Below, piece by piece: positions 1-64,000 of a stretch of DNA of 64,000 nucleotides. Each line of letters opens with the position of its first letter. The stretch's first letter is position 1. The translations under genes were made by a program, and so were the position numbers. Source of the stretch: an uncultured Bacillota bacterium. Its GTDB lineage: Bacteria; Bacillota; Clostridia; Christensenellales; Borkfalkiaceae. The notes under the pieces are model-generated. The model was given only the letters and a program-made list of their open reading frames with translations. It made no database searches and was not told the DNA's origin. The DNA lies in contig CASFTB010000006.1 of assembly GCA_949297575.1 (NCBI GenBank), positions 7,908 through 71,907 on the forward strand. The letters are read 5' to 3'.

Positions 1-303
1 CAGGAAACGGACGACCTCTCCGCGTACGACGCCTTCTTTGCTCTCTGCAAAGAGGGGAGGGTGTCCCTCCGCGCCACGAACGTGCTTGTCCCCGGAAAAA
101 ACGATACGGCAGAAAAGATCGGGGCGCTCGCTTCTCTGCTGCGCCGCAGCTCTGTCGAGGAGGGCATCCGCTTTCTTCCCTTCCGAAAACTTTGTCTAGA
201 TAAATACAGAGAGCTCGGCATGGTCTTTCCTTATGTAAACATAAGGGAGGCAGAGGAGGGGGATATTCTGCGCGCAAATATCGTTTTCAGGCAATTTATT
301 TAA
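1..303 (+). CDS. 3' end of a glycyl-radical-enzyme activating protein (PflA-like radical SAM), cut by the window edge
   Basis: Frame 1 is open from nt 1. The tail ...VLVPGKNDTAEKIGALASLL...IRFLPFRKLCLDKYRELG resembles PFL-activase C-termini. The N-terminal CxxxCxxC is outside the window, so the family call is tentative. Confidence 0.5.
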   Translation, partial: QETDDLSAYDAFFALCKEGRVSLRATNVLVPGKNDTAEKIGALASLLRRSSVEEGIRFLPFRKLCLDKYRELGMVFPYVNIREAEEGDILRANIVFRQFI

Positions 304-374
304 GTTTATGATGTAGTATGTGTGACATAATTCGGCGTTTATTATATTGTTTCTCTTTTGGGTACGTGAGTAAA

Positions 375-413
375 AAGAGGGGCAGGCATTCCATGCGGAT
401 GCCTGCCCCTCTT
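375..413. terminator. Bidirectional intrinsic terminator between convergent genes
   Basis: Perfect 15-bp stem aagaggggcaggcat / atgcctgcccctctt (375-389 / 399-413), with an A-run upstream and T-rich sequence downstream. Confidence 0.8.
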
Positions 414-432
414 CCGTTTGGACGGCGTATTG

Positions 433-1287
433 TCAGTGCGACTTGAGATACTTCAGTGCTTCCGTCCCCGCGATCATTCCGTCGTAAACAGCCTTTGCGA
501 TCTGCTGTATGCCGGCAGTGCAGTCTCCCGCGGCGTAGATGCCGGGGATATTGGTCGCTCTCTTTTCGTCCACGGCGATCTTGTTGTTTTCCGTTGTCTC
601 CAGTCCCAGTTTTTTGGAAAGTTCAAAGGCTCCCGCCGAACCGCAGGCGACGAACAGCCCGTCAAAGCGTTCGCGCGTGCCGTCCGAAAACACGACTTCC
701 CTGAGCGCCTCATCGCCTTCCAGGCGGTCGATCCTGCGCCCGTCGTATGCGTGCGCAAAGGAGGGCGTTTCGCCGTTTGTGAGCGCCGTAACGTCGTCTA
801 TGAGGCTTTTAAGGACGGCGTACTCGTTTGCGGCATAGGGGCCGCTGCCGATGACGCCCACTTTTTTGCCTCGGAAAAAGAAGGCGTCGCAGACGGCGCA
901 ATAGCTCACGCCCGCCCCTTCGAATTTCTGTATATTGCCGATGGGGGGCACGCTGCGCGAGGCCCCGCAGGCGACGATGACTGCCCCCGCCTTGAGAGAA
1001 CGGCCGTCCGCCGTCTTTACCGTGAACCCGTCGGCAGCGAATTCAATGCCGCACACTTCCGCGCAGAGGAGTGCGGCGCCGAGGTTCTGCGCCTGTTTTG
1101 TGCCCGCTTCGACGAGCTCTTTTGCATCTATTCCGTCTGCAAAGCCGTAATAGTTTTGGATGAGTGACGCCCTGCCGAGCGCTCCTGCGTCCTTTGCGAC
1201 GACGGTTACGTCCGCTCCGCCGCGCACGGCGTACAGTGCCGCCGAGATGCCGGCGGGGCCGCGGCCGAGTATGACAAGTTTTTTCAT
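433..1287 (-). CDS. Thioredoxin-reductase-like flavoprotein (low-Mr TrxR fold, NADPH motif absent)
   Basis: 284 aa. It has the FAD motif ILGRGPAGISAA, the redox pair YCAVCD (nt 889-900) and GIYAAGD near the C-terminus. The HRRD NADPH signature is missing. Confidence 0.8.
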   Translation of the reverse strand: MKKLVILGRGPAGISAALYAVRGGADVTVVAKDAGALGRASLIQNYYGFADGIDAKELVEAGTKQAQNLGAALLCAEVCGIEFAADGFTVKTADGRSLKAGAVIVACGASRSVPPIGNIQKFEGAGVSYCAVCDAFFFRGKKVGVIGSGPYAANEYAVLKSLIDDVTALTNGETPSFAHAYDGRRIDRLEGDEALREVVFSDGTRERFDGLFVACGSAGAFELSKKLGLETTENNKIAVDEKRATNIPGIYAAGDCTAGIQQIAKAVYDGMIAGTEALKYLKSH

Positions 1288-1408
1288 GAGTTATACCTCG
1301 TTCCCGCGGTGCGTGTACGCTCCGCGCTCTCTAATATGTGCGCGTGCGACAAAATAATGTACCTCTTTCCCGCGGTCGGCAATACGAGTTGCCGGGCCGG
1401 CAGGGGAA

Positions 1409-1438
1409 CAAAAAAGCGCAGGCTTTCAAGCCTGCGCC
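1409..1438 (-). terminator. rpsT intrinsic terminator
   Basis: 9-bp stem gcgcaggct/agcctgcgc (1416-1424 / 1429-1437), followed on the minus strand by a T6 tract (A-run 1410-1415). Confidence 0.8.
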
Positions 1439-1453
1439 CCGTTTCAACTGAAT

Positions 1454-1834
1454 TTACTTTGCCTCGGCGGTTTTCTTCGCCCTCGTCTTCTTGGGCTTTG
1501 CCTCGGCGGGTGCCTCTTCGGCGACAGGTGCTTCCGCGGGCGCTTCGGCCTTGGCTTCCGCCTTGGGGGCAGCTTTCAGGGCGTTGAGGTTCTTCGCGAG
1601 AGCAGACTTCTTGTTCGCCGCGTTGTTCTTGTGGAGGATCCCCTTGCTCGCGGCGGAATCGATGGTGGAAACGGTTTCTGGCAGCAGCTTTTCCGCGGCC
1701 TCCGCGTCGCCGGCTGCCAGAGCTGCGTTGAATTTTTTGATGGCGGTCTTTACCGCAGATCTGATCATCCTGTTCTGGGTGTTCTTCTTTTCGGTAACGA
1801 GAACGCGCTTTTTCGCAGATTTGATGTTCGGCAC
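1454..1834 (-). CDS. rpsT: 30S ribosomal protein S20 with an extended Ala/Lys/Pro/Glu-rich C-terminal tail
   Basis: GTG start behind a GAAAGGAGA SD. MPNIKSAKKRVLVTEKKNTQNRMIRSAVKTAIKKF is the S20 signature. It is 126 aa versus about 86-90 typical. Confidence 0.93.
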   Translation of the reverse strand: MPNIKSAKKRVLVTEKKNTQNRMIRSAVKTAIKKFNAALAAGDAEAAEKLLPETVSTIDSAASKGILHKNNAANKKSALAKNLNALKAAPKAEAKAEAPAEAPVAEEAPAEAKPKKTRAKKTAEAK

Positions 1835-1876
1835 TTTGCTTCTCCTTTCAATGATTGCTCATTTAATATCTTAGCT

Positions 1877-1905
1877 ATTTTATCATAAAAAAATCTGCTT
1901 GTAAA
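1877..1905 (-). promoter_or_regulatory. Putative sigma-A promoter of rpsT
   Basis: On the minus strand: TTTACA (1900-1905), 17 bp, TAAAAT (1877-1882), about 40 nt upstream of the rpsT start. Confidence 0.55.
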
Positions 1906-1980
1906 CTGTTTTTTCCATGAATGAGTAATTTTTTCTCCCCTTTTTTCATATGTTCTAAAAAACGTCGGGAGGGGAGGCGC

Positions 1981-2706
1981 GTGAAAGAAGGTTTCATTGC
2001 CCTGTTTGACAGCGGCATAGGGGGGCTGACGCTGCTCGCGGAATGTGTTCGGCGCTATCCGCAGGGGAGATACCTGTATTGCGGCGACAACGAGAACGCG
2101 CCCTACGGAGGGAGGGAAGAGCGGGAGATCCTGCGCCTCGCGCGGGCGGCATTTTCCCGTATCCGCGCCTTTCCCGTGCGCGCGGCCTGCATCGCCTGCA
2201 ATACCGTCACGGCGGTCTGCATCGACGCGCTGCGGAAAGAACTCCCGTTTCCTGTCGCGGGGACGGAACCCGCCCTGCGCCCAGCGGTGCGCGCTGTCCC
2301 CGGGGGACGCGTGCTCCTGCTCGCCACCCGTGCCACGCTGAACAGCGGGCGCGTCGGGCGGCTGATCGCGTCCTGCGGGGGCGCGGAGATCGTCACGTTC
2401 TGTCCGGGGGGCCTTGCGGGGGAGATAGAGCGGAACATTGCCGACCTCTCGCGCGTGCGGCTGACCCTCCCCGTCGGAAAATTCGATGCGGCCGTGCTTG
2501 GCTGTACGCACTATATTTGGGTGCGCGAACGCATCGCCGCGGCGCTGGACTGCCCCGTTTTTGACGGAAATACAGGGACGGCTGACCACTTGGCTACACT
2601 TGCAAACATATGTTCGAAAAATATGAAAAAAACGAACAAAAATTCTCCGTTGTTCATCGGAAACTCGGCAAAATCAAATAAAAAAGCATATTCGCTCCTC
2701 ATATAA
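1981..2706 (+). CDS. murI: Glutamate racemase
   Basis: FDSGIGGLT, the catalytic-Cys motifs ACIACNTV and LGCTHY, and LLATRATL. GTG 1981 follows a GGGAGGGGAGG SD. The longest ORF starts at 1921 but adds a non-homologous leader. Confidence 0.9.
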   Translation: MKEGFIALFDSGIGGLTLLAECVRRYPQGRYLYCGDNENAPYGGREEREILRLARAAFSRIRAFPVRAACIACNTVTAVCIDALRKELPFPVAGTEPALRPAVRAVPGGRVLLLATRATLNSGRVGRLIASCGGAEIVTFCPGGLAGEIERNIADLSRVRLTLPVGKFDAAVLGCTHYIWVRERIAAALDCPVFDGNTGTADHLATLANICSKNMKKTNKNSPLFIGNSAKSNKKAYSLLI

Positions 2707-2796
2707 TGCAAACGTATGTTTGTATTTTTCAGAAAATGGTGCATGATGGCGAAAATTTTTAAAAAAATTTCTGATTTTTACATAAAAAATTAGCTG

Positions 2797-2830
2797 AGTG
2801 GTTGACAGTGGTCAAAAGTGGTGATATAAT
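2797..2830 (+). promoter_or_regulatory. mraZ/dcw promoter overlapped by three phased MraZ-box-like direct repeats
   Basis: TTGACA (2802-2807), 17 bp, TATAAT (2825-2830). AGTGGT occurs at 2797, 2807 and 2817, exactly 10 bp apart. Confidence 0.75.
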
Positions 2831-2879
2831 AGAACCATATTAACGGCGGGAGTAGTCCCCGCACGGAGCATGGGCGGAA

Positions 2880-3323
2880 ATGTATTCTTTCAACGGACGG
2901 TTCAACAATCGGTTGGACGATAAAAACAGAATACGCATCCCCGCAAAATTCAAGGCGGAGCTCGGGGCGGATTATAAGTTCGTCTTCGGCCCCGGCGAGA
3001 CCATTTACGTCATGCCCCAGCGGGAATACCAGAAGATCCTCGACGCCTTCGGCGAGGCCTCTTTCTTCGACGAGGAAGCGCAGAACGCGATCGCGAGTTT
3101 CACCGCCATGGTCTACGACGTCACTGAGGACAACCAGGGCAGGGCGGTAATCCCCGCAGAGCTGAAGGAATACGCCCATATCGACAAAGAGATCGTCATC
3201 ACGGGCGCGGCCTCTTACCTTCGCATCGAATCCGCCGAAAGGTTCGCGCAGAAAAATGCGAACATGAACGTCGGCAGCGTCTTCGCCAGGCTGAACGGCC
3301 TGCGTAAGGCAAAGAATGATTGA
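2880..3323 (+). CDS. mraZ: Transcriptional regulator MraZ
   Basis: 147 aa with two DxxxR motifs (DDKNRIRIPAKF and DNQGRAVIPAEL). It is the first gene of the dcw cluster. Confidence 0.95.
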   Translation: MYSFNGRFNNRLDDKNRIRIPAKFKAELGADYKFVFGPGETIYVMPQREYQKILDAFGEASFFDEEAQNAIASFTAMVYDVTEDNQGRAVIPAELKEYAHIDKEIVITGAASYLRIESAERFAQKNANMNVGSVFARLNGLRKAKND

Positions 3324-4251
3324 GTTTTCCCACAAGCCCGTCCTGCTGGAAGAATGTATGGAAGGGCTGGCATTGAAAAGCGGCGGCGTTTACTTCGACG
3401 GGACGGTAGGGGGCGGCAACCATTCCTTCGAGATCCTCAGAAGAAGTTCCCCCGACGGCAGGCTGATCGCGACCGACCTCGACGATTTCGCCATCGCCGC
3501 GGCGACAAAAAAGTTGGAGCCCTTTGCGGGACGTTTCCGCATCTATAAGAGTAACTTCAAGAACTTTGAAAGGGTGCTGGAAGAGGACGGCACCGCATGG
3601 CTGGACGGCGTGCTTCTCGATTTCGGCGTCTCGAGCTTTCAGCTGGACGAGGTTTCCCGCGGGTTCACCTATCGGCAGGACGCACCGCTGGACATGCGTA
3701 TGGACGAGGGCGCTTCCCTCTCCGCAGAGGACGTCGTCAACGACTATCCGCAGGAGAGGCTGGCGCGTATCCTCCGCGAATATGGGGAAGAGCGCTTTGC
3801 TTCCCGCATCGCCGCGAACATCGCCGCACAGAGGCGGAAGGGACGCATCACCCGGACGGGGCAGCTCGCTGCGATCGTCGAGGAGAGCATCCCCGCGAAG
3901 TTCAGGCAGGGCGGGCCCTGCGAGAGAAAGACGTTCCAGGCGATCCGCATCGAGGTCAACGGCGAGCTCGAAGGGCTGGGCGAGGCGGTAAAGGGCCTGG
4001 CACGGCGGCTGAAAAAAGGGGGCCGCATCTGCATCATCACCTTCCATTCCTTAGAGGACAGGATCGTGAAAAACGTCTTCCGAGACATGGCGAGCGACTG
4101 CATCTGTGACAAGAGTCTTCCCGTCTGCGTCTGCGGAAAAAAGAGAGAACTAAAACCGATTACACACAAACCGCTCACCGCGACCGAAGGGGAATTACAG
4201 GAAAATTCGCGGGCGAAAAGCGCAAAACTGCGCATAGCGGAGCGGGTCTGA
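3316..4251 (+). CDS. rsmH: 16S rRNA (cytosine1402-N4)-methyltransferase
   Basis: HKPVLLEE, FDGTVGGGNHS, LLDFGVSSFQLD and ITFHSLEDRIVK. It overlaps the mraZ stop. Confidence 0.95.
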   Translation: MIEFSHKPVLLEECMEGLALKSGGVYFDGTVGGGNHSFEILRRSSPDGRLIATDLDDFAIAAATKKLEPFAGRFRIYKSNFKNFERVLEEDGTAWLDGVLLDFGVSSFQLDEVSRGFTYRQDAPLDMRMDEGASLSAEDVVNDYPQERLARILREYGEERFASRIAANIAAQRRKGRITRTGQLAAIVEESIPAKFRQGGPCERKTFQAIRIEVNGELEGLGEAVKGLARRLKKGGRICIITFHSLEDRIVKNVFRDMASDCICDKSLPVCVCGKKRELKPITHKPLTATEGELQENSRAKSAKLRIAERV

Positions 4252-4275
4252 GAATATATTGAAGGAGATAGCGAA

Positions 4276-5085
4276 ATGGCAACAGCACTTCCCGTATTGG
4301 AAAGAGAAAGGACCAAACAGAAGAGCCCCGAACTGAAGGCGTACGGCAAACTCAGCGGGGGGGCGGAGCCTGCCGAAATGACGGAGGAGCAGATCGCCCT
4401 CAATTTCAATTCGCGGATCTCCGAAAATTATCAGAAGCTGATCAATCCCGACCTTACCCGTGCGGAGGAGATCATCGGAGACGCGGCGCCGCAGCAGACT
4501 CCCGTCTACGAAACGCCCGAAGATTACGCCCGTTCCGTGCTCTATCCCGAGCGCGAACAGGAGCAGGCGCCCCGCTTCGAGCATCAGCGCGTGACGGAGG
4601 ACATCTTCCGCGCCGATTCTCCCATCAATGCGGCGCGCGTACAGGCACCCGAGCGCGAGGCATATACGCAGCAGGCATACGCCGCCGAAGCGCAGCCCGC
4701 CTATACGCCGACTTTTGAACAGGAGCCCTATGCGGAGGAAAACGAAGACCTCACCCCGACGGCGACGACCATCCAGTACCGCACCGATCTCTATGCGGAC
4801 GAGCGGCCCGCGGCGCAGGTCGGCGAGCGGAAGAGGTTTTCCCTGACGGCGAAGGGCAAGTTGCTCATGGCGGTGTACGCGGTAGTCGTCGTGGTCGTCC
4901 TGGCACTCATCATCATCAATACGAGCGTCCTGCGCTCCCTCGATGCTTCCGTTGCGGAGAGGCAGGCTGAACTGGATGCGGCGCTTGTCCGCGCAGAGCA
5001 GGTCGCCGAAGACATCGAAGCCGCGACGTCCGAAGAGACGGTCATTCAGTGGGGCCTCGACCACGGCATGTATTTCGGGGAATAA
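4276..5085 (+). CDS. ftsL: FtsL-like bitopic division protein with a long disordered N-terminus
   Basis: It occupies the rsmH-PBP slot. There is a single TM (LLMAVYAVVVVVVLALIIINTSVL, about 4861-4930) followed by a short coiled-coil ectodomain. The call rests on position and topology only. Confidence 0.6.
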   Translation: MATALPVLERERTKQKSPELKAYGKLSGGAEPAEMTEEQIALNFNSRISENYQKLINPDLTRAEEIIGDAAPQQTPVYETPEDYARSVLYPEREQEQAPRFEHQRVTEDIFRADSPINAARVQAPEREAYTQQAYAAEAQPAYTPTFEQEPYAEENEDLTPTATTIQYRTDLYADERPAAQVGERKRFSLTAKGKLLMAVYAVVVVVVLALIIINTSVLRSLDASVAERQAELDAALVRAEQVAEDIEAATSEETVIQWGLDHGMYFGE

Positions 5086-5262
5086 TTCAAAAAGAGCACG
5101 AAAGAATTCCGGTCTCGCGGGCGGCCCTGTGGATAGGGTTGCGGGCGCGGCCGGTTTTTTTGTGCGGCGAGGTGCGTCATCATCCGGAAAAGAGATCGCG
5201 GAAAAAGCGCGGGGCAGCCCTGCTCCGCAACAGTTTTACGAAAGAGGCTATTCGCCCTGTTT

Positions 5263-6942
5263 TTGGCGACGGCCTTTCTTTTTTTATTCATTTTTGCCAG
5301 ATACTTTCAGGTGCAGGTGGCGGATGGCGGCGAGCTGCGCGCCCGCGCACTCGACCAGTGGACGCGCGAGATCCCGGTCGTTGCGGCGCGCGGGGAGATC
5401 GTGGACAGGAACGGCGTCCTCCTCGCGGGCAATGCGGCGTCCTATTCCGTGTTCGTCCGCCCCAACGCCGTGGAAGATGCCGCGGAGACGGCATCCGTAC
5501 TTGCTTCCCTGTTCGGGCTGAACGGCGAAGCGCTGTACGAAAAGCTGACCGGTGCCCGTGTCTCCGAGATCACCGTCGCGCGCCGCGTCTCGCGGGAGAA
5601 GGCGGCCGCCCTGGAAGAATACGACCTGCCGGGCGTCTACTATGCGCGCGACAATACGCGCATCTATCCGCACGGCTCTTCGCTCAGCCGCGTCCTCGGC
5701 TTTACATCCGTGGATAACAGCGGACTCACGGGTCTGGAAAAATATTACGACGAGTACCTTTCAGGTATCGACGGTGAGATCCTGTACCCCGCCGACCTTG
5801 TGGGCAAAGAGGTGGAGGGGGAGGCAGTCTATTATCCCGCGACGGACGGCATGACGCTGCGGCTCACCGTCGACTACGGCATACAAGCCGTCGCGGAGGC
5901 CGCGGCGGAGCGCCTGTACGAACAGTTTTCTCCCGTCTCGGCGCAGATCGTCGTGCTTGATCCGAAGGATTTCAGCATCCTCGCGATGGCGGAGAGCCCG
6001 GGGTACGACCTCAACGACATCCCCCGGGAGGACGGGGAGCTTCTCAACGAGCTTTCCCGCAACGACCTCGTTTCAGATATTTACGAGCCGGGTTCGACGT
6101 TCAAGATTGTGACGGCCGCGGCGAACATCGAGGAGTATCTGCGCGGCAATACCGCTGCCTTTTCTCCCGAACATATCTTCAGCGGCAGCCGCACCCGCAC
6201 AGTGGACGGCACGACCGTGCGCTGCTGGAGCGACCATGCCAACGGAAAGCATTCCCGCCAGACGCTCGCCGAGGCGCTGAGCAACAGCTGCAATCCCTGC
6301 TTCACCGATATCGCCCTCGTTTTGGGAACGGAGACGTTTTACGATTACCTCGAATTGTTCGGGTTCGGGAAGGTGACGGGCATCGACTTTTCGGGTGAGG
6401 CGCAGGGGATGCTCCTCCCCGAAAGCGCGGTGCGCGCCTGCGACCTCGCCCGCATCGGCTTCGGACAGACGGTCGCGGTCACCGCTCTGCAGCTCGCCTG
6501 TGCGGGGGCGGCGGCGGTCAACGGCGGATATTATTACACTCCGCGCCTGGTCGAAGCGATCTGTACGGAGGACGGAGAAATCGAGCGCGAGATCGCGCCG
6601 CAGCTGAAAAACCGGACGGTGAGCGAGGAGGCCTCGCGCCTGCTCGCATCCATGCTCGAAGGAGTCGTGGAGAAGGGGAGCGGCAGTCGCGCCTACATAG
6701 AGGGATACCGCGTCGGAGGGAAGACGGGCACGGCGCAGAAGTTTGAGGGCGGTTCCATCGCCGCGGGGAAATACGTCTCCTCTTTTCTCGGCTTTTTTCC
6801 CGCGGATAGCCCGCAGTATCTCGCTCTGGTCATCGTCGACGAGCCGCAGGGCGCTTACTATGGCAGTGTCGTCGCCGCGCCCGCGGCGAAGGAAGTTTTT
6901 GAAGGGATCATTGCATTGAAGGATATCCGACCCTTCGCATAA
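5263..6942 (+). CDS. Class B penicillin-binding protein (FtsI/SpoVD type transpeptidase, no PASTA domains)
   Basis: STFK (EPGSTFKIV), SNSCN and KTGTAQ motifs. The first canonical start (TTG 5263) truncates the TM anchor. The open frame extends upstream to 5137 (see findings). Confidence 0.9.
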   Translation: MATAFLFLFIFARYFQVQVADGGELRARALDQWTREIPVVAARGEIVDRNGVLLAGNAASYSVFVRPNAVEDAAETASVLASLFGLNGEALYEKLTGARVSEITVARRVSREKAAALEEYDLPGVYYARDNTRIYPHGSSLSRVLGFTSVDNSGLTGLEKYYDEYLSGIDGEILYPADLVGKEVEGEAVYYPATDGMTLRLTVDYGIQAVAEAAAERLYEQFSPVSAQIVVLDPKDFSILAMAESPGYDLNDIPREDGELLNELSRNDLVSDIYEPGSTFKIVTAAANIEEYLRGNTAAFSPEHIFSGSRTRTVDGTTVRCWSDHANGKHSRQTLAEALSNSCNPCFTDIALVLGTETFYDYLELFGFGKVTGIDFSGEAQGMLLPESAVRACDLARIGFGQTVAVTALQLACAGAAAVNGGYYYTPRLVEAICTEDGEIEREIAPQLKNRTVSEEASRLLASMLEGVVEKGSGSRAYIEGYRVGGKTGTAQKFEGGSIAAGKYVSSFLGFFPADSPQYLALVIVDEPQGAYYGSVVAAPAAKEVFEGIIALKDIRPFA

Positions 6943-6957
6943 AAAGGAGTTTTTGCC

Positions 6958-8415
6958 GTGTTGCTCGGAGATTTGAAGGAAAAGTTTGCACACGAGAGGA
7001 CCTCGCGCTTCGAAGAGCGGGAGATCGCAGGCATCAGTACGGACAGCAAGCACGTCATGCGCGGCGACCTCTTCGTCTGTTTCGCGGGGGGAGAGCACGA
7101 CGGGCACGATTTTGCCGCCGAGGCGCTCGCCGCGGGGGCGGTCGCGCTGGTATGCGAGCGCGAGCTCGATCTGCCCGTGCCTCAGATCATCGTAAAGGAC
7201 GGCCGCGCGGCGGCGGGGGAAGCTGCCGCCGCCTTTTACGGACATCCGGAAAACAGGCTGAAGGTGATCGGCATCACCGGCACCAACGGCAAGACGACGA
7301 CGGCGCACATGCTCGCCTCCGTGCTCGCGGAGGCGGGCAGAGCGTGCGGCATCGTCGGGACTCTCGGCATCCGCTACGCGAACAAGAAGATCTCCCCCGA
7401 GCTCACCACACCCGACCCCGTCTACCTGTACAAAGTGTTTGCCGACATGGCGGAGTGCGGCGTGGAATACGTCGTCATGGAGGTGTCCGCGCATGCGCTG
7501 TATTTCGGAAAGACGGACGGCATTTCGTTTGAGGCGGGCATCTTTACGAACCTGACCGAAGATCACCTCGATTTCTTCGGCACCATGGAGAACTATGCCG
7601 CGGCGAAGGAAAAGCTCTTTCTTCCGGGCAGGTGCCGTGCCGCCGTGCTCAATTACGACGATGAGGAGGGGAGAAAGATCGGCGCCCGCTGTGCGAACGC
7701 GGTCAGTTATGCCCTCGAAAATCCCGCGGACGTGTTCGCCGTGGATATCCGCGAGAGCATAGACGGCTGCCGCTTTGTGCTCAACCTGTTCGACGAGCTG
7801 TACGATATCCGCCTGCGCCTCGCGGGGCTGCACAATGTTTACAATGCGATGGCGGCGGCGGAGTGCGCATCGCTGCTCGGCATCTCTCTCCCCGTCATTG
7901 CGGCGGGGCTCGCAAAGCTGCCGCGGGTGAGCGGGAGACTTGAGCACGTCGGACGGGTGCGCGGGGCGGATATTTTCGTGGACTTTGCGCATACTCCCGA
8001 CGGATTGGAAAAGGCGCTCTCCGCCCTCCGCCGCCACTGCAAGGGCAGGCTGCTCTGCGTGTTCGGCTGCGGAGGAAACAGAGACGCGCAGAAGAGGCCG
8101 ATCATGGGCGGCGTCGCCGCGCGGCTCGCCGACTTTACGGTGCTCACGTCGGATAATCCCCGCTATGAAGACCCCTTCGACATCATTCTGCAGATCGAGG
8201 CAGGTATGCGCCCCTCCACGGACGAATATGTGATCGTCGTGGACAGGGAAAGCGCCATCGGCTATGCCGTCGATATGCTGCAAAAGGGAGACGTCCTGCT
8301 CATTGCGGGCAAGGGCGGGGAGAGGTATCAGGAGATCATGGGGGTCAGGCATATTTACAGTGACGTCGCAGCGGTGCGCGACGCCATCGCGGGCACGGAA
8401 GAGGATGAGGACTGA
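6958..8415 (+). CDS. murE: UDP-N-acetylmuramoyl-L-alanyl-D-glutamate--2,6-diaminopimelate ligase
   Basis: GTG start behind an AAGGAG SD. GITGTNGKTTT and GCGGNRD are present, and the DNPR motif (LTSDNPRYEDP) indicates meso-DAP specificity. Confidence 0.95.
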   Translation: MLLGDLKEKFAHERTSRFEEREIAGISTDSKHVMRGDLFVCFAGGEHDGHDFAAEALAAGAVALVCERELDLPVPQIIVKDGRAAAGEAAAAFYGHPENRLKVIGITGTNGKTTTAHMLASVLAEAGRACGIVGTLGIRYANKKISPELTTPDPVYLYKVFADMAECGVEYVVMEVSAHALYFGKTDGISFEAGIFTNLTEDHLDFFGTMENYAAAKEKLFLPGRCRAAVLNYDDEEGRKIGARCANAVSYALENPADVFAVDIRESIDGCRFVLNLFDELYDIRLRLAGLHNVYNAMAAAECASLLGISLPVIAAGLAKLPRVSGRLEHVGRVRGADIFVDFAHTPDGLEKALSALRRHCKGRLLCVFGCGGNRDAQKRPIMGGVAARLADFTVLTSDNPRYEDPFDIILQIEAGMRPSTDEYVIVVDRESAIGYAVDMLQKGDVLLIAGKGGERYQEIMGVRHIYSDVAAVRDAIAGTEEDED

Positions 8416-9358
8416 GGCGCTGCTCCTGCTCGCGTCGGGGTGCGCGTCCGCACTGCTGTGCGCGGCGCTCATCCCCGTCTTGCGGAAGGCAAAGGCGGGG
8501 CAGTATATCCTCGGCTATGTCCGCGAGCACGAGGGGAAGTCGGGCACGCCCACGATGGGCGGGCTCGCTTTCCTGTGCGCGGCGGCGCTCGTCGCGCTCC
8601 CCTTCGGGCTGTATGCGGACAAGCGTGTGCTCGTTGCCGTCACTTTCGGGATCGCTTATGCCGCCGTCGGTTTTCTGGACGACTTTCTCAAAGCGCGCTT
8701 CAGGCGCAACCTCGGTCTCCGCGCTTATCAGAAGGTCGCCTTTCAGCTCGGCATAGCGCTCATCGCGGGGTTTTACTGCTATTTCGGCGGGATGACGACG
8801 CTGCGCGTCCCGTTCTCTTCCGCCGAGCTCGATATCGGGTGGGGCATCGTTCCGCTCGCCGCCTTCGCGTTTGTCGCGACGACGAACTGCGTCAATCTGA
8901 CGGACGGGCTCGACGGGCTTGCCGCGTCCGTCGCCTCCGCCTATTTCGCGGTGTTGGCCGCCCTCATCTTTTCCCTCTCGCCCGCGGAGGATGCGGCCCT
9001 CGCGCGCATGAGCCTCGTGTTGTGCGGGGTTCTCGCGGGCTATCTTCTCTTCAATACCTACCGGGCATCCCTGTTTATGGGGGATACGGGCTCCCTCTCC
9101 GTGGGCGGGTTCGTAGCGGCGCTCTCCGCTTTCAGCGGCAATCTGCTGTACATCGCGGCGGTCGGCGTCATGTTCGTCCTGTCGGGCATATCCGTCATTG
9201 CACAGGTAATATACTATAAACGGACGAAAAAGCGCCTCTTTCTGATGGCGCCGCTGCACCACCATTTTCAGCAGAAGGGCTGTGCCGAAAGCAAGATCGT
9301 GTTCGCGTACACGGCGGTCACTGCGGCGGCGGGGCTGCTCTGCTTGTTGTTCGTCTGA
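8405..9358 (+). CDS. mraY: Phospho-N-acetylmuramoyl-pentapeptide transferase
   Basis: HEGKSGTPTMGG, NCVNLTDGLDGLA and MGDTGSLSVGG. ATG 8405 gives a normal-length N-terminus and overlaps the murE stop. The longest ORF begins at 8264. Confidence 0.92.
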   Translation: MRTEALLLLASGCASALLCAALIPVLRKAKAGQYILGYVREHEGKSGTPTMGGLAFLCAAALVALPFGLYADKRVLVAVTFGIAYAAVGFLDDFLKARFRRNLGLRAYQKVAFQLGIALIAGFYCYFGGMTTLRVPFSSAELDIGWGIVPLAAFAFVATTNCVNLTDGLDGLAASVASAYFAVLAALIFSLSPAEDAALARMSLVLCGVLAGYLLFNTYRASLFMGDTGSLSVGGFVAALSAFSGNLLYIAAVGVMFVLSGISVIAQVIYYKRTKKRLFLMAPLHHHFQQKGCAESKIVFAYTAVTAAAGLLCLLFV

Positions 9359-9372
9359 ATCCGGAGGGAGTT

Positions 9373-10746
9373 ATGTATTTCGGGAATCAAAGATTTTTAG
9401 TAGCGGGCATGTCGCGCAGCGGGTGTGCGGCGTGCGGTTTTCTGCTCGAACGCGGCGCGTCTGTCTGTATGTTTGACGACGTCGATTCCGCCGCCGTGCA
9501 CAGAGCGATGGAGGAACTCTCCGAAAAGGGGGCGCGGGTGCTGCGGCGCGAGGAGCTCTCCGCCGCGGCGGAGAGCTGCGACGTGCTCGTGCTCAGCCCT
9601 GGTATCCCGATAGACCACGAACTGCCCGTCGCCTTCCGCAGGCGAGGGAAGCGGATCATCGGGGAGGCGGAGCTCGGGTGCCGCTATCTCCGCTCTCCCA
9701 TGGTGGCGGTCACGGGGACCAACGGCAAGACGACGACGGTCACCATGCTGTGCGAGATCTTCCGCACGGCGGGAAAGGACTGTTTTGCCTGCGGCAACAT
9801 CGGCGTGCCCGTCACCGCCTGCGTCGAGCGCGGGTATGGAGAGATCGCCGTCGCGGAGATCTCCAGCTTCCAGCTCGAAACGCTCTCCGGCATCCTGCCG
9901 CACATCGCGGTCGTCACCAACATCGCGGAGGATCACCTCGACCGCCATTACAGCATGGAGAATTACATATTCCTCAAATCCAAATTGCTGCGCAACATGC
10001 GGGAGAGCGAATTTGCGGTGCTCAACTACGACGACCCTGCGGTACGAGGCATGGCGAAGGACGCGCGCTGCCCGGTGCGCTGGTTTTCGGTGCGCGAGCG
10101 GACAGACGGCGCCTTTTTCAGCGACGGAGCGCTGTATTTCGAAAACGAAAAAGTGATGGATGCCGCCGACCTCTCGCTGAAGGGAATGCACAACGTGTAC
10201 AACGCGCTCGCCGCCGTCTGTGCGGCAGGGCTGATGGGGGTGCCCGCGGCGGCGATGGCGCAGGCGCTCTCTTCCATGCGCGGCGTGCGCCACCGCATCG
10301 AGAAGGTCGCCGAACGAGGCGGCGTCAGTTTCGTAGACGATTCCAAGGGTACGAATGCGGGCGCGACCATGACCGCCATCGACAGCATGGACGCGGATAC
10401 CGTGCTCCTTCTCGGGGGGAGGGATAAGGGGGAGGACTACGGGCCGCTCTTCGAAAAGATCAGGGGGAGCCGCGTCGTGCACTGCGTGCTGTACGGAGAA
10501 AACCGCTTCAAACTGCTGAATGCCGCCGTGCACGGCAATGAATCGCGCATCACGCTGTGCGTGGACTTTGAGATCGCCGTGCGCGTGGCCGCGATGACGG
10601 CGAAGGCGGGGCAGTGCGTGCTGCTCAGCCCCGCGAGCAGCAGCCTGGATGCCTTTGCCGGGTATGAAGAGCGGGGAGATAGGTTCGTGCAGATCGTGAA
10701 GTCTCTCGGGGAGGCGGCGGATGACGCGTTCGGAAACGTCGGTTGA
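9373..10746 (+). CDS. murD: UDP-N-acetylmuramoylalanine--D-glutamate ligase
   Basis: GGAGGGAG SD. VTGTNGKTTT and DDSKGTN are present, and the gene sits in the conserved dcw position. Confidence 0.95.
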   Translation: MYFGNQRFLVAGMSRSGCAACGFLLERGASVCMFDDVDSAAVHRAMEELSEKGARVLRREELSAAAESCDVLVLSPGIPIDHELPVAFRRRGKRIIGEAELGCRYLRSPMVAVTGTNGKTTTVTMLCEIFRTAGKDCFACGNIGVPVTACVERGYGEIAVAEISSFQLETLSGILPHIAVVTNIAEDHLDRHYSMENYIFLKSKLLRNMRESEFAVLNYDDPAVRGMAKDARCPVRWFSVRERTDGAFFSDGALYFENEKVMDAADLSLKGMHNVYNALAAVCAAGLMGVPAAAMAQALSSMRGVRHRIEKVAERGGVSFVDDSKGTNAGATMTAIDSMDADTVLLLGGRDKGEDYGPLFEKIRGSRVVHCVLYGENRFKLLNAAVHGNESRITLCVDFEIAVRVAAMTAKAGQCVLLSPASSSLDAFAGYEERGDRFVQIVKSLGEAADDAFGNVG

Positions 10747-11851
10747 AGCCGCGTGCCCCGTCCGCCGCGGAGCAGGCTGTCTCGCCATTCCCGTCCTGAC
10801 CGCCGCGCTTGCCGCATTCGGCGTGCTCATGGTTTACTCCGCAAGTTACTATATTGCGGGGCAGCAGTACGGGGACGCCTTCTATTTCATGAAAAAGCAG
10901 CTGATCGGCCTTGTGCTCGGCCTCGCCGCCATGCTCGCGGCGGGTTTTTTTCCGTACGAAAAGCTGAAAAAACTCAAGTGGCCGGCGCTCATCCTTTCCC
11001 TCGCGATGCTCGCGCTCGTCTTTGTGCCCGGCGTGGGGGTGGAAAATTACGGGGCGACGCGCTGGATCGGCGTTGGCCCCGTCACGATCCAGCCCTCAGA
11101 GATCGCGAAATACGGTTTCGTGCTGTTCGCCGCGGCATATGCATCCGAAAGGCCGGAGCGCATGCGCACTTTCCGGGGTATTTTGCCCGTCCTCGCCGCG
11201 GGCGGCGGCATCTGTCTGCTCATCATCGCCGAGCCGAACATGTCCGTCACCCTCTGCGTCGGCGCGGTGCTTCTCATCATGCTTTTTTTGGGCGGGGCAA
11301 AGGCAAGGCACTTGCTCCTGTTGCTTCTCCCCTTCGTCGCTCTCATTCCCGTGCTCGTCATCGCCGAGCCTTACAGGCTGCGCAGGCTGTACGCCTTCCT
11401 CGATCCGTGGAGCGCGCCGCAAGGAGAGGGGTATCAGCTCATCCAGTCCCTGTATGCATTGGGGAACGGCGGCTGGTTCGGCAGGGGGCTGTTCAACTCC
11501 GTTCAGAAATACCGCTATCTGCCCTTTGCGGAATCGGATTTTATCCTGGCGGTCATCGGCGAAGAGTTCGGCTTTGTCGGCATCGTTCTCCTGCTGCTCG
11601 CCTTCGGCGCGCTTATCCTCTTCGGCGTCCGCACCGCGGCCTCCTGCCGCGACCGCTTCGGCTTTTTGCTGGCGGCGGGCATCACGGCGGCTCTCGCCGT
11701 GCAGGTCGCCGTCAACGCGCTCGTCGTCGCGGGCGCCGTCCCTCCCACGGGGCTCCCTCTCCCGCTGATCAGCGCGGGGAACACCTCCCTCGTCTTTACG
11801 ATGGCGGCGCTCGGGGTGCTGTACAACATCTCGCGCGGAACCCGCCGCTGA
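10721..11851 (+). CDS. ftsW: SEDS-family peptidoglycan polymerase FtsW/SpoVE
   Basis: Polytopic protein with MVYSASYY, ...PSEIAKY... and LPLISAGNTSL motifs, positioned after murD. Confidence 0.9.
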   Translation: MTRSETSVEAACPVRRGAGCLAIPVLTAALAAFGVLMVYSASYYIAGQQYGDAFYFMKKQLIGLVLGLAAMLAAGFFPYEKLKKLKWPALILSLAMLALVFVPGVGVENYGATRWIGVGPVTIQPSEIAKYGFVLFAAAYASERPERMRTFRGILPVLAAGGGICLLIIAEPNMSVTLCVGAVLLIMLFLGGAKARHLLLLLLPFVALIPVLVIAEPYRLRRLYAFLDPWSAPQGEGYQLIQSLYALGNGGWFGRGLFNSVQKYRYLPFAESDFILAVIGEEFGFVGIVLLLLAFGALILFGVRTAASCRDRFGFLLAAGITAALAVQVAVNALVVAGAVPPTGLPLPLISAGNTSLVFTMAALGVLYNISRGTRR

Positions 11852-11886
11852 GCGACATCGCCGCGCCCCGCTCAGGAACTTTTTTG

Positions 11887-11941
11887 CCTTCCCCGCCGTA
11901 TGATGAATGCAGGGAAGGTTTTTCCGCATGGCGGATTTTTT
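11887..11941 (+). terminator. Two weak tandem hairpin + T-tract elements between ftsW and murA (possible partial terminator or attenuator)
   Basis: ccttccc/gggaagg (11887-11893 / 11912-11918) followed by T5, then tccgc/gcgga (11923-11935) followed by T6. The stems are short. Confidence 0.3.
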
Positions 11942-12003
11942 ACGGTTCGGACACGGACGGGGCAGCCTGTTCGGCTTTTTCCCGTTCGCGAAAGGAGTAG
12001 ATC

Positions 12004-13257
12004 ATGGAAAAATTTGTCATAGAAGGGGGCAGGCCGCTGTACGGCGAAATAAAAATACAGTCGGCAAAGAACGCCGTGCTGCCGCTGCTCGCCGCCTCCG
12101 TCCTCACCGACGAACGCGTCGTCATCCGCGCCTGCCCGCGCATCGCGGATGTGCTCAACATGGCGCAGATCCTCGCCGAATTGGGGTGCAAGATCACGTT
12201 CGCGGGAGAGGATCTGTACATAGACAGCGCCGACGCGGCCAACCACGAGATCCCGGCGGCGCTCGCGAAGGAGCTGCGCTCCTCGGTGTTCATGCTGGGT
12301 TCGGTGCTGTCGCGCTTCGGCAGGGCGCGCATCGCTTACCCCGGCGGGTGCGATATAGGCCTCCGCCCGATCGACCTTCATCTCTGCGGGCTGCGCAGGC
12401 TCGGGGTGCGCATCGAGGAGGAGGGCGGATACATAAATTGTTCCTGTGGCAGACTGATCGGGGCGGATGTACAGCTGGATTTTCCCAGCGTGGGGGCGAC
12501 GGAGAACATCATGCTCGCCGCGGCAAAGGCGGAGGGAACGACGGTCATCCGCAACGCCGCAAAGGAGCCGGAGATCGCCGACCTGCAGGATTTCCTCAAC
12601 CGCATGGGCGGAAGGGTGTCAGGTGGAGGGACGGCCACGGTCATCGTCGAGGGGGTGCGCTCCCTGCACGGCGCGGAATATACGCCCCTCTCCGACCGCA
12701 TCGAGGCGGGGACCTTCCTTATAGCGTCCGCCATGTGCGGCGGCGAGCTGGTGCTTTCCAACGCGCGCGCGGAGAATGTATCCGCTCTGCTCGATAAACT
12801 TCGCGAAATCAGTTGCAAAATCCATGCGGTTGATGATAAAATATACATAAAGAGCGAGAGGCGCCTTTCCCCGAAACTTGTCGAAACTTCTCCGTATCCG
12901 GGGTTCCCGACCGATCTGCAGGCGCCCATTACCGCCCTCGCCTGTATTTGCGAGGGGTCGACCGTCGTCGTGGAGAATTTATTCGAGACGCGTTTCAAGC
13001 ACGTCCCCGAACTTATCCGCATGGGGGCGGACATCACCGTCCGAGGGCGGAACGCCTTCGTGCGCGGCGTGCCGCGTCTGCACGGGGCGGACGTCTGCGC
13101 GGGAGACCTGCGCGGCGGCGCGGCGCTCGCGCTGGCGGCACTCTCCGCGGAGGGGGCCTCCGCCGTCACCGACCTGCGGTATATCGACAGGGGATACGCG
13201 CAGTTCGAGTATAAACTGCGGGCCGTCGGCGCGCGCATACGCCGGGTGCGCATTTAA
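12004..13257 (+). CDS. murA: UDP-N-acetylglucosamine 1-carboxyvinyltransferase
   Basis: AAAGGAG SD. SAKNAVLPLLAA, the catalytic-loop region PGGCDIGLRPIDLH and FPTDLQAP are present. 417 aa. Confidence 0.95.
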   Translation: MEKFVIEGGRPLYGEIKIQSAKNAVLPLLAASVLTDERVVIRACPRIADVLNMAQILAELGCKITFAGEDLYIDSADAANHEIPAALAKELRSSVFMLGSVLSRFGRARIAYPGGCDIGLRPIDLHLCGLRRLGVRIEEEGGYINCSCGRLIGADVQLDFPSVGATENIMLAAAKAEGTTVIRNAAKEPEIADLQDFLNRMGGRVSGGGTATVIVEGVRSLHGAEYTPLSDRIEAGTFLIASAMCGGELVLSNARAENVSALLDKLREISCKIHAVDDKIYIKSERRLSPKLVETSPYPGFPTDLQAPITALACICEGSTVVVENLFETRFKHVPELIRMGADITVRGRNAFVRGVPRLHGADVCAGDLRGGAALALAALSAEGASAVTDLRYIDRGYAQFEYKLRAVGARIRRVRI

Positions 13258-13283
13258 AGTAAACCAACCGAAGAGGAGAACCA

Positions 13284-14153
13284 ATGCGAAGCAAAAAATT
13301 CGTCATCCTGTATGCGGTCGCCATCTTTCTGATCGTATTTCTCATCACATTCAACTCCGTCTGCGCCATTTCAAGCATCGAGATCTACTACGAAGTGGAC
13401 GGCTCGCGGCTGCAGCTGGCGGAAGAGATACGCGGCGGGCTGGAAGAGCGCTACCTGCGCAAAAATTTCCTCTTCTTCGACGAGGAGGGTGCGGTCAATT
13501 ACGTTTCCGACGAGACGGAGGGTTACTTCGAAGTGACGGAGCTGACCAAGAGTTTTCCCAACCGCATCAGCATGCGTATCCGTGAGAAGTATGAGAACTA
13601 TGCCTTCGTCCGTGAGGAGAAGGGTGCGGACGGCGAGGTCGTGAAGACGACCTATTACGTCATCGGCGATGACGGCACCGTGCTTGCCGTCAAGGACTCC
13701 AACGTAAACAACCTCGTTCCCGAACAGAGCAACATCGAAGTGACGGGCTTTGAATTTTTTGAGCCGGCGGTGGGGGAAGTGTTCGCGGTGGATGCAGGGC
13801 AGACCGCCGCCTACGAGGCACTGCGCGCGCTCGTCGCCGAACTCAACGCGCGCGGGCTGCGCGGCAACATCGAGCGCATCGAATACTTCTCCCTCGGGGC
13901 GAGTGACCCTTCCCGCAATATCGATTACTTCTACATTTACTGCACGGAAGGGGTGCAGATCTGGGTCACGTCTCCCTCCCGCAATGCGGAGATAAAGATC
14001 GCTGAGGCTCTCGATTTGTACGAGGCGCTGGGTGATATCGAGCGCACGTACGGGTATATCGCGGTGAACGATCTCAGGGATCCGGATACGGGCGATTACT
14101 CCGATGTGACCGCGGTATATTCTCCGAATGTGCCCCCGAAAAGCGGCAATTAG
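13284..14153 (+). CDS. ftsQ: FtsQ/DivIB-like division protein
   Basis: N-terminal TM (FVILYAVAIFLIVFLITF) followed by a POTRA-like segment. It lies immediately upstream of ftsA. Sequence similarity is weak. Confidence 0.65.
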   Translation: MRSKKFVILYAVAIFLIVFLITFNSVCAISSIEIYYEVDGSRLQLAEEIRGGLEERYLRKNFLFFDEEGAVNYVSDETEGYFEVTELTKSFPNRISMRIREKYENYAFVREEKGADGEVVKTTYYVIGDDGTVLAVKDSNVNNLVPEQSNIEVTGFEFFEPAVGEVFAVDAGQTAAYEALRALVAELNARGLRGNIERIEYFSLGASDPSRNIDYFYIYCTEGVQIWVTSPSRNAEIKIAEALDLYEALGDIERTYGYIAVNDLRDPDTGDYSDVTAVYSPNVPPKSGN

Positions 14154-14190
14154 CGCCCGGCAGATTTTTCCTGCCGAAAAACTGCGCGAA

Positions 14191-14225
14191 ACTCCCCGAA
14201 AGTATCCTTTCCGGGAGTTTTTTTT
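14191..14225 (+). terminator. Intrinsic terminator after ftsQ, inside the dcw cluster
   Basis: 12-position stem actccccgaaag/ctttccgggagt with one C-C mismatch and loop tatc, followed by T8 (14218-14225). Confidence 0.7.
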
Positions 14226-14226
14226 A

Positions 14227-14255
14227 TTGACAAAAAATGCAAAATACTATATAAT
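14227..14255 (+). promoter_or_regulatory. Consensus sigma-A promoter for ftsA-ftsZ
   Basis: TTGACA (14227-14232), 17 bp, TATAAT (14250-14255), 50 nt upstream of the ftsA start. Confidence 0.75.
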
Positions 14256-14304
14256 AGTGTTTGTATAACAGACAGCATTCCAAAGCGAAGGGTCGGAGAG
14301 GAAA

Positions 14305-15471
14305 ATGAACTGCAGAAGCGTAGCCGTGCTGGACGTTCGTTCGTCCGCCGTGACCGCTCTCGTCGGAGAGCGAGGAGTCAACAATACGTTCGTGTTCCGA
14401 GGTGTCCATACCGAGAAATACGACGGCTTTGCCGATGCGGAATTTTTCGATCTGCAGGGGTTGCAGCGTGCCGTGTTCGCCTGCCTCGGTGCCGTCGAGC
14501 ACGCCTGCGGCAGCAGGATACGCGATATTTATGTCGGCGTCCCGGGGGAATTCGTCAAGGTCGTTACCAAGCGCTGTTTCATGAGCTTCCAGAGCAAGCG
14601 CCGCATCACTCCGTACGATATCGGAGCCCTGTTCGACAACGGCCTGACCGAGCGCGAAAACGGTTTCAGCCTGATCCGCCGCTCCGCGGTCTGTTATTAT
14701 ACGTCGGACAAGCGCCGTACCATCGACCCCGTCGGCATGATCAGCGATTCGCTGGAAGGTTATCTCAGTTATTTTTTCGCCGACGATCGCTTTCTCGATA
14801 TTTTCAGGAACATGCTTTCGGAATACGGGGTACGCAAGTCGGAATTTCTGCCCGTTTCGCTGGCAGAGGCGCTGTATCTCATACCTTCCGAGGCGAGGGA
14901 CGAATACGCGATCCTGCTCGACGTGGACGAAATGTCCATGACCTTTTCCGTCGTCTGCGGGAACGGCATCACCTATCAGAGCGCCTGCTCGGCGGGCGGC
15001 GGCCACGTGACGGCGCAGCTCTACCGCGACGGCGAGACGGACATCCCGTTCGACATCGCCGAGGCGATGATCGGGAAGATCAATCTTTCCAGCAGGGACG
15101 AGGGGGATTCCGTCGTCGAATATGTTGACAAGATGCGCTCGTTCACTCTCCCCATGCGCTTTTTAAAAGACCGCGTGAAGGAGGGGCTCGATCTGCTGTG
15201 CGAGGTGATCAATAAATGCCTCGAACTGTGCGGAGACAGGAACATCGACTACAAGCCTATCCTGCTCACGGGAGGGGGGATCACCGGCATCCGCGGCGCG
15301 CGCGAGCACCTTTCGGGGCGGCTCAACAAGGTCGTCGAGATCATCGCGCCAAATCTGCCTTACTACAACAAAGCGGCACAGAGTTCGCTCTTGAGCCTTT
15401 TAAATATGGCGCTTCAGACAAAGCGCGAAAACAATTTTTTCTACAAATTATTTCACGGAATCGGAGGGTAA
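14305..15471 (+). CDS. ftsA: FtsA-like actin-fold division protein (degenerate phosphate loops)
   Basis: It is collinear with FtsA. It keeps ILLTGGGITGIRGA and a C-terminal amphipathic helix (NNFFYKLFHGI). The phosphate-1 and phosphate-2 loops read LDVRSS and DVDEMSMT. Confidence 0.8.
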   Translation: MNCRSVAVLDVRSSAVTALVGERGVNNTFVFRGVHTEKYDGFADAEFFDLQGLQRAVFACLGAVEHACGSRIRDIYVGVPGEFVKVVTKRCFMSFQSKRRITPYDIGALFDNGLTERENGFSLIRRSAVCYYTSDKRRTIDPVGMISDSLEGYLSYFFADDRFLDIFRNMLSEYGVRKSEFLPVSLAEALYLIPSEARDEYAILLDVDEMSMTFSVVCGNGITYQSACSAGGGHVTAQLYRDGETDIPFDIAEAMIGKINLSSRDEGDSVVEYVDKMRSFTLPMRFLKDRVKEGLDLLCEVINKCLELCGDRNIDYKPILLTGGGITGIRGAREHLSGRLNKVVEIIAPNLPYYNKAAQSSLLSLLNMALQTKRENNFFYKLFHGIGG

Positions 15472-15475
15472 AAGA

Positions 15476-16897
15476 ATGTTTAACAGTTTGGACAGCCTGT
15501 CCGGAGTCGCCAGGATCAAGGTCATCGGCGTCGGCGGTGCCGGCAACAATGCGGTTAACCGCATGATCGAAGCGGGCATCCAGAGTGCGACCTACGTCGC
15601 CGTCAATACAGACAAGCAGATCCTGCTCCTTTCAAAGGCGGAAAACAAGATTCAGATCGGCTCCAACCTCACCAAGGGCCTCGGCGCGGGCGCCGAGCCC
15701 GAAATGGGCAGGGCCGCCGCCGAAGAGGACAAAGAGGCGCTCACCGAGGCGGTCAAGGATACCGACCTTCTCTTTATCACGGCGGGCATGGGCGGCGGTA
15801 CCGGCACGGGCGCGGCGCCCGTCATCGCCAAGATCGCGCGCGATCTCAAGATCCTCACCATCGCCATCGTCACCGAGCCCTTCACGTTTGAGGGCAAAAA
15901 GCGCATGGACAATACGGCGAAGGGCCTCGAAAATCTCAAAAAATATGTCGATACGCTCATCATCATCCCCAACGACAAGATCACGAGCGTCGTTCCCAAA
16001 AACACGCCGATGGTGGAGGCGCTGCGCGTAGCGGACGAGATCCTCAAACAGGGCATCCGCGGCATCGCCGACCTCATCGTCAACCCCGCGCTCATCAACC
16101 TCGACTTTGCCGACGTGCGCACCATCCTCAAAGATCAGGGGCTGGCGCACATGGGCGTCGGCGTGGCGAAGGGCGAAAACAGGATCGTCGAGGCGGTGCG
16201 CCTCGCGGTCAACTGCCCGCTCCTTACCACCACCATCGAAGGGGCAAAGGGCGTCATCCTCAACATCGTCGGCGGCAACGACCTGACCATGGACGAGGTT
16301 CAGACGGCGGCTACCCTCGTGCAGAGCGTGGTCGACTATTCCGCGAACATCATCTTCGGTGCCTGCATCGATACGAACATCAACGACGAGGTCGAAGTCA
16401 CCGTCATCGCGACCGGCTTCCCCAGCGTGGAAAATATGTATAACCCGAAGGACGAGCGTAACGTATCCAGCCGCAACTTCTTTGTCAACCGCGGTCTGCC
16501 CGAGCGCCCCGGAGAAGAGGCGCCCGCCCGGCAGCCCGTTCCGCAGGCTTCGCCCTCATATGTCCGCACGCCCATGAACAATACGATGCGCGGACAGCAG
16601 CCTCCCGTTTACAGGCAGCCCTATCAGCAGCAGTATGAGCAGGGCAGGATGCAGTATCAGCAGCAACAGGCACAGCAGTACCAGCAGGCGCCGCAGTACC
16701 AGCAGCCTGCTCCGCAGCCGCAGTATGTACAGCCCGCGCAGCAGCAGTACGACCGTCAGGCGCCGCAGTACCAGCAGCCCGCACAGCAGCAGGCGCAGTA
16801 TGTGCAGCCCGGCCAGCCGCAGCAGCCCGCGCAGCAGCCGCAGCAGGCAGAGAAGGAGCTGCCCACGTTCGTGCAGCGCCTGTTCAAAAAGAGATAA
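15476..16897 (+). CDS. ftsZ: Cell division GTPase FtsZ with a long Gln/Pro-rich linker
   Basis: GVGGAGNNAV and GMGGGTGTGAAPV, plus a C-terminal peptide ELPTFVQRLFKKR. 473 aa. Confidence 0.97.
   Translation: MFNSLDSLSGVARIKVIGVGGAGNNAVNRMIEAGIQSATYVAVNTDKQILLLSKAENKIQIGSNLTKGLGAGAEPEMGRAAAEEDKEALTEAVKDTDLLFITAGMGGGTGTGAAPVIAKIARDLKILTIAIVTEPFTFEGKKRMDNTAKGLENLKKYVDTLIIIPNDKITSVVPKNTPMVEALRVADEILKQGIRGIADLIVNPALINLDFADVRTILKDQGLAHMGVGVAKGENRIVEAVRLAVNCPLLTTTIEGAKGVILNIVGGNDLTMDEVQTAATLVQSVVDYSANIIFGACIDTNINDEVEVTVIATGFPSVENMYNPKDERNVSSRNFFVNRGLPERPGEEAPARQPVPQASPSYVRTPMNNTMRGQQPPVYRQPYQQQYEQGRMQYQQQQAQQYQQAPQYQQPAPQPQYVQPAQQQYDRQAPQYQQPAQQQAQYVQPGQPQQPAQQPQQAEKELPTFVQRLFKKR
16685..16810 (+). 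repeat. Imperfect 72-75-nt tandem duplication inside the ftsZ linker
   Basis: The identical 23-mer caggcgccgcagtaccagcagcc occurs at 16685-16707 and 16757-16779. cagtatgt[a/g]cagccc occurs at 16721 and 16796. Confidence 0.8.
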
Positions 16898-16925
16898 ACG
16901 GCACGCAGATCGCCGCACAGCAAAC

Positions 16926-16967
16926 AAAAAAAGAGGACCGCTTCTAAGGAAACGGTCCTCTTTTTTC
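16926..16967. terminator. ftsZ terminator (symmetrical A-run / T-run, potentially bidirectional for spoVG)
   Basis: gaggaccg/cggtcctc stem (16933-16940 / 16953-16960), flanked by A7 and T6. Confidence 0.85.
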
Positions 16968-17063
16968 TCCGAAGAGAGGGTCTTTACGAATGAGCCGATC
17001 GGATGAGGGGTGCGGCGGGGTGCAAGCGTGAATGTATTGCAGGCAGATGCTTGGGGGTGGATC

Positions 17064-17333
17064 TTATTCCGCTTTTGCCAGCTCGTCGTTGTAAGCGGCA
17101 AGTATTGCGTTTTTCAGTTCTTCGCGGGTCTCGGTATTCAGGGGGTGGGCAATATCTTTAAATTCTCCGTCGTTCGTTTTGCGGCTCGGCATGGCGATGA
17201 AGGGCCCTTCGTTCCCTTCGATCACCTTGATGTCGTGAACGACGAAACAATCGTCGATCGTGATCGATGCGACCGCTTTCAACTTACTGTCATCCTTTTT
17301 AACGAATCTGATTCGCACGTCTGAAATTTTCAA
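17064..17333 (-). CDS. spoVG: Septation/sporulation regulator SpoVG
   Basis: (M)[51 protein letters not shown] is the SpoVG signature. TTG start at 17333 lies 7 nt after AAGGAGGT. The longest ORF reaches 17354. Confidence 0.93.
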
Positions 17334-17374
17334 TTTTCCAACCTCCTTATGCAACAGCGTTCATTCGTAACTAC

Positions 17375-17403
17375 ATTCTACTATATATTTTTCAAATTTT
17401 CAA
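17375..17403 (-). promoter_or_regulatory. Putative sigma-A promoter of spoVG
   Basis: On the minus strand: TTGAAA (17398-17403), 17 bp, TAGAAT (17375-17380). Confidence 0.6.
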
Positions 17404-17487
17404 TAGTCTACTGAAAATTTTTTCGTAAAATTTCAAAAAAGCTTAAAATAAAGCAAAATATTTCGCATTTCGGCATATATTTATGCC

Positions 17488-18831
17488 ATGAAAAGGACAT
17501 TTTGGCAAAAAAAGCGAAAGATCTTTTTTATAGGCATCGGGGGCATCAGCATGAGCGCGCTCGCGCGCTGTCTGCTGGCGCTGGGTTTTTCCGTGTCGGG
17601 CAGCGACGTCGTCGCGACCGCGTTGACCGCTTCTCTCGAGCGAGCGGGGGCACAGGTCAGCATCGGTCACGGCGCGGAGAACGTCGCGGGGGCGGATGCC
17701 GTCGTCTATACTTCCGCCGTAGGGGATGACGATCCGGAGCTCGCCGAAGCGCGCCGCCGCGGCATCGAAACGGTGAGCCGCGCGCAGCTGTTGTCCCTCG
17801 TCGCCGGATGTTTCGGAACGGTGGTCGGCATTGCGGGCTGTCACGGAAAGACCACGGCGACGGCGATGTGCGCGCATGTCCTGCAGGCCTGCTCCGGCGC
17901 GTGTACGGCACATATCGGCGGGGAAGACCTGGAATACGGAAATTTTTTTGCGGGCGGAGATCGCTACTTCGTCACCGAAGCGTGCGAATATGAGAAAAAT
18001 TTTCTTCTGCTCAAACCGGATATCGCAATCATCCTCAATACGGACGCCGATCACCTCGAGTGCTACGGCAGCGCGGAGGCGCTGGAGGAAGCGTATGCGC
18101 TCTTCGCCCGCTCGGCGGGCTGCGCGGTGCTCTGCGCGGATGACCCGATCGCGGAAAAAGTTCACGCCGCCCGGACCTTTGGCTTTTCTCAGAAAAGCGA
18201 CGTGACCGCGGTGCATCTGCGCGAGAGCGGCGGAAAATACAGTTTTTATCTCCGTATCGGCGAAAAAATATTCGACAAGATCGCTTTGAATGTTTACGGA
18301 AGGCACAATGTGCTCAATGCGCTCGCTGCAGCTGCCGTCGCGGATGTGCTCGGCTATCCGCCCGCCTTTGCCGCGGCCGGGCTGCGCGCGTTTCGCGGCG
18401 TCAGGCGAAGGTTCGAGCATGTCGGCAACTTCTGCGGGGCGGAGCTCATCGCGGACTATGCCCATCACCCGCGCGAGATTGAGGCCGCCCTTCACACGGC
18501 GCGCGAGGTGTGCAGGGGGCAGCTCGTCGTCATCTTTCAGCCGCACACGTATTCGCGGACGCGGCTGCTCTTCGACGACTTTGTTTCCGTACTCTCGCCG
18601 CTGCACGACCTCGTCGTGTATAAAACTTTTCCCGCGCGGGAGAAGTTCGACGCGGCGGGCAGCGCGCGTGCCCTGGCGGAAAAGCTTCCGAACTCTCTCT
18701 ATGCGGAAACGGTCCGCGAACTCGAAGTCTATCTCGCATGTTCCGTCCGCGCGGGGGATACGGTGTTGTTTCTCGGCGCGGGGGATATCTATACGATCGC
18801 CCGCCGCTTCGCGGAGCCTGCGGTCAGATGA
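17488..18831 (+). CDS. murC: UDP-N-acetylmuramate--L-alanine ligase
   Basis: FIGIGGISMSALA, AGCHGKTTATAM and DYAHHPREI. 447 aa. Confidence 0.95.
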   Translation: MKRTFWQKKRKIFFIGIGGISMSALARCLLALGFSVSGSDVVATALTASLERAGAQVSIGHGAENVAGADAVVYTSAVGDDDPELAEARRRGIETVSRAQLLSLVAGCFGTVVGIAGCHGKTTATAMCAHVLQACSGACTAHIGGEDLEYGNFFAGGDRYFVTEACEYEKNFLLLKPDIAIILNTDADHLECYGSAEALEEAYALFARSAGCAVLCADDPIAEKVHAARTFGFSQKSDVTAVHLRESGGKYSFYLRIGEKIFDKIALNVYGRHNVLNALAAAAVADVLGYPPAFAAAGLRAFRGVRRRFEHVGNFCGAELIADYAHHPREIEAALHTAREVCRGQLVVIFQPHTYSRTRLLFDDFVSVLSPLHDLVVYKTFPAREKFDAAGSARALAEKLPNSLYAETVRELEVYLACSVRAGDTVLFLGAGDIYTIARRFAEPAVR

Positions 18832-18840
18832 AAAGAGGTG

Positions 18841-18873
18841 AAAAGCGCGCTCCTGTAAAAGGAGCGCGCTTTT
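18841..18873. terminator. Bidirectional terminator between murC and the DUF815 gene
   Basis: aaaagcgcgctcc / ggagcgcgctttt is a perfect 9-bp GC core plus 4 A-T pairs, with a 7-nt loop. Confidence 0.85.
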
Positions 18874-18891
18874 CGGAAAATGCGGTCGCGG

Positions 18892-20097
18892 TCAGATGTC
18901 GAGCGGAATTCCCTGCGAGGAGCAGGCAAAGGCATAATCGATGAACTGTTTCGCCCTGCGCGGAGAGCGCCCGCCCTTCATGAGCGCCCAGCGCTCGGCA
19001 AGAGCAGACAGCTCTTCGGCGGGGAGGGTGAGCTTTCTGTCTTCCGCGAGCTGGCGCACGATGGAGAGGTATTCCGCTTTTCCCGTCGAGGAGAAGTACA
19101 CCGTCAGCCCGAATCGGTCGGAAAGGGAGAGCTGCTCTTCCATCGTATCGCGCGCATGCACGCTGTTGTCGCGGTCGGAGAAGTTTTCTTTGAGGATGTG
19201 CCTGCGGTTGGACGTGGCGACGATCATCACATTTGCGCTCTTTTCGTTCATGCTCCCTTCCAGGGCGGCTTTGAGGAGGCCGACTTTCTCGTCGTGCTCT
19301 TCGAGGGAGAGGTCGTCTATGAACAGGAAGAAGCGGAAGGGGAGGGAGGAGAGAAGTTCCTTGATCGCGTTGATTTCGCGGATCTGTTCCTTCGCGATCT
19401 CTACGGCGCGCAGGCCGCGGTCAGCATATTTATTGAGCACCGCGTGCACCGTAGAAGACTTTCCTGTTCCTTTGTCGCCGTAGAGGAGCATATCCGAATA
19501 GGGCAGCCCTTTCAGAAAGCTCACTGCATTTTCTTCCACGGCGCGCTTTTCGTCCTCGTAATCTTTCAGGTCGGACAGAGAGACGTCCGACGTGTTGCGG
19601 ACGGGGCGCAGCGCACCGCGCTCGTAAGTGAACGCCTTGTTGCCGATGAACATGCCGTACCCGTTCCTGCTGTAAAAATCTTCGATGCGGGCGAGCGACG
19701 CTTCGCTTGCCCAATCTTTCCCGAACAGCGGGTTGTCCTCGCCGTAGGCAATGGCGGGGAAGTCCTGCGCGATGGACGGGGCGATCGCGGCGGGCTGTTT
19801 CTGCGCGAGGCGGGCGAGAGATTGCAGCGCCGCGAGGTCGTGGCGGTACGCGGCGCGGATGTCCTGCGTGAGTGTACCGGAAAAAGCTCTGCGCGCAAAG
19901 AGATTGTCGTCATACAAGACGCATTCGGCGATATGTTCGGCGAAAGACCTCTGTTTGTCCCGCCCGAGGAGCAGCGCGTACGCGCGGGCATATGCTGCGG
20001 CGTCTTCCCTTTCCGCAGCGGCGCAGAATGCCGCGGCAGCTTCGTCGCCGAGCGCGCCCCCGAGAAGGATGAGTTCTTTTGTGTGTGTCCGGATCAT
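18892..20097 (-). CDS. DUF815-type AAA ATPase (uncharacterised)
   Basis: Walker A LLYGDKGTGKSS, Walker B FFLFIDDLS, then ATSNRRH. It has a roughly 190-aa N-terminal extension. GGGAGGT SD. Confidence 0.75.
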   Translation of the reverse strand: MIRTHTKELILLGGALGDEAAAAFCAAAEREDAAAYARAYALLLGRDKQRSFAEHIAECVLYDDNLFARRAFSGTLTQDIRAAYRHDLAALQSLARLAQKQPAAIAPSIAQDFPAIAYGEDNPLFGKDWASEASLARIEDFYSRNGYGMFIGNKAFTYERGALRPVRNTSDVSLSDLKDYEDEKRAVEENAVSFLKGLPYSDMLLYGDKGTGKSSTVHAVLNKYADRGLRAVEIAKEQIREINAIKELLSSLPFRFFLFIDDLSLEEHDEKVGLLKAALEGSMNEKSANVMIVATSNRRHILKENFSDRDNSVHARDTMEEQLSLSDRFGLTVYFSSTGKAEYLSIVRQLAEDRKLTLPAEELSALAERWALMKGGRSPRRAKQFIDYAFACSSQGIPLDI

Positions 20098-20134
20098 GGG
20101 ATACCTCCCGTTTCGTGCGATTTTTTACCCGTAT

Positions 20135-20163
20135 ATTATACCCCCTTCGCGCGCAAAACGCAA
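20135..20163 (-). promoter_or_regulatory. Putative sigma-A promoter of the DUF815 gene
   Basis: On the minus strand: TTGCGT (20158-20163), 17 bp, TATAAT (20135-20140). Confidence 0.55.
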
Positions 20164-20251
20164 TGATTTCCCGACGGTAAAGTTTTTTGAGCAAATTCGG
20201 AAATCGCATGGAAGTAATAATAAAAATCTATAAACAAAATGGCTCAATCGC

Positions 20252-20280
20252 TTGACGGAATTTTGCCCGCGTACTATAAT
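20252..20280 (+). promoter_or_regulatory. Sigma-A promoter of ilvC
   Basis: TTGACG (20252-20257), 17 bp, TATAAT (20275-20280). The leader is only about 45 nt. Confidence 0.7.
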
Positions 20281-20305
20281 ATTTACGGATTTGATCGAGA
20301 AATAA

Positions 20306-21331
<1,026 letters not shown>

Positions 21332-21348
21332 TCGCGTATGTCGATACG

Positions 21349-21378
21349 AAAGGGCTCCCGCAGAGGCGGGGGCCCTTT
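21349..21378 (+). terminator. ilvC terminator hairpin
   Basis: aaagggctcccgc / gcgggggcccttt forms a 13-position stem with one G-U and loop agag. The U-tract is short. Confidence 0.6.
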
Positions 21379-21423
21379 ATATATGCGCGCGCGTAGAAAT
21401 TTCAAAAACTTCCCACATTTTAA

Positions 21424-21452
21424 TTGAATTATGGGAGGAAAAATGGTATAAT
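21424..21452 (+). promoter_or_regulatory. Putative promoter of ftsK (extended -10)
   Basis: TTGAAT (21424-21429), 17 bp, with TGgTATAAT (TG 21444-21445, TATAAT 21447-21452). Confidence 0.6.
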
Positions 21453-21508
21453 AAAAACAATACAGAAAAATCGGACGGTCGTGCCGTTGCGGCAGGGAGA
21501 AAATTATT

Positions 21509-24500
21509 TTGAATAACCTGGGAAGAGGAAGCGAAAACAATCAGAACGGGAAGGACCGCATTTTTACGCGCGAGACGGCGGGCATCATCATGGTGCTCTT
21601 CGCCGCGATCGCGCTCGTCCTTTTGATCACGCGGGAGGTCGTGTTCGGCGGCGTCGGCTTTGCCGTCAGCGCATTTTTGCTGGGCACGTTCGGGTACTGC
21701 TCGTATATCCTGCTCGCGGCTCTCATCTTTGCGGGCGTCGTGCTCATCACGGGCAAAAAGCCCTCCGTGCCCGGCAAACTTGTCGGGCTGAGCATCCTGC
21801 TCTTCGCCTTCCTCGTGTGCCTCGTACACACCATCACGGCCGCTGCGATCGGGATCCCGTATAACGGATACGGCGCGTATCTTTCCGACTGCTATGCGGC
21901 GGGCGCCTTCGGAGGGGAAGGAAATCCCTGGCCCGCTCCCACGGGCGGGGGCGTCATTTTCGGGCTCATAGTTTATCCCGTCGCCAAACTCACCACCTCC
22001 ATCGGCGGATATATCATCTTTTCGCTGCTGACGCTCGGCTCCGCCTACCTGATCTATGCGTCTGTCAAGGGCGGTTTCCGCCGCCGTGCGGGCGAGCGCG
22101 AACAGGCGGATAAGATGGTCGATTCCGCCACGGCGGATACCTCCGGGCTCTATGACCTGAACTATGCGGCGCAGGGAAGCGCCGAACAGCCGCAGGCATA
22201 CGATGCGGGGTATGCCGCTGCCCCCGGCTTCGAACAGCAGCGGCAAGTGGCTGTGCAGCAGGCGCAGGCAGAGCCGCCTTATGTGCCGAGCAGCCTTGAC
22301 AGATCCCGTCGGCTCTATGAGCTGGGTGAAGATTTCGATTTCAAGTCCAAGCGGGAAATGCGGCAGGAACGGCGGGAAGAGCGCCGCGCACAGCAACAGC
22401 AGCCTCTGCCGCCCGCGCAGCCTTCCGCCTACGAACAGGGGCGCAGCATCCTGTATCCCGACAGGGGGAGGGACGGCGAATACAGCTGGTATCAGGAGCG
22501 CTTCGGCGGCGGATCGTCGGCGCCCGCGCCGCGCGTGTCTTCCTCCTCCGCTTCGGACGCGCCGTACAGCAGCTATACGAGCAACCGCATCTTTGATAAA
22601 GATTCCTATTTCAACAATCCCCGGAGGGGCGCCATCAGCAGGGAACAGTATTCTGCCTGCTTCAAGGGGGCCAGCTCCTATGCGGAAGGGCATGAGCGGA
22701 CGAATCCGCGCAAGTCGGCCGATCCCCCGAAGGAGGAGGCGCAGCAGGCGCCCGCCCCCGCGAAGGAAGAACCCAGGGCGACGACGTATTCCGATCTCTA
22801 TGCAGACGGAGCGGAGAGCAACATCACCTATTCGGACCGCCCGAAAAAGATATTGGCAGAGACGCCTCATTCGGCCGAAGGGACGCCGCGTGAGGATTTC
22901 TACCGCAACGATGTTCCGTCCGATCATTCCTTCTCCCGCCCCGTGCAGCCCGTACAGCCGCCGCAGGCTGAGCCCGTGCGCCCGGCCGCGGAGCCCGTTC
23001 GTCCCGCTCCGGCGCAGAGCGCTGCCGATATCGATGCGGAGGACGTCGTCCGCCGCGCCGGTTTCGGCGAACTGCACCGCCGCGAGCCGGCGGTGACTCC
23101 GGAAGCGCCGCGCAGGGAAGAGCCCGTCCGCCCCGTTGCGGAAGAGAGAGAGGAGCCCGCGCTGCGGCGCGGAGAAGGGGCGAGAGAAGACGCGGCGCCC
23201 GAGCGTTCCCGTACCGTTCCGGAAGAGAGTGCGCCCGCGCCGCGCAGGGAGCCGCCCGCGCGCCCCGCACGCGAAGAGGAGCAGGGCGAGCCCATTCCGC
23301 CCCGGGAAGAGCGCATGCGCCCCGCCATGGAAGAGCGCTTTGCGGAGGAGGAAGCGGAAGAGGAGAGAGAAGAGTCCGGCCTTCGGCCCATTTCCGACAA
23401 CCTCGAGTCTGCCGTCAATCTGTTTGACGAAGACGAAGAAGAGGAGGGCGAAGAGCCTGCGGCTTCCGCCGTTCCGGAGGGGATCAAAGCCGCGCGCGAC
23501 CGCGAACCCGCGCGCGATGTCTCGCTTCCCCGGGGGAGAGACCGTGCCCCCGCGCCTCCTGCCGCGGAAGAAGAAAAGCCGCGTCCGCGCCACGTCTATG
23601 CCAAATATAATCCGCCCCCGCTCGACCTGCTGCGCGACTACGGCAGCGTCGCGATGGATCCCGAAGAGGTGGAAGTCAACAACGCGATCATCGTAGAGAC
23701 GCTCAAAAATCTGAAGATCCCCTGCGAAGTGGTCAAAGTCACGCGCGGCCCTTCCGTCACGCGGTACGATATCTCCGTTCCCGGCAACATCCCTTTGGGG
23801 CGCGTCCTGGGGTGCGATAAAGAACTCGCCCTGCGCCTGCACGCGAAGGACGGCGTCAATATCCAGACGAACTACGAAAACGGCTCCATCAGCATCGAGG
23901 TGCCGAACAAACAGCGCGCCATCGTCGGATTGCGCGAACTGCTCCTTTCGCCCTCTTTTAACAGCGACAAGCCCGGTTCGCTCGTCTTCGGGCTGGGAAA
24001 GGATATCGAGGGCAGGTCGATCTGCGGCGATATCGCGAAGATGAAGCACCTGCTCGTCTCGGGCGCCACCGGCTCGGGCAAGACCATCTGCCTGCACGCG
24101 CTGATCATCAGTTTGCTGTATAAGTACAGCCCCGAAGATCTGCGCCTGATCATCATCGACCCGAAGCAGGTCGACTTCATCGTCTACGACAAGCTCCCGC
24201 ACCTGATGGTCAACGAGATCTTCAACAACGACATCCCCAAGATCATCAATGTTCTCGACTGGCTCATCCGCGAGATGGAGCGCCGCTATACAATCTTCAG
24301 GGAAAAGGCGAAGCGCGGCATCCCCGTCCGCGAGATCGACGACTATAACAAGAACCTGCAGCCGGACGAAGAGAAGCTGCCGAAGATCGTCATGATCATC
24401 GACGAGCTTGCAGACCTCATGGCGGCGGCGAAGAAGGAGATAGAGGACCGCATCCAGCGCCTCACCCAAAAATCCCGCGCGGCGGGCATCCACCTCGTCC

Positions 24501-25063
24501 TCGCGACGCAGCGCCCCTCCGTCAACGTCATCACCGGCGTCATCAAGACCAACCTGCCTACGCGCATCGCGCTCAAACTTACGCAGGAAGTCGACTCGCG
24601 CACCATCCTCGACGAATCGGGCGCGGAAAAACTTCTGGGCAACGGCGACATGCTGTACCGCACCGATTCCATGACCTTCCCCTGTAGGCTGCAGGGAGCA
24701 CTCGTGGTCGCTGAAGAGATGCATCGCGTCGTCAGCTATGTCCGCGAACACAACGAGGCTTACTTTGACGACAGTGTCTCCGACTTTATCAACAACGAGC
24801 AGGGGGGCGGGATCGGCGGAGACGGCGACGACGATTCCGTCGAGCCCGTCTATATCGACGCGCTGCGCTACGTCGTCCAGATCAAACAGGCTTCAATTTC
24901 CATGATCCAGCGCCGCTGTTCCGTCGGTTACCCGAAGGCAGGCAAGATCATCGAATGGATGGAAAATATGGGCTACATTTCCGCCTTTGACGGGGCGCGC
25001 GCCCGCAAGGTGCTTCTCACGCAGGAGGAATTCGATGCTAAGTACGGAGATTACGGCGAATGA
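21509..25063 (+). CDS. ftsK: DNA translocase FtsK/SpoIIIE with a roughly 500-aa Pro/Glu/Arg/Ala-rich linker
   Basis: TTG start. There are N-terminal TM helices and a motor domain with GATGSGKT, IIDELADL and LVLATQRPS. A C-terminal gamma wHTH is present (QASISMIQRRCSVGYPKAGKIIEWME). Confidence 0.93.
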   Translation: MNNLGRGSENNQNGKDRIFTRETAGIIMVLFAAIALVLLITREVVFGGVGFAVSAFLLGTFGYCSYILLAALIFAGVVLITGKKPSVPGKLVGLSILLFAFLVCLVHTITAAAIGIPYNGYGAYLSDCYAAGAFGGEGNPWPAPTGGGVIFGLIVYPVAKLTTSIGGYIIFSLLTLGSAYLIYASVKGGFRRRAGEREQADKMVDSATADTSGLYDLNYAAQGSAEQPQAYDAGYAAAPGFEQQRQVAVQQAQAEPPYVPSSLDRSRRLYELGEDFDFKSKREMRQERREERRAQQQQPLPPAQPSAYEQGRSILYPDRGRDGEYSWYQERFGGGSSAPAPRVSSSSASDAPYSSYTSNRIFDKDSYFNNPRRGAISREQYSACFKGASSYAEGHERTNPRKSADPPKEEAQQAPAPAKEEPRATTYSDLYADGAESNITYSDRPKKILAETPHSAEGTPREDFYRNDVPSDHSFSRPVQPVQPPQAEPVRPAAEPVRPAPAQSAADIDAEDVVRRAGFGELHRREPAVTPEAPRREEPVRPVAEEREEPALRRGEGAREDAAPERSRTVPEESAPAPRREPPARPAREEEQGEPIPPREERMRPAMEERFAEEEAEEEREESGLRPISDNLESAVNLFDEDEEEEGEEPAASAVPEGIKAARDREPARDVSLPRGRDRAPAPPAAEEEKPRPRHVYAKYNPPPLDLLRDYGSVAMDPEEVEVNNAIIVETLKNLKIPCEVVKVTRGPSVTRYDISVPGNIPLGRVLGCDKELALRLHAKDGVNIQTNYENGSISIEVPNKQRAIVGLRELLLSPSFNSDKPGSLVFGLGKDIEGRSICGDIAKMKHLLVSGATGSGKTICLHALIISLLYKYSPEDLRLIIIDPKQVDFIVYDKLPHLMVNEIFNNDIPKIINVLDWLIREMERRYTIFREKAKRGIPVREIDDYNKNLQPDEEKLPKIVMIIDELADLMAAAKKEIEDRIQRLTQKSRAAGIHLVLATQRPSVNVITGVIKTNLPTRIALKLTQEVDSRTILDESGAEKLLGNGDMLYRTDSMTFPCRLQGALVVAEEMHRVVSYVREHNEAYFDDSVSDFINNEQGGGIGGDGDDDSVEPVYIDALRYVVQIKQASISMIQRRCSVGYPKAGKIIEWMENMGYISAFDGARARKVLLTQEEFDAKYGDYGE

Positions 25064-26388
25064 GCGTTCTTGACGGCAAGACTTTCGGCATGATCTCCCT
25101 CGGCTGCGACAAAAACCGCGTCGACGCGGAGCGCATGCTCGGCATACTGCGCGAGCGCGGCTTTGCGGTCACGAACGACGCCTCCGAGGCGCAGGTGCTC
25201 ATCGTGAATACCTGCGCCTTCCTCGCTTCTGCGCGCAAGGAGGCGATCGACGCCGTACTCGACTGCGACGCCTTGCGCGGAGGAAAGCTGGAAAAGATCG
25301 TCGTGTCCGGCTGCCTGCCCGAAAAATTTGCGGACGAACTCTTTCCCGCCCTCACGGAGGCGGACGTATTGCTCGGCACATGCGACGCAGACGTCCTCCT
25401 TTCCGCCCTCGAGCGTTCTTATGCGGAGGGAAGGATCAATGCGGTGCACACGGGGCATGAGGGGGAGGGGGGCCGCGTGCTTACAACGCCGCTGCATTAT
25501 GCATATCTGAAGATCGCAGACGGGTGCAGCAACCACTGCACCTATTGTCTCATCCCGAAGATCCGGGGGAAGTACCGCTCCTATCCCGAGGAACGGCTCG
25601 TCTCTGAGGCGGCTGAACTCGGTGAGCTTTCCGAACTTATCCTCGTCGCACAGGATACGACGCGCTACGGCGAAGACCTGTACGGGGAAAACAGGTTCGT
25701 GCACCTCATCCGCTCTCTCACCGCGCTGGACAACGTCGCCAAGATCAGGCTGCTCTATTGCTATCCCGACGTCATTTCGGATGCGCTGATAGAGGAGATC
25801 GCGCGCAACGACAAGGTGCTCAAATATATAGACATACCTCTCCAGCACAGCGAAGACCGCATCCTGAAACTGATGAACAGGAAGGGCTCCCGCGCGGAGT
25901 ATCTCGCGCTGCTGCACAAGTTGCGCGAGCGCGTTCCCGGCATCGCCGTCCGATCCACTTTCATCGCGGGGTTCCCTACGGAAACGGAGGAAGAGGCTGC
26001 AGCCCTCGCCGGCTTTCTGCGGGAGGCAAAGCTGACGAATGCCGGCTTTTTTGCCTATTCGCGCGAGCCGGAAACGGCGGCATATAAATTGAAGGGGCAG
26101 ATCCCCACGCGCATCAAACAGCGTCGGGTGAAGATGCTCTATAAAGTGCAGGAGCAGGTCTCCGCATCGTTCTTGCGCGGTATGGTCGGCAGCACGGTAG
26201 AGGTGCTCTGCGACGGTATCGATTTTGACCGCGGCTGCTTTGTGGGCCGGGCGGCTTTCAGCGCTCCCGATATAGACGGCAAAGTGTATTTCCGCGCCGC
26301 GGACGCCGTACAGGGGGAGAGGTACCGGATAAAAATTCTCGATGCGGACAGCTATGACCTGTATGGGCAAACGGAGGACTACGAATGA
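25060..26388 (+). CDS. rimO: Radical SAM methylthiotransferase, RimO type
   Basis: LGCDKN..NTCAF..SGC N-terminal cluster, CSNHCTYC radical SAM motif and a C-terminal TRAM-like end. ATGA overlap with ftsK. RimO versus MiaB is judged from size and context. Confidence 0.8.
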   Translation: MSVLDGKTFGMISLGCDKNRVDAERMLGILRERGFAVTNDASEAQVLIVNTCAFLASARKEAIDAVLDCDALRGGKLEKIVVSGCLPEKFADELFPALTEADVLLGTCDADVLLSALERSYAEGRINAVHTGHEGEGGRVLTTPLHYAYLKIADGCSNHCTYCLIPKIRGKYRSYPEERLVSEAAELGELSELILVAQDTTRYGEDLYGENRFVHLIRSLTALDNVAKIRLLYCYPDVISDALIEEIARNDKVLKYIDIPLQHSEDRILKLMNRKGSRAEYLALLHKLRERVPGIAVRSTFIAGFPTETEEEAAALAGFLREAKLTNAGFFAYSREPETAAYKLKGQIPTRIKQRRVKMLYKVQEQVSASFLRGMVGSTVEVLCDGIDFDRGCFVGRAAFSAPDIDGKVYFRAADAVQGERYRIKILDADSYDLYGQTEDYE

Positions 26389-26990
26389 ATCTTCCCAACA
26401 AGATCACTCTCACGCGCATTCTTCTCATCCCCGTGTTTGCGGCAGTCTTTTTTATCGAGGCGATCCCGCAGAATTATTTCATCGCCTGCCTTATCTTCAT
26501 CGTCGCGGCATGTACCGACTTTCTGGACGGGCACATCGCCCGTAAATACGGGTTGGTGACGAACCTCGGCAAATTTCTCGACCCCATCGCAGACAAGGTG
26601 CTCGTTTCCACAGCCTTTATCCTTCTGCTCACCCGCCCGCAGTCGCTGCAAGTGCTGTGGCAGGGGGAATGGGTGATGATCTATGCGGGTGTCTGCGTCG
26701 CCGTCATTTTGGCGCGCGAACTCATCGTCAGCGGCTTCCGCATGGTCGCGGCGTCCGCCGGGCTCGTCCTTGCGGCGGACATGGTCGGCAAGGTCAAGAC
26801 GACTTTTCAGGATATCAGCATCGCAGCGCTTTTGGCGGGCGCGGGCTTTTTCGGCCTGACGGCGGCAGAGCGCGTATTCAACGGCATCGGCATCGCGGCG
26901 CTCGGCATCGCCGCGGTTCTCACCGTCTGGTCAGGCATTTCCTATATCGTTAGAAACAGAGAAGTGCTCAAAGAGAAAAAGGAACAATGA
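26385..26990 (+). CDS. pgsA: CDP-diacylglycerol--glycerol-3-phosphate 3-phosphatidyltransferase
   Basis: CDP-alcohol motif DFLDGHIARKYGLVTNLGKFLDPIADK. ATGA overlap with rimO. Confidence 0.93.
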   Translation: MNLPNKITLTRILLIPVFAAVFFIEAIPQNYFIACLIFIVAACTDFLDGHIARKYGLVTNLGKFLDPIADKVLVSTAFILLLTRPQSLQVLWQGEWVMIYAGVCVAVILARELIVSGFRMVAASAGLVLAADMVGKVKTTFQDISIAALLAGAGFFGLTAAERVFNGIGIAALGIAAVLTVWSGISYIVRNREVLKEKKEQ

Positions 26991-28051
26991 AAAACGCCTG
27001 TATCGCAGTGCGCGGCAGGGCGGAGCCCTTTTCGGAGGATTTTGAACGCCCGCTGAACGCGCTGCTCGAGGGCGGGTACTGTGCGGACAAGACGTTTCTC
27101 CTTGCGGAAGGGGAAGAGCACGAATTCGCACAGACCGTCATCGAGTGCAAAAATTTTTTTGACAACGTCATCGTCGCTGCCCGAGAGCAGGTGCTCCCGA
27201 AGCTGCGCGCCCGCGTTGCTGAGCTGCTCGGCGTCGGCGGCGGCGCGGAGCTCGTCTCCGGAACGAAGCGCTTTTTCTGCATCCCCTTCGGAGAGGGCGG
27301 CGAGAGGGCAGTGCGCGGCGAGGTCCTTCCCACGCTCCGCGAGCGCGATGCCGCGCCCCTTTCCCGCTCTTTTCTGCGTGCCGTTGGGGCGCCTGCGGAG
27401 AGGCTCGCCGCTGCCGTCCGTGCGGCGGAAGGCGTCGGGGGCGTCATTTGTTCCGTCAGCGAACGGCACGGGGAGCAGCGCCTTGTACTCAGCTATGCCT
27501 CGGATATCGCAAAGTCCGCGGCGGACGAGGCGCTGCGCGCCGCGGCGGAGGCGCTCGATGAATTTACCTATGCGATCGACGACACTCCTCTCGCGCAGCG
27601 GGTGTTCGAGCTGCTCAAATTGCGGGGCACGAAGCTCTCCGTGGCCGAATCGTTTACGGGCGGAGGCGTGGCAAAGAGATTGATCGCGATCCCCGGTGCG
27701 AGCGAGGTGCTCTTTGAGAGCGTCGTCGCCTACGACAACGGCTCAAAAATGAAGAGACTGGGCGTCTCCGCAGAGACGCTCGCCGCGCAGGGCGCCGTTT
27801 CCGACGAGACGGCGTACGAGATGGCGGCAGGTTTGTTTGCGACGGGCGGCTGTTCCGCCGTCCTCTCCACGACGGGCATTGCCGGCCCGGCATCCGACAA
27901 CACGAACAAGCCCGTCGGGCTCTGCTATATCGCCGTCGGCAGCAGGGAGGCGGTCTACGTCTACAAATATCTGTTCAAAGGCAGCCGGGAAGAGATCACC
28001 GAGCGCGCCGTCAATCAGGCACTGTTTCTTCTTTACAGGCAGATCAAATGA
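26987..28051 (+). CDS. cinA: CinA-family protein (PncC-like C-terminal domain, divergent N-terminal half)
   Basis: The C-terminal part reads LSVAESFTGGGVAKRL...STTGIAGP...GLCYIAV, as in the CinA/PncC deamidase domain. The N-terminal part lacks the GGLGPT..D MoCF motif. Confidence 0.75.
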   Translation: MKNACIAVRGRAEPFSEDFERPLNALLEGGYCADKTFLLAEGEEHEFAQTVIECKNFFDNVIVAAREQVLPKLRARVAELLGVGGGAELVSGTKRFFCIPFGEGGERAVRGEVLPTLRERDAAPLSRSFLRAVGAPAERLAAAVRAAEGVGGVICSVSERHGEQRLVLSYASDIAKSAADEALRAAAEALDEFTYAIDDTPLAQRVFELLKLRGTKLSVAESFTGGGVAKRLIAIPGASEVLFESVVAYDNGSKMKRLGVSAETLAAQGAVSDETAYEMAAGLFATGGCSAVLSTTGIAGPASDNTNKPVGLCYIAVGSREAVYVYKYLFKGSREEITERAVNQALFLLYRQIK

Positions 28052-28116
28052 CGCAAACGCGGTCTCCCGTCGGCTGAAAACGGGCGGAAAACAAATAAAT
28101 CATTACGGAGATCTTT

Positions 28117-29154
28117 ATGGATAACAACAGGCAGAAGGCGCTCGACCAGGCTCTCGCACTGATCGAAAAGCACTACGGCAAAGGAGCCATCATGAAGCTC
28201 GGCCAGGCGGCCGGGAATACGGACATCGAAGTCATCCCGACGGGCTGTCTCTCCCTCGACATCGCCCTCGGGATCGGCGGCATCCCTCGCGGCAGGATCG
28301 TGGAGATCTACGGCCCCGAATCTTCCGGCAAGACGACGGTCGCATTGCATTGCATCGCCCAGACGCAGAAGGCGGGCGGTATCGCCGCGTTCGTCGATGC
28401 CGAGCACGCGCTCGATCCCGTCTATGCAAAGAAGCTCGGGGTCGATCTCGACAATCTCTATGTCTCCCAGCCCGATACGGGGGAGCAGGCGCTCGACATC
28501 ACGCACTCTCTTGTGAGCAGCGGTGCGGTCGACCTCGTGGTCATCGACTCCGTCGCCGCCCTCACGCCGAAGGCGGAAATAGAGGGCGATATGGGCGATG
28601 CGCACGTCGGGCTGCAGGCGCGGCTCATGTCGCAGGCGCTGCGCAAGCTGACGGGCATCATCAACAAGTCGCACGCCTGCGTCATCTTTATCAACCAGCT
28701 GCGCGAAAAGGTGGGCGTCATGTTCGGCAACCCCGAAACCACCCCGGGCGGAAAGGCGCTCAAATTCTATGCCTCCGTCCGCATCGACGTGCGCAAGGCA
28801 GATGCCCTCAAAGACAGCGACGGCATCATGGGCAACAAGACGCGCGCGAAAATCGTCAAAAACAAGCTCGCGCCTCCCTTCAAAACGGCGGAATTCGATA
28901 TCCTTTACGGCGAAGGGATCTCGCAGGAAGGCTGCATCATCGACCTCGGCTGCAATTGCGAAGTGATCGGAAAGAGCGGCGCGTGGTTCTCCTATGAAGG
29001 AGAGAAGGTCGCGCAGGGCCGCGAGCGCATGCGCGAGTGGCTGCGGGCAAATCCAGAAAAGGCGAAAGAGATCGAGGCGAAGATCCGCGCGGCATATAAG
29101 CCGACGAAGGAAGAGCCTGTCTCGGAGGAAGCAGAGGAAGCGCCGGAGGAGTAA
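28117..29154 (+). CDS. recA: Recombinase RecA
   Basis: [19 protein letters not shown] and VIDSVAAL motifs. 345 aa. Confidence 0.98.
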
Positions 29155-29161
29155 GCGCCGT

Positions 29162-31075
29162 ATGAAATACGGATTTGTAAAGGCAGCGGCGATCACGCCT
29201 GCCATACGCGTCGCGGATACCCGTGCGAACGCGGCGTCGATCATCGGCAAACTGCGCGAGGCGGCAGCGGCGGGCGCAGAGCTTGCCGTGTTTCCGGAAC
29301 TGTGCCTGTGCGGCTATACCTGCGGCGATCTGTTCGGGCAGGACGTCCTTTTAGAGGGCGCGCTCGACGGTCTGCGCGAGGTCGCGCGGGCGAGCGAGGG
29401 GATGCATCTCCTCGCGTTTGTCGGCGTTCCGTTCCGTCTGGGCGGCGTCCTGTATAACTGTGCCGCGGCGGTGAACGACGGGAAAGTTCTCGCTCTCATC
29501 CCGAAACGGCACCTTCCGAACTATGCGGAATTTTACGAAAAGCGCAATTTTCAGCCCTATACGGGGGAAAACGTGACCGTGGATTTTGACGGAAGGGAGA
29601 TTCCTTTCGGCAACAAGCTGATCCTGCGCTGTGAGGCAGACAGAGAATTTTCCGTGGCGGCGGAATTGTGTGAAGACCTTTGGGTGCCCGCACCTCCCTC
29701 CGTCTCGCACGCGCTCGCGGGTGCGAACATCATCGTGAATCTCTCTGCCAGCGACGAGACGGCGGGCAAGGCGGAATACCGCCGCCTGCTCGTGCGCGCG
29801 CAGTCTGCAAAGACGGTCTCCGCCTACGTCTATGCGGATGCCGGGTCGGGAGAATCTACGACGGACATGGCCTTTTCCGGGCACAACATGATCTGTGAAA
29901 ACGGCGAGATGCTCGCCGAAAGCGCGCCCTTCGGCGCCGGGCTTGCCGTCTCCGAAGTAGACGTTCACAAACTTGCCTTCGAGCGTCGCCGCATCAACAC
30001 TTTTTACGATACGAGCGATCTGGGCGGCTATACGTATGTCCCTTTCAGTGCCGGCTCTGCCGACGTAAAACTGACCCGCGCCGTCTCGCCCTCGCCCTTT
30101 ATCCCTGCAGAGGAAGGGGAGTTGGGCGCCCGCGCGGAACTCATCCTCTCCATCCAGGCGGAGGGGCTGCGTTCGCGGCTCGGGCACATCGGTGTCCATC
30201 GCGCGGTTATCGGAATTTCCGGCGGGCTGGACAGCGCCCTCGCCCTCCTTGTGGCCGTCCGCGCGTTCGATGCGCTCGGAGAAGATAGAAAAGGCATCAC
30301 CGCCGTGACCATGCCCTGTTTCGGCACGACGGACAAGACATATAAGAATTCCCTGCGCCTGATGTCCGCGCTCGGCGTCACGGCGCGCACCGTCCCCATA
30401 GCGGATACCGTCCGCGCTCATTTTAAAGACATCGGCCACGACGAGACGGTGCGCAACGCCGCCTATGAAAACGCGCAGGCGCGCGTCCGTACGCTCGTGC
30501 TCATGGATATCGCCAACGACGTCGGCGGCATCGTCGTGGGAACGGGAGACCTGAGCGAGCTCGCGCTCGGCTGGGCGACGTATAACGGCGACCACATGTC
30601 CATGTACGGCGTCAACGCGTCCGTCCCCAAAACGCTCGTCAAGTACCTGATCCGCAGCGAGGGGAAGAGGCTGGGGGGCGAGGCGGAAGCTGTGCTCGAG
30701 GACATCCTCGCCACCGAGATCAGCCCCGAGCTGCTCCCCCCAGAGGGCGGAAAGATCGCGCAGAAGACGGAAGAACTCGTCGGCCCTTACGAGCTGCACG
30801 ACTTTTATCTCTACTATGCGATCCGATGGGGCTTTTCTCCCGCGAAGGTCTATTTCCTCGCAAAAAATGCTTTCCGCGGGAAGTATGACGGCGCCACTCT
30901 CAAAAAATGGCTGGTCAGTTTCTATTCCCGCTTTTTCTCGCAGCAGTTCAAGCGCTCTTGCCTGCCGGACGGCGTAAAAGTCGGTTCTGTCTCGCTTTCT
31001 CCGCGCGGCGACTGGCGCATGCCTTCCGATGCTTCGGCGGCGCTCTGGCTGGATGAGGCGAAAAATTTGAAGTGA
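29162..31075 (+). CDS. nadE: Glutamine-dependent NAD+ synthetase
   Basis: N-terminal CN-hydrolase domain (FPELCLCGY, ELCEDLW) plus a PP-loop synthetase domain (GISGGLDSALA). ATG 29162 lies 8 nt after the recA stop. The longest ORF begins at 28994 inside recA. Confidence 0.92.
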   Translation: MKYGFVKAAAITPAIRVADTRANAASIIGKLREAAAAGAELAVFPELCLCGYTCGDLFGQDVLLEGALDGLREVARASEGMHLLAFVGVPFRLGGVLYNCAAAVNDGKVLALIPKRHLPNYAEFYEKRNFQPYTGENVTVDFDGREIPFGNKLILRCEADREFSVAAELCEDLWVPAPPSVSHALAGANIIVNLSASDETAGKAEYRRLLVRAQSAKTVSAYVYADAGSGESTTDMAFSGHNMICENGEMLAESAPFGAGLAVSEVDVHKLAFERRRINTFYDTSDLGGYTYVPFSAGSADVKLTRAVSPSPFIPAEEGELGARAELILSIQAEGLRSRLGHIGVHRAVIGISGGLDSALALLVAVRAFDALGEDRKGITAVTMPCFGTTDKTYKNSLRLMSALGVTARTVPIADTVRAHFKDIGHDETVRNAAYENAQARVRTLVLMDIANDVGGIVVGTGDLSELALGWATYNGDHMSMYGVNASVPKTLVKYLIRSEGKRLGGEAEAVLEDILATEISPELLPPEGGKIAQKTEELVGPYELHDFYLYYAIRWGFSPAKVYFLAKNAFRGKYDGATLKKWLVSFYSRFFSQQFKRSCLPDGVKVGSVSLSPRGDWRMPSDASAALWLDEAKNLK

Positions 31076-31087
31076 CAGCGCAAAATG

Positions 31088-31119
31088 AAAAGTTTCGGTC
31101 CGGTCGCCGAAACTTTTTT
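31088..31119 (+). terminator. recA-nadE operon terminator
   Basis: 11-bp stem aaaagtttcgg/ccgaaactttt (31088-31098 / 31107-31117) running into T6. Confidence 0.85.
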
Positions 31120-31150
31120 GTTTGTTTCGGACATTATTTTTTGCGTAGCA

Positions 31151-31179
31151 TTGACTTTTAACAAAAAACCATGTATAAT
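31151..31179 (+). promoter_or_regulatory. Sigma-A promoter of rny
   Basis: TTGACT (31151-31156), 17 bp ending in TG, TATAAT (31174-31179). The leader is about 105 nt. Confidence 0.7.
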
Positions 31180-31285
31180 AAATGGGAAGTATAAATTAAA
31201 AGGGGAGATGGGCGCAGGAGCCGCATAGGCGCCCGTTCTGCCTGTTGGTTTATATTTAAAGTTTATTTCATAGGGAGGCTTTTCG

Positions 31286-32902
31286 ATGGCTACAGCGAAT
31301 TTGAGCTCCCTGTTTCTTGCGGGCACGGTCTCGGTGGGGCTTTTCATCGTCGTGCTTATCGTCGCTATTGTTGTTATTGGTTTTGCCGCGTTTTTTGCCG
31401 GATATCTCATTCACAAAAAGAATACCGAAAAGAAGCTCGGCGAAGTGAATCAAAGGATCAAAATAATGCTTGACGAGGCGGAAGCCGAGGGCAAAGCATT
31501 AAAAAAAGAAGCAATTTTAGAGGCCAAGGAACAGGACTTAAAGTTAAGGAACGAATTCGAACGCGAATCTAAAGAGAAGAAGCTCGAGCTGCAAAAGGCG
31601 GAACAGCGCCTCATGCAGAAGGAAGACAACCTCGACAAGAAGGAGGACGCCCTGCAAAAGCGTTCCGATTCCCTCGAGCAGCAGCAAAAAAATCTTGCCC
31701 GTCAGGAAGGCGAGATCAAAAAGATGCAGGAAAAGGTTGCCCATCAGCACGATCTGATGGTGCAGGAACTCGAAAAGGTCGCCCAACTCACCCGCGAAGA
31801 GGCGAAGCAGGCGCTGACCGAAAGCATCCTCGAAGAGGCCAGGCACGATGTCGCCGTACAGGTACGCAATATCGAGCAGGAGGCGAAAGACGAGGCGGAG
31901 ACGAACGCGAAAAAGATCATCAGTCTCGCGATCCAGCGGTGTGCGTCCGATCATGCGTCCGAGATCACCGTCTCCGTCGTGCCGCTGCCCAATGACGACA
32001 TGAAGGCGCGCATCATCGGCCGGGAGGGCCGCAATATCCGTGCCCTCGAAAACGCCACGGGGATAGAGCTGATCATCGACGACACGCCGGAGGTGGTCAT
32101 CCTTTCCGGTTTCGATCCGGTCCGCAGAGAAGTGGCGCGCCTTTCCCTCGAAAGGCTGATCGGAGACGGCCGCATCCACCCCGCCCGCATCGAAGAGACG
32201 GTGGAAAAGGTGCGCAAAGAGCTCGATCAGCAGATCAAGGAAAACGGCGAAGCGGCCATGTTCGAGGTCGGTATTTTCGGCATCCATCCCGAACTGATCA
32301 AATTGCTCGGCAGGCTCAAATACAGGACGAGTTACGGCCAGAACGTGTACAAGCACTCTATCGAAGTCGCGCAGCTCGCCGGCATGATGGCAGCCGAGCT
32401 CGGGCTGGATGTGAACCTCGCCAAGCGGGCCGGCCTCCTGCATGATATCGGCAAGGCGGTCGACCACGAACAGGAGGGCACCCATATCCAGATCGGCGCC
32501 GACCTCGCCAAAAAGTACAAGGAGAGCGCGAACGTCATCAACGCGATCATGGCACACCACGGCGACGTGGAGCCGAAGACCGTCGAGGCCGTTTTGGTGC
32601 AGGCGGCGGATGCGATCTCGGGCGCGCGTCCCGGGGCGCGCAGGGAGACGAGCACGAATTACGTCAAGCGCCTCGAGCAGCTCGAGCAGATCGCCGCATC
32701 CTTCAAGGGCGTGGAAAAGACGTATGCCATTCAGGCAGGGCGTGAAGTGCGCGTCATCGTCAAACCCGAGCAGATCGACGATGCCCAGACTCTCTTCCTC
32801 GCGAAGGATATCGCAAAGAAGATCGAGCAGGAACTCGAATATCCGGGACAGATCAAGGTCAACGTCATCCGCGAATTCCGCAGCGTCGAATACGCGAAGT
32901 AG
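31286..32902 (+). CDS. rny: Ribonuclease Y
   Basis: N-terminal TM, a coiled-coil region, a KH domain ([13 protein letters not shown]) and an HD domain ([12 protein letters not shown]). 538 aa. Confidence 0.95.
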
Positions 32903-32960
32903 AAAAATCAAATGGGGGGCGGAGCCGGCAAGGCTCCGCCCTTCATCCTGCGATCGGCGC

Positions 32961-32992
32961 AGAGAGGCATGTTTTGCCTCTCTTTTTCTTTT
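32961..32992 (+). terminator. rny terminator
   Basis: agagaggc/gcctctct (32961-32968 / 32976-32983) followed by a T-rich tract. A GC hairpin gggcggagcc/ggctccgccc (32917-32941) precedes it. Confidence 0.75.
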
Positions 32993-33056
32993 GCCCCGCA
33001 TAACTTCATCTCCCGCACAATATACATAAGTATGCCAACGGGGAGGAAGAGGACGC

Positions 33057-33962
33057 ATGCTCGAATTTCTTACGGACGGCCTGAGAGAGGCACTGCTCAA
33101 CGTCAATATGAACCTCGTCTATGAGCTGCGCATACGGGCAAACAGGCCCGTCGTCGTAAATTACGGGGGAGAATACACTTTTTTGGGAGCGCGCGGCATT
33201 ACGCCACACATCGGTGCTGCGATCGTAACCTGTTATTCCGACATTGAAAACATCATATACCGCGCGAGCGAATATTCCGTCTACTCTGTGACGGACAAGC
33301 TCAGACAGGGCTTTCTGACAGGGGCGGGAGGCGAGCGCATCGGGCTTGCGGGAGCCTATGTTTATGAAAAGGGCGAGGCGTTTACGGTAAAGGAAGTCAC
33401 CTCTCTCAACATCCGCGTACCGCACGAAGTGCGCGGATGCGGCGAAAAGATCTACAGGACATGCTTTTCAAAGGGGATCGCGAGCGCGCTCATCCTTTCT
33501 CCTCCCGGCAGGGGGAAGACGACGATCCTGCGCGACCTCGCGCGCCTCATTTCTGCGCACAGGCTGCTGAATGTGCTGATCAGCGACGAGCGCAACGAGA
33601 TCTGCGCCGTCAATCGGGACTTCTCTCTCGATACGGGCGCCTTTTCAGACGTGGTCCGGTATGCCGCCAAGAGGGATGCGCTCACCGCAGCGGTGCGCAC
33701 CATGCGCCCCGATCTCATCGTGACGGACGAGCTGGTGGACGAGGCGGAGATCGATGCCGTCGCCTGCTGCATCCGCGGCGGCGTCGAGGTGCTCGCCTCG
33801 GCGCATTTCCGCGACCTGGAGAGCATGCGCGCGTCTCCTCCCTTTGCCCGCGCCCTGCGCGAGCGCCTGTTCGGTTATTATATCCTCCTTGCGGGGGAAG
33901 GGATAGGGCAGGTGCGGCAGATCTATGCGGCAGACCTGACGCCCGTTGCCGACCTATGCTGA
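33057..33962 (+). CDS. spoIIIAA: Stage III sporulation protein AA (ATPase)
   Basis: Walker A SPPGRGKTTILRD and LISDERNEI. It is the first gene of an eight-gene spoIIIA-type operon. Confidence 0.9.
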   Translation: MLEFLTDGLREALLNVNMNLVYELRIRANRPVVVNYGGEYTFLGARGITPHIGAAIVTCYSDIENIIYRASEYSVYSVTDKLRQGFLTGAGGERIGLAGAYVYEKGEAFTVKEVTSLNIRVPHEVRGCGEKIYRTCFSKGIASALILSPPGRGKTTILRDLARLISAHRLLNVLISDERNEICAVNRDFSLDTGAFSDVVRYAAKRDALTAAVRTMRPDLIVTDELVDEAEIDAVACCIRGGVEVLASAHFRDLESMRASPPFARALRERLFGYYILLAGEGIGQVRQIYAADLTPVADLC

Positions 33963-34426
33963 GGGTATTTCTCTGCGTCCTCGCCGTCGCGGCGTGTACG
34001 GGGCTTGCTTATCTGTTCACGCGCAAGCACAAGCAGCGCATGCTCTTCTTTTATAACCTCGACCTGTTCAACGAGCGGCTCGTCAACGAGGTCAGCTATA
34101 CGCGCGTACCGTTGCCCGCCTTTATAGAAAAATACGAATTCGGCGGAGATTTTAAAAAGATGCTGCAAGAAAAGAGGGCTTCCGATTTCGGAACAGAGAA
34201 CTACGGCTTTTCGTACTTGACGCCCGACGAGCGAAAATTTCTTTCCGATTACTTTCTCCTGGTCGGGAGGAGCGATGCCGCGTCGCAGCGCACCTATCTG
34301 TCCGCCGTCCGCGAAGAGATCGCGGGGCGCAGGCGCTCGGCGGAGGAGATCTATAAAAAATATTTTTCGCTGTACATGAAGCTGGGGTTTCTCGCGGGGC
34401 TCGTCCTCGCCGTCCTCATCGTCTGA
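33956..34426 (+). CDS. spoIIIAB: Stage III sporulation protein AB
   Basis: 156 aa, with an N-terminal TM and a C-terminal TM. ATG 33956 overlaps the spoIIIAA stop. The call rests on position and size. Confidence 0.8.
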   Translation: MLRVFLCVLAVAACTGLAYLFTRKHKQRMLFFYNLDLFNERLVNEVSYTRVPLPAFIEKYEFGGDFKKMLQEKRASDFGTENYGFSYLTPDERKFLSDYFLLVGRSDAASQRTYLSAVREEIAGRRRSAEEIYKKYFSLYMKLGFLAGLVLAVLIV

Positions 34427-34443
34427 ACGGAGGGGAGCAAAGG

Positions 34444-34641
34444 GTGGAAATTGACGTCATCTTTAAGATCGCGGCGATCGGGATCATCGTGACCATCGTC
34501 TGCCAGGTGCTGAAAAAGTCGGAAAGGGAGGACATTGCGACCATCGTCAGCCTTGCTGGGCTGGTCATCGTCCTCGCGGTCGTGCTGGATATGGTCGCCG
34601 ACCTGTTCGACTCGGTGCGGAACCTGTTCGACCTCTTCTGA
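34444..34641 (+). CDS. spoIIIAC: Stage III sporulation protein AC
   Basis: 65-aa two-TM protein, IFKIAAIGIIVTIVCQVLKKSEREDIA... Confidence 0.9.
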   Translation: MEIDVIFKIAAIGIIVTIVCQVLKKSEREDIATIVSLAGLVIVLAVVLDMVADLFDSVRNLFDLF

Positions 34642-34642
34642 A

Positions 34643-35035
34643 ATGGAGCTCGTCAGGATCCTCGGCGTCGGCCTGATCACGGCGATCGCCGCGCTGTTGC
34701 TCAAAAGTTCGAAGCCCGAGCTCGCCTTTGCCGTCACGATCGCGGGCTCGGCGATCGTCCTCATCTTTTCCCTCGAGCTTCTCTCCTCCGTGTTCGGCAT
34801 CTTTGCGGAGATAGGGGAAAAGACGGGCATCGACGCTTCACTCATCAAAGTTGTCCTGAAGATCGTCGCGATCGGCTATCTCGTCGAATTTGCGGCGGGT
34901 GTCGTGGAGGATTTCGGGTCGAAAAGCATTGCGGACAAGCTGGTGTTCGCCGGCAAAGTGGTCATCTTTTCCGTATCCGTCCCCATTATCCGCGCCATGG
35001 TCGGCCTGATCGGCAGTTTCTTGGAGTTGGTATGA
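34643..35035 (+). CDS. spoIIIAD: Stage III sporulation protein AD
   Basis: 130-aa polytopic protein, ILGVGLITAIAALLLK...KIVAIGYLVEFAAGV. It starts 1 nt after the spoIIIAC stop. Confidence 0.9.
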   Translation: MELVRILGVGLITAIAALLLKSSKPELAFAVTIAGSAIVLIFSLELLSSVFGIFAEIGEKTGIDASLIKVVLKIVAIGYLVEFAAGVVEDFGSKSIADKLVFAGKVVIFSVSVPIIRAMVGLIGSFLELV

Positions 35036-36237
35036 GGGTAAAGAAGCGCCGACGCAGGCGCGGGATCGTTTTCGTTTTCTTTCTTCTTGCAGCCGTATTT
35101 CTCTGTTGTTCCTTTCTGCCCGCTGCGGCAAAAGGGGAGGAAGAGCAGGGGGAGGATCTGATGGGGAATATAGAGGAGATCCTGGGAGATCTGGATACGG
35201 GAGCTCTCCAGGAATACATCGATTCGCTCTCGGAAGAGCAGAAGGAGCTGTTTGGCGAAAACATTGCGGACAAGATCCTCTCCGTGCTCAGCGGAGATTT
35301 CAGCCTGGACTATGAAAACGTCTTTTCAGCCCTTTCGGGGCTGCTGTTCGGGCAGATATCCGATCTGCTCCCTGCCTTCTGCGCCATCTGCGCCATCGCC
35401 CTCCTCTGCGGCATACTGGACAGGTTCAAGAGCGCTTTTTCCGAGCAGGGCACGGCAAAGATCATCTTTTTTGTCGGATATGCCGCGGTGCTCGTCTTGA
35501 TCCTGTCCTCGTTTTCTGTCATCGTCGGCGAGTGCATCCGTTCGGTTTCTTCCATGCAGGCGCAGATGCAGGCCGTCTTCCCCATACTGCTCACCCTGAT
35601 CGCGACGAGCGGCGGGGCCGTATCCGTGGCGGTCTACCGCCCCGCCGTCCTCTTTTTGAGCGAGGGCATCGTGGGCATCGTTTCGGGCGCCGTCTTTCCG
35701 CTCGCCGTGCTGATCTGCGTTCTGAATATGGTAGGCAACATGAGCGGGGAGATCCGTCTCAAAAATTTCTCCTCCCTCTTTACCTCCGTCATCAAATGGA
35801 CGCTGGGCATCTCCCTCGCCGCTTTTACCGTCTTTCTGACGGTACAGGGCATCACGTCCGCGACCTATGACGGGCTCTCTTTTAAGGCGGCAAAATATGC
35901 GGTCAGCAACTCCGTGCCCATCATCGGCGGATTTCTCGGCAGCGGCTTCGACCTCGTCGTCGCGGGCAGCGTGCTGATAAAGAATTCCGTCGGCTCCTGC
36001 GGCATCCTGTTGCTCGCTCTCGTGCTCGCGGGGCCGCTCGTGCAGCTTATCGCCTACAACCTCTTTCTGAAGCTCTCCGCGGCTGTCGCCGAACCGCTCG
36101 GCGATGCACGCATCGCGTCCTTTCTTTCCTCCCTCTCCGGCACCGTCAACTATTTCACTGCAGGCCTGCTCGCGGTCGGGTTCATGTATTTCATCACCAT
36201 GCTGCTGCTGATCTGCTCCTCGAACGCGCTGTTCTGA
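35032..36237 (+). CDS. spoIIIAE: Stage III sporulation protein AE
   Basis: 401 aa with a signal/anchor and multiple TM segments. ATGA overlap with spoIIIAD. Conserved operon order. Confidence 0.88.
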   Translation: MRVKKRRRRRGIVFVFFLLAAVFLCCSFLPAAAKGEEEQGEDLMGNIEEILGDLDTGALQEYIDSLSEEQKELFGENIADKILSVLSGDFSLDYENVFSALSGLLFGQISDLLPAFCAICAIALLCGILDRFKSAFSEQGTAKIIFFVGYAAVLVLILSSFSVIVGECIRSVSSMQAQMQAVFPILLTLIATSGGAVSVAVYRPAVLFLSEGIVGIVSGAVFPLAVLICVLNMVGNMSGEIRLKNFSSLFTSVIKWTLGISLAAFTVFLTVQGITSATYDGLSFKAAKYAVSNSVPIIGGFLGSGFDLVVAGSVLIKNSVGSCGILLLALVLAGPLVQLIAYNLFLKLSAAVAEPLGDARIASFLSSLSGTVNYFTAGLLAVGFMYFITMLLLICSSNALF

Positions 36238-36719
36238 TGCAGGGATACATCCTCGCCGTCTGCGGAGCGATTATTTTGTCCGCACTTGTCTCTATCCTCC
36301 TGCCGGAGGGGAGGATCGGCAAGTTTATCGGCGGCATCATGAAGGTCTTTTGCGTTCTGGTTATGTTGCTACCACTGTACGAGCTCGTTTCGGGGCTGTC
36401 CGCTCCCGAGCCGGAGGAGGGCTCCACGGAGTCTTCCGTGGAGCTTGATGAAGATTTTATAGACGGCATGTTCGCCGAACGCGCACAGGCGCAGGCGGAA
36501 GATTTGGAACTTGCCCTCGCGGAAGACCCGGGCATCGCTGTCTGCGCGGAAGTTTTGTGGGAACGTGTCGAATACTCCTATACTGTGCGGGAAGTGCGCG
36601 TCAAAATAGAAAATTTCGGAATATACGGCGAAGACGAGCATATATTTGTTATAGAGCAAGTCGAAGAGCGCGTATCCGAACTGATGGGAAACATACCGGA
36701 GGTGGTCGTATATGAGTGA
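36237..36719 (+). CDS. spoIIIAF: Stage III sporulation protein AF
   Basis: 160 aa with two N-terminal TM helices and an acidic soluble domain. The call rests on position in the operon. Confidence 0.75.
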   Translation: MQGYILAVCGAIILSALVSILLPEGRIGKFIGGIMKVFCVLVMLLPLYELVSGLSAPEPEEGSTESSVELDEDFIDGMFAERAQAQAEDLELALAEDPGIAVCAEVLWERVEYSYTVREVRVKIENFGIYGEDEHIFVIEQVEERVSELMGNIPEVVVYE

Positions 36720-37200
36720 ATCGGTGCTCGCGAAGGTAAAGGAGAAGGCGAGGTCCGGCAAGGTGATCGAGATAGCGGTCATTCTTATGCTGGCCGTCAT
36801 TGTCGCCGCGGTGATCTTTTCCGCGCTGGGCGGCGGACGGGAGGAGACATCTTCTTCCGAAGAATACGCGCAGTATCTCTCTTCGCACCTCGCATCCGTC
36901 CTCGGGCAGATAGAGGGGGCGGGCGATGTGGGGGTATTTCTCACCGTGGCATCGGAGGGCGAAAAGGTCATCGCCACCGAGAGTACGGTGGAAGAGGACG
37001 GAACAGTCGTCACCACGCCCGTCTTATCGGGAGGAGACGTCATCGTCCTCGAAGAAAAATACCCGCAGGTCACGGGCGTTCTGATCGTAGCCGAAGGTGC
37101 AAACGACCTGAATGTGCGCTTTGCTCTGCTGGAAGCGACCGCGTCCGTTTTAAATATAAACCAAAGCATAATCAAAGTATACACAAAGGGCAGCGCATAA
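36712..37200 (+). CDS. spoIIIAG: Stage III sporulation protein AG
   Basis: 162 aa with a single TM. The C-terminal part reads PQVTGVLIVAEGANDLNVRFALLEATASVLNI, typical of SpoIIIAG ring-building motifs. Confidence 0.8.
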   Translation: MSESVLAKVKEKARSGKVIEIAVILMLAVIVAAVIFSALGGGREETSSSEEYAQYLSSHLASVLGQIEGAGDVGVFLTVASEGEKVIATESTVEEDGTVVTTPVLSGGDVIVLEEKYPQVTGVLIVAEGANDLNVRFALLEATASVLNINQSIIKVYTKGSA

Positions 37201-37228
37201 TTCAGCAATAAAAAGGAGAATAAAAGAG

Positions 37229-37714
37229 ATGTCAAAGACCAAAAAGATCGTGATCATGTCCGGCCTCGTTCTGCTCCTTGCCGTGACGGCCGTGTTTAAC
37301 TTTGTGCTTGCGGGCAGCGTTTCCGGCAATGCGGAAGACGGCGTGACGACCGCAAATTACTTTGCCACGTATCGCACGGAACGCACGACGACGCGCAACG
37401 AAGAGCTCCTGCAGCTCGATTCCATCCTGGAGGATACGGAAGCGGGGAGCAGTGCATACGAGGAAGCGATGGCGCTCAAACTGCAGATCGTCGAAATGAT
37501 GGAGCGCGAGCTTTTGCTCGAGACCTTCATCAAATCGGTCGGGTATACCGACGCCGTCGTCAGCATCGGGATGGATTCGGACAACGTGAACGTGTTCGTC
37601 AATGCAGATCAGCTCGCCTATAACGACTTCCTCACCATTTACAATATCCTCACCGAAGAGGCGGGCTGCGACCCTGCAAATGTAAATATTATGCCGATAA
37701 ATTCGGAAAGTTGA
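37229..37714 (+). CDS. spoIIIAH: Stage III sporulation protein AH
   Basis: 161 aa with an N-terminal TM. YFATYRTERTTTRNEELLQL is typical of SpoIIIAH. It is the last gene of the operon. Confidence 0.75.
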   Translation: MSKTKKIVIMSGLVLLLAVTAVFNFVLAGSVSGNAEDGVTTANYFATYRTERTTTRNEELLQLDSILEDTEAGSSAYEEAMALKLQIVEMMERELLLETFIKSVGYTDAVVSIGMDSDNVNVFVNADQLAYNDFLTIYNILTEEAGCDPANVNIMPINSES

Positions 37715-37743
37715 GAAAAATACTGTTCAAATCGCCGAAAGTA

Positions 37744-37752
37744 TGGTATAAT
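37744..37752 (+). promoter_or_regulatory. Possible extended -10 promoter for asp23-nusB-folD
   Basis: TGgTATAAT (TATAAT 37747-37752) with only a weak -35 (TGTTCA) 17 bp upstream. Confidence 0.4.
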
Positions 37753-37783
37753 AACAGAAAGAAAAACTTCGGAGAAAGTCACC

Positions 37784-38125
37784 ATGGCTATTTTCAGGCG
37801 CGTCCCGCCCGACGGACAAAAAGGCAAAGTTTCCTATAACTCGGGTATCGTGAGCAAGATCATCAGCCTCGCCGTCTCGGAGATCGAGGGGGTGGAGATG
37901 GTGCCCGGTACAAAGCGCGGCCTCCGGCTGTATTTTGAAAAGGACGGCGTATATGCGGACATTTCCGTTCGCGTCGACTACGGGTTCACCGTGCCGGAAG
38001 TGGCGTTCAAGATCCAGCAGTCCGTCAAGCATAACGTCGAGGCGATGACAAAATATAAAGTCGCAAAAGTCGATGTATATGTCGTCGGGGTAGATTCTCT
38101 CGGCGAACATGCGGCGGAAGTATAA
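37784..38125 (+). CDS. Asp23/Gls24-family envelope stress protein
   Basis: GKVSYNSGIVSKIISLAVSEIEGV...VKHNVEAMTKYKVAKVDVYVVGV matches the Asp23 pattern. 113 aa. Confidence 0.85.
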   Translation: MAIFRRVPPDGQKGKVSYNSGIVSKIISLAVSEIEGVEMVPGTKRGLRLYFEKDGVYADISVRVDYGFTVPEVAFKIQQSVKHNVEAMTKYKVAKVDVYVVGVDSLGEHAAEV

Positions 38126-38202
38126 GTGTTCTCCATTTTCCCCTCGGTCCTCGGGGGGAAATGTTCCGTTTACGGCAGAATTTTTTTATTTGGTATCAGA
38201 AG

Positions 38203-38601
38203 ATGAGAAGTAAGGCGCGCGAATGTGCATTCAAGGTTATCTTTGCATCCCTCTTTTCCCCCGAAGGGGAGGATTTTCAGAGGGGCATCTATAAGACGTT
38301 CGGTCTCGACGGGGAGGAGCGCGAATATGCAGACCGCATTCTCTCCTGCGTGCGCGGGCATTATGCGGAGCTCATCGCTCAGCTCAACGAGCTCTCCGTC
38401 GGGTTTTCGGACAAGCGCATGTTCCCCGCAGACAAGAGCCTCCTCCTGATGGCTTTGGCGGAGATCAGGTATTTTGACGATGTTCCGGACGTCGTTGCGG
38501 TGGATGAGGCCGTCGGGCTGGCAAAAAAATATTCAACGGAAAAGAGCGTCGGGTTCGTCAACGGCGTGCTCGGCGCGGCGATCAACGGAGGTAAAGAATG
38601 A
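38203..38601 (+). CDS. nusB: Transcription antitermination factor NusB
   Basis: MRSKARECAFKVIF... and AEIRYFDDVPDVVAVDEAVGLAKKY. ATG 38203 gives the normal length. The longest ORF begins at 38161. Confidence 0.9.
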   Translation: MRSKARECAFKVIFASLFSPEGEDFQRGIYKTFGLDGEEREYADRILSCVRGHYAELIAQLNELSVGFSDKRMFPADKSLLLMALAEIRYFDDVPDVVAVDEAVGLAKKYSTEKSVGFVNGVLGAAINGGKE

Positions 38602-39443
38602 GCGTGCTCATTGACGGGAAGGCGCTTGCGGCAAAACTGCGCGGCCGGATAAAGGCGGACGCGGAAAAATTCTGCGCCGAGAGGGGCAGAGAGATCGGCC
38701 TTGCGGTCGTGCTCGTAGGGGAGGACCCTGCGTCGCAAGTGTATGTGCGGAACAAGATCAAAGCTTGCGAAGAGGTGGGGATCCGATCGTTCTCCTATCA
38801 TCTCCCGCAGGACGTGACGGAGGGGGAGGTGCTCGCCCTCATCGACGAACTGGTCGAGGCGGAAAATGTGCACGGCATCCTTGTGCAGCTCCCGCTTCCG
38901 AAACATCTGGACGAGCGCAGGATCCTGCGCCGCATCCCTCCGGCGAAGGATGTTGACGGCTTCTGTGCGGAAAATGTCGGCAATCTCGCGATGAACCGCG
39001 AGACCATCGTCGCCTGCACGCCCTTCGGCGTCATGAAGATGCTGGAAGAGTACGGCATCGACCCGCGCGGCAAGAGCGCCGTCGTGCTCGGCCGTTCCAA
39101 TATCGTCGGCAAGCCCATGGCGATGCTGCTCGTCAACGCGGATGCGACCGTCACCGTCTGCCACAGCAAGACAAAAAATCTCAAAGAAGTCTGCGCGGCG
39201 GCAGACATTCTCGTCGTGGCCATCGGCAGGGCAAAGTTCGTCACTGCGGATATGGTAAAGGAGGGCGCCGTCGTCATCGATGTCGGCATGGACAGAGACG
39301 AAAACGGCAAACTCTGCGGCGACGTCGACTTTGAAAACGTAAAGGACAAAGCTTCCTACATAACCCCCGTCCCCGGAGGGGTGGGCCCCATGACCATAAC
39401 CATGCTGCTGTACAATACGGTGATAGCAGCGACAAGGAGCTGA
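38598..39443 (+). CDS. folD: Bifunctional methylenetetrahydrofolate dehydrogenase/cyclohydrolase
   Basis: VGEDPASQVYVRNK, VQLPLPKH, GRSNIVGKPMA and PVPGGVGPMT. Confidence 0.96.
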   Translation: MSVLIDGKALAAKLRGRIKADAEKFCAERGREIGLAVVLVGEDPASQVYVRNKIKACEEVGIRSFSYHLPQDVTEGEVLALIDELVEAENVHGILVQLPLPKHLDERRILRRIPPAKDVDGFCAENVGNLAMNRETIVACTPFGVMKMLEEYGIDPRGKSAVVLGRSNIVGKPMAMLLVNADATVTVCHSKTKNLKEVCAAADILVVAIGRAKFVTADMVKEGAVVIDVGMDRDENGKLCGDVDFENVKDKASYITPVPGGVGPMTITMLLYNTVIAATRS

Positions 39444-39446
39444 TTT

Positions 39447-40331
39447 TTGGACAGTACATTGAAACAGAAGACGCAGCAACTGTGCACGGCCTTTGAAGAG
39501 GCGCTCGCGGAGTATTTGATCGGACAGCACGTCAAGCCGGACGTGCTGTCGGAGAGCATGCGCTATTCCCTCAATGCAGGCGGGAAGCGCATCCGTCCCG
39601 TTCTCATGTTTGCGAGCGCAAAGATGCTCGGAGGGAAGGTGCAGGATGTTTCCGCCTTTGCCATCGCCCTCGAAATGATCCACACGTACTCTCTCATACA
39701 CGACGACCTGCCCGCGATGGATAATGACGATCTGCGTCGCGGGAAACCGTCCAACCACAAGGTCTTCGGGGAGGGACAGGCGATCCTCGCGGGAGACGCA
39801 CTCCTCAATGAGGCGTATGCGCTCTGCATAGAAGAATGCCGGAAGGGCAAGACGTATATCAATGCCGCGGCACTGCTCTGCAGGAATGCAGGCGCCTACG
39901 GCATGGTCGCGGGGCAGTCTGCCGACCTCTTTTTTGCAGGCAAGGAGGCAGGGCAGGCCGAGTCTGAGTTTATCATCCGTAACAAGACGGCGCGCATGCT
40001 CCAGACCGCGGTCGCCCTCCCCGCCGTCGTGTACGGGGCGGACGAGAACATCGTCGCCATCCTGGAAGAGTATGGCAGGAATCTAGGGTTTCTCTTTCAG
40101 ATCACGGATGACCTGCTCGATGTGACGGGAGACGCGGAAACGCTCGGCAAGTCCGCGGGGAAAGACGCGGCAGAAAACAAACTGTCCGCCGTCAGCCTGT
40201 TCGGGCAGGAGCGGGCGGCAGAGCTTGCGGATAAGTACTGCGATATCGCGCTCAAAAATCTCGCGCAGCTCCCGTACGAGTGTTCTTATCTCGAAGAGCT
40301 GACCCGTTCCGTCCGCACCCGCGAGAACTGA
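39447..40331 (+). CDS. ispA: Polyprenyl (farnesyl/geranylgeranyl) diphosphate synthase
   Basis: TTG start. First DDxxD in LIHDDLPAMDNDDLRRGKPSNH, second in FQITDDLLD. Confidence 0.9.
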   Translation: MDSTLKQKTQQLCTAFEEALAEYLIGQHVKPDVLSESMRYSLNAGGKRIRPVLMFASAKMLGGKVQDVSAFAIALEMIHTYSLIHDDLPAMDNDDLRRGKPSNHKVFGEGQAILAGDALLNEAYALCIEECRKGKTYINAAALLCRNAGAYGMVAGQSADLFFAGKEAGQAESEFIIRNKTARMLQTAVALPAVVYGADENIVAILEEYGRNLGFLFQITDDLLDVTGDAETLGKSAGKDAAENKLSAVSLFGQERAAELADKYCDIALKNLAQLPYECSYLEELTRSVRTREN

Positions 40332-40332
40332 A

Positions 40333-41097
40333 ATGCGGCTGGACGTCTTTTTAGCGCAGGGGCGCTTTCCTTCCCGTACGCGCGCGGCCCGCGCAATCGA
40401 AAGGGGGCTCGTCACCGTGAACGGAAAGCCCGCGCGCCCCGCAACGGAAGTTTGCGGAGACGAGGATATCTGCGTGTTCGAAGAAAACGCATTTGTTTCG
40501 GAGGGAGGGCAAAAGCTCGAAAAGGCTCTCTCCGAGTTTAAGGTCGACGTTTCCGGCAAAATATTCGCAGACCTCGGGGCGAGCACGGGCGGCTTTACGG
40601 ATTGTCTCTTGCGGCGCGGCGCGTCCCGCGTGTTTGCGGTTGATGTCGGCAAGGCGCAGCTGGATGCGCGCCTCGCGGCAGACGCGCGTGTAGAGGTCAT
40701 GGACGGTGTCAATGCGCGCTATCTTACGCCGTCCGATCTTCCTTGCGCGCTCGACGGCGTAACGGCCGATCTGAGCTTTATTTCCCTCGCGCATATACTT
40801 CCTGCCGTGGCGGGTCTCCTCGCCGAAGGGAAGGAGGCCTACGTGCTCGTAAAGCCGCAGTTTGAATGCGGCGCAAGAGGCACGAACAAGCGCGGCATCG
40901 TGACGGATGCAAAGGTGCGCGTACGGGCGGTGGAGGCAGTCTGCAAAGAGGCGGAGAGGTGCGGGTTTTCGGTCGTCGGGCTGTCCCGCGCGCCGCTGCG
41001 TGAAAAGAAAAACGTGGAATATGTTCTGCGCCTGGTCCGCGGGGGAGCGGGCGGTGCTGACGTTGCATCGCTGCTCGCGCTGGCGGAGGGCGGCTGA
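40333..41097 (+). CDS. tlyA: TlyA-family rRNA 2'-O-methyltransferase
   Basis: N-terminal S4 domain (RLDVFL...SRTRAARAI) and SAM motif DLGASTGGFTDCLL. Confidence 0.9.
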   Translation: MRLDVFLAQGRFPSRTRAARAIERGLVTVNGKPARPATEVCGDEDICVFEENAFVSEGGQKLEKALSEFKVDVSGKIFADLGASTGGFTDCLLRRGASRVFAVDVGKAQLDARLAADARVEVMDGVNARYLTPSDLPCALDGVTADLSFISLAHILPAVAGLLAEGKEAYVLVKPQFECGARGTNKRGIVTDAKVRVRAVEAVCKEAERCGFSVVGLSRAPLREKKNVEYVLRLVRGGAGGADVASLLALAEGG

Positions 41098-41109
41098 GAG
41101 GAGACCCGC

Positions 41110-41646
41110 GTGAAAAACGAAAGATATACCGAGGGGCAGAAGTCGCTCATGGCGCACGCCCCGAAAGATCTGACAGAAGAAGAGCGGGCTTTCCTGCACC
41201 GCATGCTCCTGCCGCGCAAGCGCTATCTTCCGCAATCGGAAGAAGAGGCCCTGTCTCTGGCGAAAGATATCCTCGGAGAACAGAAATATGCGGACTTTTT
41301 ACGTATCCGCGACGACATCTGTCTGCGTTTCGGGGCGGAGGGGAGATGGAGCGCCGGAGATTCCCGCTGGATGCTCTATTATCGCTTTTCCGTGAAGGGG
41401 CGCGCGCTGTGCGCGCTGGGCATGGACGAGGGCACGCTGCATGCCGTCATTCTCTTCGGCCCGCGCGCGCGGGAAGCCTTTGAAAGGAAGAGGAACACGT
41501 TCTCCCGCCTCGGGATCTGCTGGACATACGATCTGATCGACCTCAATTCGCGCGGCCTGAAAGAACTGAAATACGACGTCACCTCTCCTTCTCTTTATCC
41601 AGAAGTGCTGCGCCTGCTTCGCATCCGCATGGGAGAAGACGGATAA
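41110..41646 (+). CDS. Hypothetical protein (178 aa)
   Basis: GTG start behind a GAGAGGAGA SD, 13 nt after tlyA. I recognise no motif; it may be DUF3788-like, but this is unverified. Confidence 0.5.
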   Translation: MKNERYTEGQKSLMAHAPKDLTEEERAFLHRMLLPRKRYLPQSEEEALSLAKDILGEQKYADFLRIRDDICLRFGAEGRWSAGDSRWMLYYRFSVKGRALCALGMDEGTLHAVILFGPRAREAFERKRNTFSRLGICWTYDLIDLNSRGLKELKYDVTSPSLYPEVLRLLRIRMGEDG

Positions 41647-41647
41647 A

Positions 41648-41678
41648 GCGAGGCGCGCCCCGACGGGGCGCGCCTCGC
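41648..41678. other. Perfect 14-bp GC-rich inverted repeat without a U-tract
   Basis: gcgaggcgcgcccc gac ggggcgcgcctcgc, starting 2 nt after the stop at 41646. It may be a factor-dependent terminator or RNA-stabilising hairpin. Confidence 0.4.
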
Positions 41679-41837
41679 GGGTGAATGCGGCAGGCAATAG
41701 GATCCTGCCGACCTCTGGCGGGAAAGGGAATGTGGCAGGATACGCCTACGGAAAGGGGCGCCGCCCGTCTGTGCATTTCTTTGCGCAGGGCCGCAGGGGA
41801 AATATCGTGCCGTCACTTCACAACGAATTTAATTCGT

Positions 41838-41866
41838 TTGCAAACTTTTTGTTATAATAATATAAT
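41838..41866 (+). promoter_or_regulatory. Putative sigma-A promoter of lepA
   Basis: TTGCAA (41838-41843), 17 bp, TATAAT (41861-41866). The palindrome ACGAATTtAATTCGT (41823-41837) abuts the -35. Confidence 0.6.
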
Positions 41867-41913
41867 ATTCAGGAACAACCTTTGCAGACTTTTTCTGCCG
41901 AACCGGAGAGATC

Positions 41914-43719
41914 ATGGCCAAACCAAACCGCAATATCCGAAATTTTTGTATCATCGCGCACATCGACCACGGCAAAAGTACCATTGCAGACAGGCTGATG
42001 GAGCTTACGGGCCAGGTCGCGAGCCGCGACATGGAAGACCAACTGCTCGATTCGATGGACCTCGAAAGGGAGAGGGGCATCACCATAAAACTTACGCCTG
42101 TGCGCATGTACTATAAGGCAGACGACGGCATCGAATATGAGCTCAACCTCATCGATACGCCGGGGCATGTCGACTTCACGTATGAGGTCTCACGTTCTTT
42201 GGCCGCCTGTGAAGGGGCGATCCTCGTGGTGGACGCGACGCAGGGCATCGAAGCGCAGACGCTCGCGAACGTATATCTTGCCTTAGAAAACGACCTCGAG
42301 ATCATTCCCGTTATCAACAAGATCGATCTTCCCTCCGCCGACATCGAGGGTACGAAAAAGGAAATAGAGGAGGTCATCGGGCTGGATGCGTCCGATGCTC
42401 CCTGCGTGTCCGCGAAGGAGGGCACTAACATCGGGGACATTCTCGAAGCGCTCGCAAAGCGCATTCCCGCACCGGACGGAGATACTGAAGCGCCGCTCAA
42501 GGCGCTTATCTTTGACAGTTATTACGACAATTATAAGGGCGTCATCCTCTTTGTGCGTGTCAAGGACGGCGGCGTAAAAGTGGGAGACGTCATCCGCACC
42601 TTCCGCTCAGACAAGCAGTTTGAGGTGACGGAGGTGGGAGCGTTCAGCCCCAAACTGATGCCGAAGGATGTATTGCTCGCAGGCGAGGTCGGCTACATCG
42701 CCGCCAGTATCAAGAGCATACAGGACGTCGCCGTCGGCGATACCGTGACGGACGCCCTTCGCCCTGCGCCGGAGCCGCTCCCGGGGTATAAAAAAGTACA
42801 GCCCGTCGTCTTTTGCGGCATCTATCCGCTGGACGGGAGCAAATTCAACGACTTGAAGGACGCGCTTCTCAAATTGCAGCTCAATGACGCTGCGCTCATC
42901 TTTGAGCCGGATTCTTCTGTCGCGCTCGGGTTCGGCTTCCGCTGCGGTTTCCTCGGCCTCTTGCATATGGAGATCATACAGGAGCGCATCGAGCGCGAGT
43001 TTAACCTCGACATCATCACCACGGCGCCGAGCGTCTCGTATAAGGTGCACAAGACGGACGGGGAAGAGATGTACGTGGACAACCCCTCGCACTTGCCGGA
43101 ACAGACGGATATCGAGTATATGGAAGAGCCCGTCGTGAAGGTAGAGATCTATTCTCCGCCCGAGTATATCGGCTCCATCATGGATCTCTGCCAGGAAAAG
43201 AGGGGAGTCTTCAAGGATATGACGTATCTCGACGCAAAGCGCGTAAAGCTGCTCTATACGCTCCCTCTCAACGAGATCATCTATGACTTTTTCGATCAGA
43301 TCAAGTCCCGCACGCGCGGCTATGCGAGCTTTGATTATGAGCTGATCGGCTATGAAAGGAGCGAGCTCGTCAAGCTCGATATCCTGCTCAACGGCGAGGT
43401 ATGCGACGCCCTCTCTATGATCGTTCACAAGGACAGGGCATATCCCCGCGGAAGGGAGCTCGCGGAAAACCTGAAGGAGGCGATCCCGCGCCAGCTCTTT
43501 GAGATCCCCGTGCAGGCAGCGGTGGGCGGAAAGATTATTGCCCGCGAAACGGTCAAGGCGGTGCGCAAAGACGTCCTCGCAAAGTGCTACGGCGGCGACA
43601 TCACGCGAAAAAAGAAGCTGCTCGAAAAGCAGAAAGAGGGCAAAAAGCGCATGCGCAGCATTGGCTCGGTCGAAGTGCCGTCCGAAGTCTTTATGTCCAT
43701 TTTAAAGACGAACAAATAA
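41914..43719 (+). CDS. lepA: Translation elongation factor 4 (LepA)
   Basis: [34 protein letters not shown] and the LepA-specific C-terminus. 601 aa. Confidence 0.98.
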
Positions 43720-43766
43720 TTTTGCAAAGAGGCGGCGTGTGCGGCGCCTCTTGCCATAGAAAAAGA

Positions 43767-44117
43767 ATGAGCGAAGAGACAAAAAAATCAAAAGATACAA
43801 GTTTTTTTGCCCGCGTCTATGAGGTGGTGAAGAAAATTCCGTTCGGAAAGGTCGCCACATACGGACAGATCGCGCGCATGTGCGGCAGCCCGCGTTCTTC
43901 CCGCGCGGTGGGGTATGCGCTTCACGTAAATCCATACCCGGGCATCGTTCCCTGTCATCGCGTCGTGAACCGTGAGGGCAGGCTTGCGCCCGCCTTTGCC
44001 TTCGGAGGGGCTGATGTGCAGAGAGAACTACTGGAGCGCGAGGGCGTGGCTGTTACAAAAGAAGGCTCGCTCTATTTTGTCGATATGGAAAAATATCGCT
44101 GGAAAAGCTCTGTTTAA
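43767..44117 (+). CDS. MGMT-family protein (stand-alone methyltransferase/DNA-binding domain, active-site Cys retained)
   Basis: 116 aa. FGKVATYGQIA..., the PCHRVV active-site motif and a GG..QRELLEREG tail. The longest ORF begins at 43584 inside lepA. Confidence 0.85.
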   Translation: MSEETKKSKDTSFFARVYEVVKKIPFGKVATYGQIARMCGSPRSSRAVGYALHVNPYPGIVPCHRVVNREGRLAPAFAFGGADVQRELLEREGVAVTKEGSLYFVDMEKYRWKSSV

Positions 44118-44157
44118 ATAGTATTATGTCAGGCATAATCCAATAAAAGGTGTGAAA

Positions 44158-45267
44158 ATGGCAGGAATTTACGTTCATATCCCTTTCTGTACCTCAAAGT
44201 GCCGCTATTGCGACTTTACCTCGTACCCAGGAAAGCTCGGTTTTGCCGAGGCGTATATGGCGTGCGTCTATAAAGAAATGAAGATGCGCGGAGAGCAGCT
44301 GAAAGGGAAAAAATTTGACACCGTATATTTTGGAGGCGGCACACCTTCCGTCATCGATCCGAAACTGATCGTGGGGGCGATGCGCCGCATCCGCGAAAGT
44401 TTTGACCTTGCCGACGGCGCAGAAGTGACCATTGAGATGAATCCGGGTACGGTCGACGCCGAGAAGGTGCTGCTGTACCGCGAGGCGGGGATCAACCGTT
44501 TTTCGATCGGGCTGCAATCTTCTTCCGACGCCATGCTCGAGGACCTCGGACGCAGGCACTCTGCCGCCGATTTTGTACAGACGTGCAAACTTCTGGGCGA
44601 TGCGGACAGGAGCGCGGATATCATGATCGGCCTGAAGGGGCAGTCGCTCGCCGACGTGGAGGCGTCCATCCGCTTTGCGACCTCGTGCGGCGTCGCCCAT
44701 ATCTCCATGTATGCGCTCACGCCGGAAGACGGCACGCCTATCTACTCCGATTACCTGAACGGCGAATTGCCGGATGCAGACGAAGTCGCTGCCCTGTATG
44801 ACGGCGGGAGAAAGCTGCTTTCCGATCTCGGTTTTGAGAGGTACGAGGTCTCAAATTTTGCGCGGCCGGGGCATCGCTCCCGCCACAATCTCAACTATTG
44901 GCGCCGCGGAGAATACATCGGTTTCGGGGTCTCGGCGAGTTCCTTCATCGGTGATCGACGCTTTACGAACACGCCCGACCTCGACGAATACATCAAGTGC
45001 ATTCTCACCAACTTTTTCCCCCTCGTTGACGACGCGCCGATCGAAGGGGACGATGCGAAATTTGAGATGATCATGCTCGCGTTTCGAACGACCGAGGGAC
45101 TCAGCCTCGCTGCCTATAAGCGTGCGTTCGGGTCGGATTTTCCCATAGATTTTTTCGAACCGCTCAAAAAGAATGCGGCGTATCTCGAATATGAAAACGG
45201 CAGAGTGCACATCAAGGACGACTATCTGTATGTGCAAAACGAGATCCTTATGGACTTTATCCGTTGA
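44158..45267 (+). CDS. hemW: Radical SAM heme chaperone HemW (HemN-like)
   Basis: YVHIPFCTSKCRYCDF, with the conserved lepA-hemW linkage. ATG 44158 lies 5 nt after AAGGTG. An alternative GTG is at 44152. Confidence 0.9.
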   Translation: MAGIYVHIPFCTSKCRYCDFTSYPGKLGFAEAYMACVYKEMKMRGEQLKGKKFDTVYFGGGTPSVIDPKLIVGAMRRIRESFDLADGAEVTIEMNPGTVDAEKVLLYREAGINRFSIGLQSSSDAMLEDLGRRHSAADFVQTCKLLGDADRSADIMIGLKGQSLADVEASIRFATSCGVAHISMYALTPEDGTPIYSDYLNGELPDADEVAALYDGGRKLLSDLGFERYEVSNFARPGHRSRHNLNYWRRGEYIGFGVSASSFIGDRRFTNTPDLDEYIKCILTNFFPLVDDAPIEGDDAKFEMIMLAFRTTEGLSLAAYKRAFGSDFPIDFFEPLKKNAAYLEYENGRVHIKDDYLYVQNEILMDFIR

Positions 45268-45319
45268 TCTGCGATGTACTCTCTCTGACGTGATCTCCTT
45301 GTTTGTGTGCGGGTTTGCC

Positions 45320-45345
45320 AAAAAGCCCCCTCGAGGGGGCTTTTT
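45320..45345. terminator. Bidirectional terminator between hemW and the lipoprotein gene
   Basis: aaaaagccccc tcga gggggcttttt is a perfect palindromic hairpin with flanking A5 and T5. Confidence 0.85.
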
Positions 45346-45359
45346 CTGTACGCTTTTGT

Positions 45360-46031
45360 TCAATCCTGTCGGTTGTTTCTCGTCGCGACGATCTCTCCCG
45401 TCTCGGCGTCTGCAAGCATGGCATATGTCTCCCCGTTTTTGTCCGTCAGGCCGATATAATAGAAGTTTTGTTCGTTCTCACAGAGGAGCCGTACGTACAG
45501 CTCTCCGGCAAAATGGTTTCCGGATGTCAGCGCGGCAAACCTCTCTTTTTCTGCGGTTGAAACTGCTTGCAGCAGGTCTTCCAGCGAAAGCGCCTTCTCG
45601 CTCTTTACGCTCGTCGCACCGATGTCTGCAACCGTTCCCTCCGCATCCGTTACGGAAAAGGTGATGCTCTTTTCGGTGGGCTGCGGCAAGGAGCGAGAAC
45701 AGGTGTGCACCATGCGCACGCTGTCGAACGAGAGTTCGTCCGTGTATGTCTTGCCTGCGAGCGTATAGCTGATCGAGTACGTTTTCGTGTTGTCCGCAGC
45801 CGAAAGCGCGACCTCAAACAGTTTGCTCATTTTTCCGGGGTTTCCGTCAGCTTCGTAGGGATGCTCTCTTTCCGAATAGGAGGCCGTTATCGTATATTTC
45901 CCGTCCGTCCCGCTGAAGAGGTCGCTGCGGTATTCCGAAACGTATTCTGTCAGATCAGGTCCCGTCGAACATCCGACAAGCGCAGCGAGGAGCAGCAGGG
46001 CTGCCGCTAAAGTACAAAATATTTTTTTCAT
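45360..46031 (-). CDS. Putative lipoprotein with a PepSY-like C-terminus
   Basis: MKKIFCTLAAALLLLAALVGCS is a lipobox signal peptide. The C-terminal part reads YYIGLTDKNGETYAMLADAETGEIV. The longest ORF begins at 46049. Confidence 0.6.
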   Translation of the reverse strand: MKKIFCTLAAALLLLAALVGCSTGPDLTEYVSEYRSDLFSGTDGKYTITASYSEREHPYEADGNPGKMSKLFEVALSAADNTKTYSISYTLAGKTYTDELSFDSVRMVHTCSRSLPQPTEKSITFSVTDAEGTVADIGATSVKSEKALSLEDLLQAVSTAEKERFAALTSGNHFAGELYVRLLCENEQNFYYIGLTDKNGETYAMLADAETGEIVATRNNRQD

Positions 46032-46113
46032 TGCACACCTTCCGATCAAAAGTCTTTCTGAAAATTATTCTATTTTTTCACCTGCGGGAAGATGATTATT
46101 TTATAAAATAAAC

Positions 46114-46142
46114 TTGCATTTTTTTTTGCGCTGTGGTAAAAT
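46114..46142 (+). promoter_or_regulatory. Putative promoter of the 46233 gene
   Basis: TTGCAT (46114-46119), 17 bp, with TGgTAAAAT (TAAAAT 46137-46142). Confidence 0.55.
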
Positions 46143-46232
46143 GGATAAAATAAAAAGAGGGGGCGGACAGAACGATTTGGTCGTCCCTCTTTTGTTCACA
46201 CCTTTTTTATCTTTTTACGGCGGAGATCTCGC

Positions 46233-46847
46233 ATGGGAAAACTGATCGCAAAAACGGCTGCAATCACGGTTGCGGCGGTCATCGCTGCGGCGCTCATACT
46301 CTTCGGCGCGGCCGGGCTTATCTTTCCCGCGTCGCTCGCGTCCCTGACCGATTCGCTCGGGATGGACGGCGCCTCTGCGTATTACAGCGTTGCGGCGGCT
46401 GAGCGTTCGGGCAGCGCGGAAGATCTTGCCGTCGCCGCCGAGCGGAGCTTCCTTTCGCGGCATTACGAAGATGCTGTCTCCTGTGGGGAGAAGCTGCTTG
46501 TGCACGAAGATTTTTCGGAGTATTGTTCCGGGCGCGATTCCGCGCAGGCAGAGGATTTCTCCGTCGCGGGCACGTATGAGCAGTATGTGACGGGCATCGT
46601 CGCGTCCTCCCTTTATCATTGCGGCGACAAGGCAAAGGCGCTCGAGACGGCGGTGTCCCGTCTGGGCGGAGGCTTCCCCGAAAACAACGCAGTCGTCTAC
46701 CTTGCGGATGCGGCGATCGCCGCGCACGATGCAGATTTTTGTTCGGAGATCGGTTCCGCGGTGGCGGAGCTTAAGCCTTCTTCTGTAGAGGACTTGTCTT
46801 ATCTGAAGGAGTTCGTTTCCTATTTAGAAAAATACGGCACCCGCTGA
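46233..46847 (+). CDS. Hypothetical membrane-anchored protein (204 aa)
   Basis: N-terminal TM (AAITVAAVIAAALILFGAAGLIF) followed by a helical soluble domain. I recognise no motif. Confidence 0.5.
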   Translation: MGKLIAKTAAITVAAVIAAALILFGAAGLIFPASLASLTDSLGMDGASAYYSVAAAERSGSAEDLAVAAERSFLSRHYEDAVSCGEKLLVHEDFSEYCSGRDSAQAEDFSVAGTYEQYVTGIVASSLYHCGDKAKALETAVSRLGGGFPENNAVVYLADAAIAAHDADFCSEIGSAVAELKPSSVEDLSYLKEFVSYLEKYGTR

Positions 46848-46932
46848 TGCTTCGTTTCGGGCGGTAAACAGGGCACGCCCGTGTTTTGCTTTCCATTGTT
46901 TGAAATTTCACAGTTATAAAAATTTATTCTAA

Positions 46933-48402
<1,470 letters not shown>

Positions 48403-48419
48403 TAAGAGACGTAACAGAG

Positions 48420-48450
48420 TGTACCGCAGTTTGATGCGGTACATTCTTTT
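48420..48450 (+). terminator. guaB terminator
   Basis: tgtaccgca/tgcggtaca 9-bp stem followed by ttctttt. Confidence 0.8.
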
Positions 48451-48476
48451 GTGACAAGGAGACAGAAAAAGAGTTT

Positions 48477-50012
48477 ATGCAGCACGAAAAAGTTCTCGTC
48501 CTCGATTTTGGCGGACAGTACAATCAGCTTATCGCCCGCAGGGTGCGCGACCTGAAAGTTTATTGCGACCTCAAGCCCTGCGACATGACCGTCGAAGAGA
48601 TCAAGGCATACGCGCCTATCGGCATCATCTTCACGGGGGGGCCGAACAGCGTCTACGATGCGGCGTCGCCGCATGTGGACGGCGCGATCTTTGACCTCGG
48701 CATCCCTGTCCTCGGCATCTGTTACGGCTGCCAGCTCATCGCCTATACGCTCGGCGGCAAGGTGGAACATGCCGCGACCAGCGAGTACGGCCGCCGCGAA
48801 TTTGCCTTTTGCAAGGAGAGCTCCCTCTCCGCGGGCATCCCCGCAAAGAGTGTCTGTTGGATGAGCCATACCGACCATGTGACCGAGGTGCCTGCCGGCT
48901 TCGAAGTACTCGCCTCCACGGATACCTGCCCCGTCACTGTGTTCGGAAGCGAAAAGAGGCGCATTTACGGCATTCAGTTCCATCCCGAGGTGGTGCATTC
49001 CGAGTACGGCAACAGGATGCTCGAAAATTTCCTGTACCGCGTCTGCGGCGCGCACGGAGACTGGACGATGAAGAATTACGTCACAGAACAGGTCGGGCGC
49101 ATCCGCGAAAAGGTGGGGAGCAAAAAAGTGTTGTGTGCCATGTCGGGCGGGGTGGATTCCGCCGTCGCCGCGACGCTCATCCACCGCGCAGTCGGTGACA
49201 GCCTCACCTGCGTCTTTGTCGACCACGGCCTGCACCGCAAAGATGAGCCGGAAGAGGTCATGTCCGTCTTCCGCGACGGTTTGGGCATGAACCTAATCAA
49301 GGCGGACGCGCAGGATCTCTTTTTGGAGAAGCTCGCAGGGGTGTCCGACCCCGAAAAAAAGCGCAAGATCATCGGCGCGCAGTTCATCGAAGTCTTTGAA
49401 AAGGAGGCGAAGAAGATCGGCGCCGTCGATTTTCTCGTGCAGGGCACCATCTATCCGGACGTGATCGAGAGCGGCAAGGGCAAGAGTGCCGTTATCAAAA
49501 GCCATCACAATGTGGGCGGGCTGCCTTCTGTCGTCGACTTTAAGGAGATCATCGAACCGCTGCGAGACCTGTTCAAGGACGAGGTGCGCAGGCTCGGCAC
49601 GGAGCTCGGTCTGCCCGATTCGGTCGTATGGCGTCAGCCTTGCCCGGGGCCCGCGCTCGCCATCCGCATCATGGGAGAAGTCACGCGCGAAAAGCTCGAA
49701 ACGCTGCGCGAGGCCGACTTTATTTTCCGCGATGAGATCGCCAAAGCGGGGCTGGACAAGCAGATCTGGCAGTACTTCGCCGTCATTACGGACAGCCGGA
49801 CGGTGGGCGTGCAGGGGGATTTCCGTACATACGAGAACGTCATTGCTCTGCGTGCAGTGACGAGCGTGGACGCGATGACCGCAGATTGGGCGCGCATTCC
49901 TTACGACGTATTGGAAAAGGTCTCCGTGCGCATCACCAACGAGGTGCCGCATGCCAACCGCGTCGTCTACGACATCACCTCAAAACCGCCCGCGACCATC
50001 GAGTGGGAGTGA
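48477..50012 (+). CDS. guaA: GMP synthase (glutamine-hydrolysing), full length
   Basis: GATase domain ([11 protein letters not shown]) plus ATP-PPase (SGGVDSAV) plus the dimerisation domain ending in TIEWE. Confidence 0.97.
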
Positions 50013-50142
50013 GCGAGAAAAAGTTTTTGCCTCTTGGCGGAAAATGACCGCAAAGGGGTTTTCTTTTGCCGCGGAATATGTTATACTGAATCGATGTCTT
50101 TCGCGGAGGGTTGCCCTCCGCACACAAAAGGAGGAACGGATC

Positions 50143-51123
50143 ATGAACAACAATAAGCGTCCAGAGAGCATGGCGCGCATTGAAACGAAACAGCTCGCCG
50201 ATGCCTTTATCGCGGAACAGGTCGCGGCGGTCAAAGAGCAGGTAGGAGATAAAAAAGTGCTCCTTGCCCTGTCGGGAGGGGTCGACTCGTCCGTCGTCGC
50301 GGCGCTCCTCATCAATGCGATCGGAAAAAATCTCGTCTGCGTGCACGTCAACCACGGTTTGCTGCGCAAGGGAGAACCGGAGCAGGTCGTCGAGGTGTTC
50401 CGGGATCAAATGAACGCCAACCTCGTCTATGTAGATGCGGCAGAGCGCTTCCTCAAAAAGCTCGAGGGGGTTGCCGAGCCCGAAAAAAAGCGCAAGATCA
50501 TCGGAGCGGAATTTATCCGCGTCTTCGAAGAAGAGGCGCGCAAACAGGACGGCATCGCCTTCCTTGCGCAGGGCACGATCTATCCGGATATCCTTGAAAG
50601 CGGCCCGGTCAAGGCGCATCATAACGTCGGCGGTCTCCCCGATGATATGCAGTTTGAGCTCGTCGAACCCCTGAAATTCTTGTATAAAGACGAGGTGCGC
50701 GTCGTCGGCAAGGCGCTCGGGCTTCCGGACGGTATGGTCTACCGCCAGCCTTTCCCCGGCCCCGGGCTGGGCGTTCGCTGCCTCGGCGCCATCACACGCG
50801 ACCGTCTGGAAGCGGTGCGCGAATCGGACGCCATTCTCCGCGAGGAGTTCGCCAAAAACGGTCTCTCCGGCAAGGTCTGGCAGTACTTTACCGTCATCCC
50901 TGATTTCAAGTCTGTGGGCGTGAAGGGGGGCCTGCGTTCCTTCGAGTGGCCCGTAATCATCCGCGCCGTCAACACGCGGGATGCGATGACCGCGACGGTG
51001 GAGGACGTCCCGTTTGCGCTCCTGCAGCACATTACCGCGCGCATCACTGCGGAAGTAAAGGGGGTAAACCGCGTCGTGTTTGACCTGACCCCGAAGCCTA
51101 CCGGTACCATCGAGTGGGAATAA
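50143..51123 (+). CDS. Stand-alone GMP synthase ATP-pyrophosphatase/dimerisation subunit (GuaA C-terminal paralogue, no GATase domain)
   Basis: 326 aa. LSGGVDSSV P-loop, [31 protein letters not shown] and a TIEWE end. AAAGGAGG SD. The longest ORF (from 49951) overlaps guaA. Confidence 0.85.
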   Translation: MNNNKRPESMARIETKQLADAFIAEQVAAVKEQVGDKKVLLALSGGVDSSVVAALLINAIGKNLVCVHVNHGLLRKGEPEQVVEVFRDQMNANLVYVDAAERFLKKLEGVAEPEKKRKIIGAEFIRVFEEEARKQDGIAFLAQGTIYPDILESGPVKAHHNVGGLPDDMQFELVEPLKFLYKDEVRVVGKALGLPDGMVYRQPFPGPGLGVRCLGAITRDRLEAVRESDAILREEFAKNGLSGKVWQYFTVIPDFKSVGVKGGLRSFEWPVIIRAVNTRDAMTATVEDVPFALLQHITARITAEVKGVNRVVFDLTPKPTGTIEWE

Positions 51124-51156
51124 TAGACAATTTTAACAGATATGTATTATATCTCG

Positions 51157-51193
51157 CCCCTTTGCGAAAATTTTCACAAAGGGGTTTCTTTTT
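51157..51193 (+). terminator. Terminator after the guaA paralogue
   Basis: cccctttg/caaagggg (51157-51164 / 51177-51184) followed by tttcttttt. Confidence 0.85.
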
Positions 51194-51204
51194 GTGCGGG
51201 TGTA

Positions 51205-51213
51205 TGGTATAAT
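51205..51213 (+). promoter_or_regulatory. Extended -10 element upstream of helD
   Basis: TGgTATAAT (TATAAT 51208-51213). There is no good -35. Confidence 0.45.
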
Positions 51214-51263
51214 AAGTTGATGTCTTTTTGTGCAACTGACTTCGATGTTACCGGGGGGAAATT

Positions 51264-53657
51264 ATGCCTGAACTGACTGCCGAAGAGATACAAAAGCTGA
51301 TCGCGAGCCACAAGCGGCCGGATAAGCAATATTTTTTTGACCTGTTGGACGAGGAAAAACAGCGCGCCTATGAGTCTCTGCGCGTGCACGCCGTCATGAG
51401 CCTGCTTAAGATCGTCTACATCAACAAGCTGAAATTGAAGATCAGAGAGGCGAAAGAGGAGGTCGCCGCCCTGCGCGGCGGCGAGCTGAATGCGGAAACA
51501 TATCAAAAGGTGATCGCGGCCAACGGGCGCATCCGCGCATGGCGTGCGGAGATCGAGAGCTACAAGTGCTTTTTTACCGAGCCGTATTTTGCCCGTATGG
51601 ATGTCGTGGACGACAGCGAGGGCTATAACAGTTACTATATCGGAAAGCGCGGTGACATCGAGCTCGAGATCGTCGACTGGCGCGCGCCCCTTGCACGCAA
51701 ATATTATCAGAAGAGCCAGATCTATTTTTCCATCAACGAATATAATTATAAGCAGATCCTGCGCCGTGCCCTGCGCACCGAAAACGGGCGGTTTCTCGAT
51801 TATAAAAACGAATATCTAAACCTGCGCGACTTTCTCACGAAAGAGGAGATCGCCGGAAGAGACGAGGAGATCATTTTCGATCCGTATCTGAAAGAGATCC
51901 TGCGTGCCCGCAAGGAATCCTCCGAGATCACGGACATCATAGAGACCATACAGGAAAAGCAGTACGAGATCATTACCCGCCCCGAGCGTGACAGCTTTGT
52001 CTTGCAGGGTTGTGCGGGCAGCGGCAAGACCATGATCATGCTGCACCGCCTCAGCTTTCTCATGTACAACGACGCGCGCCTTAAACCGAGCGACGTGCTG
52101 GTCATCACGCCCAGCGACTCCTTCAACTCCTTTATCGACGAGCTGTCTCAGGTCCTCGAACTGGAAAAGGTAAAGACGAAGCGTATCGACGAATATTTCG
52201 CGCAGCTGCTGAAAAACGAGGGCGTGGACATCGAGGACAAGATCGACCGCACGGCGAAAGAACCGGAGGCCTATCTCGCCTACATCTATTCGCAGAAATT
52301 TTACGACGACGTCGGTGCCCGCCTGAAAAAGATCTATGACGGCGTCGCGGGCATGTTCATGGGGAGCGAGGTCTCCGGCGTCATGGCAGACGCGGCGGCG
52401 TCGCTGCGGGCACAGATGGAAGCGTTTGCGGAGATCCGCAATGCGAGCGTCCGCGTGCGCCGCGCCGTGCTCGGCGAGATCAAGGAGCGCGCAGAAGGCG
52501 GTCTCTATTATAACAAGCCTTTCCGCGGACTGATGAACGAAGTGACGGCGGCGGAAGAATTTCTCTCCTGCGATCTAGCCCGCGAAAAGATGGGCAACGA
52601 GAGCTACTTCTACGCAAAGCTGCTCTCTTTTTACCGCGCGGGGAGCGCCATCGTTCGCCAGCATGCGCGCGTCACGGAGACGGCGCTCGCAGACCTGTCG
52701 CACCTGCGGGAGACGGTCTCAAAGGAGATCGCCGACCTGCGCCGCTATAAGATCTACCGCGGCGGCACCGAGGTGGAGACCTATGCCGACCGCATTGCCC
52801 GCCGCGGCGAGCTTCTGGAAGAAATAGATCGGACCGCCGCGCGCGTCCGCGAGATCGCGCACGGGTTTACGGGGTTCAGCGAACTGTTCGAAACGCTGTG
52901 CGGCAACGATCACTTCGTCCGCATCGGAAAGTGCGGCACGCACATCGAACTTGCCAGGCTCTTCTATAAAGAGACGGTGCGCCGCGCGAAAAATAAATTC
53001 GGCATGGGAAAGGGGCTGTACCGCAGCGACCTATACGCGCTCTGCCTTATCTTTGCCCGTCTTGGCAGGCAGCTCGAGCCGCGCTACGGGCTCGTGTTCG
53101 TGGATGAGGGGCAGGATATTTCCGTAAACGAGTACAAGCTGCTGCAATATTTCAACCCGGATGCCTCTTTCAACGTATACGGCGACCTCGCGCAGAACAT
53201 CACGCCGCACCGCGGCCTCTCTTCTTGGGAGAGCGCTTTCGGTTTTCCCGTCTGCACGCTGGAGCAAAATTACAGGAATACCAATCAGATCGTCCGCCTC
53301 GTTGCGGACGGGCTGCACATTTCCATGGCGCCCATCGGTTTTGACGGCCCGCCCGTGCAGCATGTCACGCCGCGCGGCGTGAGTGCTTTTTTCCGCGGGA
53401 AGAAGGGTCTAAAGGCGATCATCGTGCCGGAGACGGGCGGCGAAAAATACCGCCGCAAGGCATACAATATCCCCGCGCAGACGGGGAAGGTCTCCAAAAC
53501 AAAGATCAATCTGCTGACGGTGTATGAATCAAAGGGGCTGGAATTTTCCTGCGTAGCCGTGGCGGACGCACAGATGAACGACCACGAAAAGTACGTCGCC
53601 TATACCCGCGCGCTCAAAGAGCTGGCGATCATCGAGGAGGCCGTACATGAGAAATAA
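51264..53657 (+). CDS. helD: HelD-type UvrD-family helicase (RNA polymerase-associated helicase IV-like)
   Basis: N-terminal coiled coil, then EIVDWRAPLARKYY (HelD signature). Walker A GCAGSGKT and Walker B FVDEGQD, then NYRNT and YVAYTRAL. 797 aa. Confidence 0.85.
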   Translation: MPELTAEEIQKLIASHKRPDKQYFFDLLDEEKQRAYESLRVHAVMSLLKIVYINKLKLKIREAKEEVAALRGGELNAETYQKVIAANGRIRAWRAEIESYKCFFTEPYFARMDVVDDSEGYNSYYIGKRGDIELEIVDWRAPLARKYYQKSQIYFSINEYNYKQILRRALRTENGRFLDYKNEYLNLRDFLTKEEIAGRDEEIIFDPYLKEILRARKESSEITDIIETIQEKQYEIITRPERDSFVLQGCAGSGKTMIMLHRLSFLMYNDARLKPSDVLVITPSDSFNSFIDELSQVLELEKVKTKRIDEYFAQLLKNEGVDIEDKIDRTAKEPEAYLAYIYSQKFYDDVGARLKKIYDGVAGMFMGSEVSGVMADAAASLRAQMEAFAEIRNASVRVRRAVLGEIKERAEGGLYYNKPFRGLMNEVTAAEEFLSCDLAREKMGNESYFYAKLLSFYRAGSAIVRQHARVTETALADLSHLRETVSKEIADLRRYKIYRGGTEVETYADRIARRGELLEEIDRTAARVREIAHGFTGFSELFETLCGNDHFVRIGKCGTHIELARLFYKETVRRAKNKFGMGKGLYRSDLYALCLIFARLGRQLEPRYGLVFVDEGQDISVNEYKLLQYFNPDASFNVYGDLAQNITPHRGLSSWESAFGFPVCTLEQNYRNTNQIVRLVADGLHISMAPIGFDGPPVQHVTPRGVSAFFRGKKGLKAIIVPETGGEKYRRKAYNIPAQTGKVSKTKINLLTVYESKGLEFSCVAVADAQMNDHEKYVAYTRALKELAIIEEAVHEK

Positions 53658-54336
53658 CTTTTTGCTGGATGCGGACGAAACGATCCTCGATTTTGTCCGC
53701 TCTTCCCGTGAGAGTCTGCGGGCAGCCATGAGTGAGGCCGGTCTCCCGTATGCGGAAGAGGACTTTTCGGTCTACAAGGACATCAATGACGGGGTATGGC
53801 GCGAGTACGAGAGGGGGGCACTGACCAAGCCCCGCCTCGTCGTCGAGCGCTTCGCCCGCTTTTTTTCCGCAAAGGGGATAGAGGCGGATCCGGCAGCCGT
53901 CAATGCGCTCTATTTTGCGCGCCTGTGCCGTACGGGCTATCTGTTCGATGGCGCGGAGGCATTTCTGCACGCTTTGCAGGAGAGGGGAAAGGTCTTTCTC
54001 ATCACAAACGGCACGCCGGCCGCGCAGTATGGCCGCCTCAGGGCCGTGGGGCTTTTGAACGCGTTTGACGGGATCTTCGTTTCGGACGAGATCGGGTTCG
54101 CAAAACCGGACGCGCGTTTCTTTTCTTTCGTCCTCGGCAGCACGCATCTGGCGCCGGAGGAGTGCATCGTCATCGGAGATTCGCTCTCTTCCGACATCGC
54201 GGGGGCAAACGCTTCCGGCATCCTCTCGGTATGGTATGCCCCCCGCGGCGGCGAACCGCGCGGCGCGCGCCCGGATGCGGTGGCGCGCAGCTATGCGGAG
54301 GTGCTTTCCGCCGTCGATTCTCTGCGCGGTCTCTGA
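53647..54336 (+). CDS. HAD-superfamily hydrolase, YjjG-like nucleotidase type
   Basis: Motif I LLDADETILDF (DxDxT), TNGT, K at FAKPD, and motif IV GDSLSSDI. It overlaps helD by 11 nt. Confidence 0.85.
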   Translation: MRNNFLLDADETILDFVRSSRESLRAAMSEAGLPYAEEDFSVYKDINDGVWREYERGALTKPRLVVERFARFFSAKGIEADPAAVNALYFARLCRTGYLFDGAEAFLHALQERGKVFLITNGTPAAQYGRLRAVGLLNAFDGIFVSDEIGFAKPDARFFSFVLGSTHLAPEECIVIGDSLSSDIAGANASGILSVWYAPRGGEPRGARPDAVARSYAEVLSAVDSLRGL

Positions 54337-54347
54337 ACACGTCTTTC

Positions 54348-54377
54348 GCCCTTTCCCGTATGGAGAGGGCTTTTTTT
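54348..54377 (+). terminator. helD-HAD operon terminator
   Basis: gccctttcc/ggagagggc 9-bp stem (one G-U), 5-nt loop, then T7 (54371-54377). Confidence 0.85.
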
Positions 54378-54434
54378 GTCAATAAACGGCGAAAACCGCA
54401 CCGAAGAAAAAGCCGCCCTTTTCTCGCCCAACGC

Positions 54435-54463
54435 TTGCTAAAAAGGCGGGGTTGTAGTATAAT
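54435..54463 (+). promoter_or_regulatory. Sigma-A promoter of the giant helicase gene
   Basis: TTGCTA (54435-54440), 17 bp, TATAAT (54458-54463). Confidence 0.7.
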
Positions 54464-54543
54464 GAAAGGGAATAAACGAACGAATGTTTTTGTCCCGCTC
54501 TTTCTTTCGGGGAGGAACGCAGATCATTGAAGCGGAGGATGAT

Positions 54544-57500
54544 ATGGCAGGAAAAAAATCGGCAAAGGCGGCGCTGCGCGAAAGTATCTCACTCAATGTG
54601 AAGGCGCAGCCTTTTTACGGATATGCGGATCACTATAACCGCGTTCCGCTCTTCGTAGCGCTCCAGCTTTCCAACGCGGGGGCGGAGGCCGCGGAAGACA
54701 TAGACGTCGTCATCGAAAACGGCGACGGATTTCTGCTGCCTTTTTCGAAACATTTGGACGACGTGCCTTTTGAAAGTACCGTCGAGATCGCGGCGTCGGG
54801 CATCGTTTCCCCGCTGTATCTGACGGAGCTTTCCGCCGTCGCCGTCGTGACGGTGCAAGTGCGCGCGCTGCACGGCAAAGATGTGCTTGCGGAGGCGGCC
54901 TGCGACGTGACGGTGTTGCCCTTCGACTACTGGAGCGGCAGGGGAGGCAACGCAGAACTGCTTTCCTGCTTTGTCCGCCCGAAGGTCGCCGACTGCGTCC
55001 GTGTGCTCACGGACGCGCAGGCACAGCTGAAAAAGTGGGAGATCGCCTGCGAGTGGCAGGGGTATGCCGAGGGAGACAAGAACAAGATCCGCCGCATCGC
55101 CGCGGCGATCTTTGCCGCGATCAAGCGGCAGTCTGTCGAAAAATCTGCCGCCGAATTCAACTATGACGACCCGATGCCCGTAGGCGACGTCACGAAGATC
55201 CTCAAAAACAGAGTGGGGACGTCCTTTGAGCTCGCGCTCTTCGTCGCCTCCTGTTTCGAATGTGCGGGCCTGCACCCCGTTCTGGCGGTCGGCGAGAAGG
55301 CGGTATCCTGCGGCGTATGGCTGTATGAAAATTGTTTTTCCGACTGTTCGGGAGACGACACCGTTCTCCTGCAAAATTACATTTCCGACGGCATCAACAA
55401 TATCAGCATGTTCGACATCGAGGACCTGTTTGCCGGAAAGAATGTCAATTATACCGTCGCGGAAAAGCACTTCGCACAAAAATTGGAAAACGGCTGGTTT
55501 GACACCGTCGTCGACGTGAAGCGCTGCCGCCTCGCCCGCATCGGGCCGCTCCCTCTGAAGGTGAAGGGGATCGGCGGCTATGAGCTGCTGGGCGAGCGCG
55601 ACACGGACATCAACGCCGCACCCGAAGAGATCTCGGGCGCGCGTAAGCTCAGCCTTGACGGAAAAGCGACCAAGAACAAGCAGTGGGAAAGGAGGCTGCT
55701 CGACCTCTCTCTCAAAAATTCACTGCTCAATTTCCGCCCCGATAAAAACGTGCTGCATATCCTCTCGTCGGATATCAATGCGACGTACGAAAATATTTCT
55801 TCTGGAGAAGAATTCACGCTGCTGGAGAAGACGACGGATGTGCGCGGCGTCCTGCCCGTATCCGGGTATTTCCCTGCGCCGTCTTCCCTCTCTGTGCTCT
55901 CCGAACTGCTCTCCCTCGAACTGAAAAACCGCCGTCTGCGCACGTGGTCAGACAGGGAAGAGATCGCCGACGTCCTGCGCTTCCTGCAAAAAAAGGCCAA
56001 AACGGCGGAGGAGGAAGCCGGGGCAAACGTGCTCTTCCTCGCGTTCGGGTTTTTGAAATGGTACGAATCTGGAGGGAATGAGCCGAAGTATGCGCCGCTC
56101 GTCCTCCTTCCCGTGCATATTTCCCGCAGCAAGGGAGGAAAGGGCTGGTCCGTTTCCCTGTCGGGGGAGGAGATGCAGTTCAATACGACCCTGCTCGAAT
56201 TTTTGCTGCGCGAGTTCAAGATCGACATCCGCGGCCTCGACAACATCGGCTCCGGTATACGCATTTCCGAGATCATGGCAATGGTCAAGATGGAAGTGCT
56301 CAACATGAAGGGGTGGGAGGTCTTCGACGAGGTCTATCTCGCGAACTTCTCCTTCGCACGCTTCGCCATGTGGAACGATGTGCGCAAAAATATCGATAAA
56401 TTCCGCAAAAATCCTCTCGTCCGCTCTCTGCTTGAAAACCGCCTCGTGCTCACCGACAACGTGATGGAGGATAAGCCGGAGGACGATTACGCCCCGGACG
56501 AGATCCTGACGCCGCTCATGGCGGACGGCTCGCAGTTCGAGGCGGTCGCGGAAGCGGTCTCGGGGGCTACCTTCGTGTTGCACGGCCCTCCCGGAACGGG
56601 TAAGAGCCAGACCATCACCAACATCATAGCAAACAGCCTGAACCGCGGCAAGCGCGTCCTCTTCGTCGCAGAAAAGCAGGCGGCGCTCTCCGTCGTCAAA
56701 AAGAGGCTGGATTCGGTCGGGCTGGGGGATTTCTGCCTTGAGCTGCACGGAAAGATCGACAAGGCGCAGCTGCTCAAAAAGATGGAGACGACGCTTTCTC
56801 TCGCGGCGGTGCAGGAAGATCCAGACTTTTCGGCGAAGAGCGAGCAGATCGCCGAGGTGCGCAAAGCGCTCAACGAGCCCGTCATTGCCCTTCATAAGAA
56901 GCGCAGGCTGGGCGTCTCCGTATATGAAGGCATCCTGATCTACCTGAAAAACAGAAATGCGCCGGATGTGCTCGATATCGAGAGCACCTTTTACGATCGC
57001 CTGACGAAGGAAAAACTTGAGAGCTATGAAAATATGCTCATCGAAGTCTCGGCGGCGGCAAAACAGTGCGGGGGCGTGCACCGCTCGCCTTTCGACAACG
57101 TCAATATCAGCGAATACAATGCGGACCTGCGCAACAGGGTCTATTATTCCGCCGAAGTGCTCCTCACTGAGATCAAGCATCTGCGCGGATACTTGTCGCT
57201 CTTTCTCGATTTTTACAGGCAGCGCGTCAGCTCGTTCACCCAGAAAAAGCTCAAAGCGCTCGTGCAGCTGGTCGATCTGCTGCGCGGCGGCGAGCTTGAC
57301 AGTTATTTCCGCAGCGACGAAAACGAGTTTTACGTCTTTTTCAATGCAAACCGCAGGCTGGACCGTCTGCTCGGCACCTATTTCAAGAATTTCAAGGTGC
57401 TCATCGATCTGGACGCGGACCCCGCCGTCGTCGAGCAGGAGCTGGACAACTGGGGGGAGAATTACAAGAGTTCGCGCGTCCTTTCCGCCATCGCAAAGAG

Positions 57501-60213
57501 GCTGCGCCGCGCCGCGGTCGACAAACTCGCCCCCGAAGACGAGCTCAAATATATAGGCATCGTCGCGCAGATTTATGAGGACCTCAGCCTCGCGCGCGCA
57601 AACACGGCGCTCTCGCAGAATTATACAGACCGCGGCGGCAGGATCAATTTCCGCAGGCGGGAGGAGTTTTTCGAGCCGCTGAAGCGTATGCACGCCCTCG
57701 CGGAGGGAGTGTTCATGGATTACAATGCGGACAGCTTCAACAGCATGTGCGTCAAATCGGTGACGGGAGATTTCGCCTACCCGATCCTAGACGGGCTGCG
57801 CCGCTGTGTCGTGGGGTTTGAAAACGCCCTCGATGCCTTCTGCGGCGTGATCAACGCTGAGCCCGAAAAATATTACGACGAGGATATTCTCGACTATTTC
57901 GGGCAGAAGGCCGGGGCGCTCATCGACAACATCGATATGCTCGCCGCCTGGTGCATGTTCAAAAAGATCTCCGCGCGCCTGAACGAAGAGGGACTCTCTT
58001 TCGTGACCGATTCCCTCGAATCGGGGGCTGTGACGTCCGAAAACATCCTCGATAGTTTCCGCAAAAACGTCTATCGCAATTTCATCGAGACAAACATCGG
58101 CGCCGATCCTGTGCTCTCCAAGTTTTCTGCTTCCGTCCTGGAGGAGAAGATCGAGCAGTTCCGCGTCCTCGACGAACAGTTTATAAAACTTTCTCGCGAA
58201 CACGTCCGCGCGAAGCTCATCTCACGGCTTCCCACGACTTCGACGGAGGGCAGCCTCAGCCTGGAAGTGCTGGCTTTTCAGCGCATCGCCAAGAGCAACA
58301 TGCGCGGCATGACGCTTAAAGAGTTGTTCGCGGAGATCCCCGAACTGTTTCCGCGCATCGCGCCCTGCGTGCTTATGAGCCCCATCACGGTCGCGCAGTA
58401 CCTTCGCGCCGAACCGGACCTCTTCGACCTCGTCGTCTTTGACGAGGCGTCGCAGCTTCCGACCAGCGAAGCGGTGGGCGCGCTCGCCCGCGCGAAGAGC
58501 GCCGTCATCGTCGGCGATCCCAAACAGCTGCCGCCGACATCCTTCTTCACTTCCGGGTATGTGGATGAAGAGAACCTCGATGCGGAGGATCTGGAGAGTA
58601 TCCTCGACGATTGCCTCGCCCTCGGCGTCCCCGAGCGGCACCTCAACTGGCATTACCGCAGCAAGCACGAGAGCCTTATCGCCTTCTCAAACATCATGTA
58701 TTACGGGGGCAAACTGTGCACCTTCCCTTCGCCCGATGCGCTGGAAAGCAAAGTGCGCCTCGCCCTCGTGGACGGCATCTATGACCGCGGCTTCACTAAG
58801 AGGAACAAGGGCGAAGCGGAAGCGCTGGTCGCCGAAGTGGTGCGGCGGCTCAAAGACCCCGTGCTTTCCCGTTCGAGTATTGGCATCGTCACGTTCAGCA
58901 CGGCGCAGCAGGATTACATCGAACGCCGCCTCACGGATGCGCTTGTCAAAAATCAGCTGGAAGATGCCGCGTATGAGAGGGAGGAGCCGATCTTTATCAA
59001 GAATCTCGAAAACGTGCAGGGCGACGAACGAGACGTCATTCTCTTTTCTGTGTGCTACGGCCCCGACCGATCCGGGCGCGTTTCGCTCAACTTCGGCCCG
59101 CTCAATCAGGCGGGCGGCTGGCGCCGGCTCAATGTCGCCGTTTCCCGCGCGCGCGAGGAGATGGTCGTGTTTTCTTCGATGACGTCGGCAATGATCAACC
59201 TCGCCAAGACGAACAGCAAGGGTGTCGCCGGGCTCAAGGCATTCCTCGAATTTGCAGAGAAGGGGAAGACCTCCCTCGCCATCAGTTCGGACGAGCTTAA
59301 AAAGGTACAGGGCGGCATAGGGAAATACATCGCCCGCGAACTCAAAACGTACGGTTACGAGTGCCGCTACGATGTCGGCGTCTCCGATTTCAGGATCGAC
59401 TGTGCCGTCATCGACCCCAAAAACAAAAAGCGCTTTATCCTGGCCATCCTCTGCGACGGTACGACGGCCTCCCGCTCGAGCGCAAAGGACCGCAATATTT
59501 TGCAGGTACAGACGCTCAAGCTCAACAACTGGAACGTCGCCCGCATCTTTACGATCAACTTCATCAATAACCCCAAGAGGGAGATCAAAAAGATCAAAGA
59601 TATCCTCGACCGCCTCACCGGTGCGGAAAAGGCGGGCAGGGATTTCCTGTCAAAATACCGCAAGAACTATCGCTATGCGAAGCTCGAACAGCTGCAAAAT
59701 CTCTCCGTATATGTGACGTGCGGAGAAAATGACGGCGAGATCGCGTCACGCCTCAGGGCGATCGCCGCCGCAGAGGAGCCGTTCAGCGAAAAATTCCTCA
59801 TGAAGCGGTGCCTCTCTTCCCTGGGTATCCAGAAGTACGGACAGAAGGTGGAAGAGCGGCTGCAGATGCTGATCGGGCTTTGCGGGCTGAAGAGCGAGGA
59901 GCTGTGCGGCAAGACCTATCTCCGCAAGACGGATAAATGCCTCGATTGCGACTTCTACCGCGTAGAGGCGGGCGAACCGATCCGCCGTTCGGAGGACGAT
60001 TTTACGCCCTACGAGATCATCGCCCTCATCAAGGGCCTGTTGGAAAATAAAGTCAGCCTGTATGAGGATGAGCTCGTCCGCTCGGTCTGCGCCGAATTAA
60101 AGGTGGCGCGCCCCGGAGACAAACTCATCGAATTTATCGGTGAATGCGTGTCCCTCGGCGTCGAGCGCTCCGTCTTCCTGCGCTCGGTCAGTGACCGCAT
60201 CAGTCTGTGCTGA
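54544..60213 (+). CDS. Giant (1,889 aa) DUF4011-type Upf1-like SF1 helicase with an N-terminal transglutaminase-like module, a C-terminal Vsr/DUF559-like (MTES_1575-type) fold and a DUF3320-like region
   Basis: ATG 54544 lies 5 nt after GGAGG. The longest ORF begins at 54484 without an SD. Motifs: LLDLSLKNSLLNFR, GPPGTGKSQ (56584-56610), DEASQ (58441-58455), GDPKQLPPT, HYRSKHESLIAFSN, QGDERDVILFS and LNVAVSRAREEM. Also FRIDCAVIDP...LAILCDG (59353-59460). Confidence 0.9.
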   Translation: MAGKKSAKAALRESISLNVKAQPFYGYADHYNRVPLFVALQLSNAGAEAAEDIDVVIENGDGFLLPFSKHLDDVPFESTVEIAASGIVSPLYLTELSAVAVVTVQVRALHGKDVLAEAACDVTVLPFDYWSGRGGNAELLSCFVRPKVADCVRVLTDAQAQLKKWEIACEWQGYAEGDKNKIRRIAAAIFAAIKRQSVEKSAAEFNYDDPMPVGDVTKILKNRVGTSFELALFVASCFECAGLHPVLAVGEKAVSCGVWLYENCFSDCSGDDTVLLQNYISDGINNISMFDIEDLFAGKNVNYTVAEKHFAQKLENGWFDTVVDVKRCRLARIGPLPLKVKGIGGYELLGERDTDINAAPEEISGARKLSLDGKATKNKQWERRLLDLSLKNSLLNFRPDKNVLHILSSDINATYENISSGEEFTLLEKTTDVRGVLPVSGYFPAPSSLSVLSELLSLELKNRRLRTWSDREEIADVLRFLQKKAKTAEEEAGANVLFLAFGFLKWYESGGNEPKYAPLVLLPVHISRSKGGKGWSVSLSGEEMQFNTTLLEFLLREFKIDIRGLDNIGSGIRISEIMAMVKMEVLNMKGWEVFDEVYLANFSFARFAMWNDVRKNIDKFRKNPLVRSLLENRLVLTDNVMEDKPEDDYAPDEILTPLMADGSQFEAVAEAVSGATFVLHGPPGTGKSQTITNIIANSLNRGKRVLFVAEKQAALSVVKKRLDSVGLGDFCLELHGKIDKAQLLKKMETTLSLAAVQEDPDFSAKSEQIAEVRKALNEPVIALHKKRRLGVSVYEGILIYLKNRNAPDVLDIESTFYDRLTKEKLESYENMLIEVSAAAKQCGGVHRSPFDNVNISEYNADLRNRVYYSAEVLLTEIKHLRGYLSLFLDFYRQRVSSFTQKKLKALVQLVDLLRGGELDSYFRSDENEFYVFFNANRRLDRLLGTYFKNFKVLIDLDADPAVVEQELDNWGENYKSSRVLSAIAKRLRRAAVDKLAPEDELKYIGIVAQIYEDLSLARANTALSQNYTDRGGRINFRRREEFFEPLKRMHALAEGVFMDYNADSFNSMCVKSVTGDFAYPILDGLRRCVVGFENALDAFCGVINAEPEKYYDEDILDYFGQKAGALIDNIDMLAAWCMFKKISARLNEEGLSFVTDSLESGAVTSENILDSFRKNVYRNFIETNIGADPVLSKFSASVLEEKIEQFRVLDEQFIKLSREHVRAKLISRLPTTSTEGSLSLEVLAFQRIAKSNMRGMTLKELFAEIPELFPRIAPCVLMSPITVAQYLRAEPDLFDLVVFDEASQLPTSEAVGALARAKSAVIVGDPKQLPPTSFFTSGYVDEENLDAEDLESILDDCLALGVPERHLNWHYRSKHESLIAFSNIMYYGGKLCTFPSPDALESKVRLALVDGIYDRGFTKRNKGEAEALVAEVVRRLKDPVLSRSSIGIVTFSTAQQDYIERRLTDALVKNQLEDAAYEREEPIFIKNLENVQGDERDVILFSVCYGPDRSGRVSLNFGPLNQAGGWRRLNVAVSRAREEMVVFSSMTSAMINLAKTNSKGVAGLKAFLEFAEKGKTSLAISSDELKKVQGGIGKYIARELKTYGYECRYDVGVSDFRIDCAVIDPKNKKRFILAILCDGTTASRSSAKDRNILQVQTLKLNNWNVARIFTINFINNPKREIKKIKDILDRLTGAEKAGRDFLSKYRKNYRYAKLEQLQNLSVYVTCGENDGEIASRLRAIAAAEEPFSEKFLMKRCLSSLGIQKYGQKVEERLQMLIGLCGLKSEELCGKTYLRKTDKCLDCDFYRVEAGEPIRRSEDDFTPYEIIALIKGLLENKVSLYEDELVRSVCAELKVARPGDKLIEFIGECVSLGVERSVFLRSVSDRISLC

Positions 60214-60214
60214 C

Positions 60215-60547
60215 ATGAAGCGCGCAGCGGTCGGCATAGCGCTCTGCGCGGCCCTTCTGGCAGCCTTTGCCGCGGCAGCTCTGCTGCCCGCGGCAGGTGC
60301 GCCGCGGATGGAGCCGCTTTGGAGCGGAGTGTCCGAGGAGGTGGAGTACGGCGGAGAGGTGGATGTCCTGGTTCAAGGCGCAGTCGCTTTTCCGGGCAGA
60401 TACACAGTGCCGTATAACTGTACGTACGGCGAACTCTTCGCCCTCGCGGGGGCGGAGTGTGCGGCGGGATACGATCCGGATGAGCCCCTTCGCTTTGAAG
60501 ATGCGGTGCTTTCCGGCGGCAGACTGATCGTGTACATCGTGGTGTGA
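60215..60547 (+). CDS. ComEA-like SLBB-domain protein lacking the helix-hairpin-helix DNA-binding region
   Basis: 110 aa. Signal/anchor MKRAAVGIALCAALLAAFAAAALL, and VDVLVQGAVAFPGRYTVPYNCTYGELFALAGA resembles the ComEA SLBB segment. ATG lies 1 nt after the upstream stop, with no SD. Confidence 0.55.
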   Translation: MKRAAVGIALCAALLAAFAAAALLPAAGAPRMEPLWSGVSEEVEYGGEVDVLVQGAVAFPGRYTVPYNCTYGELFALAGAECAAGYDPDEPLRFEDAVLSGGRLIVYIVV

Positions 60548-60551
60548 GGGA

Positions 60552-62732
60552 ATGATGGGAGAAAAGGGGGAAAGCCGCCTGCGGCGTTTAACGCATGCCA
60601 TCTATGCAGGGGATCGGATGGTCAATTTCCGCCCCTTCTTTTTGCTGTCTCTGGGTTTCGGCCTGGGGATCTTTTGTTGCTTTTTCCTCGGCATCGGCGC
60701 GCTGTGGCTGGATCTTCTCCTGTTGCCCGTGGCCGCTTGCACGCTGCTTTTCCTGAAACGGAAGTGCGCCGCGGCCCTGCTCTTTGCCTGTCTCGTCTTT
60801 GCCCTCTTTACGCTCGGCACCCTCTCCTTTGCCATGCGCATCGCGGCGTTCGAGCGCGTCCCCGCCACAGAGGGCAATTGCGCCGTCCGCGGCGTCGTGG
60901 AAGAGGTGGGGCGCACGGAAGAGACGGACGTCTTTACGTTCGGCTCTTTGACCGTCGTATGTGAGAGCGGCGAGCACTTTGAAACGGACTACCGTGTGCA
61001 GGTATTTGTCTATGGCGAGACGGGCGCCGCGCCTCTCTCTGCCGGGACGGTCGCCGTCTTCGAGGCTGAGATGCAGACCTATGACGTCTGCTCGTACGGG
61101 AGGCTCAATTCCTCTGCCGTCATCGGGCGCATCCGCTACCGCGCGTTTGTAGGGGCGGAGGAGTTTTACGTCATAGAAGAGAGGGGAGAGGACATCTTTT
61201 CCGCCGTGCGCGGCCGTGTCGGAGAGGTGCTCTTTCAGAGCATGGACGAGGAGAGCGCCGCCCTCTCGTATGCCATGCTGACGGGCAACAGTGGCTTTAT
61301 GGAGGAGGAACTTCTGCAAAATTTCCGATACGGCGGCATCGCGCACATCTTTGCCGTTTCCGGCCTGCACATCGGCATCATCGCGGGGCTTCTGTACGCG
61401 CTCTGTAAAAAGCTGCGCGTCCGCCCGTACATATCGTTGCCCGTCATCGCGGCCGTCCTCATTTTTTATTCGGGCGTATGCGGCTTTTCTCCTTCGTCCC
61501 TCCGCGCCGTCGTCATGTGCCTCGTGCCCATGCTCGCGTCGGCGTTCGGAAAGAACTGCGACCGCCTCAACTCCGTCTCTGTGGCCGCGCTCGTCGTTCT
61601 CCTCATCGACCCTGTCTTTCTGTTTTCCATAGGGTTTCAGCTCTCGCTCGCGGCCGCGGCGGGCATCATCCTGCTGGGCGGGAACCTCTCGCGCCTGCTT
61701 GCCCGCGTCCGCTTTATTCCGAAAAAGATCTCTTCTGCACTCTCCGTCGCCTTTTCGGCGCAGATGTGCACATTTCCCTTCCTGATCGATGCTTTCGGGT
61801 ATACGTCTGGGCTCAGCCTTCTCCTCAACCTCCTGTTTATCCCCGTCATAAGCGCGGTGTTTTCCGTGCTGTTCGCGTTTACGGCTGCGGCGTGCGTCTT
61901 TCCCTCCGCGGCCGTGTGGCTGCTGTATCTTCCGTCCTACCTGCTGCGCATCGCGGTCTTGCCGATCACGCTCGTCGAATTCGATGTTTTGCTCATCTGC
62001 GGTTTCTCCTTCGGCGGACTTACGGCGCTCTGGCTCTTGCTCTGCTGGCTGATGACGGACAAGATCAACCTGCGTCCTGTCCTGCGCGGCTGTGCATGCG
62101 GCATCCTCTGCGGAGTTCTGACGGTCTGCATGGTCTTTTACAATCTTCCTGTCGGCTGCGATGCGGTCATGACGGTGCACAGTTACTACGGGAGCAACCT
62201 GCTCCTTCTGCGCGTGGGAGGAGAAACACATCTGATCGCGGCGGGAATGCCTGATGAAAAGCATGTAGAGACGCTCTTCTTGAAGGAGGGGATAAGATCG
62301 CTCGACGGCGTCATCGTTCTCGCCGCCCCGCGGGACATCAATACGGCGGTCCCCGTGCTGCTTTCGCATGCTTCCTTCGACACGCTCTATGTGCCCGCTT
62401 CTGCCGGTTTTCCCGATGCCTTCCAAACGGTAGACGTCGTTGCACCGCACGGTTTCTTCTATTTGGGAGAGACGCCCGCCTGCTTTACTGGGGAAAATGC
62501 GCTCTATCTCAACATTTGCGGCGCGGGAGCCGTCGTCGCGGCGGACGAACAGGCAGAGCTGCCCCGCTGCGACCTTCTCCTTGCCCCCGCACCTTCGGAT
62601 GCCTTTTCGGCCTGCGCGCCTTCCCTCTCGGTCTATTTTGAAAAAGCGGAAGGCAATTTGTCGGTATACTCCGCGGGCGACTTGCAAATCGGCTGGAAAA
62701 ATGGTATAATCTCCGTAAAGAGAGCGAGATAA
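60552..62732 (+). CDS. comEC: ComEC/Rec2 DNA internalisation channel protein (metallo-beta-lactamase-like domain without metal ligands)
   Basis: Competence domain GIAHIFAVSGLHIGIIAGLLY and many TM helices. The C-terminal domain lacks HxHxDH. An alternative in-frame start at ATG 60618 has a better SD (AGGGGA). Confidence 0.88.
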   Translation: MMGEKGESRLRRLTHAIYAGDRMVNFRPFFLLSLGFGLGIFCCFFLGIGALWLDLLLLPVAACTLLFLKRKCAAALLFACLVFALFTLGTLSFAMRIAAFERVPATEGNCAVRGVVEEVGRTEETDVFTFGSLTVVCESGEHFETDYRVQVFVYGETGAAPLSAGTVAVFEAEMQTYDVCSYGRLNSSAVIGRIRYRAFVGAEEFYVIEERGEDIFSAVRGRVGEVLFQSMDEESAALSYAMLTGNSGFMEEELLQNFRYGGIAHIFAVSGLHIGIIAGLLYALCKKLRVRPYISLPVIAAVLIFYSGVCGFSPSSLRAVVMCLVPMLASAFGKNCDRLNSVSVAALVVLLIDPVFLFSIGFQLSLAAAAGIILLGGNLSRLLARVRFIPKKISSALSVAFSAQMCTFPFLIDAFGYTSGLSLLLNLLFIPVISAVFSVLFAFTAAACVFPSAAVWLLYLPSYLLRIAVLPITLVEFDVLLICGFSFGGLTALWLLLCWLMTDKINLRPVLRGCACGILCGVLTVCMVFYNLPVGCDAVMTVHSYYGSNLLLLRVGGETHLIAAGMPDEKHVETLFLKEGIRSLDGVIVLAAPRDINTAVPVLLSHASFDTLYVPASAGFPDAFQTVDVVAPHGFFYLGETPACFTGENALYLNICGAGAVVAADEQAELPRCDLLLAPAPSDAFSACAPSLSVYFEKAEGNLSVYSAGDLQIGWKNGIISVKRAR
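62682..62710 (+). promoter_or_regulatory. Consensus promoter embedded in the 3' end of comEC, upstream of holA
   Basis: TTGCAA (62682-62687), 17 bp ending in TGg, TATAAT (62705-62710), 42 nt upstream of the holA ATG. Confidence 0.55.
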
Positions 62733-62751
62733 TAGTAGCGGGAAGTTCGTT

Positions 62752-63756
62752 ATGAAATTTGTCTTATTCAAGAAGAGTTTGGAAGAGGGGGCGTCGCCCA
62801 TCTATCTTTTCGAAGGGGAGGAAGAATATTTCAAAGAACGCGGGGAGGAAATGCTCAAAGAGAGGTTTCTCGGCGAGCCGTCCCTCAATTACTCCGTGTT
62901 CCGCGGGGAGCAGCTCAAGGGCGCGGCGATGACGGCGCTCACGGCCGCGGCGCAGAGCTTTCCCTTCCTCAGCGAAAAGCGCATCGTAAAGGTCACGGAT
63001 TTTTACCCGACGGAAAAGGAGTTCGATGCCTATCTTCGGGGGTATTTTGAAGACCCGCCCCGCGAGACCATCCTCCTCATCGTCAATTCCGCTCCGCAGA
63101 AGGGCAGGGGAGCCGACCTGAAAAAGGCGCCCAACGTCGTCTTTGTAGATTGCGGCAGGGCGGATGAAGACACTGTTCTCCGCTGGATCTATACCCGATT
63201 CAAGCGGGAAGGGATCGCGGCGGATACCGAGTGCTGCGAGCGCATCATGCGCTATTGCCTGGGCGATATGTCGCGTATTGCGGGAGAGACGGAAAAGCTG
63301 ATCGCCTTTGCGGACAAGGGCGGCCGTATCTCGGCTGCGGACGTAGACGACGTCGTATACAGGGATTACGACTATAAGCTCTACGAGATGACGGGCGCCT
63401 TCGGATCGCACAATTACGGAAAATTTGTCTCTGTACAGCGCGAATTGATGGAACGCGGCGCAGACGAGGGTGCCGTCCTCAACGCCCTCTGCTCTTATTT
63501 CCGCGGCATGCTCGACATCTGCCTCTTGTCGAAGGGGGATGCGGACACCGCGCGTGCCCTCGGCATGAAGGAATATGCGGTGAAGATGAGCAGGCGCCAG
63601 GCAAGATCCATCGGCGCGCAGCGCGTGCGGGATTGCTGGGAGTATGTCTACACCGCCGTCAATTCCGTTAAATCGGGCGGGATCTCTTCGGCGGCGGCCT
63701 TGCTGAAGGTGAACGCGCAATTATTTTTTGGCGGGGCGGCAAATGTCGCCGAATAG
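62752..63756 (+). CDS. holA: DNA polymerase III delta subunit
   Basis: 334 aa. The N-terminal pattern PIYLFEGEEEYFKE..., overall collinearity with HolA and the conserved comEC-holA linkage support the call. Confidence 0.85.
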   Translation: MKFVLFKKSLEEGASPIYLFEGEEEYFKERGEEMLKERFLGEPSLNYSVFRGEQLKGAAMTALTAAAQSFPFLSEKRIVKVTDFYPTEKEFDAYLRGYFEDPPRETILLIVNSAPQKGRGADLKKAPNVVFVDCGRADEDTVLRWIYTRFKREGIAADTECCERIMRYCLGDMSRIAGETEKLIAFADKGGRISAADVDDVVYRDYDYKLYEMTGAFGSHNYGKFVSVQRELMERGADEGAVLNALCSYFRGMLDICLLSKGDADTARALGMKEYAVKMSRRQARSIGAQRVRDCWEYVYTAVNSVKSGGISSAAALLKVNAQLFFGGAANVAE

Positions 63757-63910
63757 TAGCTAAAATGCTTTTCTTTTTTTGTCATTTCATGTAAAATAGT
63801 TAAGATACGTATCGGCGGTCGTGCCGCACCGGTCCCGCGGGCGAGCGGGGCGCGGGCGCTGTGCGGCTTGCGGACGGGTCGATGCAAAGGAGAAGAGGCG
63901 GAGTTATTTT

Positions 63911-64000
63911 ATGAAGGATTTCTTTTCGAACGTGGCGAAGGCTTTCGCGGGCTTCAACGCCGTCGATGCGCTGATCATTATCTTGTTTGCGCTCGTCTTC
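63911..64000 (+). CDS. 5' end of a membrane protein (CvpA- or CdaA-like N-terminus), cut by the window edge
   Basis: MKDFFSNVAKAFAGFNAVDALIIILFALVF is hydrophobic. There is an SD-like GGCGGAG 8 nt upstream. Only 30 codons are visible. Confidence 0.3.
   Translation, partial: MKDFFSNVAKAFAGFNAVDALIIILFALVF

Follow-up and report, generated by a model that had tools for sequence, protein, structure and literature searches.

The window, a stretch of 64,000 nucleotides, carries at 54544–60213 on the forward strand a giant helicase gene encoding 1,889 amino acids plus stop, assigned to the ProA family from its translation, NCBIfam and PADLOC profiles, homologues and dN/dS. The reading frame in the ORF listing spans 54484–60213; the ATG at 54544 is preferred as the start, because the Shine-Dalgarno sequence GGAGGA (54534–54539, forward strand) lies 4 nt ahead of it and the N-termini of orthologues line up at “ATGGCAG”, which in the orthologues follows a purine-rich GGAG-like block. 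The protein has more than 500 homologues, and the 120 listed, down to 55% identity, are almost all ~1,880–1,930 residues long. The dN/dS is ~0.07 for the whole protein and 0.04–0.11 across every module; the ORF is a real, strongly conserved gene and all modules of its product are under purifying selection. The GC content of the gene is 57.3% vs 58.4% for the window, with no compositional anomaly.

Upstream lies a yjjG-like nucleotidase gene (53647–54336), identified by profile search, which ends at an intrinsic terminator on the forward strand (54348–54377) made of a 9-bp stem (54348–54370) with six GC pairs and a T-run. The helicase gene has a sigma-A type promoter, TTGCTA-17 nt-TATAAT, at 54435–54463 of the same strand, matching the consensus at 10 of 12 positions. 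A scan recovered both elements, which the first-pass annotation had described as a consensus promoter after a strong terminator. The CTTG of the −35 and the TATAAT of the −10 element are invariant in eight orthologous intergenic regions that are elsewhere 37% identical, and, as had been proposed, a conserved housekeeping-type promoter of its own drives the helicase gene.

Downstream, the gene adjoins a com cluster, and the earlier claim to this effect is borne out by the identification of ComEC and HolA. The helicase stop is 1 nt from the next start (TGA-C-ATG at 60211–60217), in agreement with the earlier reading; no Shine-Dalgarno sequence is visible before that ORF at 60215, and over the interval from the helicase stop to comEC the scan found neither a promoter-like site nor a strong terminator-like one. 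The small ORF (60215–60547, forward strand) encodes a membrane-anchored, SLBB-like protein of 110 residues with no match of its own in Pfam, NCBIfam or the PDB. It has six homologues of 110–117 residues, one of them with the Pfam SLBB domain PF10531, and tblastn finds it in only six of the orthologous loci. The protein, earlier described as “comEA-like”, resembles the N-terminal part of ComEA and has no helix-hairpin-helix domain. Next on the same strand are comEC (60552–62732), the DNA internalisation channel (NCBIfam TIGR00360, E 1.4e-29, above cutoff), and holA (62752–63756), the DNA polymerase III delta subunit (NCBIfam TIGR01128, 174.6 bits vs a cutoff of 80). Read-through from the helicase gene probably takes transcription across the small SLBB gene to comEC and holA. 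Co-expression of the helicase with DNA uptake is plausible.

The protein is predicted to consist of a beta-sandwich, a transglutaminase-like core, DUF4011, an SF1 helicase with a 560-residue insert, a Vsr-like domain and two winged helices. The AF2 model of the N-terminal module (pLDDT 86, pTM 0.82) shows strands over residues 15–124 (54586–54915, forward strand, as are all segments given below), for which the Foldseek hits, at marginal E-values, are Ig-like sandwich domains from factor XIII, TG2 and TG3. The transglutaminase-like (papain-fold) core, residues 137–350 (54952–55593), is recognized by family comparison and by Foldseek matches to 1g0d, 3isr and 3esw; of the 14 sequences aligned over the N-terminal module, six match Pfam Transglut_core weakly, and the window protein does not match it.

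The catalytic Cys and His are absent from this core, which reads S227, A253 and D272. Aligning the catalytic residues thereby upheld what the first-pass annotation had said of it, with the stretch itself moved from 55215–55292 to 55216–55293. Cys, His and Asp occupy positions 227, 253 and 272 in 96 of 143 family representatives; in the 15 representatives nearest the window protein Cys and His are both missing, and almost all of the rest retain them. In none of 117 close homologues does Cys stand at position 227, and only two have His at 253, while D272 is invariant. The conservation of the module equals the protein average while its catalytic positions vary freely, and its dN/dS is 0.045. Judging from the aligned sequences, the subfamily of the window protein lost Cys and His from its peptidase triad once and has kept the fold since.

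DUF4011 (residues 384–554, 55693–56205) is a full-length match to Pfam PF13195 (E 1.6e-38), and the Upf1-like SF1 helicase core (residues 660–1550, 56521–59193; Pfam AAA_11 and AAA_12) has its motifs intact and is split by an insert. The motifs quoted earlier were all found: the Walker A motif GPPGTGKSQ at 56584, DEASQ at 58441, 619 residues beyond Walker A, GDPKQLPPT at 58513, HYRSKHESLIAFSN at 58651, QGDERDVILFS at 59017 and LNVAVSRAREEM at 59128, together with the stretches LLDLSLKNSLLNFR at 55696 and LFLAFGFLKWYE at 56032. The motif residues of the motor are invariant in 14 diverse homologues, in keeping with the claim of an intact motor, and its PDB sequence matches are IGHMBP2, Sen1 and Upf1. 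The insert of ~560 residues, between motif Ia and Walker B (residues 731–1290, 56734–58413), has no significant match to a Pfam domain; its conservation is 73% in near and 52% in far homologues, with a dN/dS of 0.10.

The Vsr-like restriction-endonuclease-fold domain (MTES_1575, residues 1596–1686, 59329–59601) matches Pfam PF18741 with an E-value of 2.3e-18; the Pfam search agreed with the earlier calls of DUF4011, AAA_11, AAA_12 and MTES_1575, while the FRIDCAVIDP motif begins at 59389 and not at 59353. The MTES_1575 Pfam consensus carries ExDG..YH. The motif here is non-canonical (D1619, L1636-C-D1638-G, K-D1649-R) and lacks the canonical Glu and Tyr-His, as had been observed, so that cleavage by the domain is not assured. 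Of 77 family representatives, only 6 have Glu at 1636 and only 6 have Tyr-His; the Glu-less motif, present in 71, extends to those that score 2100–2280 bits on the ProA model; if ProA needs its nuclease, the variant site is therefore probably competent. All 117 homologues keep D1619 and D1638, and the domain, 84% identical in near and 70% in far homologues, is above the protein average and the best conserved segment after the motor (dN/dS 0.11). The first-pass description of two decayed modules is thus overstated, both folds being under strong purifying selection, and for the nuclease it is misleading, because the missing Glu and His are the family norm and the domain is among the best conserved parts.

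At the C-terminus, AF2 shows a helix-helix-helix-strand-strand unit, the first winged helix-turn-helix (~residues 1730–1794, 59731–59925), and its secondary structure a second one (~residues 1822–1888, 60007–60207); Foldseek gives tandem winged-helix matches for the region. The stretch earlier called DUF3320-like is below the Pfam cutoff (E 0.0044, 17.4 bits vs 25), but the weak match does overlap the first winged helix. In the published architecture, which the assignment follows, two wHTH domains likewise come after the Vsr REase and overlap DUF3320 (PMC3710099).

By its sequence, the 1,889-residue protein is a member of the already catalogued ProA family, on a side branch without the peptidase catalytic residues. 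It passes the NCBIfam equivalog model NF058533.1, “anti-phage protein ProA”, with 1545.3 bits vs a cutoff of 1500, just above a threshold that its clade-mate P0124 fails at 1461 bits; the second-best NCBIfam match is Hhe, and the PADLOC candidate PDC-S37 matches with E 7.5e-301. The statement that the combination is catalogued only as domains of unknown function was therefore wrong, and the architecture had been described as early as 2013 (PMC3710099). The anti-phage label of the family rests on its curated name.

The best explanation, which we hold to be somewhat more probable than all others together, is a constitutively expressed, ATP-driven DNA-surveillance protein of the ProA family, encoded by a single gene on a Candidatus Borkfalkia-like (Christensenellales) chromosome and containing a pseudo-peptidase module. 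The DUF4011 region and the two winged helices at the C-terminus would bind DNA, and the intact ATPase motor would move 5′ to 3′, as Upf1-like SF1B helicases do. The Vsr-like domain would either cut through its variant acidic site (D1619, D1638, D1649-R1650) or clamp DNA, while the pseudo-transglutaminase and the beta-sandwich may provide a surface for binding, sensing or regulation and not a peptidase. The net role would be to survey or restrict DNA that is foreign or aberrant, the function given to the family by its curated name and by the 2013 prediction.

Distant relatives have GmrSD as a neighbour in Pedobacter and a reverse transcriptase in Bacteroidales, one from P. aeruginosa lies within the cargo region of a conjugative plasmid, and 531 plasmid records contain a relative; this defence or mobile context counts for surveillance. 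Against it count the behaviour of the gene here as a core gene and not island cargo, the score just over the ProA cutoff, the unexceptional composition and the missing nuclease Glu and His. The neighbourhoods examined revealed no family-wide partner gene.

An unlikely alternative, though the leading one, is that the protein has been domesticated in Christensenellales and no longer serves defence, acting instead in some core process on nucleic acids, for example repair, processing of fork or transcription conflicts or handling of transforming DNA with ComEC. Of 23 species-level clade genomes, 14 retain the order HelD-like, (YjjG), helicase, ComEC, HolA. The same arrangement, with the helicase at its usual place, is seen in all 10 informative loci retrieved through HolA alone, and in most loci the tblastn best-segment identity of the helicase exceeds that of HolA, ComEC and YjjG. 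The low dN/dS of 0.07, the 1-nt junction with no promoter or strong terminator after it, and the loss of the peptidase effector residues fit such a role, and in P. aeruginosa, too, a DUF4011 gene flanking a hotspot belongs to the core genes (PMC10250203). However, the ComEC/HolA adjacency is missing in nine clade genomes (Christensenella-type loci), and neither gene was found near the relatives in ~50 more distant loci, so that the pairing is explained by descent. Within Christensenellales (Candidatus Borkfalkia and its relatives) the comEC-holA linkage is synteny by inheritance, and the survey of orthologue neighbourhoods upholds it there but not beyond. Neighbourhood alone does not demonstrate functional coupling, defence genes in core genomes exist, and a housekeeping role is documented for no member of the ProA family.

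Slightly less probable still is a nuclease-independent motor or sensor with both side modules catalytically dead, which would act as an ATP-driven translocase, a roadblock remover or an effector-recruiting scaffold. The intact motor, the core without Cys and His and the nuclease domain without the Glu of ExDG and the Tyr-His would suit it, but the Vsr-like domain retains the invariant D1619, D1638 and D1649-R1650 and its conservation is second only to the motor, the Glu-less motif is shared with high-scoring ProA members, and a family-wide partner gene is absent. A defence-gene remnant heading to pseudogenisation, to which the substituted catalytic residues in two modules might point, is very improbable and is contradicted by the near-constant length and the conservation of the homologues, the dN/dS of every module, the frame intact over 1,889 codons and the conserved promoter and start codon.

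The DNA-surveillance protein favoured here can be compared with several known systems. Mokosh and other COG1112 helicase defence proteins share the Upf1-like SF1 motor (PADLOC, MkoA E 1e-31 and MkoC E 1e-30), with the likeness limited to the C-terminal part of the helicase, within residues 1293–1570, and the other modules unmatched. Hhe (NF042953.1; PDLC02194), reportedly the single-gene system of Gao et al. 2020, is the closest named system, which the first-pass annotation did not mention, and, like the window protein, combines DUF4011, an SF1 helicase and a Vsr-like nuclease in one polypeptide. The partial match is strong (PADLOC E 1e-150; NCBIfam 714.9 bits over residues 1113–1711), but it is far under the cutoff of 2000 bits and is confined to the nuclease plus the C-terminal half of the motor. 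PDC-S37 aligns from DUF4011 to the C-terminus (residues 379–1871 vs profile positions 11–1532 of 1550), and its profile lacks the 380-residue N-terminal module; in PADLOC the PDC label marks candidates proposed on the basis of genomic association, not validated systems. Many plasmid relatives found by tblastn (Klebsiella, Rhizobium) align only from residue 493 on, without this module.

The MTES_1575-type giant proteins share with the window protein a transglutaminase-like peptidase domain, an SF1 helicase, a Vsr-family REase and two wHTH domains, and their predicted role is modification-independent defence through recognition of invading DNA (Anantharaman, Makarova, Burroughs, Koonin and Aravind 2013, Biol Direct 8:15; PMC3710099). 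At the N-terminus of the prototype stands a HEPN RNase domain; the window protein lacks one and opens directly with the beta-sandwich. The transglutaminase-like triad, unlike that of the prototype, is predicted to be inactive, and the REase motif is LCDG..AS vs ExDG..YH in the consensus of the prototype domain family.

ProA itself shares the overall architecture and length, and its model covers residues 27–1696, N-terminal module included. Typical members score 2100–2280 bits over the full model and have a Cys-His-Asp core, whereas the window protein, at 1545 bits, has lost Cys and His and belongs to a subfamily that straddles the cutoff; its gene is a fixed chromosomal gene and not mobile cargo.

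The gene of the giant ProA-family SF1 helicase is a single long open-reading frame on the forward strand (54484–60213 in the ORF listing of the window). Translation likely begins at the ATG at 54544, which is preferred because GGAGGA is found at 54534–54539 and the orthologues begin at an aligned ATGGCAG, and the product from this codon contains 1,889 residues. The motifs quoted in the first-pass annotation are all in place, apart from two small coordinate slips, and its call of an intact motor holds, as SF1B motifs Q, I, Ia, II, III, IV, V and VI were all located. Walker A lies at residue 681 and Walker B at residue 1300, a distance of 619 residues, and a motif comparison shows the SF1 motifs to be invariant across the homologues. 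Pfam identifies DUF4011 at residues 384–554 (E 1.6e-38), AAA_11 and AAA_12, and MTES_1575 (PF18741) at residues 1596–1686 (E 2.3e-18, 66.5 bits against a gathering cutoff of 38.2), while DUF3320 gives only a sub-threshold match in this protein. The NCBIfam model TIGR00376 is matched partially (E 1.7e-32). A PDB sequence search returns IGHMBP2, Sen1 and Upf1, all restricted to the helicase core, with no structure of a ProA or Hhe relative among the matches. Judged by its motifs, the protein belongs to the Upf1-like SF1B helicases.

The N-terminal module (residues 1–383) is predicted by AlphaFold2 (pLDDT 86, pTM 0.82) to consist of a beta-sandwich (residues 15–124) followed by an alpha/beta core (residues 137–350), the order that is also found in animal transglutaminases. 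Foldseek matches of this model in the PDB are marginal (E about 1e-3) and include fish, factor XIII, TG2 and TG3 transglutaminases, a transglutaminase-like cysteine protease (3isr) and PNGase (3esw). Transglut_core (PF01841) does not match the window protein at E ≤ 1; of 14 sequences aligned over the N-terminal module it weakly matches six (best E 0.0018), and three match the transglutaminase-like domain DUF553. Pfam thus gives no direct support for a transglutaminase core, and the assignment stands on the family alignment, the weak matches in relatives and the marginal Foldseek matches. In an alignment around the motif singled out earlier, Cys, His and Asp occupy the three triad positions in 96 of 143 representatives, usually in the context G-T-C-L-D ... 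G-H-A-F-x-G-x-W-L-E ... D-D. This is the majority state of ProA, whereas the window protein has S227, A253 and D272. The first-pass annotation was therefore right in describing a transglutaminase-like core without the catalytic Cys and His, as the family alignment, the AlphaFold2 model and Foldseek agree. Since PF01841 is not matched, Cys and His are absent, and the matches of relatives and of the model are weak or marginal, the likeness is one of fold and not of enzymatic membership.

The loss of the triad follows relationship within the family. A phmmer search with residues 1–383 against 1.84 billion representative proteins (E ≤ 0.001) returned 1,377 proteins, most of them 1,850–2,300 residues long and matched at their N-terminus, and a profile search with the N-terminal alignment in a set of 5.8 billion proteins returned only 26 fragments from the close clade. 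From each 50%-identity cluster of the family one full-length representative was taken (78 in all); the 15 closest to the window protein in sequence similarity all lack both Cys and His, whereas almost all others keep both. In 117 close homologues, Cys never occurs at position 227, which holds S, P, A or K; at position 253 E, S, G or N is found, and H in only two, while D272 is invariant. The pattern suggests a single ancient loss of catalysis, after which the fold was retained. The apparently new element is that these proteins form a coherent subfamily, where the triad of the transglutaminase-like peptidase would have been lost once.

The Vsr-like nuclease-fold domain presents a different case. 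The canonical motif of Vsr/DUF559-like enzymes is ExDG..YH, while the window protein reads FRID(1619)...LAIL(1636)-C-D(1638)-G-TT-A-S...K-D(1649)-R, so that the canonical residues are replaced (L1636-C-D-G..A-S) and D1619, D1638 and D1649-R1650 are kept. Among 77 full-length representatives, Glu at position 1636 is present in only six, as is Tyr-His, while D1619 is found in 72, D1638 in 72, D1649 in 75 and R1650 in 72. The Glu-less motif also occurs in representatives that score 2,100–2,280 bits on the ProA model. The domain is 84% identical in the nearer and 70% in the more distant subset of the close homologues, compared to protein averages of 76% and 56%, and the motor is the sole segment that is better conserved. 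The module had been described as decayed: the canonical Glu and Tyr-His are indeed absent, but decay is the wrong word for a motif that is the family norm, in a domain conserved above the protein average. By its conservation, the domain is better regarded as a non-canonical candidate site, and because the canonical Glu and His are missing across the family, caution is due before presuming that ProA cuts DNA like Vsr/DUF559 enzymes.

The AlphaFold model of the C-terminal part (pLDDT 80) shows a REase-like alpha/beta unit and, after it, two units of the form helix-helix-helix-strand-strand (about residues 1730–1794 and 1822–1888). Its Foldseek matches, with marginal E-values, include the tandem winged-helix proteins cullin WH-B, RPC62, SelB, the JetABC complex and Rpc5, and also TnsA. 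The two predicted units agree with the two wHTH domains assigned to such giant proteins in 2013 (PMC3710099).

The helicase gene was proposed to have its own promoter and to be joined to the comE operon. A signal scan recovered both the promoter-like site (54435–54463) and the terminator (54348–54370), and a single nucleotide indeed separates the helicase stop from the following ATG, which has no visible SD. The yjjG-helicase spacer was aligned for the window and seven orthologous loci, and while the mean column identity is 37%, the −35 CTTG and −10 TATAAT do not vary at all and the surroundings of the ATG are conserved. The invariance of both boxes in so divergent a spacer supports a real promoter of constitutive type. 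Downstream of the helicase stop the scan found no promoter-like site and one weak terminator-like site, inside comEC, and it is plausible that the small ORF, comEC and holA are reached by read-through from the helicase.

A second bipartite element, GTAT(A/G)-N15-G(G/T)(C/G)AATAA, is located at 54358–54385 on the forward strand and precedes the sigma-A −35 by about 50 nt, and its GTATG falls within the loop of the yjjG terminator hairpin. Seven of the eight orthologous spacers preserve the element with fixed spacing though the flanks diverge; in locus L093 the first half reads GCATA. If at most one mismatch is allowed, the window contains two occurrences of the pattern, versus 0.13 expected by chance. 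It resembles a forespore sigma-F-type promoter (−35 GTATA, 15 nt, −10 GGnnAnAnTA), although it could be a regulator site instead.

The small ORF that follows the helicase (60215–60547) encodes 110 residues with a signal-anchor-like N-terminus, and was earlier labelled comEA-like. ComEA combines an SLBB-type N-terminal domain with a C-terminal helix-hairpin-helix, and the small protein resembles the N-terminal part without the latter, for which its homologues of merely 110–117 residues leave no place. The protein itself has no Pfam, NCBIfam or PDB match and SLBB (PF10531) is matched in one homologue only, so that the ComEA identity was rejected. In tblastn searches the ORF was found in only six orthologous loci, all with a helicase at least 78% identical.

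The gene order of the locus is guaA, a guaA C-terminal-like paralogue, a HelD-like RNA-polymerase recycling ATPase, a YjjG-type nucleotidase, the helicase, the 110-residue ORF, comEC and holA, which by annotation makes the flanks of the helicase housekeeping genes. Proteins 88% identical to the helicase belong to Candidatus Borkfalkia avicola (Christensenellales per NCBI). Recent horizontal acquisition was rejected, as the GC content of the gene (57.3%, compared to 58.4% for the window) is not anomalous and synteny is kept. Among species-representative genomes with a relative of at least 49% identity, ComEC and HolA lie 3' of the helicase in 14 species and not in nine, the latter being Christensenella-type loci with downstream genes on the opposite strand. 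The upstream side varies: the HelD-like gene is present in 16 of 29 clade loci, about half, and in another homologous locus (L004) rimP-nusA-infB-rbfA is found. When loci were fetched through HolA alone, the order HelD-YjjG-helicase-ComEC-HolA was complete in all ten with sufficient upstream DNA, and by tblastn best-segment identity the helicase is more conserved than its neighbours in most of them. Below 49% identity (Bacteroidota, Lachnospiraceae, Planctomycetota, Proteobacteria and others), tblastn and clade-built profiles detected ComEC or HolA within 8 kb in none of about 50 loci. Thus, in the survey of 84 loci, family-wide linkage to competence genes was rejected. The proposed joining to the comE operon stands insofar as the helicase adjoins comEC-holA, but it does not recur outside its own clade. 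With 14 linked clade species and no linked distant locus, the neighbourhoods argue for synteny inherited in one order, not for a recurrent independent association.

Two other genes of this locus deserve mention. The HelD/HelR-like RNA polymerase recycling motor (797 residues, 51264–53657, forward strand) scores about 100 bits against family cutoffs of 419–1100. A 390-residue ORF (49951–51123, forward strand), directly 3' of and slightly overlapping the complete guaA (48477–50012), corresponds to GMP synthase in its C-terminal ATP-pyrophosphatase half only (TIGR00884, E 1e-134). A similar gene of 432 residues lies farther upstream in the same syntenic block of an orthologous locus, and the ORF appears to be a conserved guaA-C paralogue without the glutamine amidotransferase domain.

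The distant relatives have other neighbours. In Pedobacter gandavensis (locus L059) two tandem GmrSD-type (type IV restriction) genes (14313–18469, forward strand) lie directly downstream of the ProA-family gene, a context that by gene content is defence-island-like, in contrast to the housekeeping context of the window. A reverse-transcriptase gene, recognized by RVT_1 (Pfam, E 1.5e-24) or by the annotation “reverse transcriptase family protein”, is convergent 3' of the ProA-family gene in Dysgonomonas sp. (L032, 13833–15023, reverse strand) and in Bacteroides finegoldii (L085, 14843–15973, reverse strand), and this may be a recurrent Bacteroidales pairing. A further relative is in the cargo region of a P. 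aeruginosa conjugative plasmid, others are among metabolic genes, and 531 plasmid records contain a relative annotated “DUF3320 domain-containing protein”. In Ruminococcus albus 8 (L079) a second giant ORF of 2,234 residues (14969–21670, forward strand) follows the ProA-family gene by about 1.3 kb on the same strand.

On balance, we slightly favor for the helicase the role proposed for its family, namely the surveillance of foreign or aberrant DNA. The wHTH and DUF4011 regions would bind DNA, the motor would translocate 5'-3' driven by ATP, as Upf1-like SF1B helicases do, the Vsr-like domain would cleave or clamp the DNA, and the pseudo-transglutaminase module would serve in binding or as a sensor. 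The strongest competing explanation is domestication, in which the protein would have taken up a core DNA-transaction or competence-linked role. The gene behaves as a core-like gene at a fixed locus in one order of gut bacteria, but such a change has no documented precedent and the adjacency to comEC is explained by descent, which makes domestication rather doubtful. Quite unlikely is also the broader proposal that in Christensenellales a gene from a mobile family of anti-phage helicase-nucleases was fixed as a vertically inherited core gene, its peptidase turned into a pseudo-enzyme, its transcription joined to comEC-holA, and that it now polices or processes DNA from the competence channel or serves genome maintenance instead of classical accessory defence.

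A decaying relic is ruled out by dN/dS and by near-constant length. Compared to the closest orthologue (L088, 88% amino acid identity), dN/dS is 0.07 for the whole protein, 0.045 for the transglutaminase-like core, 0.11 for the Vsr-like domain and 0.04 for the motor, ratios that are approximate since dS, about 1.0, is near saturation. No module is evolving neutrally, and the fold, motor, nuclease-fold domain and winged helices are under strong purifying selection. Almost all of the 120 homologues listed have about 1,880–1,930 residues, with identity down to 55%. Once the mechanism of ProA is known, the peptidase-dead subfamily would represent a natural separation-of-function mutant that can reveal the part played by the N-terminal module apart from catalysis, and it offers a test case for whether defence-type proteins turn into housekeeping genes.

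The combination of domains was said to be catalogued only as domains of unknown function, which is wrong, as the protein passes the ProA equivalog, matches a PADLOC candidate and has a published architecture. The equivalog NF058533.1 (“anti-phage protein ProA”, NCBIfam) gives 1545.3 bits (E = 0) against a cutoff of 1500, a narrow margin compared to 1461 bits for a clade-mate (P0124) and 2096–2282 bits for representatives with an intact triad. Typical members match positions 1–1903 of the model in one stretch, while the best stretch of the window protein (residues 27–1696) covers positions 2–1711 and a second one lacks reported coordinates. Current NCBI models would assign the name ProA to the gene and no new category is needed; the label “anti-phage” comes from the curated NCBI name. 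The PADLOC candidate PDC-S37 matches residues 379–1871 (E 7.5e-301). Hhe (NCBIfam NF042953.1) is second best at 714.9 bits over residues 1113–1711 only, with a cutoff of 2000, and its membership was rejected, as was that of Mokosh on PADLOC/NCBIfam score and coverage.

In the giant proteins described by Anantharaman et al. (2013), a transglutaminase-like peptidase is joined to an SF1 helicase, to a novel REase of the Vsr family (the MTES_1575 domain) and to two wHTH domains that overlap DUF3320; these proteins were predicted to act in modification-independent defence, recognizing invading DNA through the wHTH domains (PMC3710099). The window protein has the same domain order. An N-terminal HEPN RNase domain, present in some of those proteins (PMC3710099), is absent from it, with no Pfam match to HEPN and the beta-sandwich beginning at residue 15 with no domain before. 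Many relatives of 2,100–2,400 residues bear about 130–260 extra residues ahead of the N-terminal module (P0163, P0171, P0189, P0209, P0218, P0241, P0246, P0251 and others), and these are probably the HEPN-containing versions of that paper. The earlier observation is thus confirmed and its interpretation supported in part: compared to these systems, the window gene represents a distinct, peptidase-dead subfamily of a kind already known.
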